64,000 nt of DNA from the IMG/VR virus record IMGVR_UViG_3300017991_000002, positions 124,001 through 188,000 of that record. One strand, given 5' to 3'. Positions 1 through 64,000 of the stretch are shown here, piece by piece. The stretch's first letter is position 1; each line of letters begins with the position of its first letter. A program made the translations under genes and the position numbers. The notes under the pieces were generated by a model. It was not told the origin of the DNA. It worked only from the letters and a program-made list of their open reading frames with translations, and ran no database searches.

Positions 1-8
1 CACAGGAG

Positions 9-251
9 GTGGAGATATTTGCTCACGTTTTCCTTAATGATCGGCCTCTTCTTGGAAGAATAAAAAATGCCATAAAATATATCTTCGGGTATAAGTGCCG
101 GTATGGTCATTGGGACGAATTTATCACAAATGATCCCGAGGAGGTAAAAAGATTACGGGATATGTGCAATAAGTTTCTTGAGCTAAGTGATGAAACACTT
201 CCCAAGGAACTGAACAAAAATAGAAAAATAAGACTTGGAGGAGAAGAATGA
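9..251 (+). CDS. Hypothetical phage protein (may start upstream of the window)
   Basis: 80-aa ORF. The GTG start directly abuts AGGAG at the window edge; the stop overlaps the next start (ATGA). Confidence 0.6.
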   Translation: MEIFAHVFLNDRPLLGRIKNAIKYIFGYKCRYGHWDEFITNDPEEVKRLRDMCNKFLELSDETLPKELNKNRKIRLGGEE

Positions 252-709
252 GGAAGAAGACAATAACAACCAAATACCACAAGATTACCAGAGAGTGGTG
301 GTTTGATGTAGTTCCCCTCACGAAAGTGGGAGGGTTTATGGACTATTGTTTGGAGGCTATTTCTGATATCTACCCCCTCCCTGATGAGAAGATTGTTGTC
401 GAAATAGGGTTTAAAGAAGGGAATTATGTCGAGAATGGAGGCTACATGATAAAAATAGCCAATAATTTTGGAGAGAAGCTATCCTCATACTCATGCTTTG
501 CAGCAGCAGTGAGAATGGGCGATGCGTTCGAAGATGTATTTCCTCACGATTTTATTGACAGCCTTATTCATAAGATACAGAAAGATATGAGATCTGAAGG
601 GATCAGGGGATGGCTGAGGGAGTTCTTCTGGTTCAGTTCACATTGGTTTCGGTCGGCTCCTTTGAATAGGGGATCAAAGAAGAGGTTGAAAAGGAAGTCA
701 AAGTTATGA
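248..709 (+). CDS. Hypothetical protein
   Basis: 153-aa ORF with GGAGGAG SD, translationally coupled at both ends (ATGA overlaps). Confidence 0.7.
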   Translation: MRKKTITTKYHKITREWWFDVVPLTKVGGFMDYCLEAISDIYPLPDEKIVVEIGFKEGNYVENGGYMIKIANNFGEKLSSYSCFAAAVRMGDAFEDVFPHDFIDSLIHKIQKDMRSEGIRGWLREFFWFSSHWFRSAPLNRGSKKRLKRKSKL

Positions 710-1110
710 GGTTCCTAAAGGCGGTATTGAAGAGACTGACTCTGACGATTCCTGTAAGAAGATTATTTTTGAGGTCGATAAGAAGGGATCATCGGGTTAA
801 GATGTTTGTCGTATCCAGAAGAGACATCCCTCAACACTATCGAACAGTTTGCTACCTTCATGCGGTGTCCCTAATGACCTCCCGCCTGAAGTACACAAAA
901 CGATGTGCTCGATGGGATCCTGATGTCAATATTATCGTTCCTTTGCTTACTGATGATCATCACAGCCTTCGGGAACTGCAGCATTACTTGAAAGGTACCC
1001 TTGGCTGGTCAGTTGCCTCCTGGGAAACTCCGTATGGCGTCGGCGCCTTCGCCTTTATCGCTGGAGATGAAGAGGCTATAACAATAATCGATAATCTTAC
1101 AATTGCCTGA
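706..1110 (+). CDS. Putative PTH2-like (peptidyl-tRNA hydrolase II fold) protein, diverged
   Basis: The pattern KMFVVSRRDI..Y..V..LHAV ... W ... NIIV.L..D...L..L...L ... WE.PYG..AFA ... IDNLTI resembles phage PTH2-like proteins. Recognised by eye only. Confidence 0.4.
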   Translation: MRFLKAVLKRLTLTIPVRRLFLRSIRRDHRVKMFVVSRRDIPQHYRTVCYLHAVSLMTSRLKYTKRCARWDPDVNIIVPLLTDDHHSLRELQHYLKGTLGWSVASWETPYGVGAFAFIAGDEEAITIIDNLTIA

Positions 1111-1134
1111 ATGAGGGTATGAGAGGTTTATTTA

Positions 1135-1422
1135 ATGACCCAACCTATGTGGATAAAGGAAGCTGCTGCCTTAGCTATCAGCAGAGTACGATTTGAAGGG
1201 GCATACTTTAATGAAGGAACTGAAGAGGTGAGAAGAATTACAAAAGGCTTTGTCGAATCTTGGATTGTTCCTATTTTGAGGTCGATAAGAGATAGAGATA
1301 GTGAGACGGCCAGGTGTTATTTAGAGGGGGAGGAGAAGTACATCAATCATGGTATGGAAGACGGGAAGAATCAAAAGTCGTATTATGAAAGTCCCCGTAT
1401 TATATCATCCACCCCTTTGTAG
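1135..1422 (+). CDS. Hypothetical protein
   Basis: 95-aa ORF with GAGG SD, followed by a terminator. Confidence 0.65.
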   Translation: MTQPMWIKEAAALAISRVRFEGAYFNEGTEEVRRITKGFVESWIVPILRSIRDRDSETARCYLEGEEKYINHGMEDGKNQKSYYESPRIISSTPL

Positions 1423-1437
1423 TATAACAAAAAACGG

Positions 1438-1491
1438 AGCCCTTGGAAGGCCAGTAGTTTCAACCCTATCCGCCTTCTGGGGGCTTTTTTT
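1438..1491 (+). terminator. Intrinsic terminator between convergent genes, possibly bidirectional
   Basis: 14-bp stem AGCCCTTGGAAGGC/GCCTTCTGGGGGCT (three G-U pairs), 20-nt loop, T7 tract; an A-run lies upstream. Confidence 0.75.
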
Positions 1492-2914
1492 ATGCCTTCT
1501 GGGTAAGCTTGGAGAATATCGGATACCAGTTATGCTGCTCAACAAGACCATACTTGAGGTGCCATAGCATACACTGAACGTTTCTCAGGTTTATGTATCC
1601 CTTCATCTTCGTCCAACGACTTGGAATAACCAGGGTTGGCAAACACCTGAACAGGATTCCTTGTCTGTCTTCAACCAACTGATGATGGAAGTGGCCCGTG
1701 TGCCATTCGTGAAACTGAGTTTGGGCCCAAGCCTCCTTCATTTCGTTTGTCATGAGGCTATACAGGCGTTCCTTCTTTTCCTGGTCCCCGTGGCAGAAAC
1801 CGATGAGATTATTACCAAAATGATAATACTTCCTCATCATGGGTCTGTTTTCCACGGTAACATTATCATCGCTTCTGTACCAACAATGAAGCGCATCCCC
1901 GAGGTGGAACATTCTGTCCGGTGCGTGGTTGTCGAGAACTACAATGACCTTTACGGGGCCCAATTGACGGCACATGTCTATTATCTTAACCCACATCTCC
2001 CGACATTTTCGAAAGATCTTTGGCTCTCTTCCTTCCTCGTCTTGCGGTGTACCCCTAGCCGTTGTTTTATCCTGTGTATTGACATTGAATAAATCGTTCC
2101 CTGTCGGCAGTATGATCTCGTGGAGATCAAGATGACTGATCCTGGCAAGCTGGTGTTCCACTGACTTAATAGCCAACTTCTCTGCTATTTTTATGTCATA
2201 GTTTTCGCCGGTCTCTTCCCACCAGGACAGAAGTCCATAATGAATATCGACGAGTGGAACCTCGTAGACATATTCGCCGTCATCTCCTAAGATAAGATTG
2301 AAGTCTTCATATACCTTTGGAGAGTGTTTCTGCATGTCATCAACTTGATCGCTGATTATCTTAGACAGCTTTACCTCTTCAACCTTATACCTGAACTTTG
2401 CTTTAATGTGGGTAACAACTTTGGTTATCAATTCAGGCTTTCTGACGCTAAACCCTGTCATCTTACCATCTTCCCAAGAGAGATCCTGATCGCGGTAGTT
2501 TGTGTATATCGTCTGACGGGATATTGTCTTGTCGACAAGTTCCCACTTATCCATATCTATCTTGTACTTCTCAACAAGCTCGTCTACACTATGGATTTCA
2601 GTTGATTCACTCTCAAGATGGATCTCCTTCTCTCCTTTCGTATTAATGGTTTCCCTGATCGTGGAGTCGTCCTTGTCTAGACATGTCTTTGGATCCTTTT
2701 TCATCTCTCTTCTGAGAGTACTTTGACCATTATCCAAGACAGGCTTAACGTATCGATAGAGAACCCCATGAATGGATCCTGGGGTACAGTTAATATTGAA
2801 CTCTTTGTTCAATTCCCTTGCTATAACCTTGGATTTTCTAATCCCCTTGGCATATAGCTCCCTGACCTTATCGACATATTCTGGATGCTCTTTCCAATAT
2901 GACGATGCCATCAA
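1490..2914 (-). CDS. Calcineurin-like metallophosphoesterase with N-terminal HTH-like domain
   Basis: Metal-ligand motifs DIHYG, GNDLFN, DNH, HGD and HTGHFHH in canonical order; helical N-terminus (VRELYAKG...VIARELN). Confidence 0.75.
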   Translation of the reverse strand: MMASSYWKEHPEYVDKVRELYAKGIRKSKVIARELNKEFNINCTPGSIHGVLYRYVKPVLDNGQSTLRREMKKDPKTCLDKDDSTIRETINTKGEKEIHLESESTEIHSVDELVEKYKIDMDKWELVDKTISRQTIYTNYRDQDLSWEDGKMTGFSVRKPELITKVVTHIKAKFRYKVEEVKLSKIISDQVDDMQKHSPKVYEDFNLILGDDGEYVYEVPLVDIHYGLLSWWEETGENYDIKIAEKLAIKSVEHQLARISHLDLHEIILPTGNDLFNVNTQDKTTARGTPQDEEGREPKIFRKCREMWVKIIDMCRQLGPVKVIVVLDNHAPDRMFHLGDALHCWYRSDDNVTVENRPMMRKYYHFGNNLIGFCHGDQEKKERLYSLMTNEMKEAWAQTQFHEWHTGHFHHQLVEDRQGILFRCLPTLVIPSRWTKMKGYINLRNVQCMLWHLKYGLVEQHNWYPIFSKLTQKA

Positions 2915-2930
2915 AACCTCCTTGATAGGG

Positions 2931-3164
2931 TTAATACAGGTCTACTTCATACTCATTAAGGATGGCAATAAACCAATCCCTGATCCTTCCTACCAACTCC
3001 TCAGGGGTCAGATTTATCATATCCTTGGGTAGACCATGCTTGTCCCAAGACTTAAGCTGGGACTCTGTAGCCTGTAAAGCAGAAAGATATGTTCCAGCAT
3101 TCATGGCTATTTTAAGCTCTTCAGCCTCTTCCGGTAAGTTAAACGTCACACTCCACTCTGGCAT
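2931..3164 (-). CDS. Hypothetical protein
   Basis: 77-aa ORF with AAGGAAGGAG SD and an upstream sigma70-type promoter. Confidence 0.7.
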   Translation of the reverse strand: MPEWSVTFNLPEEAEELKIAMNAGTYLSALQATESQLKSWDKHGLPKDMINLTPEELVGRIRDWFIAILNEYEVDLY

Positions 3165-3186
3165 TGGATTCTCCTTCCTTTATAGG

Positions 3187-3215
3187 AAGATAGCATATCC
3201 GATCGAATTTGTCAA
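3187..3215 (-). promoter_or_regulatory. Sigma70-type promoter, leftward
   Basis: TTGACA (3215-3210), 17-nt spacer, TATCTT (3192-3187); the SD and ATG of 2931..3164 follow. Confidence 0.7.
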
Positions 3216-3222
3216 ATATTTG

Positions 3223-3251
3223 TTGACAAAATCATCCATTGGTTCTATATT
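3223..3251 (+). promoter_or_regulatory. Sigma70-type promoter, rightward
   Basis: TTGACA (3223-3228), 17-nt spacer, TATATT (3246-3251). Confidence 0.75.
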
Positions 3252-3428
3252 TTTAGTATGGAAGAGAGACACGAGGTTATACCGGAGGTGAAAACACCAA
3301 TAATAGAAGGCGAAATTTTGGTATGTGTCAAAAACGCAAAATAATACGAAAAAATTTTTCTTTTTTCTGTTCAGAAACGTATAAGTATAGTAGAGACCTT
3401 TAACCTCAGTCCACGAAAGGAGACATCC

Positions 3429-3704
3429 ATGGACAAAAAAGATTTGATTGAGGGCATTGTTTTTGAAAACGAGAACGTGTCCAAAGCACAGGCTGGTCGT
3501 ATTGTGGATGCCATCACAGACATGATGGTAGAGGCTATTTCCGATGGAGAAGAGGTGAAGCTCGGAACATTCTGCAGGCTCTCTCCTTATATAAGGTCGG
3601 CCAGAACGGCAAGAAATCCACAGACCGGTGAAACTATCCAGTGCCCGGCAAAAAGATCCGTCAGGTTTAAGCCTTTGAAGCAATTGAAGGAAGCACTGGC
3701 ATAG
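3429..3704 (+). CDS. hup: HU/IHF-family histone-like DNA-binding protein
   Basis: 91 aa: MDKKDLI...SKAQAGRIVD...GEEVKLGTF...RSARTARNPQTGETIQCPAKRSVRFKP..LKEAL. AAAGGAG SD. Confidence 0.95.
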   Translation: MDKKDLIEGIVFENENVSKAQAGRIVDAITDMMVEAISDGEEVKLGTFCRLSPYIRSARTARNPQTGETIQCPAKRSVRFKPLKQLKEALA

Positions 3705-3707
3705 GAG

Positions 3708-3736
3708 AAGGGGCGGGAGACCGCCCCTTTATTTTT
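3708..3736 (+). terminator. Intrinsic terminator after HU
   Basis: AAGGGGCGG-GAGA-CCGCCCCTT followed by TATTTTT. Confidence 0.85.
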
Positions 3737-3762
3737 AATACCTTGACGTATTTGGAGGTCTC

Positions 3763-3999
3763 ATGGCAACCATTAAGTCAGAATACAGAAGAAAGACCAG
3801 TTCATTAAGAATATTGAGAGCCCTTAGAAGACAGGGGGCATCAAAGGTATCCCTCCTGAAAAACTATCTAAACATAGACTCATCACTGTCAAGGATACTT
3901 AAGACACTACTCAAGAGGGGCTATGTGGAGAAGGTTGAGCGAGGGGTATATCGAATCACAGAAGATGGAATAAAAAAGCTTGAAGAAGAAAACTTTTAG
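3763..3999 (+). CDS. Winged-helix DNA-binding protein
   Basis: 78 aa: SLSRILKTLLKRGYVEKVERGVYRITEDG is a wHTH recognition helix plus wing. GGAGG SD. Confidence 0.75.
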   Translation: MATIKSEYRRKTSSLRILRALRRQGASKVSLLKNYLNIDSSLSRILKTLLKRGYVEKVERGVYRITEDGIKKLEEENF

Positions 4000-4102
4000 G
4001 ACCCGGTATCTAGTCGTGGGAGAGTCCTATGTTGACACCAAAAACAAGAAAACTTTCATTATGCGATATCTGTTGTGGTAGCAGATTACCGGGTCCTTTT
4101 TT
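3999..4102 (+). ncRNA. Candidate structured RNA or attenuator
   Basis: 10-bp perfect inverted repeat GGACCCGGTA/TACCGGGTCC encloses two G-U-containing hairpins and an A-rich linker, then T6. Confidence 0.45.
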
Positions 4103-4116
4103 CCGAGGAGAGATAG

Positions 4117-4779
4117 GTGATGGATAAAAACGAACTCGCGGATAAACATGAGGAGGTCGATCAACTCCGGGCTTATAGGGTAGAAGAAGATTTACCTGTG
4201 GATGATTATAGAGTCCAGTTACGTGTAAAAAATAACTATTTCCTGACGGCCATGGATCGGGCTGGTATAGCATCGATTGCCGAGCTTTCCAGAATGACGG
4301 GAATTGATCAAGGCGCTATCGGAAAGTTTGTAAATCTCAAGATGTCGCCGTATAAGTCAAGAACGGGCGAGCTTCGTACAAATATCCGTAAACTATGCGA
4401 CGTAATGGGGGCCTCTGTTGAAGACCTGTTTCCTCCGCAGCACTTGTATTCTCCACTACCAAGAAACACGGCGACTATGACCTTGCCTCTGCACAGTATT
4501 AAGAGTCTTATCCACTACAGTGACCAAGAGGTCCTACAGTTGATCAGTCGTAAAGAGGAGATAGATGCCGTACGGCAGGCCTTACAGACGGAGATAGACC
4601 CTCGTCAGGCGACGGTGGTCATGATGTATCACGGAATAGGGGAGTATGAAGGTAGGAATTATACCTATGACCAAATCGCACAACATCTTAATATCTCAGG
4701 AAGCCGTGTCGGGCAGATACTGGACAAAGCATACCGTAAACTTAGACAGTGCCCACTGTTCACAGAATACAGGAGATAA
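4117..4779 (+). CDS. XRE-type HTH plus sigma-70 region 4 domain protein
   Basis: N-terminal SIAELSRMTGIDQGAIGKFVNL; C-terminal DPRQATVVMMYHGI...TYDQIAQHLNISGSRVGQILDKAYRKLR. Confidence 0.8.
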   Translation: MMDKNELADKHEEVDQLRAYRVEEDLPVDDYRVQLRVKNNYFLTAMDRAGIASIAELSRMTGIDQGAIGKFVNLKMSPYKSRTGELRTNIRKLCDVMGASVEDLFPPQHLYSPLPRNTATMTLPLHSIKSLIHYSDQEVLQLISRKEEIDAVRQALQTEIDPRQATVVMMYHGIGEYEGRNYTYDQIAQHLNISGSRVGQILDKAYRKLRQCPLFTEYRR

Positions 4780-4837
4780 CGATATTCCGGACTATGCACG
4801 GAACGACATCAAACATTTATCGAGAAGGAGGTTTAAC

Positions 4838-5116
4838 GTGTTCTTGAAAATAAGCAATAGACTAATCAATACCGAGGGTATATCGGATATATATTTGGAA
4901 GTAGCCCCGGGTATAATGGAGATGATACTGATCGAAGGGGGCAGAATTATGCTCATCAGTAATGATGTTGATAAGGATTCCCTAAAGCTTGATGACTATG
5001 ACGGGGAGGTTTTGTTCCTCAGTCCCGGGGAGTATGAGGGAGTCTCCAACCATTTTAACAGCATAGCTTTGAACCTCTCACCGCACAAGGATGAGGACAA
5101 AAAGGATGGCGAGTAG
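4838..5116 (+). CDS. Hypothetical protein (start revised to GTG 4838)
   Basis: AAGGAGG SD upstream of GTG TTC TTG AAA, in frame with track ORF 4646..5116. Confidence 0.65.
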   Translation: MFLKISNRLINTEGISDIYLEVAPGIMEMILIEGGRIMLISNDVDKDSLKLDDYDGEVLFLSPGEYEGVSNHFNSIALNLSPHKDEDKKDGE

Positions 5117-5372
5117 ACGAGAAACTCGTATAACTGGTGATCAGGATGTTGTAGTCGTCTTTAACTGTAAAGACTTTTTCATTAATGACAAATGCATAGA
5201 AGATATAATCCTGGATACTATCAGGAAAAGATTAAAGACGATAGACCTAGAGAGCAATCGTGCCGTGTCCAGTAAACTGATTACATCCATTATCGAGAGC
5301 TTGGAGACCGATTCTGGGAAAAATAAGTCTACAATAAGAAGATTACGTGTAAAGGGAAAATCATGCTCGTAA
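5091..5372 (+). CDS. Hypothetical protein
   Basis: 93-aa ORF coupled to its neighbours; start uncertain. Confidence 0.6.
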   Translation: MRTKRMASRRETRITGDQDVVVVFNCKDFFINDKCIEDIILDTIRKRLKTIDLESNRAVSSKLITSIIESLETDSGKNKSTIRRLRVKGKSCS

Positions 5373-5767
5373 AGAAGATAGAGGTACCTATCTATAAACA
5401 CTTTTTGGTCTTTATAACCGACTGTGACTATTCAGGCTTGAGGACTTACCTGTCTGAGGAATATGAGATCGATTGGCTGCCTGAAAATGGAAGCTGTGGG
5501 CGCTCGTTCAAATTAGAGGCCACAACAGGGGCAATGATGTACTTTATTTGGATGAGAAAGTATGATAACCTTGTAGAGGATCATGTCACATTGTCCCATG
5601 AAATATCACATCATGTTTTCTGGATGTTCAACGATCTTGGAATGACCAGAACCAAAGATTCCGATGAAGCCTATGCCTACTATGATGGGTGGGTTACAGA
5701 GGAGATACTAAAAGCCCTGAATGAGTATAGGTTAAATAAAGGATCCGGGGAAGAGGGGAAAGAATGA
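5363..5767 (+). CDS. HExxH-motif protein (possible zinc metallopeptidase fold)
   Basis: TLSHEISHHVF followed by SDEAYAYY. Confidence 0.55.
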   Translation: MLVKKIEVPIYKHFLVFITDCDYSGLRTYLSEEYEIDWLPENGSCGRSFKLEATTGAMMYFIWMRKYDNLVEDHVTLSHEISHHVFWMFNDLGMTRTKDSDEAYAYYDGWVTEEILKALNEYRLNKGSGEEGKE

Positions 5768-5931
5768 ACAGAGATAAGAAGATAATAGTGGCTCTTGCTG
5801 CTTCCACAATAACACTACCCATAATCTATCGGTATCACCAAGAAATCGGGGTATCAATACTCGGGGTGGCGGCAAGAGTGGCCCATAAAATGGAAGAACG
5901 TTTAAGAAGGTATGCAGGAGGCATAACATAG
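5764..5931 (+). CDS. Small hypothetical protein (55 aa, below the ORF-track cutoff)
   Basis: The ATG overlaps the previous stop (ATGA); GAGGGG SD; fills the gap to the next gene. Confidence 0.5.
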   Translation: MNRDKKIIVALAASTITLPIIYRYHQEIGVSILGVAARVAHKMEERLRRYAGGIT

Positions 5932-5961
5932 AAACCAGTCCAACCATAGAAGGAGATTTTT

Positions 5962-6384
5962 ATGGAGTATGAAGAGTTTAAAGCAAAAATGGATGAGCTC
6001 CTGGTAGACTATAAAGAGTTTATTTTATGGCTCAAGGATAACATCCACAGTCTAAAAGATCTCATCTCTCACTTTGCAGAGGTTATACCGAAGGTCGTTC
6101 TCATCTGGGCAGCCACCAAGGCAGTGGCCGAACAGATGCATGATCTGCCTTCCTCTATCCAGAGACATTACTTTGCCCTGTACCTGGATGATCTGTTCGA
6201 ATTCCAGAACGTTATTCTGGAAGGTATCGATCGATACGTCTTTGAGGTTATCTTTTACTTCTGTGAGTACTTCGGTGACTACCTGTTCCCGGGCAAGAAA
6301 TCGGTCGAGTTTAAGGATATGGCACAGAAAATTTTGTCAACCCCGACGAAAAAGAAGGTCAAGTTCAAAGTCGTCGCCAAATAG
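5962..6384 (+). CDS. Hypothetical helical protein
   Basis: 140-aa ORF with AAGGAG SD and a terminator downstream. Confidence 0.75.
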   Translation: MEYEEFKAKMDELLVDYKEFILWLKDNIHSLKDLISHFAEVIPKVVLIWAATKAVAEQMHDLPSSIQRHYFALYLDDLFEFQNVILEGIDRYVFEVIFYFCEYFGDYLFPGKKSVEFKDMAQKILSTPTKKKVKFKVVAK

Positions 6385-6394
6385 AACCCCATCC

Positions 6395-6433
6395 GGTAGC
6401 GGCCGTAAGCCTCCTGCTGCCGCTACCTTTTTT
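6395..6433 (+). terminator. Intrinsic terminator with 15-nt loop
   Basis: GGTAGCGGC/GCCGCTACC 9-bp stem followed by T6. Confidence 0.8.
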
Positions 6434-6444
6434 AGGAGACTGGA

Positions 6445-6606
6445 ATGGCCAAAATAACAAAATGCGTAAGGACCATAGATTATACGTATCAGGAGCTGGA
6501 AGAGGAACTCACCAAGTTATTTGCTGAGGGGTGGAAGATAGAAACATCGACCGCCGCCACTATTATTCTCACAAGAGATAAAACTCCTCAGGAATTGTTG
6601 GACTAA
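6445..6606 (+). CDS. Small hypothetical protein (53 aa)
   Basis: AGGAG SD; MAKITKCVRTIDYTYQELEEELTKLFAEGWKIET...; the stop overlaps the next ATG. Confidence 0.6.
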   Translation: MAKITKCVRTIDYTYQELEEELTKLFAEGWKIETSTAATIILTRDKTPQELLD

Positions 6607-7019
6607 TGATAATAGATAAGGTAATAGATATGCAGCTCAGTATGCTTCTTCAGGATATGGACATATGTGCCAGGAAGTATGAGGTCGAGGAGTACGAAAA
6701 ACTTGCATTAATGAGACACGTTATCTTACGGGAGATGCAGTACGGAGAAGAGATGTTTACCTGGATATTTGCTCTGGAGAACGGCCTCCTCTCCAAGAAA
6801 ATCCAGGAAGACTGGGCAGACAGTATAGAAGCAGAGCTTGATAAACATGGCTTAACTGCCGTATATCATGATTGGGATGAGGAGAAGGACAGCAAGGCTG
6901 TTGATAGGATAAACGAACTTCTAAAAGAAGGATGGAGCATAAAATCGCACAGGTATTGGACCACGTTATTAACCAAAAAACCTGTAAGCATAAAAAACAT
7001 AGAAACATCGGTTCAGTAA
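6606..7019 (+). CDS. Hypothetical protein
   Basis: 137-aa ORF coupled to the upstream small ORF. Confidence 0.7.
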   Translation: MIIDKVIDMQLSMLLQDMDICARKYEVEEYEKLALMRHVILREMQYGEEMFTWIFALENGLLSKKIQEDWADSIEAELDKHGLTAVYHDWDEEKDSKAVDRINELLKEGWSIKSHRYWTTLLTKKPVSIKNIETSVQ

Positions 7020-7087
7020 ACAAATGTCCCGCACGGACACTTTCTACGGTAGACATTATATGACGCTATCAGAAAGGAGATTTTACG

Positions 7088-7840
7088 ATGTATATAAATG
7101 GCTTCTCCGTAAGGATACCACAGGGTTTCGAGCAAAATGGCTACATTCTCATGAAGCATGAGACTGTCTACACAATCCGACTCAGAAATACTCGAGAGGA
7201 ATTGTGTGATGCTTATGTTGAAATAGACGGCCAATATGTTGGAACCTGGCAAATAGAACCAAAAAGCTCCCTGGAACTAGAACACCCGGCCAATGACGAC
7301 GGTCGATTTACGTTCTATACAGTGAGCTCGAAGGCAGGAAAGCAAGCCAACCTTCCCACAAGAGATCCCAATCTTGGGCTCATCAGGGTAACATTTACCC
7401 CAGAATTAGCATCGTTCCAGGGTTTATCCGAGGGTGTAAAGTTTCCCACATCCGATGCTGTGAGAACTTACTGGTATGGAAGAGATCCTACTCCGGGTCG
7501 GATTATTGATCCCGCTATTACTTGAACATATTCTGGCAGCAGTGCAGTTATGTATTGCAGTTCCGGGGGACCCCAGTCATGTAACCTCTCCCCGGAATCC
7601 CAAGCAGGGGGAACAGGATTGTCCGGTAAAAGTGAGCAGGAGTATGATGCTCAAGATCCTGTATCGAATCCAGATACCGAGCAGCAGACAGTTATACAGG
7701 TAAGACTCGTTGAGAAGGAAATGTCCAAAGGTCCGAGGCAACTTATCGCCTCAAATTCTACCCCTTATCCTCCCCCATTGCCTGTTGGCAGAGGAGGGAG
7801 AACAGTAACCACCAGAAAATTGAATCTGGACAGTGATTAA
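7088..7840 (+). pseudogene. Single hypothetical gene interrupted by an in-frame TGA (7523-7525): nonsense allele or readthrough
   Basis: ORFs 7088..7525 and 7550..7840 share a frame and only one TGA separates them. The first ATG has an AAAGGAG SD; ATG 7550 has none. Confidence 0.6.
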
Positions 7841-7882
7841 ACCTCGGTCCGTGCGGGGCCCTTTTTACAGAGGAGAAAATAT

Positions 7883-8050
7883 ATGGAACATATCTCACGA
7901 GCAATTTGTGGCTCCGTAGCATTTGCTGCCGCAGCCGCTCTCATTATTATTAAGGGGAGTATTGCGTGGCCTATTGTCTTTATTTTCGTTGGCTTAGCTG
8001 TTATGTCTTCATCTTTGGGAGGAGAGGAAGAGGAGAAGAAGGATGGTTAA
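7883..8050 (+). CDS. Small membrane protein (55 aa, two hydrophobic segments)
   Basis: AGAGGAG SD; AICGSVAFAAAAALIII-K-GSIAWPIVFIFVGLAVM followed by an acidic tail. Confidence 0.65.
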   Translation: MEHISRAICGSVAFAAAAALIIIKGSIAWPIVFIFVGLAVMSSSLGGEEEEKKDG

Positions 8051-8321
8051 GACAAGAAGACCAGTCTTTTATACCATAAAAAAGAGTGAATTCTTGTTTG
8101 AAGAGATGAATCGTATAGGGCTGAAGTTGAAGAATATGAGGGATATGGTTACATCGGACAGAAGAATATCGAAAAGAGAATGGGAGGAGTTTATACTGAA
8201 TTCTGCAGAGTCTCAGAAGATGATAAAGGATTGGACAAAATGTGTGGCTGTTTTGAAAGAGACCATAAATGATCAGAGAATAAAACCAAATAAAGAGGAG
8301 ATTGAGAGTGATGATATTTGA
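8043..8321 (+). CDS. Hypothetical protein
   Basis: 92-aa ORF with GAGGAG SD, overlapping both neighbours. Confidence 0.7.
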   Translation: MVKTRRPVFYTIKKSEFLFEEMNRIGLKLKNMRDMVTSDRRISKREWEEFILNSAESQKMIKDWTKCVAVLKETINDQRIKPNKEEIESDDI

Positions 8322-8547
8322 CCTGGAAAGACTTGAAGATAAGTGGTGTCCATACATCAGAATCACTGTGCTCGAGGATGGGAGATTTTTGTCTAATAGG
8401 GGAGAGATAGCACACCCTGAGGAGTCAAAAACACTCTGCCAATGCATAGGACCAAAATGTATACTCTGGGAATGGGATGTAGTGAATAAATCCGGGTACT
8501 GTTCAGGGTGTAAGGATGATGAAATGATTTCAAGGGATTACTCATGA
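8311..8547 (+). CDS. Cys-rich hypothetical protein
   Basis: WCPY...CQCIGPKCILWEW...GYCSGC; ATG 8311 follows GAGGAG. Confidence 0.6.
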   Translation: MIFDLERLEDKWCPYIRITVLEDGRFLSNRGEIAHPEESKTLCQCIGPKCILWEWDVVNKSGYCSGCKDDEMISRDYS

Positions 8548-8740
8548 ATTCCGATCACGAAGCCAACACCAATATTTGTATTGTAGAGCTATCCTTCATC
8601 GATGGGTTATTTTTTGATTTATTGTCCTTCTGCATCGGGGGAATGTTCTATTCTATGCTTTGTGTTTCACTAACACTACACAGTATTTATTTGGAGGTCT
8701 TTGGAGTTACTTTGATAGACCTCTAAGAAAGGAAATAGGA

Positions 8741-9460
8741 ATGAAAATCTTAAAGAACGGAACAATCGTTACTGATCATCGACTTGACCGCATCCCAAGC
8801 TTCGATAGAGAGAGTAGGAAGTTCTGTATTACTTCCCGCCTCGAGACATCAGCTCCTATTCAAACAAAGATGTGGGAATTGGAACACTACCTGGATCAGG
8901 GACAGGAGGGGGCATGTGTAGGATTTGGTATTTCCCATGAGCTATTGGCCACGCCTAAAGACGCCCCTTATCCTTATGTCAATAACGAGTATGCAAAGGA
9001 ACAGATCTACTGGGAAGCACAGAAGATCGATCCTTGGCCAGGCGGTGCATACCCTGGAGCCAGCCCTTTTTATGAAGGCACTTCAGTCCTGGCTGGTGTT
9101 AAAATAGCCAAGAGCATTGGCTGGTTCGACTCATATTACTGGGCATTCTCCCTGAATGATCTGATGAAGGGAGTATCACAGGAAGGTCCAGCTGTCTTGG
9201 GAGTTAATTGGTATGAAGGTATGATGGATACCGATGCAGCCGGGTATATAAGGCCTACGGGCTCTTGCATAGGTGGTCACTGTATCTGTGCAATAGGGAT
9301 CAATAAAGAAGATGAATACTTTACCCTTCACAATTCCTGGGGGGACTGTTGGGGAGATGATGGTCGATGTCGTATATCCTTTGCTGATATGAGGAGACTC
9401 CTGAACGAGAATGGCGAGGCCTGCTTTTTTGTCGGCCGGCATGTAAAATTACCGAGGTGA
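8741..9460 (+). CDS. Papain-family (C1) cysteine peptidase
   Basis: DQGQEGACVGF (oxyanion Gln and catalytic Cys), GGHCI (His), HNSWG (Asn). Start at ATG 8741 after AAAGGA. Confidence 0.9.
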   Translation: MKILKNGTIVTDHRLDRIPSFDRESRKFCITSRLETSAPIQTKMWELEHYLDQGQEGACVGFGISHELLATPKDAPYPYVNNEYAKEQIYWEAQKIDPWPGGAYPGASPFYEGTSVLAGVKIAKSIGWFDSYYWAFSLNDLMKGVSQEGPAVLGVNWYEGMMDTDAAGYIRPTGSCIGGHCICAIGINKEDEYFTLHNSWGDCWGDDGRCRISFADMRRLLNENGEACFFVGRHVKLPR

Positions 9461-9463
9461 TAC

Positions 9464-9937
9464 ATGTCTGAGTATAAGAGACCTGGCACTTTAGCGGGAG
9501 AAACGGATAAATTGACCACAGGATGCGGCAATCTCTACGTTACCCTAAACAAAGACAAGGGAGGAATAAAAGAATGTTTCTGCGTCTTGGGGAGATCAGG
9601 AGGTTGCCCAGCAGCACAGACTGAAGCAATAGGCCGTCTTATATCCCTTATGCTAAAAGAAGGGGTTTCCAGAAAAGAAATTGCCCAACAGTTAAGAGGG
9701 ATACGTTGCCACAGTCCCCATACTGAGGAGGGTACTGAAGTTCTATCCTGTGCGGATGCTATAGGAATTGCTATGGCCAGAAGATCTGGAATGGCTGTTC
9801 AGGTCGAAAAGGAAATGACATCCGAGAAAAAAGATATCGAGCCATCTAGGGGGGCTTGTCCTGACTGTGGCTCCGCCGTGGTGTATCAGGAAGGTTGTTT
9901 AAAGTGTATGTGTTGTGGCTATAGTGAGTGCGGATAG
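9464..9937 (+). CDS. Stand-alone TSCPD-domain protein (NrdJb-like C-terminal part of class II ribonucleotide reductase)
   Basis: TGCGNLYVTLN, GRSGGC..AQTEAIGRLISL.L, QLRGIRC, LSCADAIG, and a C-terminal Zn ribbon CPDCG...EGCLKCMCCGYSEC. Confidence 0.85.
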   Translation: MSEYKRPGTLAGETDKLTTGCGNLYVTLNKDKGGIKECFCVLGRSGGCPAAQTEAIGRLISLMLKEGVSRKEIAQQLRGIRCHSPHTEEGTEVLSCADAIGIAMARRSGMAVQVEKEMTSEKKDIEPSRGACPDCGSAVVYQEGCLKCMCCGYSECG

Positions 9938-9950
9938 GAAGGGGTATGTT

Positions 9951-10178
9951 ATGAGAATTGAAAGGGAGAAAGGGTCTAATTGCAAAGGTATAATGGGATT
10001 ATTATTCGGCCATAACTTTGTCCCCTGCTATAACAGAACAATAATTCCTCCATCTCTTCACGGAGCCCGTCTTGAAGGGAGTATCAAGGAAATGATTAAA
10101 GCTCTCTCTAAAGTGGAGGAGAGATATGTTCACAGTATTTGCAGAAGGTGCGGGAAGGTAATTAATGAGAAGGGTTAA
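9951..10178 (+). CDS. Hypothetical protein with C..GH / CRRCG motifs
   Basis: In frame with track ORF 9915..10178; start revised using the GGAAGGGG SD. Confidence 0.55.
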   Translation: MRIEREKGSNCKGIMGLLFGHNFVPCYNRTIIPPSLHGARLEGSIKEMIKALSKVEERYVHSICRRCGKVINEKG

Positions 10179-10179
10179 G

Positions 10180-10401
10180 ATGAAGACTTCTACATTATTA
10201 TGTGATAGCGTAAACCCTTACGATCCAGATATCCATTGCGATAGACCTCTCGGTCATGATGGATTTCATAGAAGCGGGTTTGCACGATGGGGAAGTAGAG
10301 GATCGGGGGATAACCATATACCGAGCATATGTGACTACAATCATTATAGAGATTACGATCACTCAGTGTTAGGAGGCATGCATGAGATCAAGAAGAACTG
10401 A
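10180..10401 (+). CDS. Small His/Cys-rich hypothetical protein
   Basis: In frame with track ORF 10165..10401; contains HCDRPLGHDGFH. Confidence 0.5.
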   Translation: MKTSTLLCDSVNPYDPDIHCDRPLGHDGFHRSGFARWGSRGSGDNHIPSICDYNHYRDYDHSVLGGMHEIKKN

Positions 10402-10732
10402 TTTGGATCTTTCAACGGTTCAGTTTAAGACGAGTATCAACCTTAGTATCATTAAGGAAACTGAGGAGGCGTGCAGGGGCATTACTACTGACCACGAAAA
10501 GGAGGAAAGGCTGAGCAAGCCTGAGTGCCGTACGTGCCACTACATCAGGAGATCCAGGATAGGCGGAGCTGCAATGACCCAGGCATTATGTTCCTTCTGT
10601 GGAACAGAAATGATGTTTAGTAATACCTGTGTTGATGTCCTTTGTCCAGACTGTGCAAAGAAGCACGAATTGTGTAAACATTGTGGAGGCGACCTGAGGG
10701 ATAGAATGAGAAGGAAGCTGGAAAGAAGGTAA
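10382..10732 (+). CDS. Multi-CxxC zinc-finger protein
   Basis: CRTC, CSFC, CPDC and CKHC motifs; AGGAGG SD. Confidence 0.7.
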   Translation: MRSRRTDLDLSTVQFKTSINLSIIKETEEACRGITTDHEKEERLSKPECRTCHYIRRSRIGGAAMTQALCSFCGTEMMFSNTCVDVLCPDCAKKHELCKHCGGDLRDRMRRKLERR

Positions 10733-10737
10733 TCATC

Positions 10738-11736
10738 ATGCAAGACCCTGCATTCAATTATGAAATAATGATCAATGATCCTGTACGATTGCTTATACTT
10801 GAAAGTATTAAGAAGATTACCAGTGATCCTGTAGAGGTTAGAAGAAATTCGGCAGTTATTCATTACAGCAGGATACCCGAAATAGTGTCAGTTATCTGCC
10901 CTTTCGGTGAAGATCAATTTCAGATAGCCTCTGCCGCTCATGCTTTTCCAGCCATCTCCACAAGAATGGGTACGATTCCAGTACATTATGACACATATCA
11001 CAACCGGGCTATTCACGATATGAGCTTTGACTCCCTGGCAAAGGAAATTGCCTTTCAGATCGATAAGAGGTGTTTGGATCTTATGGAGGATTCTGCATGT
11101 TTTAGAAGGCACTGTCCTATGGAAATAATCCTTGATAACGATACCAATCGCCGATATTTTCTTGAGGGGTATCTTGAGGACACTTTATTTGAGGTCATCA
11201 GTCGTGTAATACAGCAAAGCAGTTATCCCTCAACATTCATGGTTACTGGAGATGCCATAGCAAGGATGTTGAGACATTCTAACCACTTCATGGATTCCAG
11301 TATAACTGAAGGCCCGCCCTCTAGGTCAGAGGGGTATATTCGACACTTCGGGAATTTAGGGAATTGTACTGTATATTCAAGCCCCTTGAGGACGAATGGA
11401 ACTACTTTGATCGGGTCTTTAAGTCCACATAGTTGTCGCCAAGGAGACAGATCATTTGACTGCGGTTTCGTTTATGCTCCATATCTTCCGTTGTCATCGG
11501 TACCAGTATCCATTCCGGCCAATGCTTGGATGGAAATATCGTCACTACGACCCAGAGGGATAGAAAGTCGATACGGAGCGGTTGTTGTTAACCCAAACTT
11601 CTATGCTACCCTTCACTTCGATGTCCGTAACTCAGAAGAGCTTTTATCTGTACCGTCTACAAAACCACCTTACTATCCTAAACCAACCAAGATAGAGTAT
11701 AAAAGAAAGTTAAAGGTGATAAGAAGCAATGGTTAA
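10738..11736 (+). CDS. Diverged T4 gp23/gp24-like capsid-fold paralogue
   Basis: EIAFQIDKRCLDLM and GFVYAPYLPL...GIESRYGAVVVNPNFY align by eye with EELKFEIDREIIRDL and GYIYAPYIPL...ALGTQYGKKVVWDKFY in this window's major capsid protein. Confidence 0.75.
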   Translation: MQDPAFNYEIMINDPVRLLILESIKKITSDPVEVRRNSAVIHYSRIPEIVSVICPFGEDQFQIASAAHAFPAISTRMGTIPVHYDTYHNRAIHDMSFDSLAKEIAFQIDKRCLDLMEDSACFRRHCPMEIILDNDTNRRYFLEGYLEDTLFEVISRVIQQSSYPSTFMVTGDAIARMLRHSNHFMDSSITEGPPSRSEGYIRHFGNLGNCTVYSSPLRTNGTTLIGSLSPHSCRQGDRSFDCGFVYAPYLPLSSVPVSIPANAWMEISSLRPRGIESRYGAVVVNPNFYATLHFDVRNSEELLSVPSTKPPYYPKPTKIEYKRKLKVIRSNG

Positions 11737-12187
11737 TGAACATCGTCCCATAAGGATTCTTGTTGAGGAATGGAACGGCTTCTTATCAGTACTGACTCTT
11801 GAGCACTTGAGCACTGATCAATTTGAGGGGAGAGCTGTCGAGATAATAGATGGATCCGAGCTTTGCCATCGGGGAGGGTGTGAGTGGTGCGACAGGCTTA
11901 GGTATCTTTCTGAAGATAGATTTACATTAGTGTGCAGGGGATGCGGAAAGGTTCTTGATCAGGATAATGACGATTATATAGCCTTCAAAGGAAATGTTAC
12001 AAGAGGATGGACAGGTGGTATCATAGGTCCCAACCTTACCCAACAAAACAGACTGAAGAACGTATCTGTATGGTGCATGGACTGTCGCCTTGTTCTCCTG
12101 AACTACCTTGGCGATATGTTCGAATTGAACGCCCCTCCTCTTAAAAAACCATCCTATCAGTTTAAAAGAAAATTGAGGATTGTATGA
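11729..12187 (+). CDS. Zinc-ribbon hypothetical protein
   Basis: CEWC, CRGC and CMDC motifs; coupled to its neighbours. Confidence 0.65.
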   Translation: MVNEHRPIRILVEEWNGFLSVLTLEHLSTDQFEGRAVEIIDGSELCHRGGCEWCDRLRYLSEDRFTLVCRGCGKVLDQDNDDYIAFKGNVTRGWTGGIIGPNLTQQNRLKNVSVWCMDCRLVLLNYLGDMFELNAPPLKKPSYQFKRKLRIV

Positions 12188-12495
12188 GTCTCGAAGAACT
12201 AAAGTGTCCTGATCTCTTGCCCTGCCCATTCTGTGGGGGTGAGGCTTTTCTGTTAAAAGGACACGTAATTGTAATTCCAGGAATAAGCTATATGCTGTGG
12301 GGAGTCGGGTGTAATAATGGTACCGAACTTTGCTACTGTCTCCCCGATAAGAACCTCTTAATGTGGGGAACTCAAGAAGAAGCAATAAGCGCATGGAATA
12401 AGAGAAGTATCATAGGCAACGAAAAGTCCGACACTGCCTCCAGAAAGCTAATCCCTGATAAAGACAGGAAGAGAAAGATCAGGATTCCTTCCTAA
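12184..12495 (+). CDS. Lar-family restriction alleviation-like protein
   Basis: LLPCPFCGGEA ... GC...C ... EEAISAWNKR signature. Confidence 0.75.
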   Translation: MSLEELKCPDLLPCPFCGGEAFLLKGHVIVIPGISYMLWGVGCNNGTELCYCLPDKNLLMWGTQEEAISAWNKRSIIGNEKSDTASRKLIPDKDRKRKIRIPS

Positions 12496-14033
12496 TACTT
12501 ATATCTCACCGAAAACTGGTCTCCAAGCTCTATATCAACCCCTGCCGTTAGGTTAATGTTCGTCCCCGCTACTGTATAGTCGTAGGATGCTCCCTTTGTC
12601 AGTGTAACCCCGTTCAGAATAACATATTCAGTCGTATTGATCGGTGTATTTGACAATGTCAATGTTCTGGAACTGATGATCCCTGCATTAACAATAAATA
12701 TCTCCGTACCTATCGTATCCAATCCTGGATCGGTCTGATATTTGGCGTGGATCTTTGCTCCGAGGATCAAACTTACCCCGGATTCGAACCTTACGCGGTA
12801 AGCAGGATCCCCGCCGCCACCAACAGCATAATCATACAAGAATGCTCCGTCATTTTTGGTCAAGCATACACCGTTCATGTAGATGAACTCAGAGCTCAGG
12901 ACTGGAGTGCTTGACAGATCGAAATACCCATTTGTTATGAGGGTGGAATCGACGATGAAAACATCCTCCGCCATCGGCGTTGTGAATAAGCCCTCAATTA
13001 TATCATATTGGGATCCTGTTGAGTCAACATACATCAAATGATCAGTCGCTGTTTTGACATAAATCTGGGGTCTTTCAGAGGGAGAGTACACCTCATCGGT
13101 CTGCGGGACAAACCCGTACATTTTTGAGTCAAGGACACTGTCCGGACTGATTTTATTTGCCGAAACATCCCCCAATGAAGACACTATGAACACGTCAGCG
13201 CTCGTCGAGTCCTTCACAACGAAAGAGTTGGCCCCCGCTGCATCCCCAAGGGTAGCCCGGACATCCTGTGCAGATGTAGCCAATATATGCCCAGACGATA
13301 ACGTTTGCAGCTCTAGGTTACCGGACTCCGATGCAATGACCCTTGTCCCTCCTGTCAATTTTATTGAGGGGTCCGCCGCCACCGCCGAATTGTAAACTGT
13401 CAAAGGAATACCACTCGTAAACTCTTGAGAGATCAACAGAATATCCCGAGCACTTGGGGAAGCTGGAGCTCTGAACGTGATTTCCTTCCCGGCATCAACA
13501 GTGATTATATTACCGGCCGGGGGGCCTGCTTTGTCATAGGCACCTTGAAGATTATTACCACCTGCCGTGGGAGGGACTGCATGAGCTGCCTGATTGACCG
13601 CATCGATGGCATCGGCAATTTTTGTTGTTGCCGTGATGACGCCATGAGCAGTGACCCCGTCGTCCCAATTTTCATCAGAAGGTAATCCAACCTCCGACTG
13701 GGCAGGATATACCCAGCCGGAGAACCCGAACATAACTTTAATCGCTCCCGATTGCGGGGAGGAAAAATTGACCGTAATCTGGTTCGCACTGTCTATGGTC
13801 ATGGAGGTTGGATAGATCTGAGTAGGAGGCGTTCCATTGTCAACACAGAGGTAGGTGAAAATCTCGGTATTGAGACCATGATTCACCACCCACGTCGCTT
13901 GACTTGTGAAGGACTCCTCATATCCTGAATTAATCGATTCACTAACCAACGTCCGCAGCCAGTTATCGTTATAGTTTGACTTGTCCGCCCCATCTTTCAG
14001 GAAATCGAGCTCTTCTATCAATCTTATACTCAT
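12492..14033 (-). CDS. Tail fibre/appendage protein
   Basis: 513 aa. TWVVNHGLN...ITVNFSSPQSG domain and two C-terminal Ig-like repeats (NGV.LTK...YDY.V); last gene of the baseplate block. Confidence 0.6.
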   Translation of the reverse strand: MSIRLIEELDFLKDGADKSNYNDNWLRTLVSESINSGYEESFTSQATWVVNHGLNTEIFTYLCVDNGTPPTQIYPTSMTIDSANQITVNFSSPQSGAIKVMFGFSGWVYPAQSEVGLPSDENWDDGVTAHGVITATTKIADAIDAVNQAAHAVPPTAGGNNLQGAYDKAGPPAGNIITVDAGKEITFRAPASPSARDILLISQEFTSGIPLTVYNSAVAADPSIKLTGGTRVIASESGNLELQTLSSGHILATSAQDVRATLGDAAGANSFVVKDSTSADVFIVSSLGDVSANKISPDSVLDSKMYGFVPQTDEVYSPSERPQIYVKTATDHLMYVDSTGSQYDIIEGLFTTPMAEDVFIVDSTLITNGYFDLSSTPVLSSEFIYMNGVCLTKNDGAFLYDYAVGGGGDPAYRVRFESGVSLILGAKIHAKYQTDPGLDTIGTEIFIVNAGIISSRTLTLSNTPINTTEYVILNGVTLTKGASYDYTVAGTNINLTAGVDIELGDQFSVRYKY

Positions 14034-14044
14034 TATATCGCCTC

Positions 14045-14335
14045 CTACAGATTCAGAAATTCCAGCGTCTCTTCAGATAAGGAAGCTTTTCCTTTCTTGG
14101 TTAATGCCTCGGCAATATCCTTTAAGGCAGATATAGCAGAAGCCACATCACTTTCCAAGGCATTAATCTTTTTTTCCAGAGCAGCCATATTTCCTGCTAC
14201 TTGTCCAGCATCTTTAGGCGCCGCTGTTCCTTTAAGTCTAGAGATCTCCCGCTGGATTTTCACCATCTCCCGTCTCACTTGTTTTTTGATACTGCCTTCC
14301 TTCGGCTTTGAAAAAATCTTCAACCCTGTCCTCAT
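14045..14335 (-). CDS. Small coiled-coil protein
   Basis: 96 aa with heptad-like helices; AGGAG SD. Confidence 0.65.
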   Translation of the reverse strand: MRTGLKIFSKPKEGSIKKQVRREMVKIQREISRLKGTAAPKDAGQVAGNMAALEKKINALESDVASAISALKDIAEALTKKGKASLSEETLEFLNL

Positions 14336-14347
14336 AATCTATCTCCT

Positions 14348-17300
14348 TTATATCGACTTAAAGGCATTGGTAAACTCTTTGACATATGGGGTGTTATACT
14401 CGTAGCCTAGGCTATTTGCCAGCCTGATTCGTGCCCTGAAGTAATCAACGTCGTAAAGAGCTGTGTTGACTGACGGCGGAGTCTCTGCTGCGATATACGA
14501 CCCATCGATAACATGCTGGGCAGGCAGTCCGGTTTCATAGTCCGAAAGAGCCACCCACGTGGCAGTCTTGGCTAATGCCCAACTGGTTCCTTGTGCTCCG
14601 TAGATACGATAACCGGTTGTCTTCGCTCTTGGGTTCCATGTAGACCCCGTCAAGTTCTTATCAAAGGTAAGGACAATGGTTCTATTGGAGACATCGAGTG
14701 TAATAGGACCAATAGCCTCATCCCCCGTTAAGCCACCCTCAACCGTTGTCTCTCCATCCTCGTTGGTCGCGACCACACGAATATACCAAGGAGCAGTCAA
14801 GTAATCAAGTGTTCCACCAGCACTGATCGCAAAGTCGATCGACCCTGGATACTTCCTCTTATCGGTAACCGGGGTAGCTACTGTGCTTATCTCCCCTGCT
14901 GCCATTTCGAGGGTGCCAGCTCCCCATGCCGTTCCTGACCCGCCAAAATTTCGAAGCCTGATAGAACTGGCTGTCCCGCCATCAAGATTCCATCCCGTTG
15001 TTGGACTCAGAATCAATATCTTCGTTGTCGAGTAAGCATAAGCAACAGTTATGCCGAGCTGGGTATTGATTTCCGCGGCCAGTAGTGCAGTAGTAGCATA
15101 GGTTCCAGCCGTCATAGTCCCGGTATACTGAACACCGTCGACAAATACATCTAGGGTATCATTCACTCCGAGGGAGATTGTCACCGGGAATGCCGGGATG
15201 TCCCCCCCAAGCCTAAATGCAGCAGTTCCAATATCTGGCTCGTCAATATCAATATTGTAGTTGTATTCATACAGGTAATAGCCACTCGAAAGCTCTCTCT
15301 GATTTTCCAGGATATTTTCTACCCAATCGCCTCCCTCTTCCTGCTGGAAGAATACTCTTACTGAGGTTCCTGAAGGAGTATTTATCTTCGCCGTCTGTCG
15401 GACATTGTTATACTCAATACTTGTTACCGGCTGAGAGATGTAGTCTCCTTCTGTATCGAGGATCCTCGTATGGGCAAATACAGAGTCTACAGATATCAGA
15501 GGGCTTATTCGTGGATTATCCGTATAGATCTTCGCTCGTATTTGGAGTTGTGTCCTGTACCGGGGGGTTCCTCCCGACGTCGGACCTCCTGCATCTATCA
15601 CAACGAACGGAAAACACGGAAACCATGTTGTTCCGGCATCATATGAATACTCCCATTCGATCCTACCGCCCACCGGCGTCAGCCAATCAACGGCCAGCAC
15701 GAATCTGGTGTAGCTAACGGCCAGATTGTTCCAAAGGACAATTCCCGAAGGGGTACTTGTTCCTTGAGCATCAAATTGGGCACCGTAGATTTTGAACTTG
15801 AGGTCTGACTTCTGCTCTGTTGTCCAGGAGGAATTATTGCTTGATGTGAAAAGGACTCCAACCGAATAAGGCTGATTTGCTACGAGTTCTCCGGAGACGA
15901 GATCGAGTTCTCCTAATGTACCGATGGTCATATTATACTCATTCGTATCTGACATCAGGACAATGCAGTATTCAGTAAAAGCTTCCAGGTATACGGGGGA
16001 GTTAAAATAGGCTTTGAATTCTATATCCCCGTAAACAGGGTCAACATCCGTTCCTATATCGGAAGGCTTAACTATAATCTCACCGAATGACTGAGGACCA
16101 GGAAAGCCATTGATAACTTCCCTGATCTGTATGGTTACCGGATCAGAATCGGAGGCAGCTACCGTAGCAAAGTAAAGACCTATTCCTGTCATAACAACGT
16201 CATAGTCGAACGAGAAAGTCTGGGCAAGGGGATCCTGACCTCTTAGGACAATTCCACCTCGGTAGATTGTATCGATAATGGTTCTCTTCGTTCCAGAAGC
16301 TGTGAAGTTAACGTTCCCAATCGGTTGCCCGGGACTATCACCATCCCATGCTTCAACCGTCCTTGTTCCCGTCCTAACCGCAAATTTTGTCGGGGGTGAA
16401 GGGATCAGAAACTGAGCAGTCCATTCTCCATTAGCGTCTGCCATTACCCGGGTACCGCCCGGTGCCGGCCAAGCTCCGCCGTGGGGACCGCCGCCTACCT
16501 GGTTATAAAGATCAACTTCTTGACCGTCGAACGTGATATAGATATTGTCCATTAAAGGCTGAAACGACTTCCCTTCAATATTGATCTCTATTTCCCTCAT
16601 GTAGGTAATAGCCTCATCGATAATTTCTCTGGAGGTAGAGTATGTTACCCTTTCAGTAACAGCCTGATCCTGACCTTCCCAAAAATTATTGTTCTCCTCC
16701 CAACCGGTTCTCCACAACTCTTGCAGAATCTGAATCTCCTCCTCGGTCACCCAAGCAGGTATATCATGCCAGACATTTATCCAGCGTGTCTCCATGGGAA
16801 GTTCTTGTATCTGGCTTATTTGGGTTATATCGATCCAATTATCCGACTGTGGGTCCAAAAATAATCGTGCATCCCTGTCATAAACAGCATAGGGATTGAT
16901 ATTTAAAAACCCAGTTCCGTATCTCTGTTGCAGTAGGATAACCTCAGGCTCGGCCCCGTCAAGTGGAGCAGAGATGAGATGGCCACCATTAATGAGATCA
17001 TATGTCGAACTTCCATCAATACCGACAGTCATTAAGTCATTCTCTGTTTCCGTATAAGGTAACAGCAGTTCTCTGGTTAGGTGATCCATACAGGCCGAGA
17101 ATTGAAAACCTCCAGAGTTATAGGTCAGATCGGCCAATTGGAAACCGAGAAATGCATCAGACAAGATTCCCGCCAATTCATCCGGATTTGTTCCGGAAGC
17201 TGCTTGCTCATCCATCAGCGCCAGGGCCGTATTATACTCGAGCTCATTTACCCTGTCCCTCATTTTATTTATCTGGGACATAGTAAGCCGCTGGTTCCTA

Positions 17301-19438
17301 AAATTCGTCATCTCGGCATTGAGACCCTCCGGAGGTAAGTAGACCTGAGCCAATGTTAATGAATTTAAAGGACCTGTCGGAGCCTCTACCAACTCCACAG
17401 TATCGGACTTCCCTTCTACTCGAGTAACACCACCTTCCTGATCCAGGATCAATATATCTCTCCTGGCAAGATACCAATCGTAATCTACCTGTGGCTGAGC
17501 TGTTATACCCAGGGGATTCGCAGGAATGGGTTGATCACCGTTCCCTACTCCCGATCTATTTCCCGGCCTGAAGCTTGGACTGAAGTCAACATAATAAGTC
17601 CCGCCGAGTTTTAAGAATTGCCAGTCGCCCGAACCTGATCCAGGGTTCCCTTCATCAGTAAAGGTCTTGATGTAGGCATACATTACCTTGTAAGTTGATG
17701 AAGCTGGCGGGCCAAATCCTGAACCCTTCCAAACGATGTCGTTTCCGGACACATCAAAGTCAACACCTTCGTACCATTGAGTAGCCGATGGCTGATAATA
17801 TCCCGGCCATCCGTTCGTGGAGTCAGTATTTTTAGTGTCTTCAACCCATGTCCACGATCCTGTATTATCGACCACAGCAATAACACGGCTCACTGGGTTT
17901 GGTGTTAATGTCTGAGTATTTCCCACTCTAACCAATGATGATTCAATCATCGTAGTGCCGGCAACGCCCTCACCACCGCCAGTATAGACTTCTTTGACCG
18001 GCTGCTCAAAGAACTCATGAAGAATTCCACCCTCGAGCGGCGATCCTCCTACTGCAAAGACTGTAAAATTATCAGCATTCGTCCATAGTCCGCAATAAGG
18101 ATCATCATCTTCATGCCCGGTGTCTGAGTCCGTATAGAACTCAATTACTGTCGGTCCTGGGTTGGCCACGGGTAACGCACTGTTATAGCTACTAACTGCT
18201 TTAATCTGCCGCCCACTTGAGGTGTTGTAATTATACACCCAAGCATCAATCGGCGAAGCAGCATATTGGTCCGACCAAAATCCTATATCCTCATTGTCGT
18301 CGGTAGTACTCACTCGAACACTACTGGTCGAGGTACAAGTAGGCGATCGAAGGATAAGAATATCTGATGGAGACAGAGCAAAACAGACATCAAAAGATGT
18401 TCCAGAGGCTGTATAATATGCTGAGTTTATTGCACCGGCTACTGTGGCTGAGTCAACCGATCCAGACAGTCCAGAGACAGCCACCTCAACCCCGTCGATA
18501 TAGATGGTTAATGTGTCGTCCGCTACAGCAATTGTCCCTCCTCCAAAGGACACTGACCCATACACCAAGGGATTAAAACCGTACGTATCGTTAATAGCTG
18601 TACAGGTTATTGAGTCTGTGCTGCTCGGTGAATCTTCAACCGTTCCACTCCTTGGTCGAGGCCAGTAATATGAGAAAGGTTCATTCAACGATCTGCTCGT
18701 CTCGAGGGATCGGGGTACTTCCAACCACGTCGCCACTGGCTTCGTAACTTCATAACCTCTGACGATGGCCTTTCCGGGATCAACCGAGACATCGATCATA
18801 TCGGGGTCTGTGCTTGACTGTCCGTGATCTTCGACCTTCAATCCCTTAACCGCATAATGACCACACTCGTCATATGTCCTACGGGCCATAATGTCTATTA
18901 AATCGGAATACTGTCCCCTTGTTGGGACACTGATTGGAATACCGTCCTCTAACCTGAAGATAGTAATCTCTATTTCCGATTGATTAATTGTCCACTCGGG
19001 TGTAGACTGCAGTCTATGACAACCCGGCTGATTGAAGTTATCATAACCAAGTGCGGGATCCTTGAGGGTATTGTCTTCCACTTCAGTTACAATAACCTCG
19101 TTGAATTTAAGACCGATGACCTTCTCTCCTGTCATAATGGAAGTTATGTCTGTCGGTCCCCACTCATCCAACTCCCAAATATCTCCCCTGGCATATAAAC
19201 TTCCTGCACTAATCCGAGCATTTGTTCCAGAGATCGTTAGGACAATACCTTCAACGATGTCACCGTCATCGAAGATAGCATTGGCAACTCTCTTCTGGCG
19301 TTCTCTTATAATTGTTTGGAGCTGGGTGGCCTCACGGGCCTGAAAAACTCTCCCCGGGATAGCCAGAAATTCTATGTAATTCTCGGCTATCGCATGCTCC
19401 CAATCATTGTAATAAGGTGATCCGCTTGTATCTACCAT
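14348..19438 (-). CDS. Large baseplate/tail structural protein (DUF4815-like)
   Basis: 1696 aa: PYYNDW...PGRVFQAREATQLQ, ARRTYDECGHYAV, PGKAIVRGYEV, DPLAQTF. Confidence 0.8.
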   Translation of the reverse strand: MVDTSGSPYYNDWEHAIAENYIEFLAIPGRVFQAREATQLQTIIRERQKRVANAIFDDGDIVEGIVLTISGTNARISAGSLYARGDIWELDEWGPTDITSIMTGEKVIGLKFNEVIVTEVEDNTLKDPALGYDNFNQPGCHRLQSTPEWTINQSEIEITIFRLEDGIPISVPTRGQYSDLIDIMARRTYDECGHYAVKGLKVEDHGQSSTDPDMIDVSVDPGKAIVRGYEVTKPVATWLEVPRSLETSRSLNEPFSYYWPRPRSGTVEDSPSSTDSITCTAINDTYGFNPLVYGSVSFGGGTIAVADDTLTIYIDGVEVAVSGLSGSVDSATVAGAINSAYYTASGTSFDVCFALSPSDILILRSPTCTSTSSVRVSTTDDNEDIGFWSDQYAASPIDAWVYNYNTSSGRQIKAVSSYNSALPVANPGPTVIEFYTDSDTGHEDDDPYCGLWTNADNFTVFAVGGSPLEGGILHEFFEQPVKEVYTGGGEGVAGTTMIESSLVRVGNTQTLTPNPVSRVIAVVDNTGSWTWVEDTKNTDSTNGWPGYYQPSATQWYEGVDFDVSGNDIVWKGSGFGPPASSTYKVMYAYIKTFTDEGNPGSGSGDWQFLKLGGTYYVDFSPSFRPGNRSGVGNGDQPIPANPLGITAQPQVDYDWYLARRDILILDQEGGVTRVEGKSDTVELVEAPTGPLNSLTLAQVYLPPEGLNAEMTNFRNQRLTMSQINKMRDRVNELEYNTALALMDEQAASGTNPDELAGILSDAFLGFQLADLTYNSGGFQFSACMDHLTRELLLPYTETENDLMTVGIDGSSTYDLINGGHLISAPLDGAEPEVILLQQRYGTGFLNINPYAVYDRDARLFLDPQSDNWIDITQISQIQELPMETRWINVWHDIPAWVTEEEIQILQELWRTGWEENNNFWEGQDQAVTERVTYSTSREIIDEAITYMREIEINIEGKSFQPLMDNIYITFDGQEVDLYNQVGGGPHGGAWPAPGGTRVMADANGEWTAQFLIPSPPTKFAVRTGTRTVEAWDGDSPGQPIGNVNFTASGTKRTIIDTIYRGGIVLRGQDPLAQTFSFDYDVVMTGIGLYFATVAASDSDPVTIQIREVINGFPGPQSFGEIIVKPSDIGTDVDPVYGDIEFKAYFNSPVYLEAFTEYCIVLMSDTNEYNMTIGTLGELDLVSGELVANQPYSVGVLFTSSNNSSWTTEQKSDLKFKIYGAQFDAQGTSTPSGIVLWNNLAVSYTRFVLAVDWLTPVGGRIEWEYSYDAGTTWFPCFPFVVIDAGGPTSGGTPRYRTQLQIRAKIYTDNPRISPLISVDSVFAHTRILDTEGDYISQPVTSIEYNNVRQTAKINTPSGTSVRVFFQQEEGGDWVENILENQRELSSGYYLYEYNYNIDIDEPDIGTAAFRLGGDIPAFPVTISLGVNDTLDVFVDGVQYTGTMTAGTYATTALLAAEINTQLGITVAYAYSTTKILILSPTTGWNLDGGTASSIRLRNFGGSGTAWGAGTLEMAAGEISTVATPVTDKRKYPGSIDFAISAGGTLDYLTAPWYIRVVATNEDGETTVEGGLTGDEAIGPITLDVSNRTIVLTFDKNLTGSTWNPRAKTTGYRIYGAQGTSWALAKTATWVALSDYETGLPAQHVIDGSYIAAETPPSVNTALYDVDYFRARIRLANSLGYEYNTPYVKEFTNAFKSI

Positions 19439-19450
19439 CTTTCTTCTCCA

Positions 19451-20707
19451 TTAAAATTCGATGACGATTTTTATTACTTCGTATTCATCAGATGCCCTGT
19501 TAACAACTCTCCGGTTATCCACTACTTCCAGGATACCGGTCGTTGTGTCCCTTCCTTCTACTTCCAACGGATCGTGACCGACATAGGCCGGTAAAGCATC
19601 AAGATCACTATACCATCCAAACTGTCTGACATCTTCCAATGGAAAATCATCATAATTCAGATTAGCTTCAAGATAAACCCAACGAGCTCCTTCATCATAA
19701 GCATTTACTGACGATACTATTCTCCATTGGGTATCACGATATGTAATCGATCCTCCAGCATGACCTGTCGAAGATGACAATGCAGTGAACCCTAAAGCGG
19801 TACTACCATCCGCTCCTACCTCCACCTTGCTCGTTCCTCCAGGATTAGGGCTGGTTAACTTCACATAATGATCCAGTCCGTCCAAGAAATCCGAGGCAAC
19901 AGTATCAGCAGTGGCATATCCCTTCACGGCAAGAAACTGTGCCTGGTATGCCCCGTTGATATCATTAATAATCGTTGCTATAGGGACTGTTGCCCCCGGG
20001 GTAAGATTTACCACGAAAGAGCCCAGATCGTCAACCTCTAAATCAAAGGTATAATCAGTTGGTGGGCCATTCGTATCAAAACCGGCCCCTTCCGCAACGG
20101 TCCCAGTCAATTCTGCTGCAGTATCAGCGTCGGGTACTACCAGCTCGTTAACATCATATCTCTTATATCCTACAATCTCCTCAACTTCCTCTGTCGAAGG
20201 GGCTGAGGGAGGGGGATCAAGATCATATCCATATTGAACAGTGTCGGCAGCAAATCCGATATCCGCATTGTCATCGACACTGTCCACCATAACCATAGCA
20301 TACTGTCCAGTTGTCGGTGTTTTAATCTTGATGAAAGTATCACTGCCCACTACCTCACTGTAAGCCAACGTTCCAGACCCACCGACTGCAGTCCATCGAG
20401 CATTTATCGTGCTAAGGATAGTCGATATTGTCTGGGATCCTGACGGAAGCGTTACGTCTACTGTATACTCAGGAAGACCGGTCGATGAATTGATATCGAT
20501 CAAGAAAGTGACCGAAGTATCTGTTATCGTAAAGTTTCCTGCCACAGCAGCAACGGTTCCGATCAACTGCGCCTCGTCCCACGGAGTCGTACGACCGACG
20601 CCAAGCCATATGTCTGTCCGCGCTTGAAAAGCGACAGCCCTAAAAACATGTCCGTTTATTGTTGTCGTTGCAACCATGCTACCTCCCGTGTATGTAAAAT
20701 GTGTCAT
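19451..20707 (-). CDS. Baseplate wedge protein (gp8-like) with two inserted domains
   Basis: WLGVGRTTPWDE ... EEIVGYKR ... WVYLEANL...RQFG...NRRVVNRASDEYEVIKIVIEF. Confidence 0.65.
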   Translation of the reverse strand: MTHFTYTGGSMVATTTINGHVFRAVAFQARTDIWLGVGRTTPWDEAQLIGTVAAVAGNFTITDTSVTFLIDINSSTGLPEYTVDVTLPSGSQTISTILSTINARWTAVGGSGTLAYSEVVGSDTFIKIKTPTTGQYAMVMVDSVDDNADIGFAADTVQYGYDLDPPPSAPSTEEVEEIVGYKRYDVNELVVPDADTAAELTGTVAEGAGFDTNGPPTDYTFDLEVDDLGSFVVNLTPGATVPIATIINDINGAYQAQFLAVKGYATADTVASDFLDGLDHYVKLTSPNPGGTSKVEVGADGSTALGFTALSSSTGHAGGSITYRDTQWRIVSSVNAYDEGARWVYLEANLNYDDFPLEDVRQFGWYSDLDALPAYVGHDPLEVEGRDTTTGILEVVDNRRVVNRASDEYEVIKIVIEF

Positions 20708-20723
20708 TTACTTATCCTTTAAG

Positions 20724-21053
20724 CTAAGTAACAGCACTCCAATTCGTTATGTCCGAATTTGTATCTGTAAATCTCATCCTGACATAATATATTTCATAAG
20801 GAGTCATTTCATAACCATTATACTGTATTTCTTCGCTCCTGTCACCATCTGGTACATTATTTATTGGAACCCAATCGGAGTCCCACATCATTCTTCCAGA
20901 GAATCCAGAGTCAGTATTGACCTGTATCTGGCACTCAACCGCTTCATGACCTGCAGTATCATTAAATTGAGCACTGAATGTTATCGGATTTGGTACTTCA
21001 AAACCTGTACCATTTCCGCTTACTTCAACTTCTGTCGGTGCAAGAGATGTCAT
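20724..21053 (-). CDS. Fibronectin type III-like small structural protein
   Basis: P..ITFSAQF...QIQV...WDS...YNG..MTPYEIYYVRMRF.D...WS. Confidence 0.6.
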   Translation of the reverse strand: MTSLAPTEVEVSGNGTGFEVPNPITFSAQFNDTAGHEAVECQIQVNTDSGFSGRMMWDSDWVPINNVPDGDRSEEIQYNGYEMTPYEIYYVRMRFTDTNSDITNWSAVT

Positions 21054-21056
21054 TTT

Positions 21057-23420
21057 TTATCCTTTCAAAGTATAAGCCATATCATATGTCGTGGCCGTTA
21101 CCGGTTCGCTCCCTCCAGGGCTCCAGTCAATATAGAATTTGTGCGGGTACACTGTATCATCAATAACCAACTCCCAATCGGTATGTTCCAGGTAAGAAGT
21201 CCCGCCGGTAAACGTATGAGTTGTCTTATTCCACGTACCACCTTGATTCACTTCAAGAACTGCAGTCACCAGCTTGTCCTGATGAGGCACAAATTCGTCC
21301 TGACCCCCTGCAGCTCCTTTCGTTATTGAGGGGTTCGTAGAACTTCCAGATACCGTAAATATTAAGAGGTTTATATCATCCGGACCTTGAGCATCAAGAT
21401 AAGGAGGTTCACTGTCATAACGATACCCATCGGTCACCCAACAGTCAGTATAGGGATCAGGACTATCACTCCCGCACAAGTATCCGATTGTTCCATTAAG
21501 GTCCGGGTACTGAAGAGTAGCCGACCAGCCTGGTGTTCTTCTCATCAAAGCTGGCAAACCTTCGATGCTCCCCATGTCGATATAAATTCCTATCTCCTCA
21601 AGAACCTCAATACATCCAGATAAGGTAGCACCACTCCCGGAGAGAGGAGGTCCAACGCTTGGGACTATCCCGCATAGTTGATACTTAACCTCAGGCTCTA
21701 CAACAATACCGAGCTCAGCAGCAGGGATATGACCAAAATAAGCCTTGCAGTCTATGTAAATAATGGTGTATTCTTCCCCTAATGAAGGTGCAGAACCTCC
21801 AACAGACCAATCAATGTAATACCTCATCGTCGGGAAGGATGAGTCGTCGGCAACAAACTCCCAATCGGTGCCTCTTACATATTCAGTTCCGCCTTCAAAC
21901 GACAACGTTTCGACATTCCATACTCCTCCGACATTAATAGAGAGGGCCGTTTTGATTTTTCTGAAATAGGGTTCCGTTATCTCATCCTGATCACCCGATC
22001 CTCGTTCCACTGTCGTTGCACTCAGCATCCAATCGTCCCAAACAATGTCATCGACATCCACGTCGTCCTCGCACAAAAATGAAGTAAGCAAGAATGCAAA
22101 ATATACTCGAGTACCGGCCGGGTGGACATTATCAAGAAGCTCGTCCTTGAACTCCGATGGATTGAGTGTTGTTCTGACTTCATAAACTCCATGGTGCCAG
22201 TACTTCCAATCAGTAAAATGGTGACTCTCCGGCTCCGGGACGTAAAGAAAATATCTTATATTGGTTATATCCGTTTTGCCTCTGTGAACTGGATCGTTCC
22301 ATACAAGGGAGGCTTGGGGTATTTCTACGTGATTATTATCAATAACTTTTGCGATCTTAAAGCCCTTTCTGCTTCCTCCTTCATCCGGCATGAGTATTAC
22401 GTGACCCTCCTTAGCCGTTGAGAATATAGGACTGCTCAAATCTTCTAGGATAGTCGGGTCGGTCGAGTGAAGAGTTCCTGAGGAGGAGAAGGTTCTATTT
22501 CCTGGATTCGAAAATACTTCGGTTCCGGACAATGCAGAATGTGAATACTTGGCTATATGAACATATGGCTCGTAGACTTCATCCAAAGTCTCACCTGTCG
22601 TTATCCCAAGCTCTCTTCTTTTCTGCTTTAATGTTCTAAGGATGGAAGGTATTGTTGTTTTTATTTTTAAGACATCTACCCGTTTCTTAAACTCATCCAC
22701 CTGCTCCTCAATATCTTTTGCGGGATTTATAAGACTTCTCAGGAAGTGAAACAGATAAGGTAAAACTTTTTCCGGTGCAATAGAGAGGTTGATCATCTCC
22801 CCAAGCTGACGAATCTTATTTCTCATTTCATCAAGAGTATATGACTTATCAAGCATTTCAGGATCGTAATAAGCAGATGTCTGCTCTGGGGGATAAATCG
22901 TGTCGTAGTCGGGGTCTGTTCCATCATCGATATAAGTGGCCGGAATACTCGTTACAATATACCGCAGAGGGGTCTCGATGTCTCCATAAGGGGTAGGAAG
23001 ATCTCCTACAGGAGGTGTCGGCACCGGATCGCTCCTGTAGATCTTAAACCCCGTAGCCCTTGTACTGATGTAGTTCTGAATTGTCCACTCTACTGAGGAT
23101 GAAGGATTACTTACCTCCACGACCACATAGTCCCCAGAGATACTCTCCCCAGTCAGAGACCCATCATCATACTCTGTTGCTGCCGTAAACCGATAAACAT
23201 ATGTTCCAGCTGACAGGGATCCCGTTCCGGATGACACAGAATACTGCACTATAGAGGGTGCGGGGCATATAGGTCGGCCGGTAAACACCTGAATGAAGCT
23301 TCTTAAATCCTCAGCAGTCAGAGGATTGATAGTTTCAGGGGTTATAGATTTGACACCTATCTTAAGAGTCTCGGGGAGAAGTTCCCATATTACGTCTTCC
23401 AGATTCCACTTTTGTTCCAT
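21057..23420 (-). CDS. Baseplate wedge protein (gp7/P2 gpI-like) with accessory domains
   Basis: NLSIAPEKVLPYL and VHPAGTRVY motifs; lies directly downstream of baseplate J. Confidence 0.6.
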   Translation of the reverse strand: MEQKWNLEDVIWELLPETLKIGVKSITPETINPLTAEDLRSFIQVFTGRPICPAPSIVQYSVSSGTGSLSAGTYVYRFTAATEYDDGSLTGESISGDYVVVEVSNPSSSVEWTIQNYISTRATGFKIYRSDPVPTPPVGDLPTPYGDIETPLRYIVTSIPATYIDDGTDPDYDTIYPPEQTSAYYDPEMLDKSYTLDEMRNKIRQLGEMINLSIAPEKVLPYLFHFLRSLINPAKDIEEQVDEFKKRVDVLKIKTTIPSILRTLKQKRRELGITTGETLDEVYEPYVHIAKYSHSALSGTEVFSNPGNRTFSSSGTLHSTDPTILEDLSSPIFSTAKEGHVILMPDEGGSRKGFKIAKVIDNNHVEIPQASLVWNDPVHRGKTDITNIRYFLYVPEPESHHFTDWKYWHHGVYEVRTTLNPSEFKDELLDNVHPAGTRVYFAFLLTSFLCEDDVDVDDIVWDDWMLSATTVERGSGDQDEITEPYFRKIKTALSINVGGVWNVETLSFEGGTEYVRGTDWEFVADDSSFPTMRYYIDWSVGGSAPSLGEEYTIIYIDCKAYFGHIPAAELGIVVEPEVKYQLCGIVPSVGPPLSGSGATLSGCIEVLEEIGIYIDMGSIEGLPALMRRTPGWSATLQYPDLNGTIGYLCGSDSPDPYTDCWVTDGYRYDSEPPYLDAQGPDDINLLIFTVSGSSTNPSITKGAAGGQDEFVPHQDKLVTAVLEVNQGGTWNKTTHTFTGGTSYLEHTDWELVIDDTVYPHKFYIDWSPGGSEPVTATTYDMAYTLKG

Positions 23421-23432
23421 TATATATTTCCT

Positions 23433-24935
23433 TTATACTTCGCCCGTTACCGTAATAAGGACATTACCGATGAGCGCTATTTCGGTATCTTCGATCGGCA
23501 CATCAGATACGGTTTGTCCTGTTCCATAATCTATGCCATTTGCAGTCATAACAAGTGAATCCAAAGTACTAACTTGAGACAAGTTTACCAGAGCGGCAAC
23601 AAGCTGCTCGAATTCTATATCTTGACCAAAGACAAGCCCATCAACTGAACCCGTTAACCTTTCTTCCTCGGCCGGCGACTCAGCGACCCTAAAAAACTCC
23701 TGGATAGCTTCAGTGACTGATTGGATAACTTCATAGTCCTCATAATCCCGGTATTTTACACAATTAACAGTTATATCTGTAACCACATACTCTGGATCCA
23801 GTATCTCCAGATCGGCCGTTACATACTTCTTTTGATTAACAAGATAATTGTAAACTGCTTCTTTTAGAGCCTGACCTGGGTATCCTTCATTGTCTGGAAT
23901 AACAGCAATTCTTATTTCATAATAACTTATCTCGAAAGAATACAGAGGATAGTCGTTAATATCAAGGACCTTACATTGCTTAATTCCAGGGTATCCCTCA
24001 ACCAGGGCCCGTATATCGAGTCTTGTTATTGCCCTACTATTTGCCTGCACCTCTGCGGGTATTTGTTTTTTGGCGTGGTACAACGATTCTCTATAATTAC
24101 CTCCAGCCAACTCAGATGGATTGGTAACCGATATATTTACTGTCTCTCCCGAGGAGTCGAATATCGTATCAAGAATAGACGTGACTGTCCCTGCTCCTCT
24201 ATTTCCATCAGGGCCATCGGTTAGGATGTATATTATTTCTACTGTCCCGTCCGGTTCTTTTCCTTCAAACCCGTCTCCAAAGAATACGGTAGTCGTATCA
24301 TCAGGATTTAATTGTGTTGTGTAAATTTCCGACTCGCTGCTGTAATTGATGAAGTTATCAACATTCACCCAATTCCTCCCATTTACTTTAACTACGATGG
24401 ATCCTTCAGCAATTTCAGTATCTGATAAAACGTAAGGAGGAGGGTCGATACCTGTATTAAAAGTCAGAGAAGGATCAATTACCGATCCTTGCCATGCCTC
24501 TATATCAACAGATAACTGACCGGCCGGAATGATAGCATCCTCGACAGTCACCAGTGGGATAGGTGATACCGCCGGGGATGAACATCTCGTATACTTCGGG
24601 ATGATAACATTGGCCGTTATCGTCCTGGGGATAGAAAACCTGAGCATTGTTCTTGCTGCTACCCTTGAATTGAATTTGTATCCGACTGACTCGGCAAAAT
24701 AAATACCATGTTTTCTCTCTCGCATCGTCGGTAGATACACTTCATTCAGTCTCCTATCCAACATATAATTCAACATAGCTCCGACGCCACAGAAAGTTTC
24801 CAGAAGGGCAATACCAATATCCGACTCATTAAAGTCTGTCCACCGATCAGTGATTAGGGGGATCTTGGCAATAAGAGCGTCTCTGAGCTCTTCATAGTCT
24901 GTATTTGTGTATGCAACCTTGGCCTTCAGAGCCAT
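23433..24935 (-). CDS. Baseplate J / gp6-like wedge protein
   Basis: DYEELRDALI...WTDFNESDIG.ALLE, FFGDGFEGK.P, RAIT..D..AL. Confidence 0.9.
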   Translation of the reverse strand: MALKAKVAYTNTDYEELRDALIAKIPLITDRWTDFNESDIGIALLETFCGVGAMLNYMLDRRLNEVYLPTMRERKHGIYFAESVGYKFNSRVAARTMLRFSIPRTITANVIIPKYTRCSSPAVSPIPLVTVEDAIIPAGQLSVDIEAWQGSVIDPSLTFNTGIDPPPYVLSDTEIAEGSIVVKVNGRNWVNVDNFINYSSESEIYTTQLNPDDTTTVFFGDGFEGKEPDGTVEIIYILTDGPDGNRGAGTVTSILDTIFDSSGETVNISVTNPSELAGGNYRESLYHAKKQIPAEVQANSRAITRLDIRALVEGYPGIKQCKVLDINDYPLYSFEISYYEIRIAVIPDNEGYPGQALKEAVYNYLVNQKKYVTADLEILDPEYVVTDITVNCVKYRDYEDYEVIQSVTEAIQEFFRVAESPAEEERLTGSVDGLVFGQDIEFEQLVAALVNLSQVSTLDSLVMTANGIDYGTGQTVSDVPIEDTEIALIGNVLITVTGEV

Positions 24936-24948
24936 GACTTTGTCTCCT

Positions 24949-25521
24949 TTATGTTACAGGCTCACCACGCATCTGATACGGGTAAACGTAATTGCTCCTT
25001 ATGTTCGAATTCTTAATAACATAATCAATGCTTATTCCTATCTGTCCATTTTCCCAGAAGTTTTCATCATCCATTATATCCACCCCGACAACTGTTATTC
25101 TTGGCTCCCATCGCTCAAGTGCCCCCCTAACCTCGAGATCAAGCTCGGTCCGTAGGGCATCGTCATAAGGTTCAAATACCAGCAATGGTAACCTGGACCC
25201 GAACGTGGGGACAAAGAATCGTTCTCCGGGCCTGGTGGATAATATCAAGAAAATCGACTGGTTGATCTTATTCTTCCCCCAAGATGCAGAGAGTCCGGAA
25301 ACACCTTGGGCATCTGATGAAAATTCGAAAGGGTAGGCAATACCTTTTCCTATTAAATCAAGAAGCTCTTCATCCAACCGTTTTGGTTTCTCATAATAAT
25401 CCTCCCGATTGTCGTCGATACCTCTTGTTCTGACACCGGGTCGTATCCCACCACTGAGATTAACCCTTCCAATCGTTCTTGTAGGGGGAACTCTTGTGCC
25501 TCTTGTGATCCTTTTTGTCAT
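24949..25521 (-). CDS. GPW/gp25-family baseplate protein
   Basis: INQSIFLILSTRPGERFFVPTFGSRL...LERWEPRI. Confidence 0.92.
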   Translation of the reverse strand: MTKRITRGTRVPPTRTIGRVNLSGGIRPGVRTRGIDDNREDYYEKPKRLDEELLDLIGKGIAYPFEFSSDAQGVSGLSASWGKNKINQSIFLILSTRPGERFFVPTFGSRLPLLVFEPYDDALRTELDLEVRGALERWEPRITVVGVDIMDDENFWENGQIGISIDYVIKNSNIRSNYVYPYQMRGEPVT

Positions 25522-25533
25522 TTTTATTCCTTA

Positions 25534-26031
25534 TTAGGGAGGAGGTGTCCAACTGTCACAAATAAAATCATCCTCAGCTATCTTTAAACCGTCGGGTAAT
25601 CCTGGGATGTAGTCACTCCACTCAACGAGTTTCAACAGGACCTCTATAAGCTTGCTAATGTTCAAGCAACCTGCATCTACGTTAATGGATACTGTCCCCC
25701 CCAAGATCATTATACCGATGTCCCCGATCAGGATCGATATTGCATTTGACGGAATGCTGATGATAATTCTCAACGCTCCAGCCTCGATTCTTATTTGATT
25801 GCCTGAAATATTAACACATATCTTGAGACTTCCATCCTCACTCTGCATACAAATGGTGTTACCCAGGCCATCTATCAGCATTGCCGCAATACCGGCTGAT
25901 GCTGCAAATTGGGCTCCCACTCCTTCGATGTTCAGCTCCACATCTCCTGACGATGCGGATATTGTCTGATTATCCTCGTTAACCGAGAACTGTGCTGCTG
26001 CACTGCCCTCGAATACTTTATGTGTTCCCAT
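25534..26031 (-). CDS. Hypothetical beta-repeat protein between spike genes and gp25
   Basis: 165 aa with alternating hydrophobic beta-strand repeats. Confidence 0.55.
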   Translation of the reverse strand: MGTHKVFEGSAAAQFSVNEDNQTISASSGDVELNIEGVGAQFAASAGIAAMLIDGLGNTICMQSEDGSLKICVNISGNQIRIEAGALRIIISIPSNAISILIGDIGIMILGGTVSINVDAGCLNISKLIEVLLKLVEWSDYIPGLPDGLKIAEDDFICDSWTPPP

Positions 26032-26041
26032 ATGCTAACTC

Positions 26042-29000
26042 CTAAGGTACTGGCTCCTCTGGTGCATCAGGACTATCCGGTGTATCCGGTGCCGTTGGAA
26101 CTGGCGGGGATGTCCCACTGGTCTGACTGTATGAAGGGGCCAGGTCAGTTATCGCCAACGCCGATCTCGTCTGTGCTATTGTAGCCAGCAAAGAAATACT
26201 CAAGAAAATGTTTGCGGTCAAGCTTCCTATCATACTGGAAATAGAGATATCAAAGTTTGTCTCCAAGGCAAAGTCCTGTAAGGTGTTAAGTGTCATGGTG
26301 CTGCCCGAGAAAATATCCATCGCTCCGCCAGTATGAAGTTCCATGTCATCACTTGATATTAAGGAAGCATCTTTACCGACGTCGAGTTCGTACTTTCCGG
26401 AAATCCTTTGATAGCTGTCCTCTTCAACATTGACCTTTTTGCTCTTCGTTATTCTCTCCTCAAGATTCTCGTCGAACCACCGTTTCACATTTTTGTCAAA
26501 TACTTCATACAGCTTATCGGTCCCCACACGAGCAACCATCCCCGGTACACAAGCAGGCAGGGTTTTATGACCAACCGTGATAGCGCCTGAACTCATACTG
26601 ATAAGCTCAAGGGCCCCGCTGCCGGAGACAGATCCACACGTTCCACCTTTACCGGTGAACGCAGCGCTTGAAAGGGTAACTGACCCAGCAGTTCCTCCTT
26701 GCTGTATAAGACCACTACTTGTCAGACTGACCGTAGCCACGGTTCCTCCCAAGAGAGCAAACCCTCCATTGGTGATATCGACTGCAGCGGCTGTTCCCCC
26801 TTGGTTAATATATCCACCATTGGTTACGGACACTGTCCCGAGAATACCACCATACTGAGAAACACTTCCAGTTGTCATAATGACAGCACCGGCTGTTGCT
26901 GCATGGTGCTCGTATGTACTTGTTGACCCGGTCACGGCACCGGCCGTTCCTGACCGCTGAAATAAAGAACTATTTGTAAGCGTTACGGATCCGGTCTCGC
27001 CACCCTTCATCTCTCCAGAAGAGTCGTTTAGCGTTATGTCAGCAGATATAGTCGATAATTGTTTGTATGCTGATCCTGACTTCCCGTCAATACTGGCCAC
27101 TTGAGAGGCTCCATAAGTAACTTGTGAGGAGGTGAAGTCAGTGATCTCCCCCACGGTCGTATTTTCGCCTATCAAAGTGCAACTACTCAGCTTTATCTGC
27201 CCTGATATATTTGAGCCTTTCAACTTTGTGGTACAATTAGTGTGATCAATGCTCCCTGACAGTGTATAATCGGAGAAGTGATTCTCTGAGTCCTGATCTT
27301 CAAAACTACCGCCGACCTCTGCCTTCTCCACCTTACCAGTGCATCGTAGGCATTCATGTTTTCCGATTACTTCCACTTCCTTCCACCTATAAATGGTATC
27401 CGTAAAGTCTATCCTATCCATTATTTTAACCCGAAGCCACTCATGTTTGCAATCATTTAATGACTCAAATTTTCCATCAATAGTAACATTCTCCAGGTAA
27501 GTCTCACAATCCTCCGCTGTTTTCGCATCTTTTATCTTAAAATGAACGTCTTTGGCGAATAGCCTGGATGAGTTATTCATGAATAAAGATAGCGGGTTGG
27601 CCCCTGCGATGTCAGATCTGAACACTCTGATGTCCGATTGATTAACCTCATAAAGACCGTAGCTGGCTCCATATCCATCAGGGACAGTCTCCACGGTTCC
27701 CACACAGGTCTCGAGGTAAAGACATTTGTCCCCATCTCCATGAAGAACATCGACAAAATAAACATCGACATTGCAGTGATCGGCATGTATACCGTCTCTT
27801 CCTTCCCCTCTAATCTCTTGGGTTCTCTGGACATTAATCAGCTTGCCGTCCTCCATGTAGATACCATCCCTACCTTCTCCAAGAATTTTCTCTCCTCGTT
27901 TTGATGTGGCTTCGCATGAATCCTCCCCATGGATTCCGTCCCGTCCCATCCCTCTAATAAGAGTGTCATTAATAGATATACTTCTGCATGAATTCTCCAT
28001 TGAGATACCATCCCTGGCCTCTCCTACAATCTCCTCACAATACCGTGATTGGCACCTGCAGTCATTTTTCATATAGATACCGTCTTTTCCGACTCCTCTT
28101 ACCTTGGCTATTTGATAAAGAACTGCTTGGCAACTGTCCTCCATATGAATTCCGTCAGTTGCAAGACCGACAACCTCTTCTGTATAATTTTTAATTACTA
28201 TCTGGCAGTTGTCCTTCGCTTCAACACCGTTGTCTCCTTTCCCCATAATATATTCGCCATTAACAGCAATGAGACGACTGTGGTCTTCAAGATAAACACC
28301 ATCCTCACCATCCCCGATACATGCAACAACACCGTCCAATTTGGCGTTAGAGTACACAGTAGCTAGGATGCCATAATCGACCAACCCTTCCATCTTGTCC
28401 GTAATGTTAACCCCTATGAAGTCGCAATATTGAGACATATCAACGGCATCACCAACAGGTGCATAAATAAGAGGAACATCATACACCTCAACCCTGGAAT
28501 GATCCCTTATCCAGATAGCATCGACAGCATCCGATTGAATTTTATCGGTCAGCCCGAATATCCTTACTTTACTGTGATCGTCACAATAAATGGCCTCTTT
28601 TGTTGCACAGGTGACATGAAGATAATTGGTGACTGATACGGATGACTCCCTCGACGATCGAATACAGGGCTCATCGCCCCCCTCCAATCGAACAGCACTG
28701 TTCCCTATAGCCTCAACAACAGAATTCTCATCGGCCCATATTCCATAGTCGCTCCAATTTCCGGGAGACCCAACAATATGTGAATCTTTCACCCGAACAT
28801 AACTCCCATTAGAAGCCTTGACTACCCACTGCCCGGAAAATAATCCCTTATCAGCCGGACAATATCCATCACCTTGAGTAATTATTCCCACCGAATTATC
28901 AGCAACAGTAACTGCCGGGCAGTCAAAGTATCCTTCGATGTGACTGTCGGTTATCTGGAGATATGAATGATCTTCCACTTTTACCGCGTAACCTGTCTGT

Positions 29001-29995
29001 TGCTCAAAATGTGCTCCTGAAATAATAAGGTTCGTTTGCTTTCCGTGAATACCGGCCTTTGGAACAGTAGCAGTCGGACGGAGCATCTTTACCGATGAGC
29101 ATGCCGAATTCATAACCTTGTTGGGATCAATGTGAACAGTATCAATCAGTTCTATATTTGACTGTTCATAGACATTAATCGGTTCTTGAAATTCAGTGTC
29201 TTTGATGGTTCCGTCACTTCCCCATATTTCCGATTTTATAATAAAATCTGGACCTTCTATCCAGAAATCGCACCCGGTCCCTATATAGAGCTGGTCAATA
29301 CTTCCCCCTTTTATAAAGAAAGAATTATCTCCCCCAAATTCAATCGACCCAAGGATGCAGTCGTAAAATTGGACATTTACTCCCGGAGGAACATAAGCAT
29401 CCCCGGACATGCCTTCCATTTTAATAACGGACATAGGCAGGGTCTCATTAGTAAGTCTGCCATCAATGAAATCCTGAATAGGTCCGGATGGTCTTGTTGT
29501 AGGGTCAGCCCCTCCCCCACCGCCGCTGGGGCTATCACCAAACCCAAGCCATAAGCCATCAATAATAGGTCGACTATCAGGAGAAGAGGGGGCAAATTGA
29601 AAACATATCTTCTGCAAAGACTGGGTCAATGTAATCTGCTGCTTATAAGCTTTACAGAGTTTACTTAGGGGATCTTCGTCAATAATAACCTGTCCATTGT
29701 CATCATTGACCCTGACAGTTAGCAGCACCTCCTCATTACTGTGCTTCCGGGATTGAAAACCGATCGTGAAAGTCGTCCCGGCCGGAATAGATGCCTTTCC
29801 TTCCAGCTCTACAGTATAGCTACACATAACACTGCTGTTCGTGGTCATTTCAATTGACCATCTCCCTTCACACCCAGCAGGTATAGAATTTACTGCTCCC
29901 GGGCCGGTGAGTATACTCCACCCTCGAATGGAATTGGACTCACTGCCATACTGTGTATGTGTTGCTGCATTGAAGTTTGGAATTACACTTGTCAT
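26042..29995 (-). CDS. Spike-associated parallel beta-helix protein (CBM-like N-terminus, gp5-like C-terminal repeats)
   Basis: 1317 aa with approximately 24-aa G.G.DGI.M...C repeats; C-terminal VNVEEDSYQRISGKYELDVGKDASL repeats. Confidence 0.7.
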   Translation of the reverse strand: MTSVIPNFNAATHTQYGSESNSIRGWSILTGPGAVNSIPAGCEGRWSIEMTTNSSVMCSYTVELEGKASIPAGTTFTIGFQSRKHSNEEVLLTVRVNDDNGQVIIDEDPLSKLCKAYKQQITLTQSLQKICFQFAPSSPDSRPIIDGLWLGFGDSPSGGGGGADPTTRPSGPIQDFIDGRLTNETLPMSVIKMEGMSGDAYVPPGVNVQFYDCILGSIEFGGDNSFFIKGGSIDQLYIGTGCDFWIEGPDFIIKSEIWGSDGTIKDTEFQEPINVYEQSNIELIDTVHIDPNKVMNSACSSVKMLRPTATVPKAGIHGKQTNLIISGAHFEQQTGYAVKVEDHSYLQITDSHIEGYFDCPAVTVADNSVGIITQGDGYCPADKGLFSGQWVVKASNGSYVRVKDSHIVGSPGNWSDYGIWADENSVVEAIGNSAVRLEGGDEPCIRSSRESSVSVTNYLHVTCATKEAIYCDDHSKVRIFGLTDKIQSDAVDAIWIRDHSRVEVYDVPLIYAPVGDAVDMSQYCDFIGVNITDKMEGLVDYGILATVYSNAKLDGVVACIGDGEDGVYLEDHSRLIAVNGEYIMGKGDNGVEAKDNCQIVIKNYTEEVVGLATDGIHMEDSCQAVLYQIAKVRGVGKDGIYMKNDCRCQSRYCEEIVGEARDGISMENSCRSISINDTLIRGMGRDGIHGEDSCEATSKRGEKILGEGRDGIYMEDGKLINVQRTQEIRGEGRDGIHADHCNVDVYFVDVLHGDGDKCLYLETCVGTVETVPDGYGASYGLYEVNQSDIRVFRSDIAGANPLSLFMNNSSRLFAKDVHFKIKDAKTAEDCETYLENVTIDGKFESLNDCKHEWLRVKIMDRIDFTDTIYRWKEVEVIGKHECLRCTGKVEKAEVGGSFEDQDSENHFSDYTLSGSIDHTNCTTKLKGSNISGQIKLSSCTLIGENTTVGEITDFTSSQVTYGASQVASIDGKSGSAYKQLSTISADITLNDSSGEMKGGETGSVTLTNSSLFQRSGTAGAVTGSTSTYEHHAATAGAVIMTTGSVSQYGGILGTVSVTNGGYINQGGTAAAVDITNGGFALLGGTVATVSLTSSGLIQQGGTAGSVTLSSAAFTGKGGTCGSVSGSGALELISMSSGAITVGHKTLPACVPGMVARVGTDKLYEVFDKNVKRWFDENLEERITKSKKVNVEEDSYQRISGKYELDVGKDASLISSDDMELHTGGAMDIFSGSTMTLNTLQDFALETNFDISISSMIGSLTANIFLSISLLATIAQTRSALAITDLAPSYSQTSGTSPPVPTAPDTPDSPDAPEEPVP

Positions 29996-31209
29996 CTGTA
30001 GTTTTCCGATCCTTCTTCGATAAGTTCACCCTCTACTATATTCCCTGTAACGAGCAAATTTCCGTCTATCATAACATCACCATTGAATTGCATATCTCCC
30101 TCCATTACGATGGTGTTTGCTCCGACTGTAAACCTGTTCCCGTTAACAACAATAGTAGACCCCTCCCCGGTGGCCTCAATCTCGATAATTGGTCTGTTTG
30201 TATCATATCTTGCTTTTATTTTTACTTCGCCTTCTCGTAATCCTTCATAGGCAGTTATTCCGTGACCGGCATTGAGTTCAAAAGTCTGTCTTTCATCCCC
30301 AACATCAAAAACTCTTATCTCTTTCTTTGCACATTCATCATGCTCGAACGAGGGCTGCTTTGACTGCAATCTTACCCTCTCTTCCCCTCGTTTTCCTTTT
30401 ATCCTCAAACCCTGGGAAGTAGCATCCTGGATCCGAACCGTTGTATCAGCATCCTGCATTGTATCATTATAAGTAGCCTGATTACCAGAAAAAGTCGTCC
30501 TCCGTCCTCGCTGCTCGGCATTTCCTTCGCTCTTTTCTCCTAGGACTCTTCCCTTGATAATCATTCCCTGTCCGGCGCGGTCAACAACGGAGAGGCTTTC
30601 CGTCTCTTTCCCCTCATCAATAATCATGGACGCGCCTTTCGGTGTTTTGAAGATAACTCTCCGGCCTGGTTCAGATTCCCTCATCATCTGAGACTCTTTT
30701 GGTGTCTCCGGCCGGTTCTTGCCCCACCACTCTCCCATGGCACTATTACCGTCTAAGGGAACTCCCCTCTCGTTTTCCGCATTTGGCGAGACACCATACT
30801 GCGTTGTATCCTGCCTCGAGTCGTTGTCTGAGGCTTCCTCAGTGGATGGAACCCCTTGATATGTCCCAAGAACAATGGGATGGTCCCGTTGCCCCATATG
30901 GAATATTAGGACGACATCGGTTCCTATAATTGGAGGGTTAAATGAACCACAATCCCATCCGGAAGCCCCACCATATACAACAAATGCCCATGGCAAGGTC
31001 TCGGTCGGTATTCCTTCCTCTTTAGATTCCCCGTGTATTACTGGTATTCTTACTTGGACTCTCCCTATCTGAAGAGGGTCGCAGTCGTTTTCTACCTTCC
31101 CTAAATAATATCCATACAGGATATCTCTCATTGAATAATCACGACGAAATCTTTTTTCGCTTAAGTCTTGCATACTAACCCCAATTCGCTTGATCCCCTG
31201 TGGCTTCAT
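29992..31209 (-). CDS. Central spike gp5/gpV N-terminal OB-fold protein
   Basis: GKVENDCDPLQIGRVQVRIP...LPWA...PIIGTDVVLIF..GQRDHPIVLG. Confidence 0.88.
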   Translation of the reverse strand: MKPQGIKRIGVSMQDLSEKRFRRDYSMRDILYGYYLGKVENDCDPLQIGRVQVRIPVIHGESKEEGIPTETLPWAFVVYGGASGWDCGSFNPPIIGTDVVLIFHMGQRDHPIVLGTYQGVPSTEEASDNDSRQDTTQYGVSPNAENERGVPLDGNSAMGEWWGKNRPETPKESQMMRESEPGRRVIFKTPKGASMIIDEGKETESLSVVDRAGQGMIIKGRVLGEKSEGNAEQRGRRTTFSGNQATYNDTMQDADTTVRIQDATSQGLRIKGKRGEERVRLQSKQPSFEHDECAKKEIRVFDVGDERQTFELNAGHGITAYEGLREGEVKIKARYDTNRPIIEIEATGEGSTIVVNGNRFTVGANTIVMEGDMQFNGDVMIDGNLLVTGNIVEGELIEEGSENYR

Positions 31210-32530
31210 AGCCCTTTGCTGACGTTCCCCTTAGTAGCTTCAGAGTCGTTATCCATGCTCCTGGAGATATTTTGTGAACAACTTCTGATACCAGATAACC
31301 TCCAGAAGTGTAATGCATACGACCGTCAGGAAGAATAAGGAACACTCTAACCATTTGCATGGGCTTTATCCTCGGATCCCCTACAATCTCTAGGGTAGCC
31401 TGATAGTTCCTTATCCACTCACTATAAAACCATCCTTGGGCCAAATTCTCGGCCTCTTTAAAGTTCCTTGATGGTCGATGTAATACTTTTGCTGATTGCC
31501 CTGGTTTCGTATTAATGTGGTCATGAGACTTCGGGTTGTAAAGGGTCTTCTCTGGCGTATTATCGTCATCGACAGAGATTCTTTTCACTCTCTTTGTTGA
31601 CATTTCATGAGCGACAATAGCAACTTCATTACTTCCTTTCATGGAAGCATACGGTTCCGCAATAATGTCGGGCGAAAAAGAAATGACTTCTGTATTTTTA
31701 TCATCCCTGATATATCTGAACGTTCTTATTCCTTCCGACCCCTCCTGCCGGTGGGCCTCCCCAGGACCTACATTCTCTACCTGGTAGTGAACCCTCGTCT
31801 TCCCTTTTCCAATAGGCTCCATATAAAGAACATATCCGGATTTTCCAGATACAGCAGAAGTTGACCTTGGGATTAATTTTTCTTTTATGAATTGAAGGTG
31901 ATCCATCTCTTCATTGTTGAAGTAGACCTGGTCCTCCCTGCTTAAGGCAAAGCTTGAGGTATCAAGAATCTCTTTTGTCGGCTCAACGTACCCCGTTTCC
32001 CAGTCATCTCGTATGCTAATAATCCAATGTATTATTTCATGTATCTTTTTTCCCTTTAAATAATCCAATGTTTCATATGACTCTGTCTTCTTCCTTGAAC
32101 GAGCGTTCATCCAGTTTTCAAAACCCTCAATGGTCAAGCTAACCCCATGTGCTGTAAATGTAGGCGAACATCTTTGAATAATACCGCTGTACCGTATAGA
32201 TCGAAGACCTTTCCTTGATCCAGGATCAGCTCCTCCGCCGCCAAGGTAATAATACTGAAACTCTATCATTTTATCCTCATCACCTTCGCTTGTCCTGCCC
32301 ACGGCATCGAAAACTTTCTCTTCAATTTCTAGCCAGTCACGATCGAATAAATCTATTCTCCATTCGGACGCACCGCCACCTGCTGCTCCTGCAGTCCGTA
32401 TAGTGTGCTCAAAAGACAGTAATCTGGCAGGCTTTCCTTGAACCTTTGTCAATGAGTCGCCACCCTGAATCCAAAAATCTACCCACGCCACGTATGGCTG
32501 GGATACATATCCATCTTCACCTAAACTCAT
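31175..32530 (-). CDS. Baseplate hub protein (gp27/gpD-like)
   Basis: C-terminal ATLEIVGDPRIKP...SGGYLVSEVVHKISPGAWITTLKL; lies between the gp53-like gene and gp5. Confidence 0.75.
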   Translation of the reverse strand: MSLGEDGYVSQPYVAWVDFWIQGGDSLTKVQGKPARLLSFEHTIRTAGAAGGGASEWRIDLFDRDWLEIEEKVFDAVGRTSEGDEDKMIEFQYYYLGGGGADPGSRKGLRSIRYSGIIQRCSPTFTAHGVSLTIEGFENWMNARSRKKTESYETLDYLKGKKIHEIIHWIISIRDDWETGYVEPTKEILDTSSFALSREDQVYFNNEEMDHLQFIKEKLIPRSTSAVSGKSGYVLYMEPIGKGKTRVHYQVENVGPGEAHRQEGSEGIRTFRYIRDDKNTEVISFSPDIIAEPYASMKGSNEVAIVAHEMSTKRVKRISVDDDNTPEKTLYNPKSHDHINTKPGQSAKVLHRPSRNFKEAENLAQGWFYSEWIRNYQATLEIVGDPRIKPMQMVRVFLILPDGRMHYTSGGYLVSEVVHKISPGAWITTLKLLRGTSAKGYEATGDQANWG

Positions 32531-32886
32531 ACGTCAATAGCATTCCCGTAAATGCTCGCCTTCGCCGGTATTTTAATAACACGGCCTAACGGCATCTCAA
32601 AAGGATCCGATATATCGTTGGACTCCAAAAATATCCACCACAACTTCACTGTTCGATAAAATCGGAAAGAAAGACTTTCCAATCTCCCATATAAGTTTTC
32701 CATATTAAGGGCCCTGACCTGATCCTCGGGTGAGGTTGGGAGGGAGACAGGATCCCGTGAACCATAGAAAACTTCTCCGTCTGTCTCTTGGAGAATATCC
32801 TGCCGCTTATTGTAAGATAGCTGATCCCTCGAAAGCTCTATATCCAAGGGCTCCAGTTCTTTATACTCATCAAAGTTTACTGTCAT
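32527..32886 (-). CDS. gp53-like / LysM-type baseplate protein
   Basis: RLESLSFRFY..VKLWWIFLESNDISDPF....GRVIKIP. Confidence 0.8.
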   Translation of the reverse strand: MTVNFDEYKELEPLDIELSRDQLSYNKRQDILQETDGEVFYGSRDPVSLPTSPEDQVRALNMENLYGRLESLSFRFYRTVKLWWIFLESNDISDPFEMPLGRVIKIPAKASIYGNAIDV

Positions 32887-32895
32887 CTTATTTTC

Positions 32896-33393
32896 CTAAA
32901 TACTCACCTGTTGATCGAGACCCTTCCACACATCCATATATGACCAGGGAGTCTCATTCGTCTCTGAAAACGTTACCGATATTTCAACATACATTGGTTT
33001 TTTCTCTTTCACATCCCAGGGATGCTTATGGGTAATCTCGCATTGCATGAGAACACCCTTTATTCTTACCTCACCTACTTGAACCAAGCATACCGGGGGC
33101 GGGCCGGTATCCCCTCCTTGATAATTTGCATACTCCAATGATCTTATCTTATTGGCCACTTCATACGGATCAAATGTGTCTGTTCTATAAAACTGGAGGG
33201 AAAATGAGAGCTGCCTCGCAGAAGAGCTGGCATACCCCATTAGCGGCATGGATCTGGACAATATTTCTGTTTCATTATAATTTGCTGCTTTGCTGTCGGA
33301 GATATCTTCCGGAAGAAATTGAAAACGAATTGTCTCCCCACCAAGTGGTTTAATAAAGCCCCAATTATAAGCTAATGGACAATGATCTGGCAT
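32896..33393 (-). CDS. Tail tube initiator (CIS tube-like) protein
   Basis: IRFQFLPEDISDSKAANY...ILSRSMP...PPPVCLV...GV...WD...PMYVEISVTFSE. Confidence 0.75.
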   Translation of the reverse strand: MPDHCPLAYNWGFIKPLGGETIRFQFLPEDISDSKAANYNETEILSRSMPLMGYASSSARQLSFSLQFYRTDTFDPYEVANKIRSLEYANYQGGDTGPPPVCLVQVGEVRIKGVLMQCEITHKHPWDVKEKKPMYVEISVTFSETNETPWSYMDVWKGLDQQVSI

Positions 33394-33404
33394 TCTTTAC
33401 TCCC

Positions 33405-36400
33405 TTACCCTTCGAAGGCTCCGATAATCTTTGTTAGGCTGCTCAAGGCATTCGGTGCTCCTGTAAGCGGGACTGCAAGCCTTAATAATGTCTCCTGAAG
33501 CTTACTGTTCGTCTCAGGATTTCCTCCATCTCCTCGATCCTTCAGAACTGCCAATATCTCCTTGAGAACAGCAATAATTTCATCCTGTCCCGACTCCAGA
33601 CCTTCAAGGCCGGGAAGGGGACCCTCACCTGGCTTACTCGGCAGTCGTGCGTTAGAGGGTTTCACATTTGATGCTCCGCCAGCCGCCACAACTTCAACAC
33701 GGTCACCGGAAAATAACCTGGTTATTGCCTTCAGCGGGGCAGTTATTAATTTCCATGGTCCCTTGAACAGGTCAACAATCATACCGACAAAAGATTTGAA
33801 TAACTCGTAAACAGTACTTATCCAACCTTTAAAGTCCCAAACGGTATTACCGAACAAGAACTTCCATGCCCATGTAAACATATCTATGAGATACCGTATA
33901 GGGGCAAGAAGATACTTCTTGAACATCTTAAAGGGCCATATAAGCGCATCCAAAAACGCACTCCCGAATCCTTTCATCCCTGCTAATATCTTTCCTCCCG
34001 CCCATCCCCATAGTTTCGGTAGTAGCTTTAAAATAGCCCATACGGCTCTCAAAGTAATCTTCACCAACAGTACGATCAGACCTCCTAAAAGTTTTACCTG
34101 GGCTATAAAAATGGCTCTGCCAAGCTTAGGTAATTGGAAAATCAATATCTTCCAATATGTTTTCATTACCTTCATCAACATCCATGCTATTGCTGGACCT
34201 TTTTGTTGAAGTATGGTGGGTATCCTCTTTATAAGATCAATAAGTTTGTCCCCAGCTTGTTCCATAAAGACAAATACTTTATCCGGTAATTTCGTCATAT
34301 AGTCAATAGCATCGTCAAGGCGGGAGGAGAAGTTCTCCATCCACAATAGAACCTTCTGCAATATCTGTGGACCATATTTGAATGCCACCCACACAGCAGC
34401 AATAGCAGCGGCAACAGCTAAGACTGGCCACAGAAAAGACCACACTGCAACAACAGCTGCCCAGATTGCTGAGGTAAATCCCATAGCCCCGATAGTGGCT
34501 ATAGACTCCCCGGTAGCATACATGACAAGATACTTCCATCCGTCAACGATCGCAATCTTATAAGCCTTCTGAGCGAACGTCTTGGCCCATGTAGATTTAA
34601 CAGAAAGCCAGTCCCAAGCAGCACTCATCTTTGTAGCAGCAATATTTCTCTTATCCGCCATAGTGGCTGCATTCGTGACCGCGGTTTCGACTTTCTGAAC
34701 TTTGATCAGTGACTTTAATCTACCGATGGAGGCTGCATATATTTTATTTCCGAAGGCTCTTACCCCATTGTATATTTTTTCCAGGATAGTTGATCTTTTT
34801 ATCACCTTACCAAAGAGGGTTTGGAGCCCTACCATTACCTTCGTGAGAGCTATCCTCTTCAACTGAAATATAATCAAACCTCCCCACAGTGTCATGAGAA
34901 GCATAAGAATTGATATAACTGCTCTGATGGGAGCCGGGAGCGCCAGAAATCCTTTAGCCAAGGCATTAAGAGCCCACAGGAAGGGCCAAACAGTGACTTT
35001 CAACAGGATGAGAATCGGTGCCCCTAGGGTCATTAAGACTGATTTAAAGACCTTTCCAACATTCATGAACATGTCAACAAATGTCTTATGCATCATTTTC
35101 CACGTTTCCATGAGTTCTTTGCTTCTCTTCGACTTTTCCATTGCCTCCTTTGTCATCTTCCCGATATCTTTGATGTTTTCATCAGACATTCTTCTGATCT
35201 TCAATATCATATCAACCGGCATGCCAAGAACATCGGCAAAGAATTGACGATATTCAGCCACCATCGGCGCAGGCATTTCTCTAATGGATTGTATTACCCC
35301 TTGAAATACGTCTTCTACTGTCCCTGGTCCCCCTACATGAAGAATTTGACGCTGTAACTCTGGACCAGTCTTTCCTAGGGAAGTTGCTACAATATTCAAC
35401 AATCTCATTCCTTGTTCGTCAGCAATATTGGTCATGGCTGAAAAGGACTTCATGATCGGGGCAGGATCTATCCAGAAGCTTTCCATGGCCCCCGACCATG
35501 CTGCCATCATGGGTATGGTGTCTTCCATAACATTCTGGGGCATAAGAAGGAGAGCCTCCTCAGCTTCGTTAACATGAGCGAGTAATCGATCCATGGAAGC
35601 AGCACTATTATCGGCCACATACTTCATCGCTCCTGCTACCTCAAAGATTTTATCTGTTTTTATTTTATACAAACCTTCCAGCTTGAATACGAATTCTGAC
35701 ATCTCACCGACTGCGACACCTGTTGCTTCCGATAATTTAATAGTAGTTGAAACGAATTTCTCCAATCCCCTTCGTGCCCTATAGCCCCAGTTAATTGCAT
35801 CTTGCATAACCTCGGAAACTTTATCAAAAGACGCATACGTCTGCCCGGCGATCAGGCCTAATGAATCCATGTATTTATACACCTCGGTTGTGCTCATATT
35901 CACATGACGCATCATCTCTGTTACCCTGTCCTCCACTTTTGCAGCTATGAGCACGCCGACGCCAATAGTGACTCTGGAAATCCACTCTTCCCAGTTGTTG
36001 GCCACATGCTCTATCCCCCTGGCCACAATATTTTTCAGCGTGTTACCGAGATGTGTCATTTTGTAGGATAAGGTAGACGTATCCTTTATTGCCTGCCCAG
36101 TAGCCCTTGCATAGACACCCCGAAGCAGACCAACATACTGAACCATAGGATCGAAGGGAAGAGACTTACCAACCAGCCGTGCTGCAGACGACATTTGGTG
36201 CATTGTTCCAGTCACTTTATTGAGGAGGGAGTCTTGATCAAGTAGCTGATGATTAAGACCCTCAGCTGCAGATGATGCAATACCAGAGGCAACAGCTGCC
36301 GCCTGGGGTGCCGCCTGCTGGGCAAGTCCCATAGCTACGCCCCCTAGCTGCGGGGCTGCTGCTCCCCATAAGCCTTTGTCGTCCTTGACGCCCAGGGTTC

Positions 36401-36704
36401 TCCTTTCGACTCTTATCTTCTTTATTCCCTTCTCAATATCATCTAGAGTATCCTTACTCTTTTTCCCAAAAATCCTCCAACCTTTGTTCATCTCCTTCAT
36501 ACGATCATTGCCCAGTTTTATCTTATCCCATACGCCTTTAAGAGAGTGATTGACTTTGGACATGGAGGGAGGAACCAGGGCCTTCGTTGCCTTGGCTACT
36601 TTCTGAAGACCGAGAAGTCCACCCTTTGCTTTATCAAGCGCACTTGTCTCCGTCTTAAAACTTAAATTAAAATTAAGAGCTTGGAAGGAGGGAGATTCAG
36701 GCAT
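33405..36704 (-). CDS. Tape measure protein
   Basis: 1099 aa, helical and Ala/Lys/Leu-rich with hydrophobic C-terminal segments; follows the tail chaperones. Confidence 0.85.
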   Translation of the reverse strand: MPESPSFQALNFNLSFKTETSALDKAKGGLLGLQKVAKATKALVPPSMSKVNHSLKGVWDKIKLGNDRMKEMNKGWRIFGKKSKDTLDDIEKGIKKIRVERRTLGVKDDKGLWGAAAPQLGGVAMGLAQQAAPQAAAVASGIASSAAEGLNHQLLDQDSLLNKVTGTMHQMSSAARLVGKSLPFDPMVQYVGLLRGVYARATGQAIKDTSTLSYKMTHLGNTLKNIVARGIEHVANNWEEWISRVTIGVGVLIAAKVEDRVTEMMRHVNMSTTEVYKYMDSLGLIAGQTYASFDKVSEVMQDAINWGYRARRGLEKFVSTTIKLSEATGVAVGEMSEFVFKLEGLYKIKTDKIFEVAGAMKYVADNSAASMDRLLAHVNEAEEALLLMPQNVMEDTIPMMAAWSGAMESFWIDPAPIMKSFSAMTNIADEQGMRLLNIVATSLGKTGPELQRQILHVGGPGTVEDVFQGVIQSIREMPAPMVAEYRQFFADVLGMPVDMILKIRRMSDENIKDIGKMTKEAMEKSKRSKELMETWKMMHKTFVDMFMNVGKVFKSVLMTLGAPILILLKVTVWPFLWALNALAKGFLALPAPIRAVISILMLLMTLWGGLIIFQLKRIALTKVMVGLQTLFGKVIKRSTILEKIYNGVRAFGNKIYAASIGRLKSLIKVQKVETAVTNAATMADKRNIAATKMSAAWDWLSVKSTWAKTFAQKAYKIAIVDGWKYLVMYATGESIATIGAMGFTSAIWAAVVAVWSFLWPVLAVAAAIAAVWVAFKYGPQILQKVLLWMENFSSRLDDAIDYMTKLPDKVFVFMEQAGDKLIDLIKRIPTILQQKGPAIAWMLMKVMKTYWKILIFQLPKLGRAIFIAQVKLLGGLIVLLVKITLRAVWAILKLLPKLWGWAGGKILAGMKGFGSAFLDALIWPFKMFKKYLLAPIRYLIDMFTWAWKFLFGNTVWDFKGWISTVYELFKSFVGMIVDLFKGPWKLITAPLKAITRLFSGDRVEVVAAGGASNVKPSNARLPSKPGEGPLPGLEGLESGQDEIIAVLKEILAVLKDRGDGGNPETNSKLQETLLRLAVPLTGAPNALSSLTKIIGAFEG

Positions 36705-36763
36705 TCACTTTCCTCCAAGAACGTTAAGGTCCAAAATAAAAAGAGATTACAGTAGCGTGTTCG

Positions 36764-37600
36764 TTACCTTTTCGGAGCGTCGTGTATATGACGTTTCCAA
36801 TACGCAACGTCCGATGCCGAGACCGGTTCACCTACATTCTTTCTTTCTACTGCTCCTCGTTCATTGTAAATGTATTCTCCCGGTCGTGCCCAATAAATAT
36901 TCGGATCTTTTTTCTCGCCTGCTCTCGGTCTTCCCCGGCCTCTCGATAGCATCACCCAGTCAGGGTTTGCCGGGTGGGGTTGAAACTTTGGAGGATCGGT
37001 TCTTTGCTCCTCTGGATGCTTCCGTCTTTCTGCCGCCTCGAGCTCCCTATTCTTCATTTGATAATAACCTGACAAGGGCACTCTTTTCCTTATTATCGGT
37101 TTCGATGTAAGAGTTGATCCGGTAAATGTCCTGTCCCTTACATCTACATCGCCCGTTTTCAGAAACATAGGGGGCATTTTCATCCCAAGGATATTGTAAT
37201 CAGGAGTCTTAAAACCGACATGAAAAGCATCGCCAGCTATCTCATACTCAACCTCACTGGCCCGAGGAGCTTGGGTAGCAAACTTCTGCTCTATTGACCA
37301 TCTAACGCTCCCGTCTCGAAGTGTCTTTATAGTCAGCTCCATCTGAAATCTAATATCTCGAAACGGGCCAAATGGCGGACGATAAACAAAATAAGTCTTA
37401 AATTGTCCACGCTTCCCACCCATAACAGTTCTCAGGATCTTCGTCGGGACAATACCCATCTTTTTTAATTTCCTGATGAGATGGAGACCAGTGCTCCCCA
37501 CCGTTTCCGGATTACCATGTCCCTGATTCTCGGCATATTTTAATACATTCTTATAGAACTGATTTTCGAGCTGTCCATGCGGAGGTACTTGTCTTGTCAT
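36764..37600 (-). CDS. Hypothetical protein in the tail operon
   Basis: 278-aa basic ORF; start overlaps the upstream stop. Confidence 0.7.
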   Translation of the reverse strand: MTRQVPPHGQLENQFYKNVLKYAENQGHGNPETVGSTGLHLIRKLKKMGIVPTKILRTVMGGKRGQFKTYFVYRPPFGPFRDIRFQMELTIKTLRDGSVRWSIEQKFATQAPRASEVEYEIAGDAFHVGFKTPDYNILGMKMPPMFLKTGDVDVRDRTFTGSTLTSKPIIRKRVPLSGYYQMKNRELEAAERRKHPEEQRTDPPKFQPHPANPDWVMLSRGRGRPRAGEKKDPNIYWARPGEYIYNERGAVERKNVGEPVSASDVAYWKRHIHDAPKR

Positions 37601-37785
37601 CGTTTAAAACTCCCAGCATTTGGCCTTTTGAAGGACCGTTTGCTTTTGTTTGCTTCCCTTTCCTCTTCTTTCTTTGTCTCAACCAATTGGCGATACAAAT
37701 AATTCCTCTCTTCCGAGGGCATAAACTCCGTCGCAGAGTAATCTATTCCAGCATGGTATGCCAGCTGGAATTGCTGTTTCAGCAC
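37597..37785 (-). CDS. Tail/hub assembly protein (gp51-like), possibly the frameshifted extension of the upstream gene
   Basis: QFQLAYH.G......FMP.EERNYLYRQL.E.KKEE pattern. Confidence 0.7.
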   Translation of the reverse strand: MLKQQFQLAYHAGIDYSATEFMPSEERNYLYRQLVETKKEEEREANKSKRSFKRPNAGSFKR

Positions 37786-37786
37786 A

Positions 37787-38737
37787 TCACTCGCCCCTTC
37801 CTGGGGCAGGACGAAAAAACTCGGCTGTAAAAGGCATTATAAACTCATTGATCTTGTTACATCTCGGACATCTTTCCAACATCTCCGTATCAATCCCGCA
37901 ATCATTATCGCGTATGGCAGCTTGCAGGGCCATGGAATCCCCGCCAATTAACTTTTCAACAAACTCAATCTTATCCTTCATCAGTTGGGTATCGGAGACA
38001 TCAATATTGTCCAGTGTCTCGATCAGCAAAGCAGTCCTGTATATATACGCAGGATCTCCTTGCTTTTTAGCTACTGTCCTCTTCTTACCTCTGCCTCCAA
38101 GCATTCTCTCAGAATACTTGGCAATCATGACCTCATCGCTTCCTCGAGGCAGTCTAAAGCCTACTTTCTTCCCACTCATAGGAAGAACAACTTCAAATGG
38201 TTCCTGTACGTCATCCTCTAGATATATGGTTTCAAAATCGTCTGGAATATTAACCGTTTTAGTGAAATCAAATCCACAGGCATCACAGGTAACCGAAAAT
38301 GTGTAGTCCTGACCATAAGAGGTAGCTCTTAACATCAAGAGGGTATAAAACCTATCACTCGACAGAAACATCGAGGGTTTGAGGTCTGGACCCATAACTA
38401 CACACCTCTGGAAAATGGTATCGATAACCTCCGTCAGATCACCAGAGGCCCCAGCCAACAATTTTTCCTCTCTCGCCGTCATCGGTATTACATTAAGCTT
38501 ACCATCCGGTAACAGCCCATCATATAACAAACCCCTCGAAGGGAGTCTAATAAACTGTACCGGAGCCTCCTTATAGGAAAAGGCAGCAGCCAGATCTGAC
38601 GAGACATTGGATCTCTTTATCCTTCGCTGCTCCATTGGTGGAGGCTTTGACACTTCCGATGACGTCTCAATATTTTTCTCTACATCTTTTGGCAGTTCAT
38701 GCTTACCTTCAGGAAAACCTTTTGTTTCCTCTGACAT
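37787..38737 (-). CDS. Tail assembly chaperone (gp26-like)
   Basis: LPSRGLLY...PMTAREEKLL...DRFYTLLMLRATSYG..Y...CDAC ... CPRC...MPFTAEFFRP. Confidence 0.85.
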   Translation of the reverse strand: MSEETKGFPEGKHELPKDVEKNIETSSEVSKPPPMEQRRIKRSNVSSDLAAAFSYKEAPVQFIRLPSRGLLYDGLLPDGKLNVIPMTAREEKLLAGASGDLTEVIDTIFQRCVVMGPDLKPSMFLSSDRFYTLLMLRATSYGQDYTFSVTCDACGFDFTKTVNIPDDFETIYLEDDVQEPFEVVLPMSGKKVGFRLPRGSDEVMIAKYSERMLGGRGKKRTVAKKQGDPAYIYRTALLIETLDNIDVSDTQLMKDKIEFVEKLIGGDSMALQAAIRDNDCGIDTEMLERCPRCNKINEFIMPFTAEFFRPAPGRGE

Positions 38738-38807
38738 ATTATCCTCCTTGGATATTGCTTACGAAAATAACCACAAAACGCTAACTTTTGTTACTCTATT
38801 TTTTATT

Positions 38808-39359
38808 TTACAGGCCACCTGTTCCGCCGGCTCCGCCTTTCCACTCAACATGCTCATAACGCAAAGTCACTTCGATCTTCACGATATCGTTGGCAGTATA
38901 GTCAAGGGTTCCGAAGTTAACAGCAGTTGGCCACACTCCTGCTAAAAACCAATGACCGGCTTCGTCTCCCCCATCGTGTCCGACAGAGTACGCAATAACA
39001 TCGGCCGTGGCTTTATAGTCAGACTGTCTTCCAATCGTTCCACCGGAAGCTCCACCAAACGACCCGGCATCATATACTTTCTGATACCAATTCCAGATTG
39101 TTGCAGCAGTTCCAGCATCCACAAAATCACGTAGTGTTAATGTTCCAGTTTCATAGGAAGCCTTACCGGCGACCCAAATCCTTGAATTCCAATATGGAAG
39201 TTCTATCTCTTCATTGGTAACATTCGGCAAGAAAGCAGACTCCACAGAGATCTTAATACTTTCACCGCCTGGAGATCCTCCGGGCAGCGCTATATCGATC
39301 TCAAAGTCAAACTGCCGAACCGGCTCATAACTCTGAAGTCTGGTTGCAAGTTCTACCAT
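38808..39359 (-). CDS. Tail tube protein (gp19-like)
   Basis: LPNVTNEEIELPYWN...AGKASYETGTLTLRD...W...VY...GVWPTAV..G.LDY. Confidence 0.92.
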   Translation of the reverse strand: MVELATRLQSYEPVRQFDFEIDIALPGGSPGGESIKISVESAFLPNVTNEEIELPYWNSRIWVAGKASYETGTLTLRDFVDAGTAATIWNWYQKVYDAGSFGGASGGTIGRQSDYKATADVIAYSVGHDGGDEAGHWFLAGVWPTAVNFGTLDYTANDIVKIEVTLRYEHVEWKGGAGGTGGL

Positions 39360-39382
39360 TAGCCCTCTCCTGTTTTAAAGAG

Positions 39383-39404
39383 GGCGGGGACGTGAATCCC
39401 CGCC
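39383..39404 (-). other. GC-rich hairpin between the sheath and tube genes
   Basis: GGCGGGGA-TTCACG-TCCCCGCC with no strong U-tract. Confidence 0.5.
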
Positions 39405-39410
39405 GCTTCA

Positions 39411-42400
39411 TTAATATTCTAATTCCTCAAACGAGGCACCGGTTGACAGGATGACAAAATCAACGGTAATAATTTCCGCAGCCTTCGTGGGCTTCAGATA
39501 AATACGACCATTCATCTCATTTCTGTCAATCTGGTCCGGAGGATTGGTTGATTCATCACAAATAACTCGAAACTCGTAAACACCCCGACGGTTCTGGATA
39601 TTGGTAAAGATCGGGGTAACGAGATTCACAAACCGTCTCCACGTAACCGGATCATTCGGTTCAAACACCAAGTATTTCACCACAGTAGCAACGATTTTCC
39701 GTGCATACAGCAGTAAACGTCTGACGTTCACTCGATCCAGTGCAGTAGGTGCCCGCTGTGCAGTTCTCTGGCCCCAAATCGTAATACCGTCCGGATAGAA
39801 GTTGACAATCGGGTTCACAACATTTGGATAGCCATACATTAAATCCCGATCGCCTTGGTTTGGAGACATCTCGAGATCTATAGCAGCAATGATGTGTGCT
39901 CTATTGTATCCAGCGGGTGCATACCATGGTTCAGACACATAGTCAGTATATGCATACACTGCAGCTACATGCCCGCTCGGGGGCGTCCACACTTCAACCG
40001 CATTGTACGAATCATATACCTTGACCCACGGCCAATAGATGGCTGCATAGGACGAGTTGATTGCCTGCCCGGGTGAATAAGATCCTTGACGATTGGACCA
40101 ATCAACCACCGACTGAGGACCCGTAAGACCGAACGGGGGATCCAGAATGCACATACAATCAGCCCTGTTCTCACACATCGAAATCATATACGTATGAACT
40201 GCCGTTGCCGAAACTCCAGGAACGATAACAAGGTTCACATCCAAGGTTTCAGCATTAGCATAGATATGGAGACCCGTAGGATCACCGGAAGGATCAGCTG
40301 CGACACCGATGTAATCGGCCTCAGAAAGAGCTCCAGTTCCATTTGACCCCTGCAGGGCAACCGTAGCACCGAATGCATAGGTTCCATAGGCCGGAGGCAA
40401 CCCAATGCCACCATCCTCAGCAACCATATATTTCGATGGATTATAATCTGACGCTTCTGTCCCAAGCTGTGTTTCGATGAAACTATCAGCATCAGTATCG
40501 TTGACAGTCAAGTTGTCAAAAGACGCAACTCGTGTCCCGCTGTAATACAGATCGATCTTGAAAGCATCACGAAACTCGTAGTAGGGAGAATCCTCCACTG
40601 GTTCAGCTGGGTTGTCAGTCACCCATTGATCATGCTGTGTCTTCTGGTAACCCTCATCGACAATAGCGGACAAGTTATTACCGTCCGTTCCGGGGGTCTG
40701 GGCGATCAACGTAAACGTCGCCTGCTCAGTTCCCGTTCCCCAGTGAACTGAATTATCAAGCCCGAGAGGGGTGTCTGCAGTACTTGCTGCATCCACAAGC
40801 AGAGAAGCCGCCGGGCCTTCAAGAGTCGTTGTGATCCTAACATAATTCTTGTAATTCGAAGCTGTTGCTCCAGTCAGCCCGCTAAGATCGGCAATGACTG
40901 CATCAGTCGTAACCGTTCCGGACGTCAGAGTAAACGATTGAGAGGCAGACCCGGCTACAGCACCTGGCCCCGCTTCAACGTAACCGGCCTGGAAGACATT
41001 CGTCCCAACCGTTCCTGCAGCAACTGCAATCGTCGAAGAGGTTCCTAACGTCGGTGTCGTTTCATCATTACTGATGAAATAAAAATAACCGTTGCTCCAC
41101 TCAACTTTGATGTTCTGGTTTCCGGGCCATGCGAGTCCATTAATTGCGGACTCCATTACTTGTGCCACGTCAGACATATCAGCAGCAGACGTAAAGTCCA
41201 TACTGGAAGCTTCCAGGGCCCCAGCACCATCCAAATTGACCTGAATCGAACCATTCGAGATTGCTTGAAAGTTCGAAAGGTTGGCAGTGCTGTCACCAGA
41301 TCTATAGTAACCAAAAGGGTTAACCCATACGGTTAATGCAACATCCCCATCAGTGCCTACCTCAGATGCAGGTATTGATATACCAGAACCAAAGACATCC
41401 GTATATCCTTCAATCGTAGAGGGGACCGTCTTGAACTCTATCTCCCCCGAAGACCCGATCGTATTGGTTCTGACGTAGACATAGGTATTAGCGCCGATCG
41501 TTTCCGGCCAAGCGGTAATACCAGTCGTCCCCGCATTTATATCATCACACATGTGCTGGGCAGTAGTATTGGTATCCCTGAACCTGACTTCTTGGTCGGC
41601 TCCTCCATCGACAGCGAGGATGATAACATCATTTCCATCCGAACCTGCTGTAGGAGTTACCGTAGCCATTACCATATAGCTGGCACCATGAACGTCCGTC
41701 CCCGTCCCACCCGGAACAGAGGTGAATGTGGCATTGACATTACTTCCAGTCTCATTGACGTCTGACTCGAAGGAGAAATGATTTCCTCCGACATAGGTGA
41801 AATTCTCATTCCTGCTCGTAGCCGCCCGAATACCAGCCTGGATTGTGGCAGCAACATCATTCAGATCAAGATCGGATGTAAAATCAAGACCGGTTATATC
41901 GATGTTCGATGAAGATCCAGCCCTGTCAGTGTAAACCATCCTGAACTCACCGTCAGAAACCAACTGGAAAGCAGCCAGGTTTCCGGAAGAAGTTCCACCA
42001 ATACACTTGAACGTCGTTGATTCAGTAATGGAATACGTTTGGGCCTCTTCACCTTCAATTGTTCCATAGGTTGCGGCGCTTAAGGTAAAGGAACCTTCAT
42101 TAGCGCCGGTAATAAGTGCCGGTCCTTCCTCGGCCGGAATTTCGGCCTTTGCCTTCGTTTCTGATCCATCAGTAATTCTAACAAAGTAACTCTGGTTACC
42201 TTTGGACATAAACTGAAGGTGGGCCAACGTAGCAAGGTGATCACTGCTCGGGTTACCAAACTCACGGATGAATTGGGTATGACTCGAGATATAAATCGCC
42301 TCGTTGACCGGTCCCTTTGTTGCAGTCCCCAAATTACCAAGAATACTGGTCGATATCTGGGGAGCATACAACGAAAGGTCTATTTCTCTTATGTATACTC

Positions 42401-42422
42401 CTGGAGATACATAAACTGGCAT
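39411..42422 (-). CDS. Tail sheath protein (gp18-like) with large inserted domains
   Basis: YVSPGVYIREID, YWPWVKV, PPSGHVAA, WYAPAG.NR, RVNVRRLL, VFEPND, KPTKAAEII. Confidence 0.97.
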   Translation of the reverse strand: MPVYVSPGVYIREIDLSLYAPQISTSILGNLGTATKGPVNEAIYISSHTQFIREFGNPSSDHLATLAHLQFMSKGNQSYFVRITDGSETKAKAEIPAEEGPALITGANEGSFTLSAATYGTIEGEEAQTYSITESTTFKCIGGTSSGNLAAFQLVSDGEFRMVYTDRAGSSSNIDITGLDFTSDLDLNDVAATIQAGIRAATSRNENFTYVGGNHFSFESDVNETGSNVNATFTSVPGGTGTDVHGASYMVMATVTPTAGSDGNDVIILAVDGGADQEVRFRDTNTTAQHMCDDINAGTTGITAWPETIGANTYVYVRTNTIGSSGEIEFKTVPSTIEGYTDVFGSGISIPASEVGTDGDVALTVWVNPFGYYRSGDSTANLSNFQAISNGSIQVNLDGAGALEASSMDFTSAADMSDVAQVMESAINGLAWPGNQNIKVEWSNGYFYFISNDETTPTLGTSSTIAVAAGTVGTNVFQAGYVEAGPGAVAGSASQSFTLTSGTVTTDAVIADLSGLTGATASNYKNYVRITTTLEGPAASLLVDAASTADTPLGLDNSVHWGTGTEQATFTLIAQTPGTDGNNLSAIVDEGYQKTQHDQWVTDNPAEPVEDSPYYEFRDAFKIDLYYSGTRVASFDNLTVNDTDADSFIETQLGTEASDYNPSKYMVAEDGGIGLPPAYGTYAFGATVALQGSNGTGALSEADYIGVAADPSGDPTGLHIYANAETLDVNLVIVPGVSATAVHTYMISMCENRADCMCILDPPFGLTGPQSVVDWSNRQGSYSPGQAINSSYAAIYWPWVKVYDSYNAVEVWTPPSGHVAAVYAYTDYVSEPWYAPAGYNRAHIIAAIDLEMSPNQGDRDLMYGYPNVVNPIVNFYPDGITIWGQRTAQRAPTALDRVNVRRLLLYARKIVATVVKYLVFEPNDPVTWRRFVNLVTPIFTNIQNRRGVYEFRVICDESTNPPDQIDRNEMNGRIYLKPTKAAEIITVDFVILSTGASFEELEY

Positions 42423-42434
42423 AGCATACCTCCC

Positions 42435-42767
42435 TTATTTACCCTTCTTCCGGGTCTTTTTTCGTTTTGTCGATGACCTTCTATTCCGAGACGTGTTCTT
42501 TTCAACCTTCGGGCTCTCTGGGACAGGAATCTCTTCCTTCTTTATACCAGATTTTACCTCTTTTGGCCACTCAATATCGACACGATCACGCTCGTAAAGA
42601 TCCTGACAATGACCGCTCAGCTCCTCTTCCTTTATCAACGCAAAACCTTTCTTCTTAATCCATATCTGCCGGAGATTCTTCGGATCTGACGGATTTTTAA
42701 GAAGGACTGGAAGGGCCTGTGCCATTCGATTGATTAATTTTACTTTACTCATGCTTAACCTCCACAA
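42435..42767 (-). CDS. Hypothetical protein
   Basis: 110-aa ORF with a basic tail, in the neck/tail operon. Confidence 0.65.
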   Translation of the reverse strand: MWRLSMSKVKLINRMAQALPVLLKNPSDPKNLRQIWIKKKGFALIKEEELSGHCQDLYERDRVDIEWPKEVKSGIKKEEIPVPESPKVEKNTSRNRRSSTKRKKTRKKGK

Positions 42768-42770
42768 AGT

Positions 42771-43448
42771 TTATTCCGAATACTCAAGACTTTCCAAAGT
42801 CTGAATTGTTCCATCTGCTCTTTCTTCTATAAAACAAACAATTTCCTTCCTTACCGTTGGGACATTAAATGTATCTTCAAAAGCCCATCCTTCTATCAAC
42901 ATCTGTATCTGATGCTTCAACATCCTATCAGCATCCTCACCTGGTTCAAGATCAGACAAATCATCAGTCGTTACAATAGATGCATGACAGGGGACTGAGT
43001 GATAAGGAGGGCCATAATTAACATCTATTTTATACATAGGCCAATACCTGCTTAAATAATTTTCAGCCACCTCTTGGAGGCTGTATCTTTTTTTGTCCCA
43101 AACTGTTATCTGGTAATTAACATTAAAAGGAGTAGCTCTTCGCAGCTGGCTTACAGCATTTCTATCATCGGAGTATTCAACTTTCCGATGAAAGACTCTG
43201 GCATACCTCATTTGATCAAGCTCCGGGATCAACCGCTGAACACTGACATACGGGAGTGGAATATTGGCATGGTTTTTAATTTTTAATACTTTCATAAGAA
43301 CAGACAATGCTCTTCTTGGCGTTGACAAAACTGTTGGAACATACTTACCCTCATACTTCAGAGTGGCCACGTCATTAGCTACGGCCACATCAATCGGCCG
43401 AAATAGATTAGACCTTTCGGGATACTGCATCGTTCTGGTTGTTGTCAT
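42771..43448 (-). CDS. Tail terminator/completion protein (gp15-like)
   Basis: LPYVSVQR....D..R...PFNVNYQITVW...LEPGEDADR; canonical position upstream of the sheath. Confidence 0.7.
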   Translation of the reverse strand: MTTTRTMQYPERSNLFRPIDVAVANDVATLKYEGKYVPTVLSTPRRALSVLMKVLKIKNHANIPLPYVSVQRLIPELDQMRYARVFHRKVEYSDDRNAVSQLRRATPFNVNYQITVWDKKRYSLQEVAENYLSRYWPMYKIDVNYGPPYHSVPCHASIVTTDDLSDLEPGEDADRMLKHQIQMLIEGWAFEDTFNVPTVRKEIVCFIEERADGTIQTLESLEYSE

Positions 43449-43900
43449 TCAAGCGCCTCTTTGAATAATTCCAAATGTTCTTTTAGTATTTTCTGTCCTA
43501 TTTCCTGCTTCCTATTCCGTAGCTTATCTACAGCTTCTTTAATATGAGGTGACCTTCTTTCCCTTTCTCCGGCAACCACCTGATATGTCCTTCCGGTTTC
43601 CGTATGCCTCCCTTTTCTGAACTTGACAACTGCCCCATCCTCTGTCGGCTCAACAACTATCGAGTCAGCGAGATCAGAGGACGCTTTAGCTTTATCGACC
43701 TTATTACCCCACGGGGTGTCGTCACGTCGTATGGCTTTTTTCACCTCTTCCCCGACAACCTGGGCCTCTTTCAGGAGGACACGTCTCGAATTATTGAATC
43801 CTTTACTTTTCATGATCTGGGTCATGGTATCAAAAAATGAGGGATTCAGCGATGTAATCTTAACCTCAGTCATATCAATTTTCCGGATAAAGGGGATCAT
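43445..43900 (-). CDS. Hypothetical neck/tail component
   Basis: 151-aa ORF coupled between the neck and terminator genes. Confidence 0.6.
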   Translation of the reverse strand: MIPFIRKIDMTEVKITSLNPSFFDTMTQIMKSKGFNNSRRVLLKEAQVVGEEVKKAIRRDDTPWGNKVDKAKASSDLADSIVVEPTEDGAVVKFRKGRHTETGRTYQVVAGERERRSPHIKEAVDKLRNRKQEIGQKILKEHLELFKEALE

Positions 43901-44450
43901 ACCTCATCGGCTCTTCCCCTAACTCACCTTCCTGATCATCGGGCTTGTTAACATAAGGATCAACTCGATCGTCAACAATCGAAGACCCTCTTCTCATCTT
44001 CGTTGAATAACCTCTCTCCAGATACAGGTTCTCATTCATTATATGGGACTCAAGGCTTTCGTCCATAACCTCAAATTCCTTATCATCGACGATAAAGACA
44101 TCTCCTGACTTTATTATCACATCCTCACCCGTCATGACTTCTGTAGAACACCAGATAATCAGATCCCTCTCTTCATCCTTTCCAAATAACGTCAATAACC
44201 GTGATCGTTCGACATTATAATCAACAAACGCCGGGAGCTCCACCGGTCTTACATCAAAGACCGCATCTTTTGATTCCCCATAAAGCAAATCAGTTTCTTC
44301 GTCGTCAATCATCCTGGGGTAATATTTAATCTCAGGAAAAAACAGTCGATGCGTCTCCTCATTAACTCCTTTGAGGAAAGTAATATCCTTCGGTCCTGGG
44401 AGTAGTACCACAATATTATCCCCATGTTGGCGGTAAGTCTCCTCGACCAC
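43875..44450 (-). CDS. Neck protein (gp14-like)
   Basis: DLLYGE...FD...ELPAFV...FG.DEERDL.I...GD.F......EV. Confidence 0.75.
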   Translation of the reverse strand: MVEETYRQHGDNIVVLLPGPKDITFLKGVNEETHRLFFPEIKYYPRMIDDEETDLLYGESKDAVFDVRPVELPAFVDYNVERSRLLTLFGKDEERDLIIWCSTEVMTGEDVIIKSGDVFIVDDKEFEVMDESLESHIMNENLYLERGYSTKMRRGSSIVDDRVDPYVNKPDDQEGELGEEPMRYDPLYPEN

Positions 44451-45117
44451 CTTCTAATTCAACCATTAACCGCTCTTTTTCGGCAGTAGCCTCACCTTTC
44501 AGCTGTGCACCATTGAGTTGGACCCCTCCGCCAGCGGTAGGAACATTACCGAACTTCTCCCTAACTTCCCCAAGCGTTTCTCTTGCCTCCGCCAGGGCCC
44601 ACCTCTTTACCCATTCCTGCCACGTTACCGGAACAGTCATCAATTTATGGTCAATGTTATACATGTAGAAGATGTGGGTTGCTGTAGACGGAACATTGGT
44701 TACATGAAGGTACGGAGGATCAAATCTCCAATCAAAAGCGGCGGAGTAGATATTATTAGCCGTCTCCTGCCACATAAGATATGCTTCATACTTCTCCATC
44801 TCCAGACCCGGAATTCTGTACTCATAAGGAATAGGGAATCCAAAACCGTGCGAAAGGTCAAGAACATTCCTGGATCCAACACTCACTGCATAAATACCTC
44901 GGCTACCAAAGTCACATAACTGATAGCGTTCCCTTTCCGGAACAACCGGTATAGCATTCATCATCTTCAACGGTTTGAATTTGCTGAAAATAGACAAAGC
45001 AGACTGCAGGGCATCAGTAAAGTCCTCAGTAGTAATCTCTATATCTATCGAAGACCCACCAAGCTTCCTTCTTGTCCAAGCAACAATTTCTTCTTCTGTA
45101 AATTCCTTCAGCGCCAT
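44416..45117 (-). CDS. Neck protein (gp13-like)
   Basis: RKLGGSSIDIEIT.E...DA ... WVKRWALAEARETLGEVREKF...P..GGGVQLNG..LK.EA..E.E.L. Confidence 0.9.
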   Translation of the reverse strand: MALKEFTEEEIVAWTRRKLGGSSIDIEITTEDFTDALQSALSIFSKFKPLKMMNAIPVVPERERYQLCDFGSRGIYAVSVGSRNVLDLSHGFGFPIPYEYRIPGLEMEKYEAYLMWQETANNIYSAAFDWRFDPPYLHVTNVPSTATHIFYMYNIDHKLMTVPVTWQEWVKRWALAEARETLGEVREKFGNVPTAGGGVQLNGAQLKGEATAEKERLMVELEGGRGDLPPTWG

Positions 45118-45584
45118 TAAACTTTCTCGAGAATGAAGTCAATGATTTCCGACTTCTTTGCATCAGCCGGGACATCTCCTAAATCATGCTCCTCAATCAT
45201 ACGCCTCAGTTCACGTACCGTATGACCTTCCAAGTCTTCCCGAGTCAGTGTTCCATCCTCTTCTGCCTCGGCAGATTCTTCAACAGGCTCGGCAACCTCT
45301 ACAGGGGCCTCTTCCACTACTTCTTTCACGGGCTCCTCAGCAACCTCTTTCTTCTTCGGTGCTGCCGTCTTGTAGCCTATGCTCTTCAGGTACACTCCTC
45401 GATAGTACTCGACTTTCTCATCAGTCCATTCAGCCAAGAGTCCTCTCTCGACCAGAGGTAGATAGTAGTCACCGCTCACAGTCTCCGGTTTCTTCCCAGG
45501 AACCACAGGATTAAGAGCCATCCTACCACCGTTCTCGGACGTGAAAAAAATCTTAAAAGGTTTTGCATTGTAATACTCGGCCAT
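45117..45584 (-). CDS. Protein with C-terminal Rho-N/HeH-like helical domain
   Basis: LEGHTVRELRRMIEEHDL......KKSEIIDFIL after an acidic linker. Confidence 0.65.
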   Translation of the reverse strand: MAEYYNAKPFKIFFTSENGGRMALNPVVPGKKPETVSGDYYLPLVERGLLAEWTDEKVEYYRGVYLKSIGYKTAAPKKKEVAEEPVKEVVEEAPVEVAEPVEESAEAEEDGTLTREDLEGHTVRELRRMIEEHDLGDVPADAKKSEIIDFILEKV

Positions 45585-45614
45585 AACTTAAATCTCCTTC
45601 TCAGGTTAAGGGAA

Positions 45615-45637
45615 GTGGGCCGCCAAAAGCGGCCCAC
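45615..45637 (-). terminator. Hairpin or terminator after the major capsid gene
   Basis: GTGGGCCGC-TTTTG-GCGGCCCAC followed by TTCCCTT (weak U-tract). Confidence 0.6.
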
Positions 45638-45646
45638 ACAGCTTCC

Positions 45647-48387
45647 TTACGGTGAAGTAAACACGTTACCGCTGCAGTAGAACTTGTCCCAAACGACTTT
45701 CTTGCCGTACTGAGTCCCCAACGCTTTACGAACGACGAAATCGTCGAGGGTAATGGTCGGAGTTTCATACAGCGGGATATACGGTGCATAAATGTAACCG
45801 GTTTCCAGGAATGAAACACCCTTATACCCGACGAGGAAATCCGTCGCCGTCATATAAGGATCTTTGTAACAATCCCATTTCCCTTGAAGAGTCCCAATCT
45901 TCATGACACCCATACCGCCGGTAGCACCAGACGGAACAAAACCAGGCAGAGTTTCGATGATGTTACAAACCTCAACACCAGCGACAACCCAGTTGCCCGT
46001 TGCACGTCTGGTCTGCTGAAAGATCAGGTTAGAGGCTTCAACAAGGGTATCGAGGAATGCCTGTTTGTGCTCTGTCCAGGAAACACCCGTCGGGAGCTTC
46101 CGGTCAAAAGACACGGTACCTGCAGCAGCGATATTGGTCAAATCGCGGATTATTTCGCGGTCAATTTCAAATTTGCACTTTTGTTACTACCATCATTTGA
46201 TGGCGGGCAGGTCATCTCTGCCTGCCTCTCTACGTCACCGTAGAGGTCTGACTATATCTTCACCCACCGCTTCCTGAAGCGGGGAGGGGGCTGCCGTAGC
46301 CTCTGCAGTTTCCCACAGAGACGTAGTCGATGAACTAGAGAAAAGGAAATCTTCAGTCAAAACCAGAAAGTAAGCACTGTTTTTGGAGCACCAAGCTCGA
46401 GCGGCCTCAAACTTCTCCTCACAATAGCTCAAGAAACTTTCAGGTTTGATCTCAACCAGGAACTTTCGCCCGTCAACGAGAGTTACCAGGTAGTCCGGCA
46501 CATAGTGCTGAAACGATCCATAAGGTATTACTACCTCTTCGTACTGAATATTTGCCACGATCAGGTCGGTATCGATCAATTCCAGGAACTTCAATTCATA
46601 CGAAGACCTGTAATAAAATCTTCCCAATCTGCCGCTAAGGTAACCAGTTTTATACTGATTATTATTTCGCCTGCCCTCTGCAATCATCTTGGCCATACCC
46701 AACGAGACCTTCTTCCGATTTTCAGGATCCTTATACCTCTCCACCTGAGCCTCAGAAATCTTCTTTCTCCATTCCGGGGTTATGACCTTACCAAGAGCAC
46801 CCTGACTCATACTTTCCCTAGCCTCTTCTGAGGTATCAGTTCCAAGACGATTTCTTGTCCGTCTTGCAGCATCAGCACATTTCGGATTGTCTTTATTGGC
46901 CTTGGATATACTATCTCGATGAGACTGACTCAATTTAACTCCTTTATGAGACAGGCTCATTTGCTTTTTAGCATATCTTGAGACTATGGCATGATCTTTC
47001 TTATATACGTCAAGATCGATCTCCGGATGTGCATGCCTCAAATGACTAAGCAAATTATGAGCTTTATACTCTTTGCAGATTTGGCAAGTTATTTTTTCCA
47101 TCTTTTCTCCAGCTGCTGATTGTCTCACAGCTCGTGAGAGGTTCCAGCAATTAAGCAGCTTGTAACGCCCAGCATCTCTGCTGAGGGAGCCCAGTTTCGT
47201 TAAGCTCTTCCGCGAGGACCGCAACCAATTCTGCCTCTGCTTCAATCCCGTGAACATTCCGCAGGTTAGCAGCAGCTTCCATTGACCATCGGCTTCTCAG
47301 CTTACGGGTCCGTGCGATGACGGGCGAGCTGGTAAGCACCAAGTCAACCTCAGGCAGATTCGGGTTTCCTTCCATGTTGTAATCATACGTGGAAGTGACC
47401 AGGGTTGTATTATCAATAGTGTTACTAAAAGTCACACTGACTGAACCAGACGAGTAGTCAATGGTTCCTGTTCCATCACCGGTAAATCCCCCTGCTCCAT
47501 CATCCGTAACGGTCAGATCAGAGGCAGCGGCAGTACTGTAACCGGTGACTGTAATCGTACCAGGACGGATTGGGATAAAAGACAGAGAGCCGGTATAAGG
47601 ACCAGTAGTACCATTGGCCGTAGCAACCGTCTCAGACTCGACCTTCTCTGAGCTGTAGTAATCAGCCGCAGCAGTGTAGCCCTGAGTATCTTCAATTACC
47701 TGGCCTTTGCTGATGGCGCCTTTATTGGTACCATAAACAAACTGCAGATAGAAGACGATACTGGCAGGTCCCAGCATAGGCTGAACACTGACCAGATCAG
47801 TAGCGATCAGGTTCGGGAATATAGCTCGAATCAACGGGACTTAATTCTGCTATATTTGTTATTTACAGGGCTCTTTATCCCTGTGCTCCGATTTCTCGGA
47901 GGATCGGATCATATCATCTTCCTGGGTACTATCTTTCAGGAAGCCAGGCGCTCGTGCCTCTGTTACTGCTTTCGCTCGAGAGGTGATCTCTGAACCTTCT
48001 TCAGCCCTGGAGATATTCATCGTTACGTCTGAAGCTTGGCTGCTGATTGTCTTAGATGTAAATATGTCTGACATATGAAGATTTCCAGCAATTCACCTGG
48101 TTATTCGACAGCCATTACTGACTGAAGGCGCTCCCATTTAATCCATAAGTTTTACAGAGTGGCAACGCGAATTTTTCGAAGTTTGCTATTCCCGGAGAAG
48201 TCGTAGTCGTTGTTTCATACAGAGGATCTTTATTGGCGAAAAATCGATGCTGGCTTTCCAGCAAGAAAGCTGTCACCGTTCGCTTATAATCGTCCTCAAT
48301 AGATTCGCAAAGAGGTGACCATTTTGGGGAATTAGCAAGGCTCTCCCCTTTCTGGGTCATCTCTTCAACTAACATTTGCCGTTCCAT
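45647..48387 (-). CDS. Major capsid protein (T4 gp23-like) in three exons: complement(join(45647..46175,47203..47839,48165..48387)), 462 aa
   Basis: Splicing gives ...FEKFA/FPLIRAIFPNLIATDLVSVQPM... and ...LAEEL/KFEIDREII...; gp23 motifs TRKLRSRWSMEAA.NL and YAPYIPL. Joined length 223+637+529=1389 nt. Confidence 0.92.
46176..47202 (-). mobile_element. Group I intron (1027 nt) carrying a putative homing endonuclease
   Basis: The 5' exon ends GAGCU; the intron starts UAACGAAAC and ends G. IGS GGCUC; P AAUUGCUGGAA (47152-47142), Q AAUCAGCAG (47121-47113), R GUUCAUCGACUA (46335-46324), S AAGAUAUAGUC (46260-46250). Confidence 0.92.
46235..47101 (-). CDS. Intron-encoded endonuclease: Zn finger, NUMOD3-like repeats and TnsA-N-like PD-(D/E)XK domain (288 aa)
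   Basis: CQIC...HLRHAH; HKGVKLSQSHRDSISKA and GKVITPEWRKKISEA; YRSSYEL.F...YVPDYLV...LVEIKP. GGAG SD upstream of ATG 47101. Confidence 0.85.
   Translation of the reverse strand: MEKITCQICKEYKAHNLLSHLRHAHPEIDLDVYKKDHAIVSRYAKKQMSLSHKGVKLSQSHRDSISKANKDNPKCADAARRTRNRLGTDTSEEARESMSQGALGKVITPEWRKKISEAQVERYKDPENRKKVSLGMAKMIAEGRRNNNQYKTGYLSGRLGRFYYRSSYELKFLELIDTDLIVANIQYEEVVIPYGSFQHYVPDYLVTLVDGRKFLVEIKPESFLSYCEEKFEAARAWCSKNSAYFLVLTEDFLFSSSSTTSLWETAEATAAPSPLQEAVGEDIVRPLR
47840..48164 (-). ncRNA. Group I intron (325 nt) without an endonuclease ORF
   Basis: The 5' exon ends GCGU and the intron ends G. IGS AAUGGGA-G-CGC (48138-48128) pairs with both exons; P AAUUGCUGGAAA, Q AAUCAGCAG, R GUUCAGAGAUCA, S GAUAUGAUCC. 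Confidence 0.92.
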
Positions 48388-48415
48388 TATTTCCTCCTAA
48401 AAGTAGAGTTAATTC

Positions 48416-50005
48416 TTATCTCCAACCGTGTTTCTTGATAACTTTTCTTGCCAGGACCGCTGAAGAATTGTCCTGGACATCCTCCATGAGCCAACTTTCA
48501 TCATCCTCGTTAAAGTCCAAGGAATCCCCATCACCTTCTTGTCCTTCATACAAGTATCGAGATCCGCCTGTCGGCAGGGGCTCCAAGTCCATTCCTCTCC
48601 CGGAAACTACTGGTGATCCCAATGCTTCCCGGTAACCTTCCAACAAGTTAAGTGTCTGCACCATCTCCTCTTGGCTCTGGCACTGCTCCAGGATAGGTTT
48701 CAGAAACTCGGCATGCGGGTGGTCTTCGAGGATCCCCTCAAGATACGATGTGATCTGGGCCTCGTTCCCTTTTTCGAGCACGGATTCTAAGACATCTACA
48801 GATGCATTGTACTTCTCGGTTATGTCTTCGAGAGCTCCTTCCAACTGCTCTGCATACTCTGACAAAGACTCGATCTGCTTTTCTTGTTCTTCCAATCCTT
48901 CTGCCACTTCAGCAGAGCCCTCTTCGACTCTCTCTTCAAGCCTAGTCGTCAGCTCTTCGATGATTGCTTCAGATGCACCCAATTCCTCTTCCAAGGCGTT
49001 ATATGATTCAGCCATTTCACGGAATCGGTTCTTCATTTCATCGATGACGGCGACAGAGGCATTATACTTCCCCTGGATCTCGTTGAGAGTGCTTTTATCT
49101 TCTACGATAGCAGCCATCTGCTCTTGAAGAAGTTCAACATTCTCATTGATTACTTTATTATCCAGAGTACCATTTTCTTTCTCTTTCGGCATGGTATTTC
49201 CTCCTTCGGATATATTTTTACACTCTTCAGTCCCGTATGGTATCTTGGGTTGAATCAGTTCGTTTGCTTGTGATATCTCCTCTCGCAAAATGGAAACGAC
49301 GTCCTTCGTGCCTTCGGCATCCAGTCCATCGGTGTTCTCTATACTCATAAGGGCACATCTGTGCTCCTCTAATTTCAACGACATCTCAACCAGCTCGGCA
49401 GTTTCCTTTTCTTCCAAATCCTCGAGGTCAAGCCCTTTAAGATAATTGCTTATCTCCTCGAGCTTTGACACTGCCTCTACCGGGGAGAACTCAATACTTT
49501 CTGACAAAACTGCTGGAAAGGCGCCGGCAGTTGAAGGGTTGGCCACGAAGTCCCACGTCTCCAATTTATAATCGTCTTGAACGATCGGTTTGTCCCTCCC
49601 AAGGCTGCCAGTTCCTCGTGAAGAGATACCGACTCGAGTTCCGCCTTTAAACAGTTCTTGGAGTATTTTCCCGTTCGGGGTATCGAGAATTTCTGCCTCC
49701 CCGATTATAGTTCCATCGTCCTGAATATCGACTCCGGTAATTATGTGGGAGACCCTTTGAAGAGATGTTTTACCAGAACTCGGATGGTCCAACTCCCCGA
49801 ACATCCCTCGATTATCAAGCCTATCCCTAACTTTTTGCTCTTTGAGCTTTTTTCCGAACAGACCGTTCGGATAGATCCTACCGTTCTCGTTCTGAACACC
49901 TTCACGTTGGAAGACGCCTTTGACCTTCATCCGCTTCGATCCGTCGCCTTCCTCCAATATCTGGTATTGGAACGGTATCACATCAATAAGTAGTTGCTCT
50001 GTCAT
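48416..50005 (-). CDS. Prohead protease (gp21-like) fused to a coiled-coil scaffold (gp22-like)
   Basis: GVFQREGVQNENGRIYP, GELDHP, RVSHII, ILDTPNGKIL, GISSRGTGS, WDFVANPS; then about 300 aa of acidic coiled coil. Confidence 0.93.
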   Translation of the reverse strand: MTEQLLIDVIPFQYQILEEGDGSKRMKVKGVFQREGVQNENGRIYPNGLFGKKLKEQKVRDRLDNRGMFGELDHPSSGKTSLQRVSHIITGVDIQDDGTIIGEAEILDTPNGKILQELFKGGTRVGISSRGTGSLGRDKPIVQDDYKLETWDFVANPSTAGAFPAVLSESIEFSPVEAVSKLEEISNYLKGLDLEDLEEKETAELVEMSLKLEEHRCALMSIENTDGLDAEGTKDVVSILREEISQANELIQPKIPYGTEECKNISEGGNTMPKEKENGTLDNKVINENVELLQEQMAAIVEDKSTLNEIQGKYNASVAVIDEMKNRFREMAESYNALEEELGASEAIIEELTTRLEERVEEGSAEVAEGLEEQEKQIESLSEYAEQLEGALEDITEKYNASVDVLESVLEKGNEAQITSYLEGILEDHPHAEFLKPILEQCQSQEEMVQTLNLLEGYREALGSPVVSGRGMDLEPLPTGGSRYLYEGQEGDGDSLDFNEDDESWLMEDVQDNSSAVLARKVIKKHGWR

Positions 50006-50016
50006 CGCGTCTCCTT

Positions 50017-50268
50017 CTACTGGATATCTATCTTTCCTTCCGGGAATCCCGGATACTCAGGATAGAAATGAATCTCATTAAAGTTATACAGTGCATCCCA
50101 GGCCAATTCTGGTATTTTTAATTTATGTATAGCGGTGAATACATCCTTTTTCTCCCACTCCACTTCAAAAAGCCTTCCACTCCGTAGAACGACCGTAATC
50201 GTCTCCATATCAAACGGCTCTCTTTTCAGTGTTATGTATGGCTTTTGTATCGGCTGAAAGCCTGTCAT
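50017..50268 (-). CDS. Hypothetical protein
   Basis: 83-aa ORF coupled to the upstream gene. Confidence 0.55.
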   Translation of the reverse strand: MTGFQPIQKPYITLKREPFDMETITVVLRSGRLFEVEWEKKDVFTAIHKLKIPELAWDALYNFNEIHFYPEYPGFPEGKIDIQ

Positions 50269-51266
50269 AGCTCAAACTTCTCCTTAACTATCCTGAATTC
50301 CTCGTCGGTTTTGATATACCCCTGTTTAAGAAGATTTGACTTCCTCCCCCACACTCTCGGATCCAGCCTTATTAACACTTCCACTATCTCTGGTTCATAA
50401 CCGCGGGGCTTACTTACTGCCATCTTCGAGTACCTATTAAATGCTGGCCTATTCTTATCCTCCAACACTTCGAACGCCTCGACCAAAGAATCGCACTCTT
50501 GTCTGAAGTCGCCAAATGCGACCACATACGTATTATCTTCCTCGGATATATAGGACTCAGTCGTTTTATCCTTCTGAATAAGCTGCAGGCTAGATCCTGA
50601 CGTCCACTCCTTCTCATTAGGATTACTCAGATACCTTACCTCATATCCCATATCTTTGGATCCTATAACTATCCCTTCTTTATTTGTTCCCCTATTCCTG
50701 ACACGATCACCCGGAATAAACTTTCTATTTGGGTCTGGTGACTCTTCATTAAGCATTTTTATGGGGCATAGAAGACCTTTACATAAAGGGACAGTTATCG
50801 CCTTATTGAACTCATCAGTGAATGTGACGAAGCCTCTCCTCGCTGGGATTATGGTATACTTTATACCTTTCTTTGACCCCTCTGGGAGAGTTCCAAGAAA
50901 GACAAATTGATCCCCAGGCCTGAGGTACGACAATGTATAATGGGGAATTGGGTTAGAGGAGCTCTTAGCTACCTCCTCGTATGACGCTGTCTGGACAACC
51001 GGGTTGTCAGAATCTGGATGACCATAAGCAGTCATTGACGCCCCTATAATGGTGGATCCACATTTTGGACAAGTGGAAAACCCTCCTTCAGGATCTTCTC
51101 CCTTCATCTCAAACCCACATTCAGCGTTTGTACACCGAACAACCTTTTCAGCTACTACCTTATCACCATCCCGCTTCTTAACGAACCTCTCTACGGCGGC
51201 GCTGGCCTCTAACTCTCCCTTCGCTACCTTGTCAATCATCGATCGTATTTTGGTCTTATTAGACAT
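50265..51266 (-). CDS. Multi-domain hypothetical protein (Zn ribbon, SH3/KOW-like segments)
   Basis: CTNAEC...CPKCG; FIPGDRVRNRGTNKEGIVIG. Confidence 0.7.
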   Translation of the reverse strand: MSNKTKIRSMIDKVAKGELEASAAVERFVKKRDGDKVVAEKVVRCTNAECGFEMKGEDPEGGFSTCPKCGSTIIGASMTAYGHPDSDNPVVQTASYEEVAKSSSNPIPHYTLSYLRPGDQFVFLGTLPEGSKKGIKYTIIPARRGFVTFTDEFNKAITVPLCKGLLCPIKMLNEESPDPNRKFIPGDRVRNRGTNKEGIVIGSKDMGYEVRYLSNPNEKEWTSGSSLQLIQKDKTTESYISEEDNTYVVAFGDFRQECDSLVEAFEVLEDKNRPAFNRYSKMAVSKPRGYEPEIVEVLIRLDPRVWGRKSNLLKQGYIKTDEEFRIVKEKFEL

Positions 51267-51268
51267 GA

Positions 51269-51613
51269 CTAATTTTCCAAAAGACGAGAAGCAATCTCCT
51301 TCGGAGTAGCCTTACCGTCACGAATCTCCTGTATCGACTCATGCAGTAATTTCTTCAGGTCCTTTTTATCTCCCCCTCCACCTGTAATAGGGGACTTCGG
51401 GGAGGAAATGATACGTCCCTTCTTTCTTTGGGATTTATTCTTGCTCATTCTATACAAAGGACTACTCTCCAAAAAACTCTTTGCCTCTTCTTTTTTACCC
51501 TTCGGTGCCTGTACTGCCCCCAAGGAAGATCCCTCCCCTTTTTTGGCAGTAGACTCACTATAACCTTGTAGAAGGCCGCCGAATTCATTTTCATCTATAT
51601 TATGAACTGTCAT
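51269..51613 (-). CDS. Hypothetical head-region protein
   Basis: 114-aa ORF with AGGAGAGG SD. Confidence 0.65.
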   Translation of the reverse strand: MTVHNIDENEFGGLLQGYSESTAKKGEGSSLGAVQAPKGKKEEAKSFLESSPLYRMSKNKSQRKKGRIISSPKSPITGGGGDKKDLKKLLHESIQEIRDGKATPKEIASRLLEN

Positions 51614-51915
51614 ACTAACCCTCTCCTAAAATGCTTACTTACTGTTGTTAAAGATACAGAACCTGCCCCGGGAGAAGCTTTGTCGGAAATTGTGGACCAT
51701 TTGGATTTACTATCGTCCTCCCCAGGCCTTATTCCATGAATCTTCACATACTCAGCTAACAATTGTGGACTCCCATTCACAATACTGTAAAATATTCCTG
51801 CGATTTTTCCATACGGAGTCCCCTCTTTTTTATCTCGGCCTTTACCGGCCAGTAAATGTGACCGACGCCATGCTTTCCGTAACAACTTACTTCCTTTTGT
51901 GTACGTATTCTCCAT
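51610..51915 (-). CDS. Hypothetical head-region protein
   Basis: Likely starts at MENTY (ATG 51915), just after a hairpin; contains PYGKIAGIFYSIV. Confidence 0.6.
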   Translation of the reverse strand: MENTYTKGSKLLRKAWRRSHLLAGKGRDKKEGTPYGKIAGIFYSIVNGSPQLLAEYVKIHGIRPGEDDSKSKWSTISDKASPGAGSVSLTTVSKHFRRGLV

Positions 51916-51926
51916 TGCGGAAAAAT

Positions 51927-51946
51927 GGGGGCCCACAAGGGCCCCC
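51927..51946 (-). terminator. Hairpin with short U-tract
   Basis: GGGGGCCC-TTGT-GGGCCCCC followed by ATTTTT. Confidence 0.65.
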
Positions 51947-51953
51947 TTCCTTA

Positions 51954-52223
51954 TTACGCTGTTGGACTCTTCAATAATGCCACCAGGGCATTAACTTTCT
52001 CGACCGCTGTGTCCAGAGCAGTTTCCAGCTCACCTTTCAATGTATTGAAGGTAGAAACGTCAGCCGAAGCAACCGTCTCCGGCGTGGGCCATTCATTGGT
52101 CACCAGGTCTGCTTTGAACTCGTTGAGATACTTCATACCATTAACATAAATGTTGGCATAAATGTCCCTGATCCCAACATGATCAACGTCTCGAGGTGCT
52201 TGGTTCGGATTTGTAAAAGGCAT
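51954..52223 (-). CDS. Small putative virion protein
   Basis: 89 aa with AAGGAGG SD; C-terminal coiled helix. Confidence 0.7.
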   Translation of the reverse strand: MPFTNPNQAPRDVDHVGIRDIYANIYVNGMKYLNEFKADLVTNEWPTPETVASADVSTFNTLKGELETALDTAVEKVNALVALLKSPTA

Positions 52224-52273
52224 CTTAATCCTCCTTGTTTTCGTTGGCAGGAATACTTACAGTGTTAAAATTC

Positions 52274-52969
52274 CTACTCGAGCATTTTTTTAATACTTTG
52301 AATGTGGATTTCATATCTTGGGTCCTTAAAGCGACGAAGAGTGTACATAAGGTCCTCTAAACGATCGCCAAATAGCTTCAAGTTCGAAAATGGATCAGAT
52401 TGGGAAATCGAAGCAACCAATCGATACAGAGCCGGCCTATGATCTGGATGAGCATCCATCAATAAACGATGCATGCTTGTTTTCAGGGCCCTTTTAAACC
52501 TTGACTTGTCTATGGCACTTCCTATAGTCTGAAATATCCCAAGGGTACCGAGGACAGTGGCTGCCCCTTCCGCCGCAAGAGCCGGCACCAGCAGCTTCTT
52601 TCTTTTTATCTGCGATTTCATCGTCCTATCCATTTTGGACATGTAATCTAGCCTTTTCTTGTTTGCCTCGGGGTCAGAGGAAGTAAAAAGATCATACCCT
52701 CCTTTTTGCCGTTCAAGCTCGGGTGCCATACGGAGTCTTTCAACTTCCAGACCCCTGACATCCTGCATCGTCTTGATTATCTGCGTTGCCACAGCCGCCA
52801 TTGCACCGCCAATCTTAACGATCTCGTCAAGTTTACGGCCGATTCTGGTCCATTTCGTTATCCCGCTTCTCTCATAGAGATCGAACACATACCTCGGTGA
52901 TCGATCCTCATAGAGAATCATATCAACATATGTAGAAACATCAGTCACGTCAAAACCTTTTACGGGCAT
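52274..52969 (-). CDS. Helical protein with hydrophobic segments
   Basis: LLVPALAAEGAATVLGTLGIFQTIG flanked by basic residues. Confidence 0.7.
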   Translation of the reverse strand: MPVKGFDVTDVSTYVDMILYEDRSPRYVFDLYERSGITKWTRIGRKLDEIVKIGGAMAAVATQIIKTMQDVRGLEVERLRMAPELERQKGGYDLFTSSDPEANKKRLDYMSKMDRTMKSQIKRKKLLVPALAAEGAATVLGTLGIFQTIGSAIDKSRFKRALKTSMHRLLMDAHPDHRPALYRLVASISQSDPFSNLKLFGDRLEDLMYTLRRFKDPRYEIHIQSIKKMLE

Positions 52970-53334
52970 GGCTCACCGCTTGGTAACGGCTCCCCTCCGA
53001 TAAAAATAGTTACTGTCGCCTGGTTTCCACTACTATTAGAAAGCAATAGCTGATCAATGTCCGTACCCATCACTATAAAACAAACAGAGAAGGCAATACT
53101 CGATCCCGCAAGTGATGTCTTTAGGCTGATATCCTGATCAGTAAAGATAGCAACGAACTGGGCATCATCAAACGGAATACCTACATCAAAATCTGTCGTC
53201 CCCGTGTCTATGGGAAATATGTAGGTAGCTTCCTCCGGAGTACCGATGGCGCGGGTAAAGTCATACAGCGATCGCTTTCGTTCTGTGTCTGTGGTTTTCC
53301 ACAAAGTTCCTTCTAATGTCCACGTAATTGACAT
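52960..53334 (-). CDS. Hypothetical beta-rich protein
   Basis: 124-aa ORF with GAGGA SD. Confidence 0.65.
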   Translation of the reverse strand: MSITWTLEGTLWKTTDTERKRSLYDFTRAIGTPEEATYIFPIDTGTTDFDVGIPFDDAQFVAIFTDQDISLKTSLAGSSIAFSVCFIVMGTDIDQLLLSNSSGNQATVTIFIGGEPLPSGEPCP

Positions 53335-53346
53335 ATTAATATCCTC

Positions 53347-53886
53347 TTATTTACGGGATTGCCTTACAAAGCTGAGAAAGTCTACAGCAAGATCCTGAAA
53401 CTTTTTAGGCATTTGATAAAACAAATCTTCAGCCTCGTTCTCATCTTTGGCTTTCCTAAAAATAGCCTCCAGCCACTTCATCATTAAAGCTATATCTTTA
53501 TTCTTGGCCCGAGCGTAATCAGGATCATATTTCTTCATGTACTCACGATGAGCAATAGCTCCTGCACCAGCGGTAGCAGCAAGCAAAGGAATAATCCAAC
53601 TATTTTTCTTTAACCAATTCTTGGCCCGGTTCCACAGGCTTGGCTTATACCCGTAGTAAGGGTCTGGATGGTGTCCTCCATAACGTGGCTCATAGGCCGA
53701 AAATGGATCATGCCCTACTCTTGCTTCCCATAAGACAAATTCAAACTGATTATCTTCGTGTAAATCCTCAAAAGACTCCCAGACCTGCCGACGTGGATTG
53801 AAGAATTGAAGAGAAAGCATGCCAGCAGTCTTACCGCTTAAATGCTTTCCATACATGACTTGTTCCATTAACTCGGCAGCAATCAT
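53347..53886 (-). CDS. Hypothetical protein with a hydrophobic helix
   Basis: KKNSWIIPLLAATAGAGAIAHR. Confidence 0.7.
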   Translation of the reverse strand: MIAAELMEQVMYGKHLSGKTAGMLSLQFFNPRRQVWESFEDLHEDNQFEFVLWEARVGHDPFSAYEPRYGGHHPDPYYGYKPSLWNRAKNWLKKNSWIIPLLAATAGAGAIAHREYMKKYDPDYARAKNKDIALMMKWLEAIFRKAKDENEAEDLFYQMPKKFQDLAVDFLSFVRQSRK

Positions 53887-53887
53887 C

Positions 53888-54199
53888 TTACTTTCCCTTC
53901 TTTAGCTTCCGCATATAGGCCTTGATTTTCTTAAGGTTGATCACGGAATACTCTAGCAGCTGGGCCTTTTCAACGAACTCATCTTCTTCGAGATTGGACT
54001 CCCTGAAATCCCAGTTTTCAACATCATCAAAATATTCCTCATCAATCTCATCAACTGTCTGCCAGACCCTTTCGTAAGGGTTGAAGAACTCGACATCAAG
54101 AGCCTCCATGACCATACTTTCCGGGTCAACAAAGTCAGCAGCATCGGCCGCACTGCCTTCAGTTAATACTATATTAATAAGCTCTCTTGCATTCATCAC
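53888..54199 (-). CDS. Small acidic head-region protein
   Basis: 103 aa with AAGGAG SD. Its EFFNPYERVWQT echoes QFFNPRRQVWES in the adjacent downstream gene. Confidence 0.7.
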   Translation of the reverse strand: MMNARELINIVLTEGSAADAADFVDPESMVMEALDVEFFNPYERVWQTVDEIDEEYFDDVENWDFRESNLEEDEFVEKAQLLEYSVINLKKIKAYMRKLKKGK

Positions 54200-54206
54200 C
54201 TGCTCC

Positions 54207-54590
54207 TTATGCAGTTTTGCCGCCTATCTTGACAAGGTAATCAACAACTTTGTCGGCAGCCTTTGAAGACCCGGATACCTTGGAATCTCTCCTGACAACG
54301 ATCAGCTTCTTTCTCGACTCGGGCACAACCTCTACCATTTTCCTTTTGGATATACTCAATGCCCTTCTGACAGCTTTTTGTGCCGCCCCTGTTACTGTAT
54401 TCCCTTTGATACCCTTGGCATCTACAATGGCATGGTTAACAAACTTGCTCCCAATCCTAATCCCCAATGCTGCAAGAAGCCAGCGAACAACATCCCACAC
54501 ATCTTCGTCCATCTCAGACCGCTCCACAGCATGCTCAATCAACTTAAGTTCACGTTTACTTGTATTGAGGATGTACGGGTTGTTACTCAC
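54207..54590 (-). CDS. Basic protein with an amphipathic segment
   Basis: WDVVRWLLAALGIRIGSKF. Confidence 0.65.
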   Translation of the reverse strand: MSNNPYILNTSKRELKLIEHAVERSEMDEDVWDVVRWLLAALGIRIGSKFVNHAIVDAKGIKGNTVTGAAQKAVRRALSISKRKMVEVVPESRKKLIVVRRDSKVSGSSKAADKVVDYLVKIGGKTA

Positions 54591-55050
54591 TTCCCTGGCC
54601 TACTCCGCCCCAAGAAATATCATCGAGAGCAAATCTTATTTTTACTGCGCCATCGTCGCCATTATCGTCCGCCTTGACAGCAAGTCGAATTGCATCCTCT
54701 CTCGGCAACGAGGGCATAAGTATTCTATACTTACCAGTTGCCGTGAACCTCCACGGCATAGCTCGAACACCAACATAGGTAGCAACGCCTGCAGCCATAT
54801 TCCCTTCAGCCGGCCAAAAGCCGTCAGCGGAGAGAGCAAACCAGTTCTCCTCCTCCAACTGTTCCCGATTCGAGTTATCGAAATAGAGCTGAAGTTCAAT
54901 ATAGTCCTCAGTGCCCTTGGTGTAGTCCACAAATATAGATAGCCAGCCGTTCCTGACTCCATAGGCTTCAATATGATTGTCATCGAAATCGTCGGTCAGC
55001 TCACCGCTTGCAACCACCCATTCAATCTCGTCGTTACTCCATCTCGCCAT
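54583..55050 (-). CDS. Beta-sandwich hypothetical protein
   Basis: 155-aa ORF with GGAG SD. Confidence 0.7.
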   Translation of the reverse strand: MARWSNDEIEWVVASGELTDDFDDNHIEAYGVRNGWLSIFVDYTKGTEDYIELQLYFDNSNREQLEEENWFALSADGFWPAEGNMAAGVATYVGVRAMPWRFTATGKYRILMPSLPREDAIRLAVKADDNGDDGAVKIRFALDDISWGGVGQGSE

Positions 55051-55116
55051 TAAATGTCTCCAAGGTACGGGTTATAGTTTTTAGATACCCTGAAATATAT
55101 GGAAATGTCAACCCTT

Positions 55117-55521
55117 TTATCCATACATCAGGGACTTTATCACTTCATAATTCACATCACTCCCAAACTTACCAATAACATTACCGAGATCCTCCATCAC
55201 AATAAGCAAATCCCTCGGCTTAACTTTCAGATCCTCGTTGAGGTACCCTTTAATAAAGTCGATAGATTTCCCTTCATCCCAATAAAGTCTGATTGATTCA
55301 TCAAGAGCTCTTCGTCTTAAATCACGTCTCCCGACAGCTTTTGATACTTCTTCCCTTATCTCCGCTTCCGGGGGATCTTCTACCAAGTCCTCAAAAGGAA
55401 TGACAGACTCACACAGAGGACAGACCAAGAAATCCTCACCGTTATCATCTTCGAAGAAAAATGATTTTTCAGCATCAAAGCTATCGTCACAAAATGGACA
55501 ATTAACTACAGTTTCACTCAT
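55117..55521 (-). CDS. Zn ribbon plus LYWDEG-domain protein
   Basis: CPFC...CPLC; the C-terminal domain is paralogous to 55534..55776. Confidence 0.7.
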   Translation of the reverse strand: MSETVVNCPFCDDSFDAEKSFFFEDDNGEDFLVCPLCESVIPFEDLVEDPPEAEIREEVSKAVGRRDLRRRALDESIRLYWDEGKSIDFIKGYLNEDLKVKPRDLLIVMEDLGNVIGKFGSDVNYEVIKSLMYG

Positions 55522-55533
55522 AATTTTATCCCC

Positions 55534-55776
55534 TTAAGTTGAGATCCTTCTATCAATATAATCAGATCCAACATCGCTTCCAAATCGAGCAATCGCCTCA
55601 CCGAGATACTGCATTATTTTTTTGATACTGGAAATTGATTGACCGCACTCCTCAAACAGATAATCGTCGATGAGCTCTAGATCACATCCTTCATCCCAAT
55701 AAAGCCTAAGTGCCTCCCGTAATGCCTCTCTCTCAGTCATAGCATTTTCCTTAATACAGACCCATCCGTGCTCCAC
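55534..55776 (-). CDS. LYWDEG-domain protein
   Basis: ALRLYWDEG...LGEAIARFGSDV. Confidence 0.65.
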   Translation of the reverse strand: MEHGWVCIKENAMTEREALREALRLYWDEGCDLELIDDYLFEECGQSISSIKKIMQYLGEAIARFGSDVGSDYIDRRIST

Positions 55777-56647
55777 GCTTTCTGGACTTGACAGCTTTAC
55801 GCCTCGAGGACGATTTTATTCGGGATCGAGCCTTCTTTAAAGCGGCCCGCATCGCAGGACTTGACCGAAACCTTTTGGAAGCCATCTTGCTGGCCTGTTT
55901 TGTTGGTGCATATTGAACTCGTCCGCCCCGGACTCTCTTCTTCCGCTCGACAAGATCCTGGATGAAGCCAACCTCTTCATCGGTTAACTCTTCAATAAAC
56001 TCATCCAACTCATCTTCATCAAGAGAATCGATGTAATCCATAAACGAGTCCTCGTTAAAATCATCCTCTTCCTGATATTCGTCCTCTTCAGAAAACCTCC
56101 GAAGAATTTTCAGCGATTTAGCTCTTCCTTTTTTGGCTTTCGTGCTCCACGCTTTTCTGCGAGCTTTCTTCAAAGCAGCCTTCTGTTTCGATGTTCTCCG
56201 TTTTCTCTTTTTCTTCTTTTTCCGCATAAGTTTCCCTTTGCGGACCATCCAAGCCTCCTCAATATTATCTTCCTCATCAGCAGCCTCTTCTTCCAGTCTC
56301 ATCTGCCGAAGAATATTGATAATATTGGTCTGAGGATCTGCGCCTTCTTCAATGTTATAGACATCATATTCCTCATCGACCTGACTCTCTTTGGAGCCGA
56401 CCAGCTCCTCCGGAAGGTAAAACAGTTCTCCACATGCTGAACACTCAGAAAACAGATCCCCTTCTTCATCCTCTGCAATAACCAGACTATCTGTTGTCAG
56501 CATAGCCTCACACGAAGGGCACACAAGATCTCCTTCCTGCGGCTCCGTCGGTTCCACAGTAGGAGACTCCTCTTCAAAGAGCTGCTCCCTATGAGTAATA
56601 AGTTCAAGACTTTCGCAGAAATCTTTTTTTACTTTACTCACTGTCAT
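55751..56647 (-). CDS. Prohead core-like protein (gp67/gp68-like acidic and basic tracts, Zn ribbon)
   Basis: CPSC...CSAC; D/E tracts alternate with two K/R tracts that each contain AALKKAR. Confidence 0.6.
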   Translation of the reverse strand: MTVSKVKKDFCESLELITHREQLFEEESPTVEPTEPQEGDLVCPSCEAMLTTDSLVIAEDEEGDLFSECSACGELFYLPEELVGSKESQVDEEYDVYNIEEGADPQTNIINILRQMRLEEEAADEEDNIEEAWMVRKGKLMRKKKKKRKRRTSKQKAALKKARRKAWSTKAKKGRAKSLKILRRFSEEDEYQEEDDFNEDSFMDYIDSLDEDELDEFIEELTDEEVGFIQDLVERKKRVRGGRVQYAPTKQASKMASKRFRSSPAMRAALKKARSRIKSSSRRKAVKSRKRGARMGLY

Positions 56648-56670
56648 AATAGTTCTCCTCTTTCTATCGG

Positions 56671-57210
56671 TTAAAACTCAGACATTCCAGACTGTGTCAT
56701 TCTCCTAATAACTTCTTTCACATAAACCTCTTTCTTCTCCTCCAAAGCCTCCCGAACCGCCTCATGAACATCCCCTCTGATCTCCGATCCAAGCTCCTTA
56801 AATATCTTTGGAAGATGACGATCTATCACTCTATTTATTTTATTCCTTTCCTTGTGCATCATCTCTTCTACACTGACTACCCTTCCCGTCACTCCGGCAG
56901 TGAGTAATTTTGCAAAACTCGGCTTTAACTCATTCATTACCTCGCTCACCATTTTCGGGTAGGCATCCTCTATCACCTTATACTGACTATTCTTATTTCT
57001 CATAGAGGATAATTTACTGACTATGATCCCCACTAAGGACATAAAGGCCGTAGCAAGCACCACGACAATAGCACTACTGACAGCTCTTGACGTCTCCTTC
57101 TTCAGTTCCTTAGCAGTGCCTTTAATAAACTTGGTCAGCCCCTCGTTTAGGGATTCTTCAGCACTTTTCTGCTCAAACAAAATATTATCAACTACTTTTT
57201 TTATATCCAT
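56671..57210 (-). CDS. Helical protein with a predicted transmembrane segment
   Basis: AVSSAIVVVLATAFMSLVGIIV. Confidence 0.7.
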   Translation of the reverse strand: MDIKKVVDNILFEQKSAEESLNEGLTKFIKGTAKELKKETSRAVSSAIVVVLATAFMSLVGIIVSKLSSMRNKNSQYKVIEDAYPKMVSEVMNELKPSFAKLLTAGVTGRVVSVEEMMHKERNKINRVIDRHLPKIFKELGSEIRGDVHEAVREALEEKKEVYVKEVIRRMTQSGMSEF

Positions 57211-57686
57211 TATCGTATAATCCCCTCGCTGAATAAGAAGACGATAAACTCATCCCTCAAGTCGGACAAAATATGCTCCCTGATTTTCGGAACAATTTTA
57301 GACAGTTCCTGATCGATAACCCTTGATGATTCCCTGAACTTCTTATTTATTAATGACTCTATGAATTTTTCGATCTGGGCATCAGACATGTTATCAAAAG
57401 ATCCGGACGAGTGGGCCCTTTGTAGCTCATTGACCAAAGGTCGTATCTCTGGTCCAAGCACAATGCTTATATCAATAAGAGCATCGCTCATGATCCTGGC
57501 AATAGCATCCCTGTTATCGGTCTTGCGCAGATAGACAGCAAAAAACCTGGATATCAACTTCTTTAGCTTATTCCACAACAGAAGTGACCCAGCAACAGTC
57601 GCCGCTGCCATATACCACACATGGGCCGGTCGTTTCTCCCATCCTTTAGGAACAATTCTTCCGGGAATATCCTTTATTTTTGCCAA
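57210..57686 (-). CDS. Helical protein with a predicted transmembrane segment
   Basis: VWYMAAATVAGSLLLW followed by basic NKLKK. Confidence 0.7.
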   Translation of the reverse strand: MAKIKDIPGRIVPKGWEKRPAHVWYMAAATVAGSLLLWNKLKKLISRFFAVYLRKTDNRDAIARIMSDALIDISIVLGPEIRPLVNELQRAHSSGSFDNMSDAQIEKFIESLINKKFRESSRVIDQELSKIVPKIREHILSDLRDEFIVFLFSEGIIR

Positions 57687-57938
57687 TTATTTCCCCTCTT
57701 GGTCACTTGGATCAAGCAATGATCCACACTCTGGACATTTCTTCGGATACCTCCCAGGGTATTTTGGGATCGGGAAGCCACACCAGGGGCACGTATACTT
57801 CGGGGAAATTGTTCTGCAGATAACATTCCTCATTCCTGGAGATAACTGTTCCGCTATTATATCATCAACAATATCCCCCACGGATAACCCCTCCGAAATA
57901 TTCTTTGATATTACTGCATCCGTGCTATCGAATTTCAT
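57687..57938 (-). CDS. Small double-CxxC zinc-ribbon protein
   Basis: YTCPWCGFPIPKYPGRYPKKCPECG. Confidence 0.7.
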   Translation of the reverse strand: MKFDSTDAVISKNISEGLSVGDIVDDIIAEQLSPGMRNVICRTISPKYTCPWCGFPIPKYPGRYPKKCPECGSLLDPSDQEGK

Positions 57939-58435
57939 TTCCGTCTTTTCCTTTTTGATGTAATTGGGTCTATGTATGAAACATGGGTACGTGACATACC
58001 GATCGATGGGGTAGCAATATTTGTACTCATGGTAGATTCATTCTCCACAAGACCAAGATCCCTCAGAGTATTGGACACGAGGGCATCAGGAAGAACACCC
58101 AAATATCTTAAAATAAGTTTTCTTATGTGAACATCAGTCCATGTATCCAGTGTCCCCAAATACACTGTCCTGCCAGCTTGGGATACCCAGGCCTCTTTTG
58201 TGGTCGGGTTGATTTGAAGCCTACGTCCACGGTTCCTTACCGTAACAGACTCTGATGCTATACCGTCAGTAAAAGATTTATTAACGGAAAACTTCCTACC
58301 CATGGGTATGATACCCATCACCCCGGCATCGAAGTCATCTTTCACAAATGGAGCAAGGACACGACTCATTGAAGGCGATATTGATAGAGTTGTTACCGTC
58401 TCATCTATTCCTATGTCTTCTTTTCTTCGTCTCAT
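57935..58435 (-). CDS. Hypothetical protein
   Basis: 166-aa ORF with AAGGAG SD. Confidence 0.7.
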   Translation of the reverse strand: MRRRKEDIGIDETVTTLSISPSMSRVLAPFVKDDFDAGVMGIIPMGRKFSVNKSFTDGIASESVTVRNRGRRLQINPTTKEAWVSQAGRTVYLGTLDTWTDVHIRKLILRYLGVLPDALVSNTLRDLGLVENESTMSTNIATPSIGMSRTHVSYIDPITSKRKRRK

Positions 58436-58487
58436 ATTTAATCTCCTTACGATCTAATGATACCGTAAATTTCAATTATTAGCAAGC

Positions 58488-61400
58488 TTAAACATACACA
58501 CCAGTGCGTCCCATACTATATGAAAAATCCCTTGACCTTCTTTTTGGATCCATAAAAATACCTTTAAAGAGCTTATAAAATATAAATGGGAGAGTTATTA
58601 AGTGGGCAATTGTATGAACAATCATCCTAATATTTTTCTTGCTTTTAATAAAATCAGGATCGTCCTTCAACATTAATTTGATGGAATCGATCTTAAGTCT
58701 GGCCGCTGGGGTCTCAAGTCTTTTCTCCACTTCCCTTACTATCATTGCCTGCTGCTGGGAGGTCAACATATTAACATTAATACCTGACTGTGCCAATGAA
58801 TCAATTATCTGACGCTGAATCATATTTCCGACCTCCCTCTTAGCTCTTTGGTCAAGAGATACACCCTCGGCTATTTTTGTTACTGCGACTGCAGCTATCT
58901 TAGACACCATAAACTTAATGGACCCGCCGAGGAGTATTTTTCGTGCCTCTGGGGATGAAATCGGCCTATACTTCGTCTTCTCTTCCTCGGTCATCTTCTT
59001 CTTAAAGGACCGCTTAATAGGATGATGGAGCAGGGTGTAAATAGCACTACCGATAAGAATCCCGAACAATGCTCCAGCAACTCTGGCAGGATTATGCTCT
59101 ATTCTGTACCTCAACTTATCGGCCAATGCTTTATCATGACGTAACTTGTCCCATATTTCAATGGCCAGAAGTTCCTTTGCCTCCTCCTGGCTGACATTCC
59201 GGGCCTTCATTATCTCCGGTATCCTGTGCATGTAACGTTTCCTAAGCTCCAAATAGGCCTTTCTTAATTCTTGGCGGGTTACATAGTCAGTGGCAAGCCC
59301 TACCCCCAAATCAATTCCGCTCCCCGGACTGATTATCAGCTCCCACAAATGGTCAAAGGGATCATCCCTTTTATTCCCCATGGGAGTCAATGATTCTTGC
59401 ATCATTTCCCTTTCAAGAGGGTAATTAATTTTATCAAAAAACGCCTCCGCAGACGCCTTATCTTTGAAATCATCAGGAATTTCATTGCTCTCCCTTGCTT
59501 GTTCTACTGAAGCTATAAATTCCTTAGGTGGCTCTTTACCGAACGCGGCAAGAAACAGACGTCCTATGTCCTCATTATTGTACCCAGCAACCTCCATCTC
59601 CGCCCGGGCAATCCTTCTACCGGAACTTCCTTCTTCCGACTCAGGATCAGCATAATACTCCCATGATGATCCAGCAGCCTTTGGTCCTCCTATAATCACT
59701 GGATGACTTATGGCATATTCATGAACCATACCATCAAGGATAGCATTTCTTACGGTCTCGGTATAAACTTTCTCCAACTCATTGTCACTAATTTTTGGAT
59801 CTATCTTCTTTTTATTCCTCATAAAATCGGTTTTCTTGTTGGAGATAACCCAATAGTCCGCCATAACCCCCTTCATTGGATCAACAGACTTAATGGACTG
59901 ATAAATAGCCTGATCAACCGGTTCCTCTTCCCCCTCCCCGGGAACTCTGTAATTATGCCAGGCATCAGACAGCAGACCGACAACTTCAGGAGGAGGCTTC
60001 GTCCCTGCTGCCAATCTATATGCACTTGTAACTGATTTCAAAGCATTCTTCAGGCCATCTTTACCTCCGAACTCTTCTCTGAATCTCCTTGCCAACATTT
60101 TCAGTAATGTTCCATTGGTGAGACTTTCTATGACCACATGACAGTAATAATCGGCAAACCTCTCCCGTAAGTCATCTTCCATATCTCCCCACTTTGATTC
60201 AACAACGTCATCCATATCTTTGTCGTATTGAATAAGCCTTTGAGCAAACTCCTCATCAGTCTCATAAGGATCTCTGGTAGGCTTCGGATATTTATTACGG
60301 AATTGGCGCTCCAAGAGCCTCTTCACAGACGCTCTAGCATTCTCCATCTGATCGTCGACATATTCCTCTGCCGTCATGCTCAACAACTGCCGGAGTCTCT
60401 TCTCTTTTCCAACACCTTCTGGAGGAGGGACAACTCTTTCAAGCTCATGGGGTACCAATTTCCAGCCAAAGTCTGGCCGGCCTACGTGCCGTCCTTCGTT
60501 ATCCAGGAGGATAGGAAGACCTTCCTTATCCATACCTACAACGGCTCTTTGTCTTTCTATAATGGTCTTCCCTCGAGCAGCTTCTTTCGTTTGTATCCTC
60601 TCCATGACATCTCCGACCTCCATCCTGAAACCCTCTCCATGGCGGCCGTCCATGATATATCTCTTATATGCATTTTTAGCCTCTGCAGCCTTCTTCTCAT
60701 TTTTCCCTTTAAATTCATTAAATCTTCTCAAGGCAAGTTCAGCTTTTATTGCTTTTTTCTCTTCCTTCTCACCCGGGGACAAATTGCTCTCGAGCCCCTT
60801 TGTCAGCTCCTTCTGTTTTTCCTTTCCAGCTTCTGTCCCAGCTTCCTTTTCCGATACCTTCTGATCTGTATAGGAATAAAAAATACTATATATTCTCTTC
60901 AACTCGCTATCTGGCACCAATTTCAATGCCCCCAGATCATCAAAATGAATACCGGGGCTGGCATCAATTCTAAACTCCCGAGATTTCCGATACTTCTGTC
61001 TATCCTTATAATACTTATCTTCTTTAACGAGATCGAAGGCCTTAGCGAGCTTCGCATTGTTTCCAATAAAACCTTTATAGTTCCTGACACCTTCAAATTC
61101 AGGAGAGTTTATGACTATATTCATCCCGCCAGAATGTCCCGGTCTTGTGTTGGCATAGTTAATGAATTCCCCAGCCGAACTTAATGGTGCCATCTCTTTT
61201 CTCAACTGGACCAGCTCCCTGTTGCCGGGATTCATTAAGAGGGATATTCTTCTATCGTCCTCCTGCTTTTTGGTCAGTTCAGCGGTTCCGAAATGGGACT
61301 CTGCTGCTCGAGACAGTTTCCTCAGCTTCGTAAGTGCGGGAAGAGCAGCACCTTTAACAAAACTTCCACCATCAAGAGCATCGTAAGTGATATCTCGGAT

Positions 61401-62705
61401 ACGTTCTCCTGATATCACAAGTGGGACTACCTTGAATTGCTCTGGATAAGGACCTGAAGAAGATATCATTTCAACATTTCGCCTGTAATCCTTCAGCACC
61501 TTCCTTGCCTCGTCTCTGATACCGGTAGCATACTCTATGGAGTTATTTATTATTGCGTCTCTTGCTGACGAAGAAAGCTTCCTCTTGGAGATGGCCTCTT
61601 TGGATTTCTTTTCCTCCTTAGCTACAAGCATCATTATACGTTCGAATAATTTCCCTATCCTCTCATTCCATTCATTTTTTATTTCATTTATCTTTGCCAA
61701 ATGCTCGCCCGACACAGACACTCTTCTCTTTTCTGCAGGGGTAAGAACCTTATATTCACGTCGAAGTTTGCCCATAGTCTTCTTCATGTAGTCACTAACA
61801 CCTTCAGACTCCACTTCACTCTTTACCCCTAAACGGTCAATCTCACTGGCAGATATTTCTCCCTCTAGGGAACGATTCACCAGATCAGATAACGCAAAGA
61901 CCAAAGCACCTGATTTCTCAGCCTTATTCACCCTTGCCGTAATACTCTTGGCAGGACCTGATAACGACCGGCTTATTTTCTCTATTTTTTCGTATGCCTT
62001 CTGTATATCCTGAATAACCGGATATAACTGCCTGTAGTCTGCTCTTTCCAGCTCACCTCTCATACTTTCAAAGTCATTGATAACTTTTTCCTTGACCTCA
62101 CGAGCAGCCTTCTCAAGAGAAGATATCTTATCCCTCGCATCCAATAATTCACTCCTATGCTCCACGGGATCACGGAGACGTACCCCTCTGAATGCCAGGG
62201 TTTCATCTTCCCTCTCTTCCACCTCAATATTTTTAAGGTCACCAATATGAGTCCTGATCTGAAACATGAGAATAATTGTATGGGCTAATGCACGAAGAGA
62301 CCGTTCAATTGATCTGACATCTCCTTCAAATCGTCCTTCCATTTTGGCTGCACTTATCTGGGCCTTGATGGCCGTTTTTACTTTCGGGTCGCGGAGTCTT
62401 TTCCGAGCAAAATGACCAATTTTCAAGAGGAATTCTTCCTCGGTCATTCCATAGGACCTGGCATACTTTCTGGCGTTGAATGCCAACTCCATTTCCATCT
62501 GCCGCCGGAACATTTTCTTGATTCTAGAATTAACTATAAATTTCCGAATGACAGGACCGAGGACAAAAGGCCCCAATATAAACGTTGCCGCCTGCAGGGC
62601 AACAAGGTGCATTTCCTTTGTAAGGCTTACCCTTTTAAAGAAGGATGCTGCCCTCCTGGCCACTCCCATTCCTTTTTGAATCGATTTTTGTTTTTGTTCC
62701 ACCAT
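58488..62705 (-). CDS. Very large helical protein, putative internal virion/ejection protein (start uncertain)
   Basis: 1405 aa, charged and helical, with hydrophobic segments near both termini. Confidence 0.7.
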   Translation of the reverse strand: MVEQKQKSIQKGMGVARRAASFFKRVSLTKEMHLVALQAATFILGPFVLGPVIRKFIVNSRIKKMFRRQMEMELAFNARKYARSYGMTEEEFLLKIGHFARKRLRDPKVKTAIKAQISAAKMEGRFEGDVRSIERSLRALAHTIILMFQIRTHIGDLKNIEVEEREDETLAFRGVRLRDPVEHRSELLDARDKISSLEKAAREVKEKVINDFESMRGELERADYRQLYPVIQDIQKAYEKIEKISRSLSGPAKSITARVNKAEKSGALVFALSDLVNRSLEGEISASEIDRLGVKSEVESEGVSDYMKKTMGKLRREYKVLTPAEKRRVSVSGEHLAKINEIKNEWNERIGKLFERIMMLVAKEEKKSKEAISKRKLSSSARDAIINNSIEYATGIRDEARKVLKDYRRNVEMISSSGPYPEQFKVVPLVISGERIRDITYDALDGGSFVKGAALPALTKLRKLSRAAESHFGTAELTKKQEDDRRISLLMNPGNRELVQLRKEMAPLSSAGEFINYANTRPGHSGGMNIVINSPEFEGVRNYKGFIGNNAKLAKAFDLVKEDKYYKDRQKYRKSREFRIDASPGIHFDDLGALKLVPDSELKRIYSIFYSYTDQKVSEKEAGTEAGKEKQKELTKGLESNLSPGEKEEKKAIKAELALRRFNEFKGKNEKKAAEAKNAYKRYIMDGRHGEGFRMEVGDVMERIQTKEAARGKTIIERQRAVVGMDKEGLPILLDNEGRHVGRPDFGWKLVPHELERVVPPPEGVGKEKRLRQLLSMTAEEYVDDQMENARASVKRLLERQFRNKYPKPTRDPYETDEEFAQRLIQYDKDMDDVVESKWGDMEDDLRERFADYYCHVVIESLTNGTLLKMLARRFREEFGGKDGLKNALKSVTSAYRLAAGTKPPPEVVGLLSDAWHNYRVPGEGEEEPVDQAIYQSIKSVDPMKGVMADYWVISNKKTDFMRNKKKIDPKISDNELEKVYTETVRNAILDGMVHEYAISHPVIIGGPKAAGSSWEYYADPESEEGSSGRRIARAEMEVAGYNNEDIGRLFLAAFGKEPPKEFIASVEQARESNEIPDDFKDKASAEAFFDKINYPLEREMMQESLTPMGNKRDDPFDHLWELIISPGSGIDLGVGLATDYVTRQELRKAYLELRKRYMHRIPEIMKARNVSQEEAKELLAIEIWDKLRHDKALADKLRYRIEHNPARVAGALFGILIGSAIYTLLHHPIKRSFKKKMTEEEKTKYRPISSPEARKILLGGSIKFMVSKIAAVAVTKIAEGVSLDQRAKREVGNMIQRQIIDSLAQSGINVNMLTSQQQAMIVREVEKRLETPAARLKIDSIKLMLKDDPDFIKSKKNIRMIVHTIAHLITLPFIFYKLFKGIFMDPKRRSRDFSYSMGRTGVYV

Positions 62706-63004
62706 AAGGCTGCCTTTCGCTCGTCAATGATTCTTTTATCAAACCTGATTGCTTGTACTTCCCATTTCTTCCGACCAGCATTATACCCGACAAGATATGA
62801 AACACCAGGAGTCCTCTTGGATTTAATCCTCGTAAACTTCCCAGCAAACTGAGATGGATCCTTCAGCCTCCACCGACCTTCGTTCCTGGTTGAGTTTGGG
62901 TCGAACTTAAAGTCACCAGAGTAGTGGCCGGCACCCTCGAATCTCTTCGAGGATGCCATTTCCACTTCATGCAAAACAACCTTTCTGTAAACTGTCTCAA
63001 CCAT
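62627..63004 (-). CDS. Hypothetical protein with an R(L)xDP...GV...EVQAIRF motif
   Basis: WRLKDPSQF...PGVSYLVG...WEVQAIRFDK; overlaps the longest start of the next gene by 79 nt. Confidence 0.6.
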   Translation of the reverse strand: MVETVYRKVVLHEVEMASSKRFEGAGHYSGDFKFDPNSTRNEGRWRLKDPSQFAGKFTRIKSKRTPGVSYLVGYNAGRKKWEVQAIRFDKRIIDERKAALWWNKNKNRFKKEWEWPGGQHPSLKG

Positions 63005-63019
63005 AGAAAATAAGAGGTT

Positions 63020-63120
63020 GCAGTCCCTAGGAGACTGCTTGTTGCCTCAGGGAATGCGCGCACCCTTTGGCAATCCGGCTAACCCCAGGTAGCCTGCCCA
63101 TACGGATAAGTCCGTATGGG
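63020..63120 (-). ncRNA. Candidate structured intergenic RNA (four consecutive hairpins)
   Basis: CCCAUACGGA/UCCGUAUGGG; GGCUA/UAGCC; UUGCC..AGGG..UGC/GCA..CCCU..GGCAA; GCAGUCUC/GGGACUGC. Confidence 0.5.
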
Positions 63121-63128
63121 GAGTCTTG

Positions 63129-63653
63129 TTAATCTGACAATACGTATTCAACAAAAAGATTGAACTTACCGGCAGTAAGATCCTGAACAGCGATCGTAGC
63201 GGTCAGTTCACGAGCCGCAGTTGTTTTCACCGCATTGGCAACGGTCCCGTCCTCAATACCCTCATGAAGACCGGCATCCCAAGGATTGGTTCCATCGTTA
63301 ATTGCGATCGCAGCAACGATATCATCAGCACCTTCGGCATGAAGGGCAATGGTTGCTGTATCAGCGGCAGATTCACATGTGGTAAGCACATCGACATACG
63401 CCCGCATGATGATAGCATTGTCGGGAATTGTAACTCCCAATCCAATCGCCCCGATAGTACCACCAAGCTCAGCGAAGTCATACTGCGCTTTGACCGTAAA
63501 TGGCATTTTGGTGTACAGGAACTGAGTTTTGTCCAGCAGCTCCTGAGCAATAATATCTACCTTATCCAAGGTAAGATCAGACCCATCATCCTGAGCCAGC
63601 TCACGGAGGGTCTCATCCCATTCATAGGCAGTATTTGCAGTTAATTCAGACAT
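63129..63653 (-). CDS. Putative virion decoration protein (beta-sandwich)
   Basis: IPDNAIIMRAYVDVLTT...AAR.LTATIAVQDLTAGKFNLFVEY; GGAGG SD. Confidence 0.55.
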   Translation of the reverse strand: MSELTANTAYEWDETLRELAQDDGSDLTLDKVDIIAQELLDKTQFLYTKMPFTVKAQYDFAELGGTIGAIGLGVTIPDNAIIMRAYVDVLTTCESAADTATIALHAEGADDIVAAIAINDGTNPWDAGLHEGIEDGTVANAVKTTAARELTATIAVQDLTAGKFNLFVEYVLSD

Positions 63654-63684
63654 TTTATTTCCTCCTTATATAAGGAATAGGTTA

Positions 63685-63984
63685 CTAGACGTCCAATGCT
63701 CCGTCAAAATCGTCTAATGTTTTCAGGTATTCATATCCCTGTGTAAGCAGATTATCATCCGCCACAGTTTCCGTCGATTCGATATCATATACAAACTGAT
63801 AACTCCTCGACATAAGTGGCGGTTTTCCATCCGTTCTAGATGCTGCATCGAAATACGTCAATACATTACAGCCAGCTACAAATGAGCCGTCAGGCTTTTT
63901 CCTTGTCCTAACATTACCTATCCTATGATAGGCATTCGGGCACGAGACACCATGAACTGTTGTATATGCCTTCTCTAATGCCAC
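63685..63984 (-). CDS. Small hypothetical protein
   Basis: 99 aa with CAGGAGG SD. Confidence 0.7.
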   Translation of the reverse strand: MALEKAYTTVHGVSCPNAYHRIGNVRTRKKPDGSFVAGCNVLTYFDAASRTDGKPPLMSRSYQFVYDIESTETVADDNLLTQGYEYLKTLDDFDGALDV

Positions 63985-64000
63985 GACCTTTTACCTCCTG

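Follow-up and report, generated by a model that had tools for sequence, protein, structure and literature searches.

Short terminal peptides that send many unrelated proteins to one machine are known in cells, where they include signal peptides, PTS1, encapsulin cargo tags, and adaptor tails. In phages, they are known for a handful of proteins. [quoted passage not shown] XB binds ClpX with a KD of about 65 nM regardless of its position in the polypeptide, still binds when fused to other sequences, interacts with ClpX in a way that is conserved across bacteria, and is sufficient to deliver a bound protein to ClpXP for targeted degradation (PMC12373786). ClpX, a host AAA+ unfoldase, also recognizes the C-motif-2 degron of the phage Mu transposase MuA, which ends in NRRKKAI-COOH (PMC12723719).

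Other systems use terminal peptides for assembly or docking. C-terminal peptides on flexible linkers are the usual way that cargo is targeted to HK97-fold shells, as with the encapsulin cargo-loading peptides and the HK97 protease tail, and phage T4 uses a capsid-targeting sequence that is N-terminal and cleaved. In T4, the unrelated proteins gp43, gp33, and gp55 share a C-terminal peptide that docks to the ring-shaped gp45 clamp. Genome-wide C-terminal signals are also found in Agrobacterium-type T4SS export and in sortase and exosortase sorting.

A C-terminal tag in a sediment phage

A 205,367-bp phage genome from a sediment metagenome carries a comparable peptide. The original prediction, made from a 64,000-nt window of this genome (positions 124,001 to 188,000 of IMG/VR record IMGVR_UViG_3300017991_000002), described a shared R-[KR]-[LI]-[RK]-[LIV] tail on five unrelated accessory proteins, mostly after a Pro/Lys-rich linker. 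All five tails were found where they had been placed, so the observation is confirmed, and a sixth, previously unlisted, lies in the same window (Table 1). The gp23-like and Lar-like fold assignments also hold. The scale, however, was underestimated. Across the complete genome, 72 six-frame ORFs, or 68 of 333 strand-aware gene calls, carry R-[K>R]-L-[R>K,N]-[I/V/L/M] 0-12 residues (mode 2) before the stop codon. A PSSM scan gives about 70 genes with fewer than 1 false positive expected, which is roughly 20% of the proteome.

Table 1. Features of the phage genome discussed in the text (window coordinates unless marked as genome).
Coordinates	Strand	Feature	Tag and position	Residues before stop	Remarks
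1..251	+	3' part (ORF 9..251) of a 121-aa tagged accessory gene	RKIRL, 222-236	4	Gene starts upstream of the window
3353..3398	+	Promoter-like element			T-rich tract followed by AGAAACGTATAAGTATAGTAG; one of nine copies
4117-4779		Sigma-like protein	RKLRQ (borderline)		
5091..5372	+	93-aa tagged accessory gene	RRLRV, 5337-5351	6	
7550..7840	+	96-aa ORF	RKLNL (variant), 7814-7828	3	The sixth tail
8738..9460	+	Papain-family (C1) cysteine peptidase			Gln/Cys/His/Asn catalytic motifs intact; cathepsin-B-like
10738..11736	+	332-aa paralogue of the C-terminal half of the gp23-type capsid protein	RKLKV, 11704-11718		Pfam Gp23, 4.4e-10; tag after a P/K-rich linker; no homologue in a 5.8-billion-protein database
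11729..12187	+	152-aa Cys-rich (zinc-ribbon-like) protein	RKLRI, 12167-12181	1	AGG-A of its Arg-Ile codons lies at Shine-Dalgarno distance from the next start codon
12184..12495	+	103-aa Lar-like protein	RKIRI, 12472-12486		Pfam Lar_restr_allev, 3e-08, residues 10-74; tag in a 29-residue extension; last gene before a convergent gene, so no downstream ribosome-binding site can explain its tag
48416-50005 (genome 172416-174005)		S77 prohead protease	None		
Genome 63580-66027		ATPase-deficient LonC-type protease			Directly before the tagged array starting at 66096

Chance does not explain the motif. Shuffling the last 17 residues gives a mean of 0.7 strict hits (maximum of 4 in 1000 shuffles) against 36 observed, permuted motifs have a median of 1 hit, and N-termini have 1. 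The motif is also read in the protein frame. When the motif-coding DNA pattern was sought in the last 51 nt of ORFs, 50 hits fell in frame 0, 1 in frame 1, and none in frame 2. Leu uses all six codons and is never replaced by Phe, and position 1 is Arg in 57 tails and Lys in none. Among the 72 tagged proteins, only 6 pairs are paralogues, and the proteins hit 7 different Pfam families.

The tag is found on a Pro/Lys-rich linker. The 15 residues before it are enriched 2.5x in Lys and 2.4x in Pro relative to the protein bodies and are depleted in aromatic and aliphatic residues. Disorder-promoting residues account for 63% of the linker against 45% of the bodies. Tags occur only in the accessory gene arrays, with 0 in the structural modules (136-205 kb and 0-11 kb of the genome) and 0 among the genes of the replication module (92-122 kb). 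The promoter-like element heads the tagged arrays and the replication genes but is absent from the structural module. The single close orthologue found, P0178 (63% identity), keeps RRLRM while its flanks diverge. More distant homologues essentially lack the tag, as do 729 kb of other phage and metagenome loci, which contain 8 hits, one of them the true orthologue.

Candidate partners of the tag

The original prediction inferred a docking or localization code that recruits diverse proteins to one partner or compartment, with the T4 clamp-docking peptides as precedent. This interpretation is only partly supported: a general docking or localization code is the reading that best fits the evidence, but the precedent does not apply. 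The analysis itself establishes that the tails are non-random, frame-locked, and conserved at the amino-acid rather than the nucleotide level, that the tag is retained in the only close orthologue, the one pair examined, that the tails follow a linker of distinctive composition, and that they are restricted to accessory arrays sharing a promoter-like element with the replication genes. Binding to a common partner, and the identity of that partner as a protease or unfoldase hub, are inferred from sequence alone.

In the favored model, the tails are a short linear motif, a hook of R-[K/R]-L-[R/K]-[I/V/L/M] often followed by x-[K/R], on a disordered leash of 10-20 residues rich in Pro, Lys, and Glu. 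The hook would have been added to the C-termini of about 70 otherwise unrelated small non-structural proteins and would bring all of them to one partner, possibly ClpX. On this reading, the tagged proteins are either self-delivering short-lived proteins or adaptor-like degraders of the host proteins they bind. This model remains tentative, with a probability of about 0.4. A ClpX zinc-binding domain is present in 10 of 14 control bacteria, though the phage itself encodes none. Of the 72 tails, 13 end exactly in L-[RK]-hydrophobic-x-[KR]-COOH and 21 contain that pattern, with K/R at position +2 in 44% against a 13% background, but the two most invariant tag positions, Arg1 and Lys/Arg2, correspond to Pro-Ala in XB. 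In addition, the related UmuD tether is L-R-E-I, which puts the hydrophobic residue one position later than in the tag.

The second candidate partner is the phage's own LonC-type protease, which is encoded immediately upstream of one tagged array. Identified by Pfam and PDB matches, it has an intact GDSAS catalytic serine with the family-wide GTGR P-loop and no true phage homologue in 50,697 phage records. The link between LonC and the tag rests on this single genome. LonC-type proteases lack unfoldase activity and have no known degron (PMC3391209, PMC13069640). Moreover, if LonC is co-transcribed with its presumed substrates, there is no obvious temporal switch.

A more speculative and unlikely possibility is that the phage carries a natural arsenal of PROTAC-like degraders. 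Each of the roughly 70 small proteins would bind a different host protein, or a protein of a rival phage, through its variable domain and deliver it through the common tail to host ClpXP or the phage LonC. This would be the natural counterpart of the engineered XB-linker-bait 'CLIPPER' peptides, and the tagged fragments of capsid protein and prohead protease would then be baits for homologous proteins.

Sequence-string and topic searches of the literature returned no report of a phage in which one fifth of the proteome, and specifically the orphan small 'host-takeover' genes, carries one tag. The tag gives an experimental handle on about 70 proteins of unknown function at once, with one peptide and one pull-down. 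If the partner is a protease hub, it would reveal either programmed instability of a whole gene class or virus-encoded targeted degradation in bacteria. It would also provide a compact, portable tag for synthetic biology.

Alternative readings

The hook-on-leash anatomy, the many unrelated carriers, and the conservation in the orthologue fit any docking partner equally well. Docking to another single hub or compartment without proteolysis is possible, though less likely than the favored model. Candidates include the nucleoid or phage DNA, the ribosome, RNA polymerase, a condensate scaffold, or a phage protein of unknown function, and the strongly basic tag could contact nucleic acid or an acidic surface. 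However, a replication factory or nucleus-like compartment would be expected to recruit replication enzymes, none of which is tagged, no scaffold candidate was recognized by Pfam, and a 5-residue motif with invariant Arg and Leu points to a specific pocket rather than generic electrostatics. It is unlikely, though not excluded, that the tag is a capsid-targeting signal that loads the proteins into proheads for injection with the DNA, to act before gene expression starts. The Lar-like restriction-alleviation protein would profit from being injected, and tagged paralogues of the capsid protein and the prohead protease exist. Against this, the structural module has no tags, the authentic prohead protease lacks one, the promoter-like element is shared with replication and not structural genes, and the cargo would comprise 68 different species with slightly acidic bodies.

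The remaining readings are very unlikely. Leu-Arg is the classical P2-P1 preference of papain-family peptidases, which makes the phage C1 peptidase a weak candidate for an enzyme that clips, or transpeptidates in a sortase-like manner, the remaining 1-13 residues, whose variable length and sequence would be expected of a leaving group. Yet its closest phage homologue (43% identity, phage GX15bay) sits in a genome with no tags, and homologues in actinophages lie next to holin or membrane-protein genes, which suggests a lysis role. Removing 1-3 residues also has no obvious purpose, and the conserved Arg1 and Lys2 lie far from the scissile bond. The motif could instead act during translation, as a basic nascent peptide of the '+x+' type (RLR-like) that sits in the exit tunnel at termination, slows release, and promotes re-initiation on the overlapping downstream gene. 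Indeed, 43 of 67 tagged genes overlap the next start codon against 55 of 152 untagged genes, and the modal spacing puts the tag 2 codons before the stop. But at least 10 tagged genes, including the Lar-like gene, have no closely following gene, the distance to the stop varies from 0 to 12 codons, and those 55 untagged genes are coupled to the next gene without the motif. The strict Arg at position 1 and the Leu requirement are not features of '+x+' stalling. Finally, nucleotide-level signals (a Shine-Dalgarno sequence or A/G-rich 3' ends) and K/R-rich composition are refuted as a sufficient explanation by the frame-lock, the tail shuffles, the Leu and Arg usage, and the tags that have no downstream gene. 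AGR codons are over-used at position 1 (88% against 62% genome-wide), and AGG is enriched at position 4, where AGG-A can double as the Shine-Dalgarno sequence of the next gene. Such signals survive only as a secondary influence on codon choice and on the preferred distance to the stop codon.

Comparison with described terminal peptides

The T4 clamp-docking peptides resemble the tag in that unrelated proteins share a C-terminal peptide, but the T4 peptide is hydrophobic and acidic, not basic. Profile searches of the complete genome with PF09116 and PF00712 detected no gp45-type or beta-type clamp gene. The polymerase is PolA-type (family A), and no replication or late-transcription protein is tagged. 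The T4SS signal is also Arg-rich and genome-wide, but it is a loose R-x(7)-R-x-R-x-R charge pattern. Sortase-type signals are followed by a hydrophobic segment and a charged tail, whereas only 0-12 mostly polar residues follow the tag, only 3 of 68 tagged proteins have a TM-like segment, and no sortase-like family appeared in the Pfam scans.

Capsid and encapsulin peptides likewise load several or many unrelated proteins into one protein compartment, but those of encapsulin are hydrophobic or Gly-rich, and the cargo genes are late or lie next to the shell gene. The MuA degron shares with the tag a basic cluster followed by an aliphatic residue, but it sits at the extreme C-terminus, where only 2 of 72 tags are found. 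It has no conserved Leu and occurs on a single protein. The SspB tail is the closest known analogue. Both have a folded binding domain, a flexible linker, and a short basic-hydrophobic C-terminal peptide, and some tags carry a pattern like its L-R-hydrophobic-x-K, although the tag's invariant Arg1 and Lys/Arg2 are not XB features. The tag's second hydrophobic position is variable, however, and SspB is one protein per genome, whereas here about 70 mostly unrelated proteins carry the tail.

Distribution and anatomy of the C-terminal tag

The phage is represented by a complete virus record of 205,367 bp, in which the window spans positions 124001-188000. The record has direct terminal repeats, a CheckV completeness of 100%, and a G+C content of 45%, and it originates from a sediment metagenome (contig Ga0180433_10000036). 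The phage is a myovirus with a T4-like portal, a tail sheath, and a gp23-type capsid protein. By its sheath protein, the nearest database phage is Bacillus phage SP-15, at only 43% identity. The true gp23-type capsid gene is split into two halves (Pfam positions 5-183 and 185-354), between which lies an ORF with endonuclease-like PHROG hits. Bacillus phage SP-15 has the same arrangement, so this is probably an intron or intein with a homing endonuclease.

The original prediction placed a shared basic tail at the C-termini of five proteins, and this observation is confirmed and greatly extended. All five tails are exactly where they were placed, and a sixth, RKLNL, ends a further ORF of the window. 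The Gp23-like and Lar-like assignments are confirmed by Pfam and PHROGs. Applying the predicted pattern to every six-frame ORF of the genome gave about 60 hits, almost all within a few residues of a stop codon. With a slightly relaxed pattern, R-[KRV]-[LI]-[RKNTS]-[LIVM], 72 ORFs carry the motif 0-12 residues before the stop, with a mode of 2. This corresponds to 68 of 333 strand-aware gene calls. A PSSM scan gives 67-71 genes, with fewer than 1 false positive expected and almost nothing at borderline scores. Two borderline variants are a sigma-70-region-4 protein with RKLRQ 9 residues from its end and a 202-aa protein, encoded upstream of the LonC gene, that ends exactly in RKLRF.

Tagged genes fill the arrays of small genes at 11-92 kb and 122-136 kb, reaching 18 of 31 genes in one 10-kb bin. 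None lies in the replication module (92-122 kb) or in the structural module (136-205 kb and 0-11 kb). Tagged proteins are 40-250 aa long, apart from the 332-aa gp23-like protein.

The core of the tag is R-[K48/R20]-L66-[R50/K10/N7]-[I27/V21/L18/M6]. It is followed by weak preferences, with K/R at +2 in 44% of tails against a 13% background. The 15 residues upstream are 2.5x enriched in Lys and 2.4x in Pro, are depleted in aromatic and aliphatic residues, and are 63% disorder-promoting, against 45% in the protein bodies. The structure, as read from sequence, is therefore a hook on a leash. A single-sequence AlphaFold model of the Lar-like protein was too poor to use (pLDDT 43).

The carriers are essentially unrelated. 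A paralogous C-terminal domain was considered and rejected because only six weak paralogue pairs exist among the 72 proteins. Pfam hits are to seven different families (Gp23, Peptidase_S77, Lar, DUF932, ExoX-like_C, DUF1281_C, and a zinc ribbon), but most carriers are orphans. Only 3 of 68 have a TM-like segment. The accessory arrays also hold tagged paralogues of head proteins. One matches the C-terminal half of gp23, one is a weak prohead-protease (S77) relative (E 1.3e-4, below the Pfam cut-off), and one is a weak match to the gp23 N-terminus (E 1.8e-4).

Coordinates of the features discussed in the text (L002, L003, and L004 are loci of the phage genome)
Feature	Position	Strand
ORF ending in the sixth tail, RKLNL	window 7550..7840	
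Lar-like protein, tagged	window 12184..12495	
Tagged paralogues of head proteins	window 10738-11736; L003:13742-14296; L002:11996-12484	+; -; -
DUF932 protein, tagged	genome 73320-74063	
Gene end with an apparently dual-coding tag	window 12167-12187	
Sigma-70-region-4 protein, borderline RKLRQ	window 4117-4779	+
202-aa protein, borderline RKLRF	genome 62233-62841	+
Papain-family peptidase	window 8738-9460	
LonC-type protease	genome 63580-66027 (L004:9580-12027)	+
BCS1-like AAA ATPase	genome 24320-25777 (L002:6320-7777)	-
Second AAA ATPase	genome 58830-59993 (L004:4830-5993)	+
Two halves of the gp23-type capsid gene	window 45677-46168 and 47199-47852	-
ORF between the capsid gene halves	window 46235-47257	
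Promoter-like element, four copies	genome 58346, 95711, 117834, 127378 (one at window 3353-3398)	+
Promoter-like element, five copies	genome 52448, 45223, 41712, 36057, 23855	-

Sequence controls, conservation, and expression class

Neither chance, composition, nor an RNA-level signal explains the tag. Shuffling the last 17 residues of each protein yields 0.7 ± 0.8 strict hits (maximum 4 in 1000 shuffles) against 36 observed in the same gene set. Permuted versions of the motif have a median of 1 hit, and N-termini have 1. The DNA pattern that can encode the motif occurs in the last 51 nt of ORFs 50 times in frame 0, once in frame 1, and never in frame 2. Leu at position 3 uses all six codons and is never Phe, although TTY differs from TTR by a single transition. 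Position 1 is Arg in 57 tails and Lys in none. Ten tagged genes have no close downstream gene, including the Lar-like gene, which abuts a convergent gene. Conversely, 55 untagged genes overlap the next start codon without having the motif. An origin through a slippery site or frameshift fusion was dropped because the Leu and Arg codons vary.

On the frame, codon, and shuffle tests, a Shine-Dalgarno origin is rejected, and nucleotide context leaves only a secondary imprint on codon choice and on the preferred spacing to the stop. AGR codons are over-used in the motif, and AGG accounts for 56% of Arg codons at motif position 4, against 31% genome-wide. With the modal spacing, the AGG-A of the Arg-Ile codons lies about 7 nt before an overlapping ATG, so it can double as the Shine-Dalgarno sequence of the next gene. 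Some tags appear to be dual-coding.

The phage is nearly a singleton in public data. Single-protein scans of IMG/VR with three proteins found nothing close, and megablast against phage records found nothing. The gp23-like protein has no homologue in the 5.8-billion-protein database, and tblastn with the Lar-like protein against phage records found no match. A metagenome scan with the DUF932 alignment recovered only the source contig plus relatives at 29% identity or less. Only an exhaustive HMMER search with the tagged DUF932 protein produced one orthologue, P0178, at 63% identity over its full length, on a 1.8-kb Logan contig. Its tail reads …NNTHARRLRMV against …NNFRSRKLRIQ in this phage. 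All five motif positions stay within the allowed classes, while the five flanking positions differ. Homologues at 45% and 43% identity, and more distant ones, end without the motif. The tag therefore looks like a lineage-specific addition kept under selection. As a negative control, 729 kb of other phage and metagenome loci contain 8 tail hits, one of which is that orthologue, compared to 72 in the 205 kb of this genome. Literature searches for the peptide strings and for jumbo-phage C-terminal motifs returned nothing relevant.

A conserved promoter-like element, a T-rich tract followed by AGAAACGTATAAGTATAGTAG, lies 30-50 nt upstream of start codons and occurs nine times in the genome. The copies head the tagged accessory arrays, the replication genes, and the HU gene, and no copy occurs in the structural module. 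From this it is inferred that the tagged genes belong to the non-late class.

Candidate partners and interpretation

The phage encodes several proteins that are candidates for a partner of the tag on the basis of sequence and gene position. One is a LonC-type protease that matches Pfam AAA_32, LonB lid, LonC helical, and Lon_C, and PDB 4fwd at 1e-89. Its catalytic Ser motif (GDSAS) is intact, and its P-loop (GTGRR) is degenerate, carrying the GTGR that is degenerate family-wide. The gene lies directly upstream of a tagged array. The protein is about 50% identical to many bacterial proteins, and no genuine phage homologue exists in 50,697 phage records. All its homologues proved to be bacterial, so a phage copy is rare. 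These include the record CAKLQF020000018.1 ('Acinetobacter phage MD-2021a') of the phage collection, which carries ordinary chromosomal genes (efp, rpmE, cstA, ampG, dacA, tRNA-Val) and is bacterial chromosome, not phage. LonC enzymes lack unfoldase activity and have no known degron. The closest cellular homologues of two unrelated phage genes, LonC at 52% identity and DUF932 at 45%, lie on different contigs of the same metagenome-assembled bacterium (GCA_016934675.1), with the DUF932 copy in an SSB-RecT mobile-element context. This is a possible clue to the host lineage.

The phage also encodes two classical-clade AAA ATPases. One is a membrane-anchored BCS1-like protein with N-terminal hydrophobic segments, whose best PDB hits are mitochondrial BCS1. 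The other is 387 aa long, and only the first half of an AAA domain aligns in it. Four phage contigs carrying homologues of the BCS1-like protein (31-36% identity) have no tags. In addition, 50 kb of Bacillus phage SP-15 has none. Lastly, the phage encodes an intact papain-family peptidase. The phage encodes no sliding clamp, ClpP, SspB, or ClpX zinc-binding domain.

The interpretation in the original prediction is supported in part: a docking code is the best-supported reading, but the T4 clamp precedent offered for it is not supported. The favored reading is a leash-and-hook docking tag for a common partner, most probably a protease or unfoldase hub, with host ClpX as the first candidate and the phage LonC as the second. 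This is held tentatively, with a probability of about 0.4. The occurrence of the tag as a protein-level motif is shown by the analysis, while docking itself, the identity of the partner, and the non-late expression of the carriers are inferred.

Among the alternatives, docking to another hub is unlikely but is the strongest rival, followed by loading into the capsid. A processing site is more doubtful still. Leu-Arg fits the P2-P1 taste of the papain family, but the genome of the closest phage homologue of the peptidase (phage GX15bay) has no tags, and actinophage homologues sit next to lysis genes. An effect on translation is the least likely of these rivals. Within the favored reading, a more speculative possibility is that the phage carries a natural arsenal of adaptor-like degraders. 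Restriction alleviation of type I enzymes in E. coli involves ClpXP degradation of HsdR, which makes the tagged Lar-like protein a good first case for this possibility.

Comparison with ClpX-docking peptides

The closest known analogue is the SspB adaptor, which consists of a folded domain, a long flexible linker, and the C-terminal peptide RGGRPALRVVK (XB). This peptide binds regardless of its position in a polypeptide, has a KD of about 65 nM, and works with ClpX from bacteria that lack SspB. When fused through a linker to a bait, it is sufficient to have an untagged target degraded (PMC12373786). The ClpX N-domain is present in 10 of 14 control bacteria.

The tag resembles XB, but this is not membership. 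The invariant Arg1 and Lys2 of the tag have no XB counterpart, and the UmuD tether (L-R-E-I) places the hydrophobic residue one position later. On the other hand, thirteen tags end exactly in L-[RK]-hydrophobic-x-[KR]-COOH and 21 contain that pattern, and the variable distance of the tag from the C-terminus matches the position-independence of XB. The MuA degron, …NRRKKAI, is a second basic-aliphatic ClpX signal on a phage protein (PMC12723719).

What the first reader, a model, noticed from the sequence alone, without database searches (positions are those of the whole stretch)
3999..4102. Candidate ~100-nt structured RNA gating the XRE/sigma-4 regulator
Seen: closing stem GGACCCGGUA (3999-4008)/UACCGGGUCC (4087-4096) followed by U6. 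Inside are hairpin CGUGGGA-GAG-UCCUAUG, an A-rich strand ACACCAAAAACAAGAAAAC and hairpin AUCUGUUG-UGG-UAGCAGAU. The G-U pairs favour the plus strand. It fills the gap between the wHTH stop and the SD of 4117..4779. A 78-nt loop is far too large for an ordinary terminator. Inference: a small RNA or a protein/ligand-controlled attenuator.
Basis: partly seen in the sequence, partly recalled or inferred. Interest (0 to 1): 0.6.

Follow-up and report, generated by a model that had tools for sequence, protein, structure and literature searches.

The report
Branched terminator before phage regulator gene
Between two small regulator genes of an uncultured 205-kb phage lies a strong RNA helix followed by a run of U, most likely a leaky transcription stop signal with an unusually large 78-base insert in its loop. 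Nothing shows it to be a new regulatory RNA.

Summary
GGACCCGGTA (3999-4008) pairs perfectly with TACCGGGTCC (4087-4096); A3998:T4097 makes it 11 bp. T6 follows directly, on the coding strand only. The region lies in the 117-nt gap between a 78-aa winged-helix gene and an XRE/sigma-70-region-4 gene.

A helix of this kind next to a T-run is rare: about 0.13 are expected per simulated genome. Its strength (about -19 to -21 kcal/mol) matches the two canonical terminators of the same early operon.

The signal comes from the closing helix and one hairpin (4068-4086). The other 59 nt fold no better than shuffles (z -0.5).

There is no Rfam match, no tRNA and no second copy in the genome. The phage has no relatives close enough to align, so covariation could not be tested.

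Best reading: a non-canonical, probably leaky and translation-sensitive intrinsic terminator or attenuator that limits read-through into the sigma-like regulator gene. A ligand- or protein-controlled RNA, an embedded promoter and a 32-codon upstream ORF are not excluded, but none has positive support. Interest is modest.

The parts
3350..3395 (+). Conserved phage promoter-like motif (T-rich block, then ...AAACGTATAAGTATAGTAGAG) that heads the operon
   Evidence: One of 9 near-identical copies in the 205-kb genome, each shortly upstream of an SD and start codon.
3429..3704 (+). HU-like DNA-binding protein gene (91 aa), first gene of the operon
   Evidence: Pfam Bac_DNA_binding, E 1.1e-27. Called as a gene in the metagenome record.
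3707..3735 (+). T1, a canonical terminator: 10-bp stem, 4-nt loop, T-rich tail, 2 nt after the HU stop codon
   Evidence: Terminator scan. Hairpin energy -19.7 kcal/mol.
3763..3999 (+). Winged-helix (MarR/HTH_27-like) gene, 78 aa; stop TAG at 3997-3999
   Evidence: Pfam and PHROG transcriptional regulator hits. No relatives other than itself.
3998..4008 (+). 5' arm of the closing helix (A + GGACCCGGTA); overlaps the wHTH stop codon
   Evidence: Pair probabilities 0.83-1.0. In the nascent RNA, 4005-4007 are transiently paired to 4037-4039, P about 0.95.
4015..4031 (+). Hairpin 1 (7 bp, loop GAG). It contains the SD-like GGGAGAG (4018-4024) and ATG 4029.
   Evidence: Minimum-energy fold of the nascent transcript, but only about 0.1 probability in the full-length ensemble.
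4035..4053 (+). A-rich, predicted mostly single-stranded stretch
4032..4062 (+). Weak sigma-70-like promoter candidate inside the loop: TTGACA, 19-nt spacer, CATTAT
   Evidence: 10 of 12 matches with a non-optimal spacer. TTGACA is not enriched in non-coding DNA of this genome: 11 of 119 copies against about 10 expected.
4029..4127 (+). Candidate 32-codon upstream ORF. It runs through the 3' arm and U-tract and overlaps the start of the sigma-like gene.
   Evidence: Read from the sequence. Its codon-usage score of -0.03 is typical of non-coding frames. Only 3% of real in-frame windows score that low. Not called as a gene in the public record.
4068..4086 (+). Hairpin 2 (8 bp including 2 G-U, loop UGG), directly abutting the 3' arm
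   Evidence: Pair probabilities 0.59-0.90. ATCTG-N9-CAGAT occurs once in the window, with 0.08 expected.
4087..4097 (+). 3' arm of the closing helix (TACCGGGTCC + T)
4097..4102 (+). U6 tract directly after the helix
4105..4112 (+). Shine-Dalgarno sequence GAGGAGAG of the sigma-like gene
4117..4779 (+). XRE-HTH plus sigma-70 region 4 protein gene (start GTG 4117 or ATG 4120)
   Evidence: Pfam Sigma70_r4 2.5e-11 and HTH_26 1.6e-5. NCBIfam sigma70-ECF superfamily over residues 134-211 only. In-frame TAG at 4114-4116 bars any extension upstream.
6395..6433 (+). T3, the next terminator of the same gene array: 9-bp stem, 15-nt loop, T6, 12 nt before the next start
   Evidence: Hairpin energy -18.9 kcal/mol.

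Best explanation
The segment 3998-4102 is most likely the factor-independent termination signal at the 3' end of the wHTH gene. An 11-bp GC-rich RNA helix closes directly onto U6, on the coding strand. Instead of the usual 3-10-nt loop, the helix encloses 78 nt. These hold one stable hairpin (4068-4086) that abuts the 3' arm and so could stack on the helix. The remaining ~59 nt are weakly structured.

It would work as a leaky stop. Transcripts started at the conserved promoter motif (about 3350-3395) pass T1, then this element, and only the read-through fraction reaches the sigma-like regulator gene. That would delay or dose the regulator.

The 5' arm begins inside the wHTH stop codon. A ribosome finishing wHTH would therefore cover that arm, so termination should depend on how translation and transcription are coupled.

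Shown: the sequence features, thermodynamics, statistical rarity, strand specificity and operon context.
Inferred: that RNA polymerase actually stops at about 4102, that the stop is partial, and that ribosomes modulate it.
For: - The helix is perfect, has 7 G-C pairs, and ends exactly at T6.
- The helix contributes about -19.4 kcal/mol: -35.5 for the whole element against -16.1 for the interior. The arms alone on a tetraloop give -20.9, the same as T1 (-19.7) and T3 (-18.9) of this operon. This is near the -18.1 median reported for terminators.
- Such a stem next to a T-run is expected 0.13 times per genome.
- The U-tract exists only on the sense strand, and G-U pairs favour that strand.
- It sits at a co-directional gene junction, with the T-run ending 18 nt before the next ATG. 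This layout matches T3 (12 nt) and resembles T1 (28 nt).
- A second long hairpin with U5 occupies another co-directional junction of the same genome (genome 108489-108577, z -3.62).
- Two of the roughly 10 distant lineages of the sigma-like gene also have a hairpin plus T-run just before its SD: L002-L004 and L022.
- Terminators starting a few nt after a stop codon are repressed by the lead ribosome in E. coli, where efficiency fell from about 90% to under 10% (PMC4824070).
Against: - The 78-nt loop violates the loop criterion (3-10 nt) of every definition consulted, and the terminator scan does not call it.
- In the nascent RNA, part of the 5' arm (4005-4007) is already paired. The estimated refolding barrier is 7-13 kcal/mol, so closure within the pause at the U-tract is not assured.
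- There are no homologues, so there is no evidence of selection on the pairing.
Confidence: 0.55

Rival explanations
1. A regulated cis-acting RNA: a riboswitch-like or protein-binding leader whose closing helix is itself the terminator, or a stable 3'-UTR-derived small RNA released at the U-tract.
For: - The whole element is significantly stable, z -3.6.
- It has a three-way-junction shape with a long single-stranded A-rich strand and a U-tail.
- It gates a regulator gene.
- In the nascent RNA a small competitor helix (4005-4010 with 4034-4039, enclosing hairpin 1) holds part of the 5' arm. It could serve as a weak antiterminator if something stabilised it.
Against: - No Rfam family matches at E up to 10.
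- The interior folds no better than shuffles, and hairpin 1 is disfavoured at equilibrium.
- No plus-strand promoter-like site was found between 3346 and 4758, so none precedes the element.
- A covariance model of the element finds no other copy in the genome or in loci carrying the related gene.
- No homologues exist, so there is no covariation data.
Confidence: 0.12
2. A promoter embedded in a terminator, acting as an insulator. The arms stop transcripts from upstream. An internal host-type promoter (TTGACA 4032-4037, 19 nt, CATTAT 4057-4062) starts a new mRNA near 4069. This mRNA lacks the 5' arm and so is not terminated. The ATCTG-N9-CAGAT palindrome (4068-4086) would be an operator at +1.
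For: - There is a consensus -35 hexamer with a 4-of-6 -10, 55 nt upstream of the gene.
- The palindrome sits exactly at the predicted start site and is rare, with 0.08 expected per window.
- XRE-type regulators commonly autoregulate (general knowledge).
- The phage's own conserved promoter motif lacks a -35, so a separate host-type promoter for an early regulator would be logical.
Against: - The 19-nt spacer and weak -10 fall outside the scan's criteria.
- TTGACA is not enriched in non-coding DNA here.
- The palindrome and the arm sequences do not recur as operators elsewhere in the genome.
- There is no TSS data.
Confidence: 0.12
3. Leader-peptide coupling. A 32-codon upstream ORF (4029-4127, SD GGGAGAG 6 nt upstream) is translated through the 3' arm and U-tract. 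The ribosome then blocks the terminator helix, as in the E. coli pyrBI attenuator (compared from memory), and hands over to the overlapping start of the sigma-like gene.
For: - A canonical SD lies at the same spacing as the neighbouring genes.
- The frame is open to 5 nt past ATG 4120, an overlap typical of coupled phage genes.
- Hairpin 1 would mask this SD and ATG.
Against: - The codon-usage score is -0.03, typical of non-coding frames. Only 3% of real 32-codon windows score as low.
- An open frame of 32 codons is not rare at this base composition (own estimate, about 0.16 per frame).
- There is no run of regulatory codons.
- It is not called as a gene in the public record.
- It has no homologues.
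Confidence: 0.08
4. No RNA function. The inverted repeat arose by chance or acts on DNA, for example as two half-sites for a DNA-binding protein, a cruciform, or the ends of a tiny inserted or invertible segment.
For: - About 6 perfect 11-bp inverted repeats within 150 bp are expected in 205 kb, and about 10 are seen.
- The interior looks like random sequence in folding terms.
- Two DNA-binding protein genes flank it.
Against: - The coincidence of intergenic position, sense orientation, GC-rich arms and an abutting T6 is rare (0.13 per genome).
- The arms are unique in the genome, so it is not a repeated mobile element.
- All three independent assemblies carry the same orientation and identical sequence.
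- 78 bp is short for a recombinase-mediated inversion (general knowledge), and no integrase or recombinase family appeared among the 12 flanking ORFs scanned.
Confidence: 0.12

Closest known systems
Canonical (L-shaped) Rho-independent terminators
   Same: GC-rich perfect stem of 10-11 bp, energy about -20 kcal/mol, U6 directly 3' of the stem, sense strand, at the end of a gene.
   Different: The loop is 78 nt and branched, against 3-10 nt. The termination point lies about 103 nt after the stop codon, although the stem starts inside it. Standard predictors do not call it.
Hairpin-cluster and other non-canonical intrinsic terminators (WebGeSTer classes; Gupta and Pal 2021, PMC8355165)
   Same: Several hairpins within a short distance downstream of a stop codon would act as one termination unit.
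   Different: Here the hairpins are nested inside one long-range helix rather than placed side by side. That geometry is not among the L, I, U, V and X classes listed.
Serial terminators in phage early operons, read through by leakiness or antitermination (lambda tR1/tR2 before Q; general knowledge)
   Same: An early promoter, then small DNA-binding protein genes separated by terminators, then a downstream transcription regulator whose expression depends on read-through.
   Different: No antiterminator protein or nut/put-like RNA was identified. The promoter class and the host are unknown. This is an analogy of layout only.
Translation-sensitive terminators close to stop codons, and pyrBI-type attenuation (PMC4824070; pyrBI from general knowledge)
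   Same: [quoted passage not shown] A ribosome could block the helix.
   Different: The two arms are about 90 nt apart. The ribosome would therefore have to trail the polymerase by about 100 nt to cover the 5' arm, not a few nt. No evidence of translation of the upstream ORF.
Riboswitch expression platforms
   Same: A junction-type fold upstream of a gene whose closing helix ends in a U-tract.
   Different: No aptamer family match, no conserved core, no defined alternative fold, and the interior is not significantly structured.

Membership tests
Rho-independent (intrinsic) terminator | Stable GC-rich stem of about 4-17 bp | tested here: met
   11 perfect pairs, 7 G-C. The arms alone give -20.9 kcal/mol.
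Rho-independent (intrinsic) terminator | U-rich tract immediately 3' of the stem | tested here: met
   U6 at 4097-4102 with no gap.
Rho-independent (intrinsic) terminator | Short loop (3-10 nt) | tested here: not met
   The loop is 78 nt and branched. The criteria are quoted. The scan with loops of 3-8 nt does not report it.
Rho-independent (intrinsic) terminator | RNA 3' ends at the U-tract, in vivo or in vitro | not testable with these tools
Riboswitch or curated cis-regulatory RNA family | Match to a covariance model of a described family | tested here: not met
   No Rfam 15 match in 3999-4116 at E up to 10.
Riboswitch or curated cis-regulatory RNA family | Base pairs supported by covariation among homologues | not testable with these tools
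   - The only other copies are 100% identical.
- The flanking proteins have no relatives above 39% identity.
- Arm-pattern scans gave only chance matches.
- The covariance model found no other copy.
Riboswitch or curated cis-regulatory RNA family | Mutually exclusive terminator and antiterminator folds | tested here: inconclusive
   Only a weak 5-bp competitor helix (4005-4010 with 4034-4039) appears in the nascent RNA. The terminator fold is favoured by about 12 kcal/mol once the 3' arm exists.
Leader-peptide attenuator | Short translated ORF with an SD in the leader | tested here: inconclusive
   The ORF 4029-4127 has an SD-like GGGAGAG, but its codon usage is non-coding-like.
Leader-peptide attenuator | Run of regulatory codons or a stalling motif | tested here: not met
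   The predicted peptide has no tandem run of one amino acid apart from FF, which is encoded by the U-tract itself.
Independent small-RNA gene | Own promoter upstream of the structure | tested here: not met
   No plus-strand promoter-like site between 3346 and 4758, and no copy of the phage promoter motif there.
Invertible promoter switch (inverton) | Both orientations present in sequence data, and a recombinase nearby | tested here: not met
   Three assemblies all carry the same orientation. No integrase or recombinase family appeared among the 12 flanking ORFs scanned. Reads could not be examined.
MITE or other small mobile insertion | Several copies with terminal inverted repeats | tested here: not met
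   There is a single copy in the 205-kb genome.

The most novel reading that the evidence does not exclude
The element is a new kind of attenuator. A long-range terminator helix has its two arms about 90 nt apart. One arm lies under the ribosome that finishes the upstream gene, and the other inside a short upstream ORF. This would let the phage read the state of transcription-translation coupling, or a bound factor on the A-rich insert, to time expression of its sigma-like regulator.
Probability: 0.08. Interest if true: 0.6.

Novelty: new variant of a known kind. Interest (0 to 1): 0.27.

Why it matters
If the helix really terminates transcription, an intrinsic terminator can tolerate a 78-nt branched insert. 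That is a geometry which prediction programs exclude by design, so terminators of this kind would be missed in phage annotation.

It would also mark the sigma-like gene as a delayed, read-through-dependent regulator in an uncultured jumbo phage with no known relatives.

If it does not terminate, the finding is just an inverted repeat in an intergenic gap. Either way the present evidence does not point to a new RNA family.

Tried and rejected
- **Rfam 15** at E up to 10 on 3000-5500: nothing in the element. A weak Mu-gpT-DE hit at 3397-3431 is just the HU ribosome-binding region.
- **ARAGORN**: no tRNA or tmRNA in the window.
- **Close relatives**: none. The phage collection gave no match by DNA or protein. 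The viral-contig scan with the sigma-like protein gave nothing, as did the scan with the 473-aa exonuclease-like protein; the latter has only distant matches (at most 35% identity) in cultured phages. The word-index protein search found only self, one 39% hit and one 28% hit for the sigma-like protein, and only self for the wHTH protein.
- **Distant homologues** of the sigma-like gene (14 viral loci plus L002-L006): most abut the upstream gene, and no shared leader exists.
- **Arm pattern with a variable gap**: 10 viral and at least 120 metagenome matches. None has a following T-run or a similar interior, so they are chance matches.
- **Conserved promoter motif** used as a probe for related phages: 3 single, unrelated matches.
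- **Covariance model** of the element, searched against the whole genome and related loci: only itself.
- **Repeats among intergenic gaps**: this gap shares nothing with the others.
- **Mobile element, inverton, operator set**: rejected or unsupported.
- **Upstream ORF and a +1 extension of wHTH** at TTT-TAG: codon statistics are against the first and ambiguous for the second, and no upstream SD-like stimulator was seen.
- **Large exhaustive protein search**: not run. Relatives close enough to align an intergenic region would have been found by the word search.

Full report
**Context.** The window is bases 124001-188000 of a 205,367-bp virus record with direct terminal repeats, a jumbo phage from metagenomes. 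The finding lies in a run of small plus-strand genes:
- an HU-like gene (3429-3704);
- a 78-aa winged-helix gene (3763-3999);
- a 219/220-aa gene with an XRE-type HTH and sigma-70 region 4 (4117 or 4120 to 4779).

The public gene calls agree. A 45-nt motif repeated nine times in the genome, each copy just upstream of a gene start, sits at about 3350-3395. It is the likely promoter of this array. A canonical terminator, T1 (3707-3735), follows the HU gene. Another, T3 (6395-6433), follows seven genes later.

**The observation.** The two arms form 10 perfect Watson-Crick pairs, or 11 with A3998:U4097, and end directly at U6. In a 200-nt context the closing pairs have probability 0.83-1.0 and hairpin 2 (4068-4086) has 0.59-0.90. 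The plus strand folds better than the minus strand (-35.9 against -30.7 kcal/mol), and only the plus strand has the U-tract.

The whole element beats all 200 shuffles (z -3.6). Simulated genomes yield 0.13 perfect stems of at least 10 bp, with a loop of at least 20 nt, abutting a T5+ run. The real genome has this one plus an A/T low-complexity case. So the helix plus U-tract is unlikely to be accidental.

**What is not there.**
- The interior is not notably structured. 4009-4086 gives z -1.18, and the 59 nt before hairpin 2 give z -0.53.
- Rfam has no match, and there is no tRNA.
- There is no second copy in the genome by BLAST, by repeat analysis or by a covariance model.
- No plus-strand promoter-like site precedes the element within the wHTH gene.

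**Comparative evidence.** None could be obtained. Two other assemblies of the same phage are identical over the region. Neither flanking protein has a relative closer than 39% identity among 5.8 billion clustered proteins. No related phage turned up in the viral or cultured-phage collections. Pattern scans for the arms returned only chance matches.

Among distant homologues of the sigma-like gene (about 30% identity) most abut their upstream neighbour. Two lineages (L002-L004 and L022) have an ordinary hairpin plus T-run just before the SD. That gives mild support for the idea that this regulator is sometimes placed behind a terminator. It gives none for a conserved leader RNA.

**Mechanism.** The helix contributes about -19 to -21 kcal/mol, the same as T1 and T3 and near the published median for terminators. 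Its T-run ends 18 nt before the next ATG, similar to T3. A second long hairpin plus U5 occupies another co-directional junction of this genome.

I therefore read the element as the terminator of the wHTH gene. It would be a partial stop that limits read-through into the sigma-like regulator gene. It departs from the definition of an intrinsic terminator only in loop size. That departure matters kinetically. In the nascent RNA three bases of the 5' arm are paired elsewhere, and the estimated refolding barrier is 7-13 kcal/mol, so efficiency may be low.

The 5' arm starts inside the wHTH stop codon. T1 starts 2 nt after the HU stop. In E. coli such proximity lets the lead ribosome repress termination (PMC4824070). 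Translation-dependent read-through is thus a reasonable inference, but it is untested.

**Rivals.**
- An embedded promoter (TTGACA, 19 nt, CATTAT) with a palindrome at +1 would make the arms an insulator. The promoter match is weak, and TTGACA is not enriched in non-coding DNA.
- A 32-codon upstream ORF with a good SD crosses the 3' arm and overlaps the next start. Its codon usage looks non-coding.
- A ligand- or protein-controlled RNA is not excluded but has no positive evidence.
- A DNA-level or accidental repeat is made unlikely by the combined position, strand and T-run.

**Verdict.** The element is a real and statistically unusual helix plus U-tract. It is most likely a non-canonical, leaky terminator or attenuator in a phage early operon. 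The claim of a roughly 100-nt structured regulatory RNA is unsupported. The scores reflect a plausible variant of a known signal in an orphan genome.

Noticed in passing
window 3350-3395 (+); also genome 23854(-), 36056(-), 41711(-), 45222(-), 52447(-), 58347(+), 95712(+), 117835(+): A roughly 45-nt motif is highly conserved: a T-rich block, then ...AAACGTATAAGTATAGTAGAG. It occurs 9 times, each copy 15-45 nt upstream of an SD and start codon. It has a -10-like TATAAG but no -35. It is probably a phage-specific promoter class. No related phage shares it.
   Followed up: partly
genome 108489-108577 (L156:190-278), outside the window: An 84-nt rod-like hairpin (-41.9 kcal/mol, z -3.62) followed by U5 lies between two co-directional genes. 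Its 5' side overlaps the last codons of the upstream ORF.
   Followed up: partly
genome 68595-68765 (L157:96-266), outside the window: A 170-nt intergenic region has an extreme folding score (z -8.45). It holds long perfect hairpins and a canonical terminator, and has no Rfam match.
   Followed up: partly
window 3707-3735, 3998-4102, 6395-6433: All three terminator-like elements of the plus-strand early array begin 0-10 nt after a stop codon. All should therefore be sensitive to translation of the preceding gene.
   Followed up: partly
window 1439-1491: A 13-bp stem with a 20-nt loop has A- and T-runs on either side. It lies between convergent genes (1135-1422 plus strand, 1490-2914 minus strand) and is a likely bidirectional terminator.
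   Followed up: no
window 39355-39415 (-), 63060-63132 (-): Junction hairpins in the minus-strand (probably late) gene block are GC-rich and stable (z -3.2 and -2.2) but lack U-tracts, unlike those of the early block.
   Followed up: no
window 3187-3215 (-) and 3223-3251 (+): Back-to-back sigma-70-like promoters (TTGACA-17-TATCTT and TTGACA-17-TATATT) lie in the divergent region between the exonuclease-like gene block and the HU operon.
   Followed up: no
L002:983-1092, L003, L004: The closest relative of the sigma-like gene (39% identity) sits in a small integrase-bearing element next to an AAA_25 protein. It is preceded by a 111-nt gap ending in a 6-7-bp hairpin plus T5.
   Followed up: partly
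genome 11428-11706 and 52685-53261, outside the window: Two large intergenic regions share repeats of about 50 nt at 83-98% identity. The second also holds an A/T low-complexity palindrome at about 53021-53093.
   Followed up: no

What the first reader, a model, noticed from the sequence alone, without database searches (positions are those of the whole stretch)
10738..11736. Second capsid-fold gene stranded in the accessory region, on the opposite strand
Seen: gp23-type motifs matching this window's own major capsid protein, about 34 kb from the head genes, with no recognisable propeptide and with the C-terminal KRKLKV tag. Known: T4 gp24 is a gp23 paralogue but sits beside gp23, and some defence systems such as CapRel and Lit sense capsid proteins. 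Inference: a displaced vertex protein, a decoy against capsid-sensing immunity or satellites, or an exapted capsid fold.
Basis: partly seen in the sequence, partly recalled or inferred. Interest (0 to 1): 0.7.

Follow-up and report, generated by a model that had tools for sequence, protein, structure and literature searches.

The report
Stripped-down second capsid-family gene with tail tag
A 205-kb sediment phage carries, far from its head genes, an intact but highly diverged and pared-down copy of its T4-type capsid protein, which ends in a short basic tail that the phage also puts on about twenty unrelated accessory proteins; it is probably a re-used capsid fold, not an ordinary shell or vertex protein.

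Summary
Window 10738-11736 (+) is an intact 332-aa ORF. It passes Pfam Gp23 (40 bits against a cut-off of 24.4) and aligns to a capsid-protein profile at 97% probability over residues 90-295. Its model matches T4 gp23 and gp24 best (Z 14.3, 13.4).

It is not an ordinary major capsid or gp24 vertex protein:
- It lacks the propeptide, the conserved N-arm ('Gol') motif and the insertion domain.
- It sits on a long branch apart from the phage's own capsid protein and from gp24.
- It has no orthologue among 1.84 billion representative proteins.
- The nearest cultured relatives (SP-15, LIS04) have a single gp23-type gene.

The gene is the third from last in a tightly packed accessory operon, two genes before a Lar-like anti-restriction gene.

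Its tail, a Pro-rich linker followed by YKRKLKV, is real. Twenty ORFs in this genome end in [KR][KR][KR][LIVM][KR][LIVM], against 0.43 expected. The motif is in frame, its codons vary, and the tagged proteins are otherwise unrelated. A second tagged mini-protein outside the window carries only the gp23 N-arm motif.

The most likely reading is an exapted capsid fold working with the tagged accessory set. What it does is inferred, not shown.

The parts
10738..11736 (+). Focal CDS, 332 aa: diverged gp23-family (HK97-fold) protein with a C-terminal linker and tail
   Evidence: ORF; Pfam Gp23 40 bits, above the cut-off; hhalign 97.3%; model matches T4 gp23 and gp24; ESM Atlas single-sequence model has TM 0.67 to a Gp23 cluster
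10738..11004 (+). Residues 1-89: N-terminal part with no detectable similarity to the capsid propeptide, N-arm, E-loop or insertion domain
   Evidence: Not aligned by hhalign or Pfam. Model pLDDT is mostly under 50. About 190 gp23 residues (66-255) have at most 77 counterparts here
11005..11622 (+). Residues 90-295: spine helix, P domain and A domain of the gp23/HK97 fold
   Evidence: hhalign residues 90-295 to capsid positions 260-453; VIA-align model 79-297 to T4 gp23 256-521, Z 14.3
11638..11733 (+). Residues 301-332: Pro-rich linker (STKPPYYPKPTK) and basic tail YKRKLKV (DNA 11698-11718), lying beyond the natural C-terminus of capsid proteins
   Evidence: Alignment A1 shows the capsid proteins end about 35 residues earlier; pI of the segment is 10.1; tail statistics
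11712..11731 (+). AAGGTGA Shine-Dalgarno inside the tail codons, and the ATG (11729) of the next gene, which overlaps the focal stop
   Evidence: Sequence read directly; distances tabulated
11729..12187 (+). Downstream 152-aa Cys-rich ORFan ending in FKRKLRIV (tail DNA 12164-12181), translationally coupled on both sides
   Evidence: no family or phage homologue
12184..12495 (+). Lar-like restriction-alleviation protein, 103 aa, ending in RKRKIRIPS (tail DNA 12469-12486); last gene of the plus-strand block
   Evidence: Pfam Lar_restr_allev 34.2 bits against a cut-off of 28.6, residues 10-74; phrog_599; tail
10382..10732 (+). Upstream 116-aa double zinc-ribbon protein (phrog_15241) with a relaxed basic tail RRKLERR
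   Evidence: Homologues in Bacillus phages cover only residues 1-103, so the tail is an addition
45647..48387 (-). The phage's own gp23-type major capsid gene in three exons: exon 1 from 48387 to about 48158, exon 2 from about 47834 to 47203, exon 3 from 46175 to 45647
   Evidence: Pfam Gp23 95.6 and 98.2 bits on the exon 3 and exon 2 pieces; Rfam group I intron at 47885-48165, 64.2 bits; exon junctions inferred from alignment to relatives

Best explanation
This is a real, intact gene for a highly diverged, pared-down member of the gp23 (T4-type, HK97-fold) capsid family. It keeps the spine helix, P domain and A domain, with the family's GxxYAPYxPL and RYG..NPxFY motifs.

It has lost the N-terminal propeptide with its protease site, the conserved N-arm ('Gol') motif and the insertion domain. 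It has gained a Pro-rich linker and the basic tail [FY]KRKL[KR][ILV]. This phage appends that tail to about 20 otherwise unrelated small accessory proteins.

The gene is the third from last in a tightly packed, translationally coupled accessory operon on the strand opposite the virion genes. A tagged Cys-rich ORFan and a tagged Lar-like anti-restriction gene follow it.

Shown: family membership, the pared-down architecture, the location, the lack of orthologues, and the shared tail.

Inferred: it is not a stoichiometric shell or gp24-type vertex subunit. It is an exapted capsid fold that acts with the tagged accessory set. The most plausible action is capsid-protein mimicry, binding something that normally binds the capsid protein: a host sensor, a chaperone or the assembly machinery. 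The tail would serve as a common address or docking peptide.

The confidence of 0.5 is for the whole statement. Family membership is about 0.95, 'not an ordinary gp24 or shell subunit' about 0.75, and the mimicry mechanism about 0.3.
For: Family and fold:
- Pfam Gp23 above the cut-off and hhalign 97.3%.
- AlphaFold model: the top 50 Foldseek hits are all HK97-fold capsid proteins.
- VIA-align Z 14.3 to T4 gp23, and 13.4 and 12.2 to gp24.
- ESM Atlas single-sequence model: TM 0.67 to a Gp23 cluster, independent of my alignment.

Missing parts:
- Alignment A1.
- No match before residue 90.

Not ordinary:
- The only other gp23-type match over the Pfam cut-off in the 205-kb genome is the capsid gene itself.
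- SP-15 and LIS04 have one gp23-type gene each.
- There are no orthologues in 5.8 billion clusters, 1.84 billion representatives or IMG/VR.
- In the maximum-likelihood tree the focal protein has a branch of 1.3 substitutions per site. The phage's own capsid protein sits inside the Thornevirus-like clade (97% support), and gp24 pairs with T4 gp23.
- It has 7 Cys and 11 His; related capsid proteins have 0-1 Cys and 4-5 His.

Native and maintained:
- Codon usage correlates 0.9 with the rest of the genome, and the frame is open.
- Start and stop are coupled to the neighbouring genes.

Accessory context:
- The operon holds a peptidase, a TSCPD protein, zinc ribbons and a Lar-like protein.

Tail:
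- 20 C-terminal copies against 0.43 expected, with a maximum of 3 in 200 shuffles.
- 18 of 20 DNA-level sites are in frame with a long ORF that ends within 14 codons.
- Codons vary synonymously, for example CGC, CGA and AGR for Arg and five different Leu codons.
- The tagged proteins are unrelated to each other.
- The tail lies beyond the conserved domain in the three proteins with recognisable domains.

A second capsid-derived tagged protein:
- A 162-aa ORF at genome 29996-30484 carries a 29-residue copy of the N-arm motif, 48% identical to the phage's own capsid protein, pairwise E 4e-6.
Against: - There are no expression, virion or interaction data. Only one sediment metagenome run holds the phage.
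- The AlphaFold model was built on an alignment of capsid proteins. Its mean pLDDT is 65, and residues 1-77 are unreliable.
- The N-terminal 96 residues are about as long as an HK97 N-arm plus E-loop, so a complete, assembly-competent minimal fold is not excluded.
- The complex prediction with the downstream protein gave no answer.
- With no orthologues, selection cannot be measured.
- The mimicry mechanism rests on gene neighbourhood and analogy only.
- The tail overlaps the next gene's Shine-Dalgarno in about half of the cases, so part of its conservation is at the RNA level.
Confidence: 0.5

Rival explanations
1. It is a displaced vertex or minor capsid subunit. The protein forms the pentons, or occupies special positions, in the head as T4 gp24 does, but is encoded elsewhere.
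For: It has the same fold family as gp24. The genome has no other gp24-like gene. The N-terminal 96 residues are about long enough for a minimal N-arm and E-loop. gp24 itself is a diverged gp23 paralogue (established knowledge).
Against: It does not group with gp24. It has no propeptide or protease site, no N-arm motif and no insertion domain. It is on the opposite strand, in an accessory operon 34 kb from the head module. Relatives build heads with one gp23-type gene. It has no orthologues, whereas structural proteins are normally conserved. It carries the tail otherwise found only on small accessory proteins.
Confidence: 0.2
2. A shell-and-cargo or packaging system. The shared C-terminal peptide would be a loading signal, as in encapsulin cargo or the T4 capsid-targeting sequence. 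It would send the tagged proteins into a capsid-like container, either the phage head for co-injection or a small shell made by the focal protein.
For: The focal protein is a minimal HK97 fold of encapsulin-like size without a scaffold domain. At least 20 unrelated proteins carry a conserved C-terminal peptide behind a Pro/Glu-rich linker, as encapsulin cargo does. One tagged protein is an anti-restriction homologue, a class that some phages co-inject (established knowledge of P1 Dar and T4 IPI).
Against: The candidate shell protein carries the tail itself. Encapsulins match less well (Z about 10-11) than T4 gp23 (Z 14.3). The complex prediction gave no answer. No receptor has been identified.
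Confidence: 0.12
3. The tail is a turnover or hub-docking signal, such as a MuA-type ClpX C-motif-2 degron, and the capsid-like gene is simply one more early protein under that control. It may be a decaying duplicate with little function of its own.
For: The MuA degron ...NRRKKAI is a basic-then-hydrophobic C-terminal signal (PMC12723719), like KRKLRI. The focal branch is twice as long as that of the phage's own capsid protein. No orthologues exist.
Against: The tail lies 0-8 residues from the end, not at the very end. The likeness to MuA is by eye only. The frame is intact and the fold-critical motifs are kept at 25% identity, which argues against decay.
Confidence: 0.12
4. The 'tag' is only a by-product of a purine-rich ribosome-binding or translational-operator sequence for the next gene and has no role as a peptide.
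For: In about half of the cases the GAGG or AAGG inside the motif sits 2-10 nt before the next start codon. One out-of-frame copy at window 8293 acts purely as a Shine-Dalgarno.
Against: 18 of 20 DNA-level sites are in one frame of the upstream ORF. Spacing to the next start ranges from 2 to 29 nt, and separate Shine-Dalgarno sequences are present when it is far. Three copies have no downstream gene. Arg and Leu codons vary synonymously. An aromatic residue precedes the motif in 9 of 20 copies, and the linker is enriched in Pro (10.3% against 4.1%).
Confidence: 0.08

Closest known systems
T4 gp23 major capsid protein family (Pfam PF07068), including this phage's own capsid protein and those of Thornevirus SP-15 and LIS04
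   Same: Homologous spine helix, P domain and A domain. The motifs GxxYAPYxPL and RYG..NPxFY are shared. It gives the best structural match (Z 14.3).
   Different: 21-27% identity to all members. It lacks the propeptide, the VQPM..PTG N-arm/Gol motif and the insertion domain. It has about 35 extra C-terminal residues with a basic tail. It is rich in Cys and His, is encoded in an accessory operon on the opposite strand, and has no orthologues.
T4 gp24 vertex protein
   Same: A second, diverged gp23-family gene in one genome. Structural match Z 12.2-13.4.
   Different: gp24 lies close to gene 23 (one homing-endonuclease gene, segD, lies between them). It is cleaved by the prohead protease, and it keeps the N-arm, E-loop and insertion domain. 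In the tree gp24 pairs with T4 gp23, not with this protein.
Encapsulin shell proteins and their C-terminal cargo-loading peptides
   Same: A minimal HK97 fold of about 300 aa without a scaffold domain. Many unrelated proteins share a short C-terminal peptide behind a flexible linker.
   Different: The structural match is weaker than to gp23 (Z about 10-11). The candidate shell carries the peptide itself. The peptide is basic (KRKLRI), unlike known encapsulin targeting peptides. No binding has been shown.
Gol peptide of T4 gp23 (Lit/EF-Tu exclusion) and other capsid-sensing defences such as CapRel
   Same: Outside the window, the phage encodes a tagged mini-protein with only the gp23 N-arm motif, the stretch that includes Gol in T4. 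The focal protein keeps the rest of the fold.
   Different: No sensor is known for this phage or its unknown host. No phage-encoded capsid decoy has been described in the papers searched. This is an analogy only.
MuA-type ClpX recognition signal (C-motif 2, ...RRKKAI)
   Same: A C-terminal run of basic residues followed by a hydrophobic residue, on a phage protein.
   Different: The consensus differs, the tail is not always at the extreme C-terminus, and the likeness is untested.

Membership tests
gp23-type major capsid protein family (PF07068, HK97 fold) | Sequence match to the family profile above the curated cut-off | tested here: met
   40 bits against a cut-off of 24.4, E 4.4e-10; hhalign 97.3%, E 2.4e-11
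gp23-type major capsid protein family (PF07068, HK97 fold) | HK97 P-domain and A-domain fold | tested here: met
   Z 14.3 to T4 gp23 over model residues 79-297. All of the top 50 Foldseek hits are capsid proteins. The ESM Atlas model gives TM 0.67 to a Gp23 cluster
gp23-type major capsid protein family (PF07068, HK97 fold) | N-terminal propeptide with a prohead-protease site, and the conserved N-arm motif (PNLIA..VSVQPM..G) | tested here: not met
   No alignment before residue 90. A1 shows the propeptide is absent and the motif is degenerate (KITSDPVEV)
gp23-type major capsid protein family (PF07068, HK97 fold) | gp23-type insertion domain between the E-loop strands | tested here: not met
   About 110-150 capsid-protein columns are gapped in the focal row. 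gp23 residues 66-255 have at most 77 counterparts
gp23-type major capsid protein family (PF07068, HK97 fold) | Encoded in the head module beside the protease/scaffold gene | tested here: not met
   It lies 34 kb away on the opposite strand, in an accessory operon
T4 gp24-type vertex protein | Groups with gp24, or branches as a sister of the resident gp23 | tested here: not met
   In the maximum-likelihood tree the focal protein is on its own long branch with the truncated P0003. gp24 pairs with T4 gp23, and the phage's own capsid protein sits inside the Thornevirus-like clade. Resolution is weak at this level of divergence
T4 gp24-type vertex protein | Present in virions at the eleven non-portal vertices | not testable with these tools
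   Needs virion mass spectrometry or cryo-EM; the phage is known only from a metagenome
Encapsulin shell with targeted cargo | Closest structural relatives are encapsulins | tested here: not met
   Encapsulins score Z about 10-11, below T4 gp23 and gp24 at 12-14
Encapsulin shell with targeted cargo | Cargo proteins carry a conserved C-terminal peptide that binds the shell protein | tested here: inconclusive
   A shared C-terminal peptide exists on 20 ORFs. The complex prediction of the focal protein with a tagged neighbour gave no answer
ClpX C-motif-2 (MuA-like) degron | Basic C-terminal signal recognised by ClpX | not testable with these tools
   The only evidence is a likeness by eye to ...NRRKKAI

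The most novel reading that the evidence does not exclude
The phage runs a peptide-address system. A short C-terminal tail, [FY]KRKL[KR][ILV] behind a Pro/Glu-rich linker, sends about 20 unrelated accessory proteins to one destination or partner. The set includes a Lar-like anti-restriction protein, a pared-down capsid-fold protein and a mini-protein that carries only the Gol-type capsid motif. The destination could be loading into the head or into a capsid-like shell for co-injection, or docking on one host hub. On this reading, the two capsid-derived members are decoys or adaptors built from pieces of the phage's own coat protein.
Probability: 0.2. Interest if true: 0.85.

Novelty: new variant of a known kind. 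Interest (0 to 1): 0.55.

Why it matters
Capsid proteins are frequent triggers of bacterial immunity, and the HK97 fold has been re-used before, in encapsulins. Here a phage keeps a pared-down, fast-evolving copy of its own coat protein among counter-defence-type genes, and also a separate mini-protein with only the most conserved coat motif. That would be a concrete, testable case of a virus re-using its coat fold for something other than the shell.

The shared tail on about 20 unrelated proteins looks like an undescribed sorting or docking signal in a phage. It can be tested directly with tagged reporters.

The caveat is that everything rests on one metagenomic genome, with no relatives and no expression data.

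Tried and rejected
Searches for relatives:
- Orthologues: the word-based search of 5.8 billion clusters, the exhaustive phmmer of 1.84 billion representatives and IMG/VR returned only the protein itself, plus generic capsid proteins at E above 1e-4. One repeat protein, P0002, was a false hit.
- Close relatives of the phage: the tail sheath found a single IMG/VR fragment at 40% identity.
- PDB sequence search: nothing.
- NCBIfam and PADLOC: nothing relevant.
- PHROGs places gp23 and gp24 in one family (phrog_138), so it cannot separate them.
- Homologues of the 162-aa Gol-motif protein: only the protein itself.
- Homologues of the downstream 152-aa protein in phage records: none.

Other tests that led nowhere:
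- Complex prediction of the focal protein with the downstream tagged protein: no answer, no evidence either way.
- Timing from promoters: the sigma-70-like scan was barely above shuffles (39 against 29) and T4 late-type TATAAATA is not enriched, so no timing call was made.
- Literature search for the tail strings: no relevant paper.

Rejected readings:
- Recent duplicate of the phage's own capsid gene: 24-26% identity and no sister grouping.
- Foreign island: codon usage matches the genome.
- The tail as a DNA repeat: the flanks are not conserved.
- The tail as purely a ribosome-binding site: frame test.

Full report
**What is there.** Window 10738-11736 (+) is an open frame of 332 codons. The two other frames on that strand hold 20 and 25 stops. 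A GAAGG Shine-Dalgarno lies 9 nt before the ATG, and the last codons overlap the ATG of the next gene at 11729.

The window is bases 124001-188000 of a 205,367-bp IMG/VR virus record with direct terminal repeats, rated complete. It comes from a JGI sediment metagenome.

**Is it a capsid-family protein?** Yes.
- Pfam Gp23 (PF07068) matches residues 98-290 at 40 bits. The curated cut-off is 24.4, and E is 4.4e-10.
- A profile-profile comparison with 22 gp23-type capsid proteins, including T4 gp23 and gp24, gives 97.3% probability and E 2.4e-11. Residues 90-295 align to capsid positions 260-453.
- Against exon 3 of the phage's own capsid protein, BLASTP gives 24% identity and E 5e-8, with GFVYAPYLPL against GYIYAPYIPL.
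- An AlphaFold model built on an alignment with capsid proteins has mean pLDDT 65 and pTM 0.61. It is well defined for residues 84-230 and 275-297.
- The top 50 Foldseek hits in the PDB are all HK97-fold capsid proteins.
- VIA-align ranks T4 gp23 first (Z 14.3, model 79-297 on gp23 256-521). T4 gp24 scores Z 13.4 and 12.2, and encapsulins about 10-11.
- The AlphaFold model leans on my capsid alignment, so an independent check matters. The ESM Atlas holds a single-sequence model of this protein (pTM 0.58). Its nearest structural neighbour is a Gp23-family cluster, TM 0.67 over residues 2-304.

**What it lacks and what it has gained.** Alignment A1 shows several differences from ordinary capsid proteins:
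- The 60-80-residue propeptide with the E|xTQ-type protease site is absent.
- The most conserved family motif, PNLIA.DIVSVQPM..G.I.YL, is at best degenerate (KITSDPVEV...VIHYSRI).
- The insertion domain is absent.
- No method aligns anything before residue 90, and the model there has pLDDT under 50.
- The 96 residues before the spine helix are about as long as an HK97 N-arm plus E-loop. A complete minimal fold therefore cannot be excluded, but it is not shown.
- At the other end the protein runs about 35 residues past the point where capsid proteins stop. This extension is a Pro-rich linker (STKPPYYPKPTK) and then YKRKLKV-IRSNG, with pI 10.1.
- It has 7 Cys and 11 His; related capsid proteins have 0-1 Cys and 4-5 His.

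**The real head genes.** The phage's own capsid gene lies at 45647-48387 on the minus strand, next to a prohead protease (phrog_207, 48416-50005).
- It is split into three exons.
- The first interruption is a group I intron by Rfam (47885-48165, 64.2 bits against a gathering score of 50).
- The second (about 47202-46176) holds a TnsA-like/homing-endonuclease ORF. It has sub-threshold group I matches at both ends.
- Bacillus phage SP-15 has the same kind of split capsid gene.

**Relatives.** Tail sheath and capsid protein place the phage as a distant relative of Thornevirus (Bacillus SP-15, Listeria LIS04), with 42-43% identity.
- Both of those genomes have exactly one gp23-type gene. The focal protein finds only that gene in them.
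- In this genome the only other match to the Gp23 profile over the cut-off is the capsid gene itself.
- The focal protein has no orthologue. The word-based search of 5.8 billion clusters returns only itself. The exhaustive phmmer of 1.84 billion representatives returns itself, two ordinary capsid proteins and one 220-aa truncated gp23-like protein at E above 1e-4, and a false repeat hit. IMG/VR returns nothing.

**Origin.** I built a maximum-likelihood tree on the shared 189 columns.
- The phage's own capsid protein falls inside the Thornevirus-like clade (97% support).
- T4 gp24 pairs with T4 gp23.
- The focal protein sits on a branch of 1.3 substitutions per site, joined only to the other truncated protein, which is probably long-branch attraction.
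- Identity to every capsid protein is 21-27%.
- The protein therefore does not group with gp24. An old duplication followed by fast change cannot be told from an acquisition.
- Codon usage matches the rest of the genome (r = 0.9), so it is not a recent foreign insert.

**Context.** The gene is the third from last in a plus-strand block of tightly packed, often overlapping small genes. The block contains:
- a sigma-like regulator;
- a papain-like peptidase;
- a stand-alone TSCPD protein;
- several zinc-ribbon proteins, one with homologues in Bacillus phages;
- the focal gene;
- a Cys-rich 152-aa ORFan;
- a Lar-like restriction-alleviation protein.

The block ends by overlapping the stop of the minus-strand virion module by 4 nt. 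Promoter scans gave no usable timing signal.

**The tail is a genome-wide feature.**
- Twenty open frames in this genome have [KR][KR][KR][LIVM][KR][LIVM] within 10 residues of their stop. Residue shuffles give 0.43 on average and at most 3 in 200 runs. Internal copies number 5 against 3.45 expected.
- The copies lie in three accessory regions: 13-37 kb on the minus strand, 66-71 kb on the plus strand, and 134.7-136.5 kb, which is the focal gene and its two downstream neighbours. None lies in the virion module. About ten further ORFs have relaxed versions.
- A frame-blind DNA scan finds 20 sites against 1.2 expected. Eighteen are in the reading frame of a long ORF that ends within 14 codons.
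- Codons vary synonymously: AGA, AGG, CGC and CGA for Arg, and five different Leu codons.
- Spacing to the next start codon ranges from 2 to 29 nt. Where the start is far, a separate Shine-Dalgarno is present. Three copies have no downstream gene.
- An aromatic residue precedes the motif in 9 of 20 copies. The 16 residues before it are enriched in Pro (10.3% against 4.1%) and Glu.
- The tagged proteins share no other similarity with each other, and most are ORFans.
- In the three with a recognisable domain, the tail lies beyond that domain. Lar matches Pfam over residues 10-74 of 103. The zinc-ribbon homologues cover residues 1-103 of 116. The focal protein extends past the end of capsid proteins.
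- In about half of the cases the GAGG or AAGG inside the motif also serves as the next gene's Shine-Dalgarno. One out-of-frame copy at window 8293 is only that. So the sequence is dual-use, but the peptide is under selection.
- SP-15 and LIS04 have no copy of the DNA motif.
- The strings are not in the literature library in any relevant paper.

**A second capsid-derived tagged protein.** The weak fourth Gp23 match in the genome is a 162-aa ORF at genome 29996-30484 on the minus strand, outside the window.
- Its residues 101-127, RAFFRITPQLINVQPMLGPTGEIFHLR, are 48% identical to the start of exon 2 of the phage's own capsid protein (pairwise E 4e-6).
- It scores 18.5 bits on Pfam Gp23, below the cut-off.
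- It ends in FRHIRKLRIQK.
- In T4 gp23 the same motif spans about residues 100-128, with QPM at residue 115.
- A review states that the 29-residue Gol region, which binds EF-Tu and activates Lit, is the most conserved part of gp23 (PMC3014915). That the two stretches coincide is my inference.
- So the phage has one tagged protein that keeps the capsid core without this motif, and another that keeps only the motif.

**Interpretation.** Four things are shown: a real, maintained, pared-down gp23-family gene; its accessory setting; its uniqueness; and a shared peptide tail. The rest is inferred.

The protein is unlikely to be an ordinary shell or gp24-type vertex subunit, for these reasons:
- it has no propeptide, N-arm motif or insertion domain;
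- it is in the wrong module and on the wrong strand;
- the relatives have no second gp23-type gene;
- it has no orthologues;
- it carries the accessory-type tail.

It more likely works with the tagged accessory set as a re-used capsid fold. I favour capsid-protein mimicry, meaning that it binds something that normally binds the coat protein, with the tail acting as a common address. The function is the weakest step.

The rivals are:
- a displaced vertex or minor head protein (0.2);
- a loading signal for the head or for a small shell, by analogy with encapsulin cargo peptides (0.12);
- a MuA-like ClpX signal on a drifting duplicate (0.12; MuA degron ...NRRKKAI, PMC12723719);
- a tail that is only a by-product of ribosome-binding sites (0.08).

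The one complex prediction, the focal protein with its tagged neighbour, gave no answer.

**Verdict.** It is a new variant of a known kind. Interest is moderate, because the evidence rests on a single metagenomic genome. The genome-wide tail and the paired capsid-derived proteins are unexpected and can be tested directly.

Noticed in passing
window 45647-48387 (-): The major capsid gene is split into three exons. One interruption is a group I intron (47885-48165, Rfam 64.2 bits). The other is about 1 kb (about 47202-46176), holds a TnsA-like/homing-endonuclease ORF and has sub-threshold group I matches at both ends. Bacillus phage SP-15 also has an endonuclease-bearing split capsid gene.
   Followed up: partly
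genome G000:C1:29996-30484 (-) = L004:1426-1914:-: A 162-aa ORFan (called as 127 aa in the public collection). It carries a 29-residue copy of the gp23 N-arm/Gol-type motif (NVQPMLGPTGEIFHLR) and ends in a relaxed basic tail (RKLRIQK). It has no homologues.
   Followed up: partly
genome-wide: 13-37 kb (-), 66-71 kb (+), window 11701-11718, 12164-12181, 12469-12486: Twenty ORFs end in [KR][KR][KR][LIVM][KR][LIVM], often preceded by F or Y and a Pro/Glu-rich linker, against 0.43 expected. About ten more have relaxed versions. None lies in the virion module, and none is found in SP-15 or LIS04.
   Followed up: yes
window 8293-8310 (+): One out-of-frame DNA copy of the tail motif (AAGAGGAGATTGAGAGTG) lies directly before a start codon, where it can only act as a Shine-Dalgarno. 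This shows the sequence is dual-use.
   Followed up: partly
window 8660-9937 (+): A papain-like cysteine peptidase (phrog_16701, E 1.8e-50) is followed by a stand-alone TSCPD domain protein with a C-terminal zinc ribbon. TSCPD is normally part of ribonucleotide reductase. Both lie in the same operon as the focal gene.
   Followed up: no
window 48416-50005 (-): The prohead protease (S77/phrog_207) is 529 aa. It has a long coiled-coil C-terminal half that looks like a fused scaffold.
   Followed up: no
window 39411-42422 (-): The tail sheath is 1003 aa. Relatives match only its two ends (37-41% coverage), so it carries a large lineage-specific middle insertion.
   Followed up: no
P0003 / L018 (Logan SRR24742824 contig, 1.6 kb): An unrelated metagenome encodes a 220-aa mini gp23-like protein. 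It joins the N-arm motif (ELVAVQPLGEP) almost directly to the C-terminal GYVYAPYIPV...NPNYYGTL strands. Truncated gp23 derivatives therefore occur elsewhere.
   Followed up: partly
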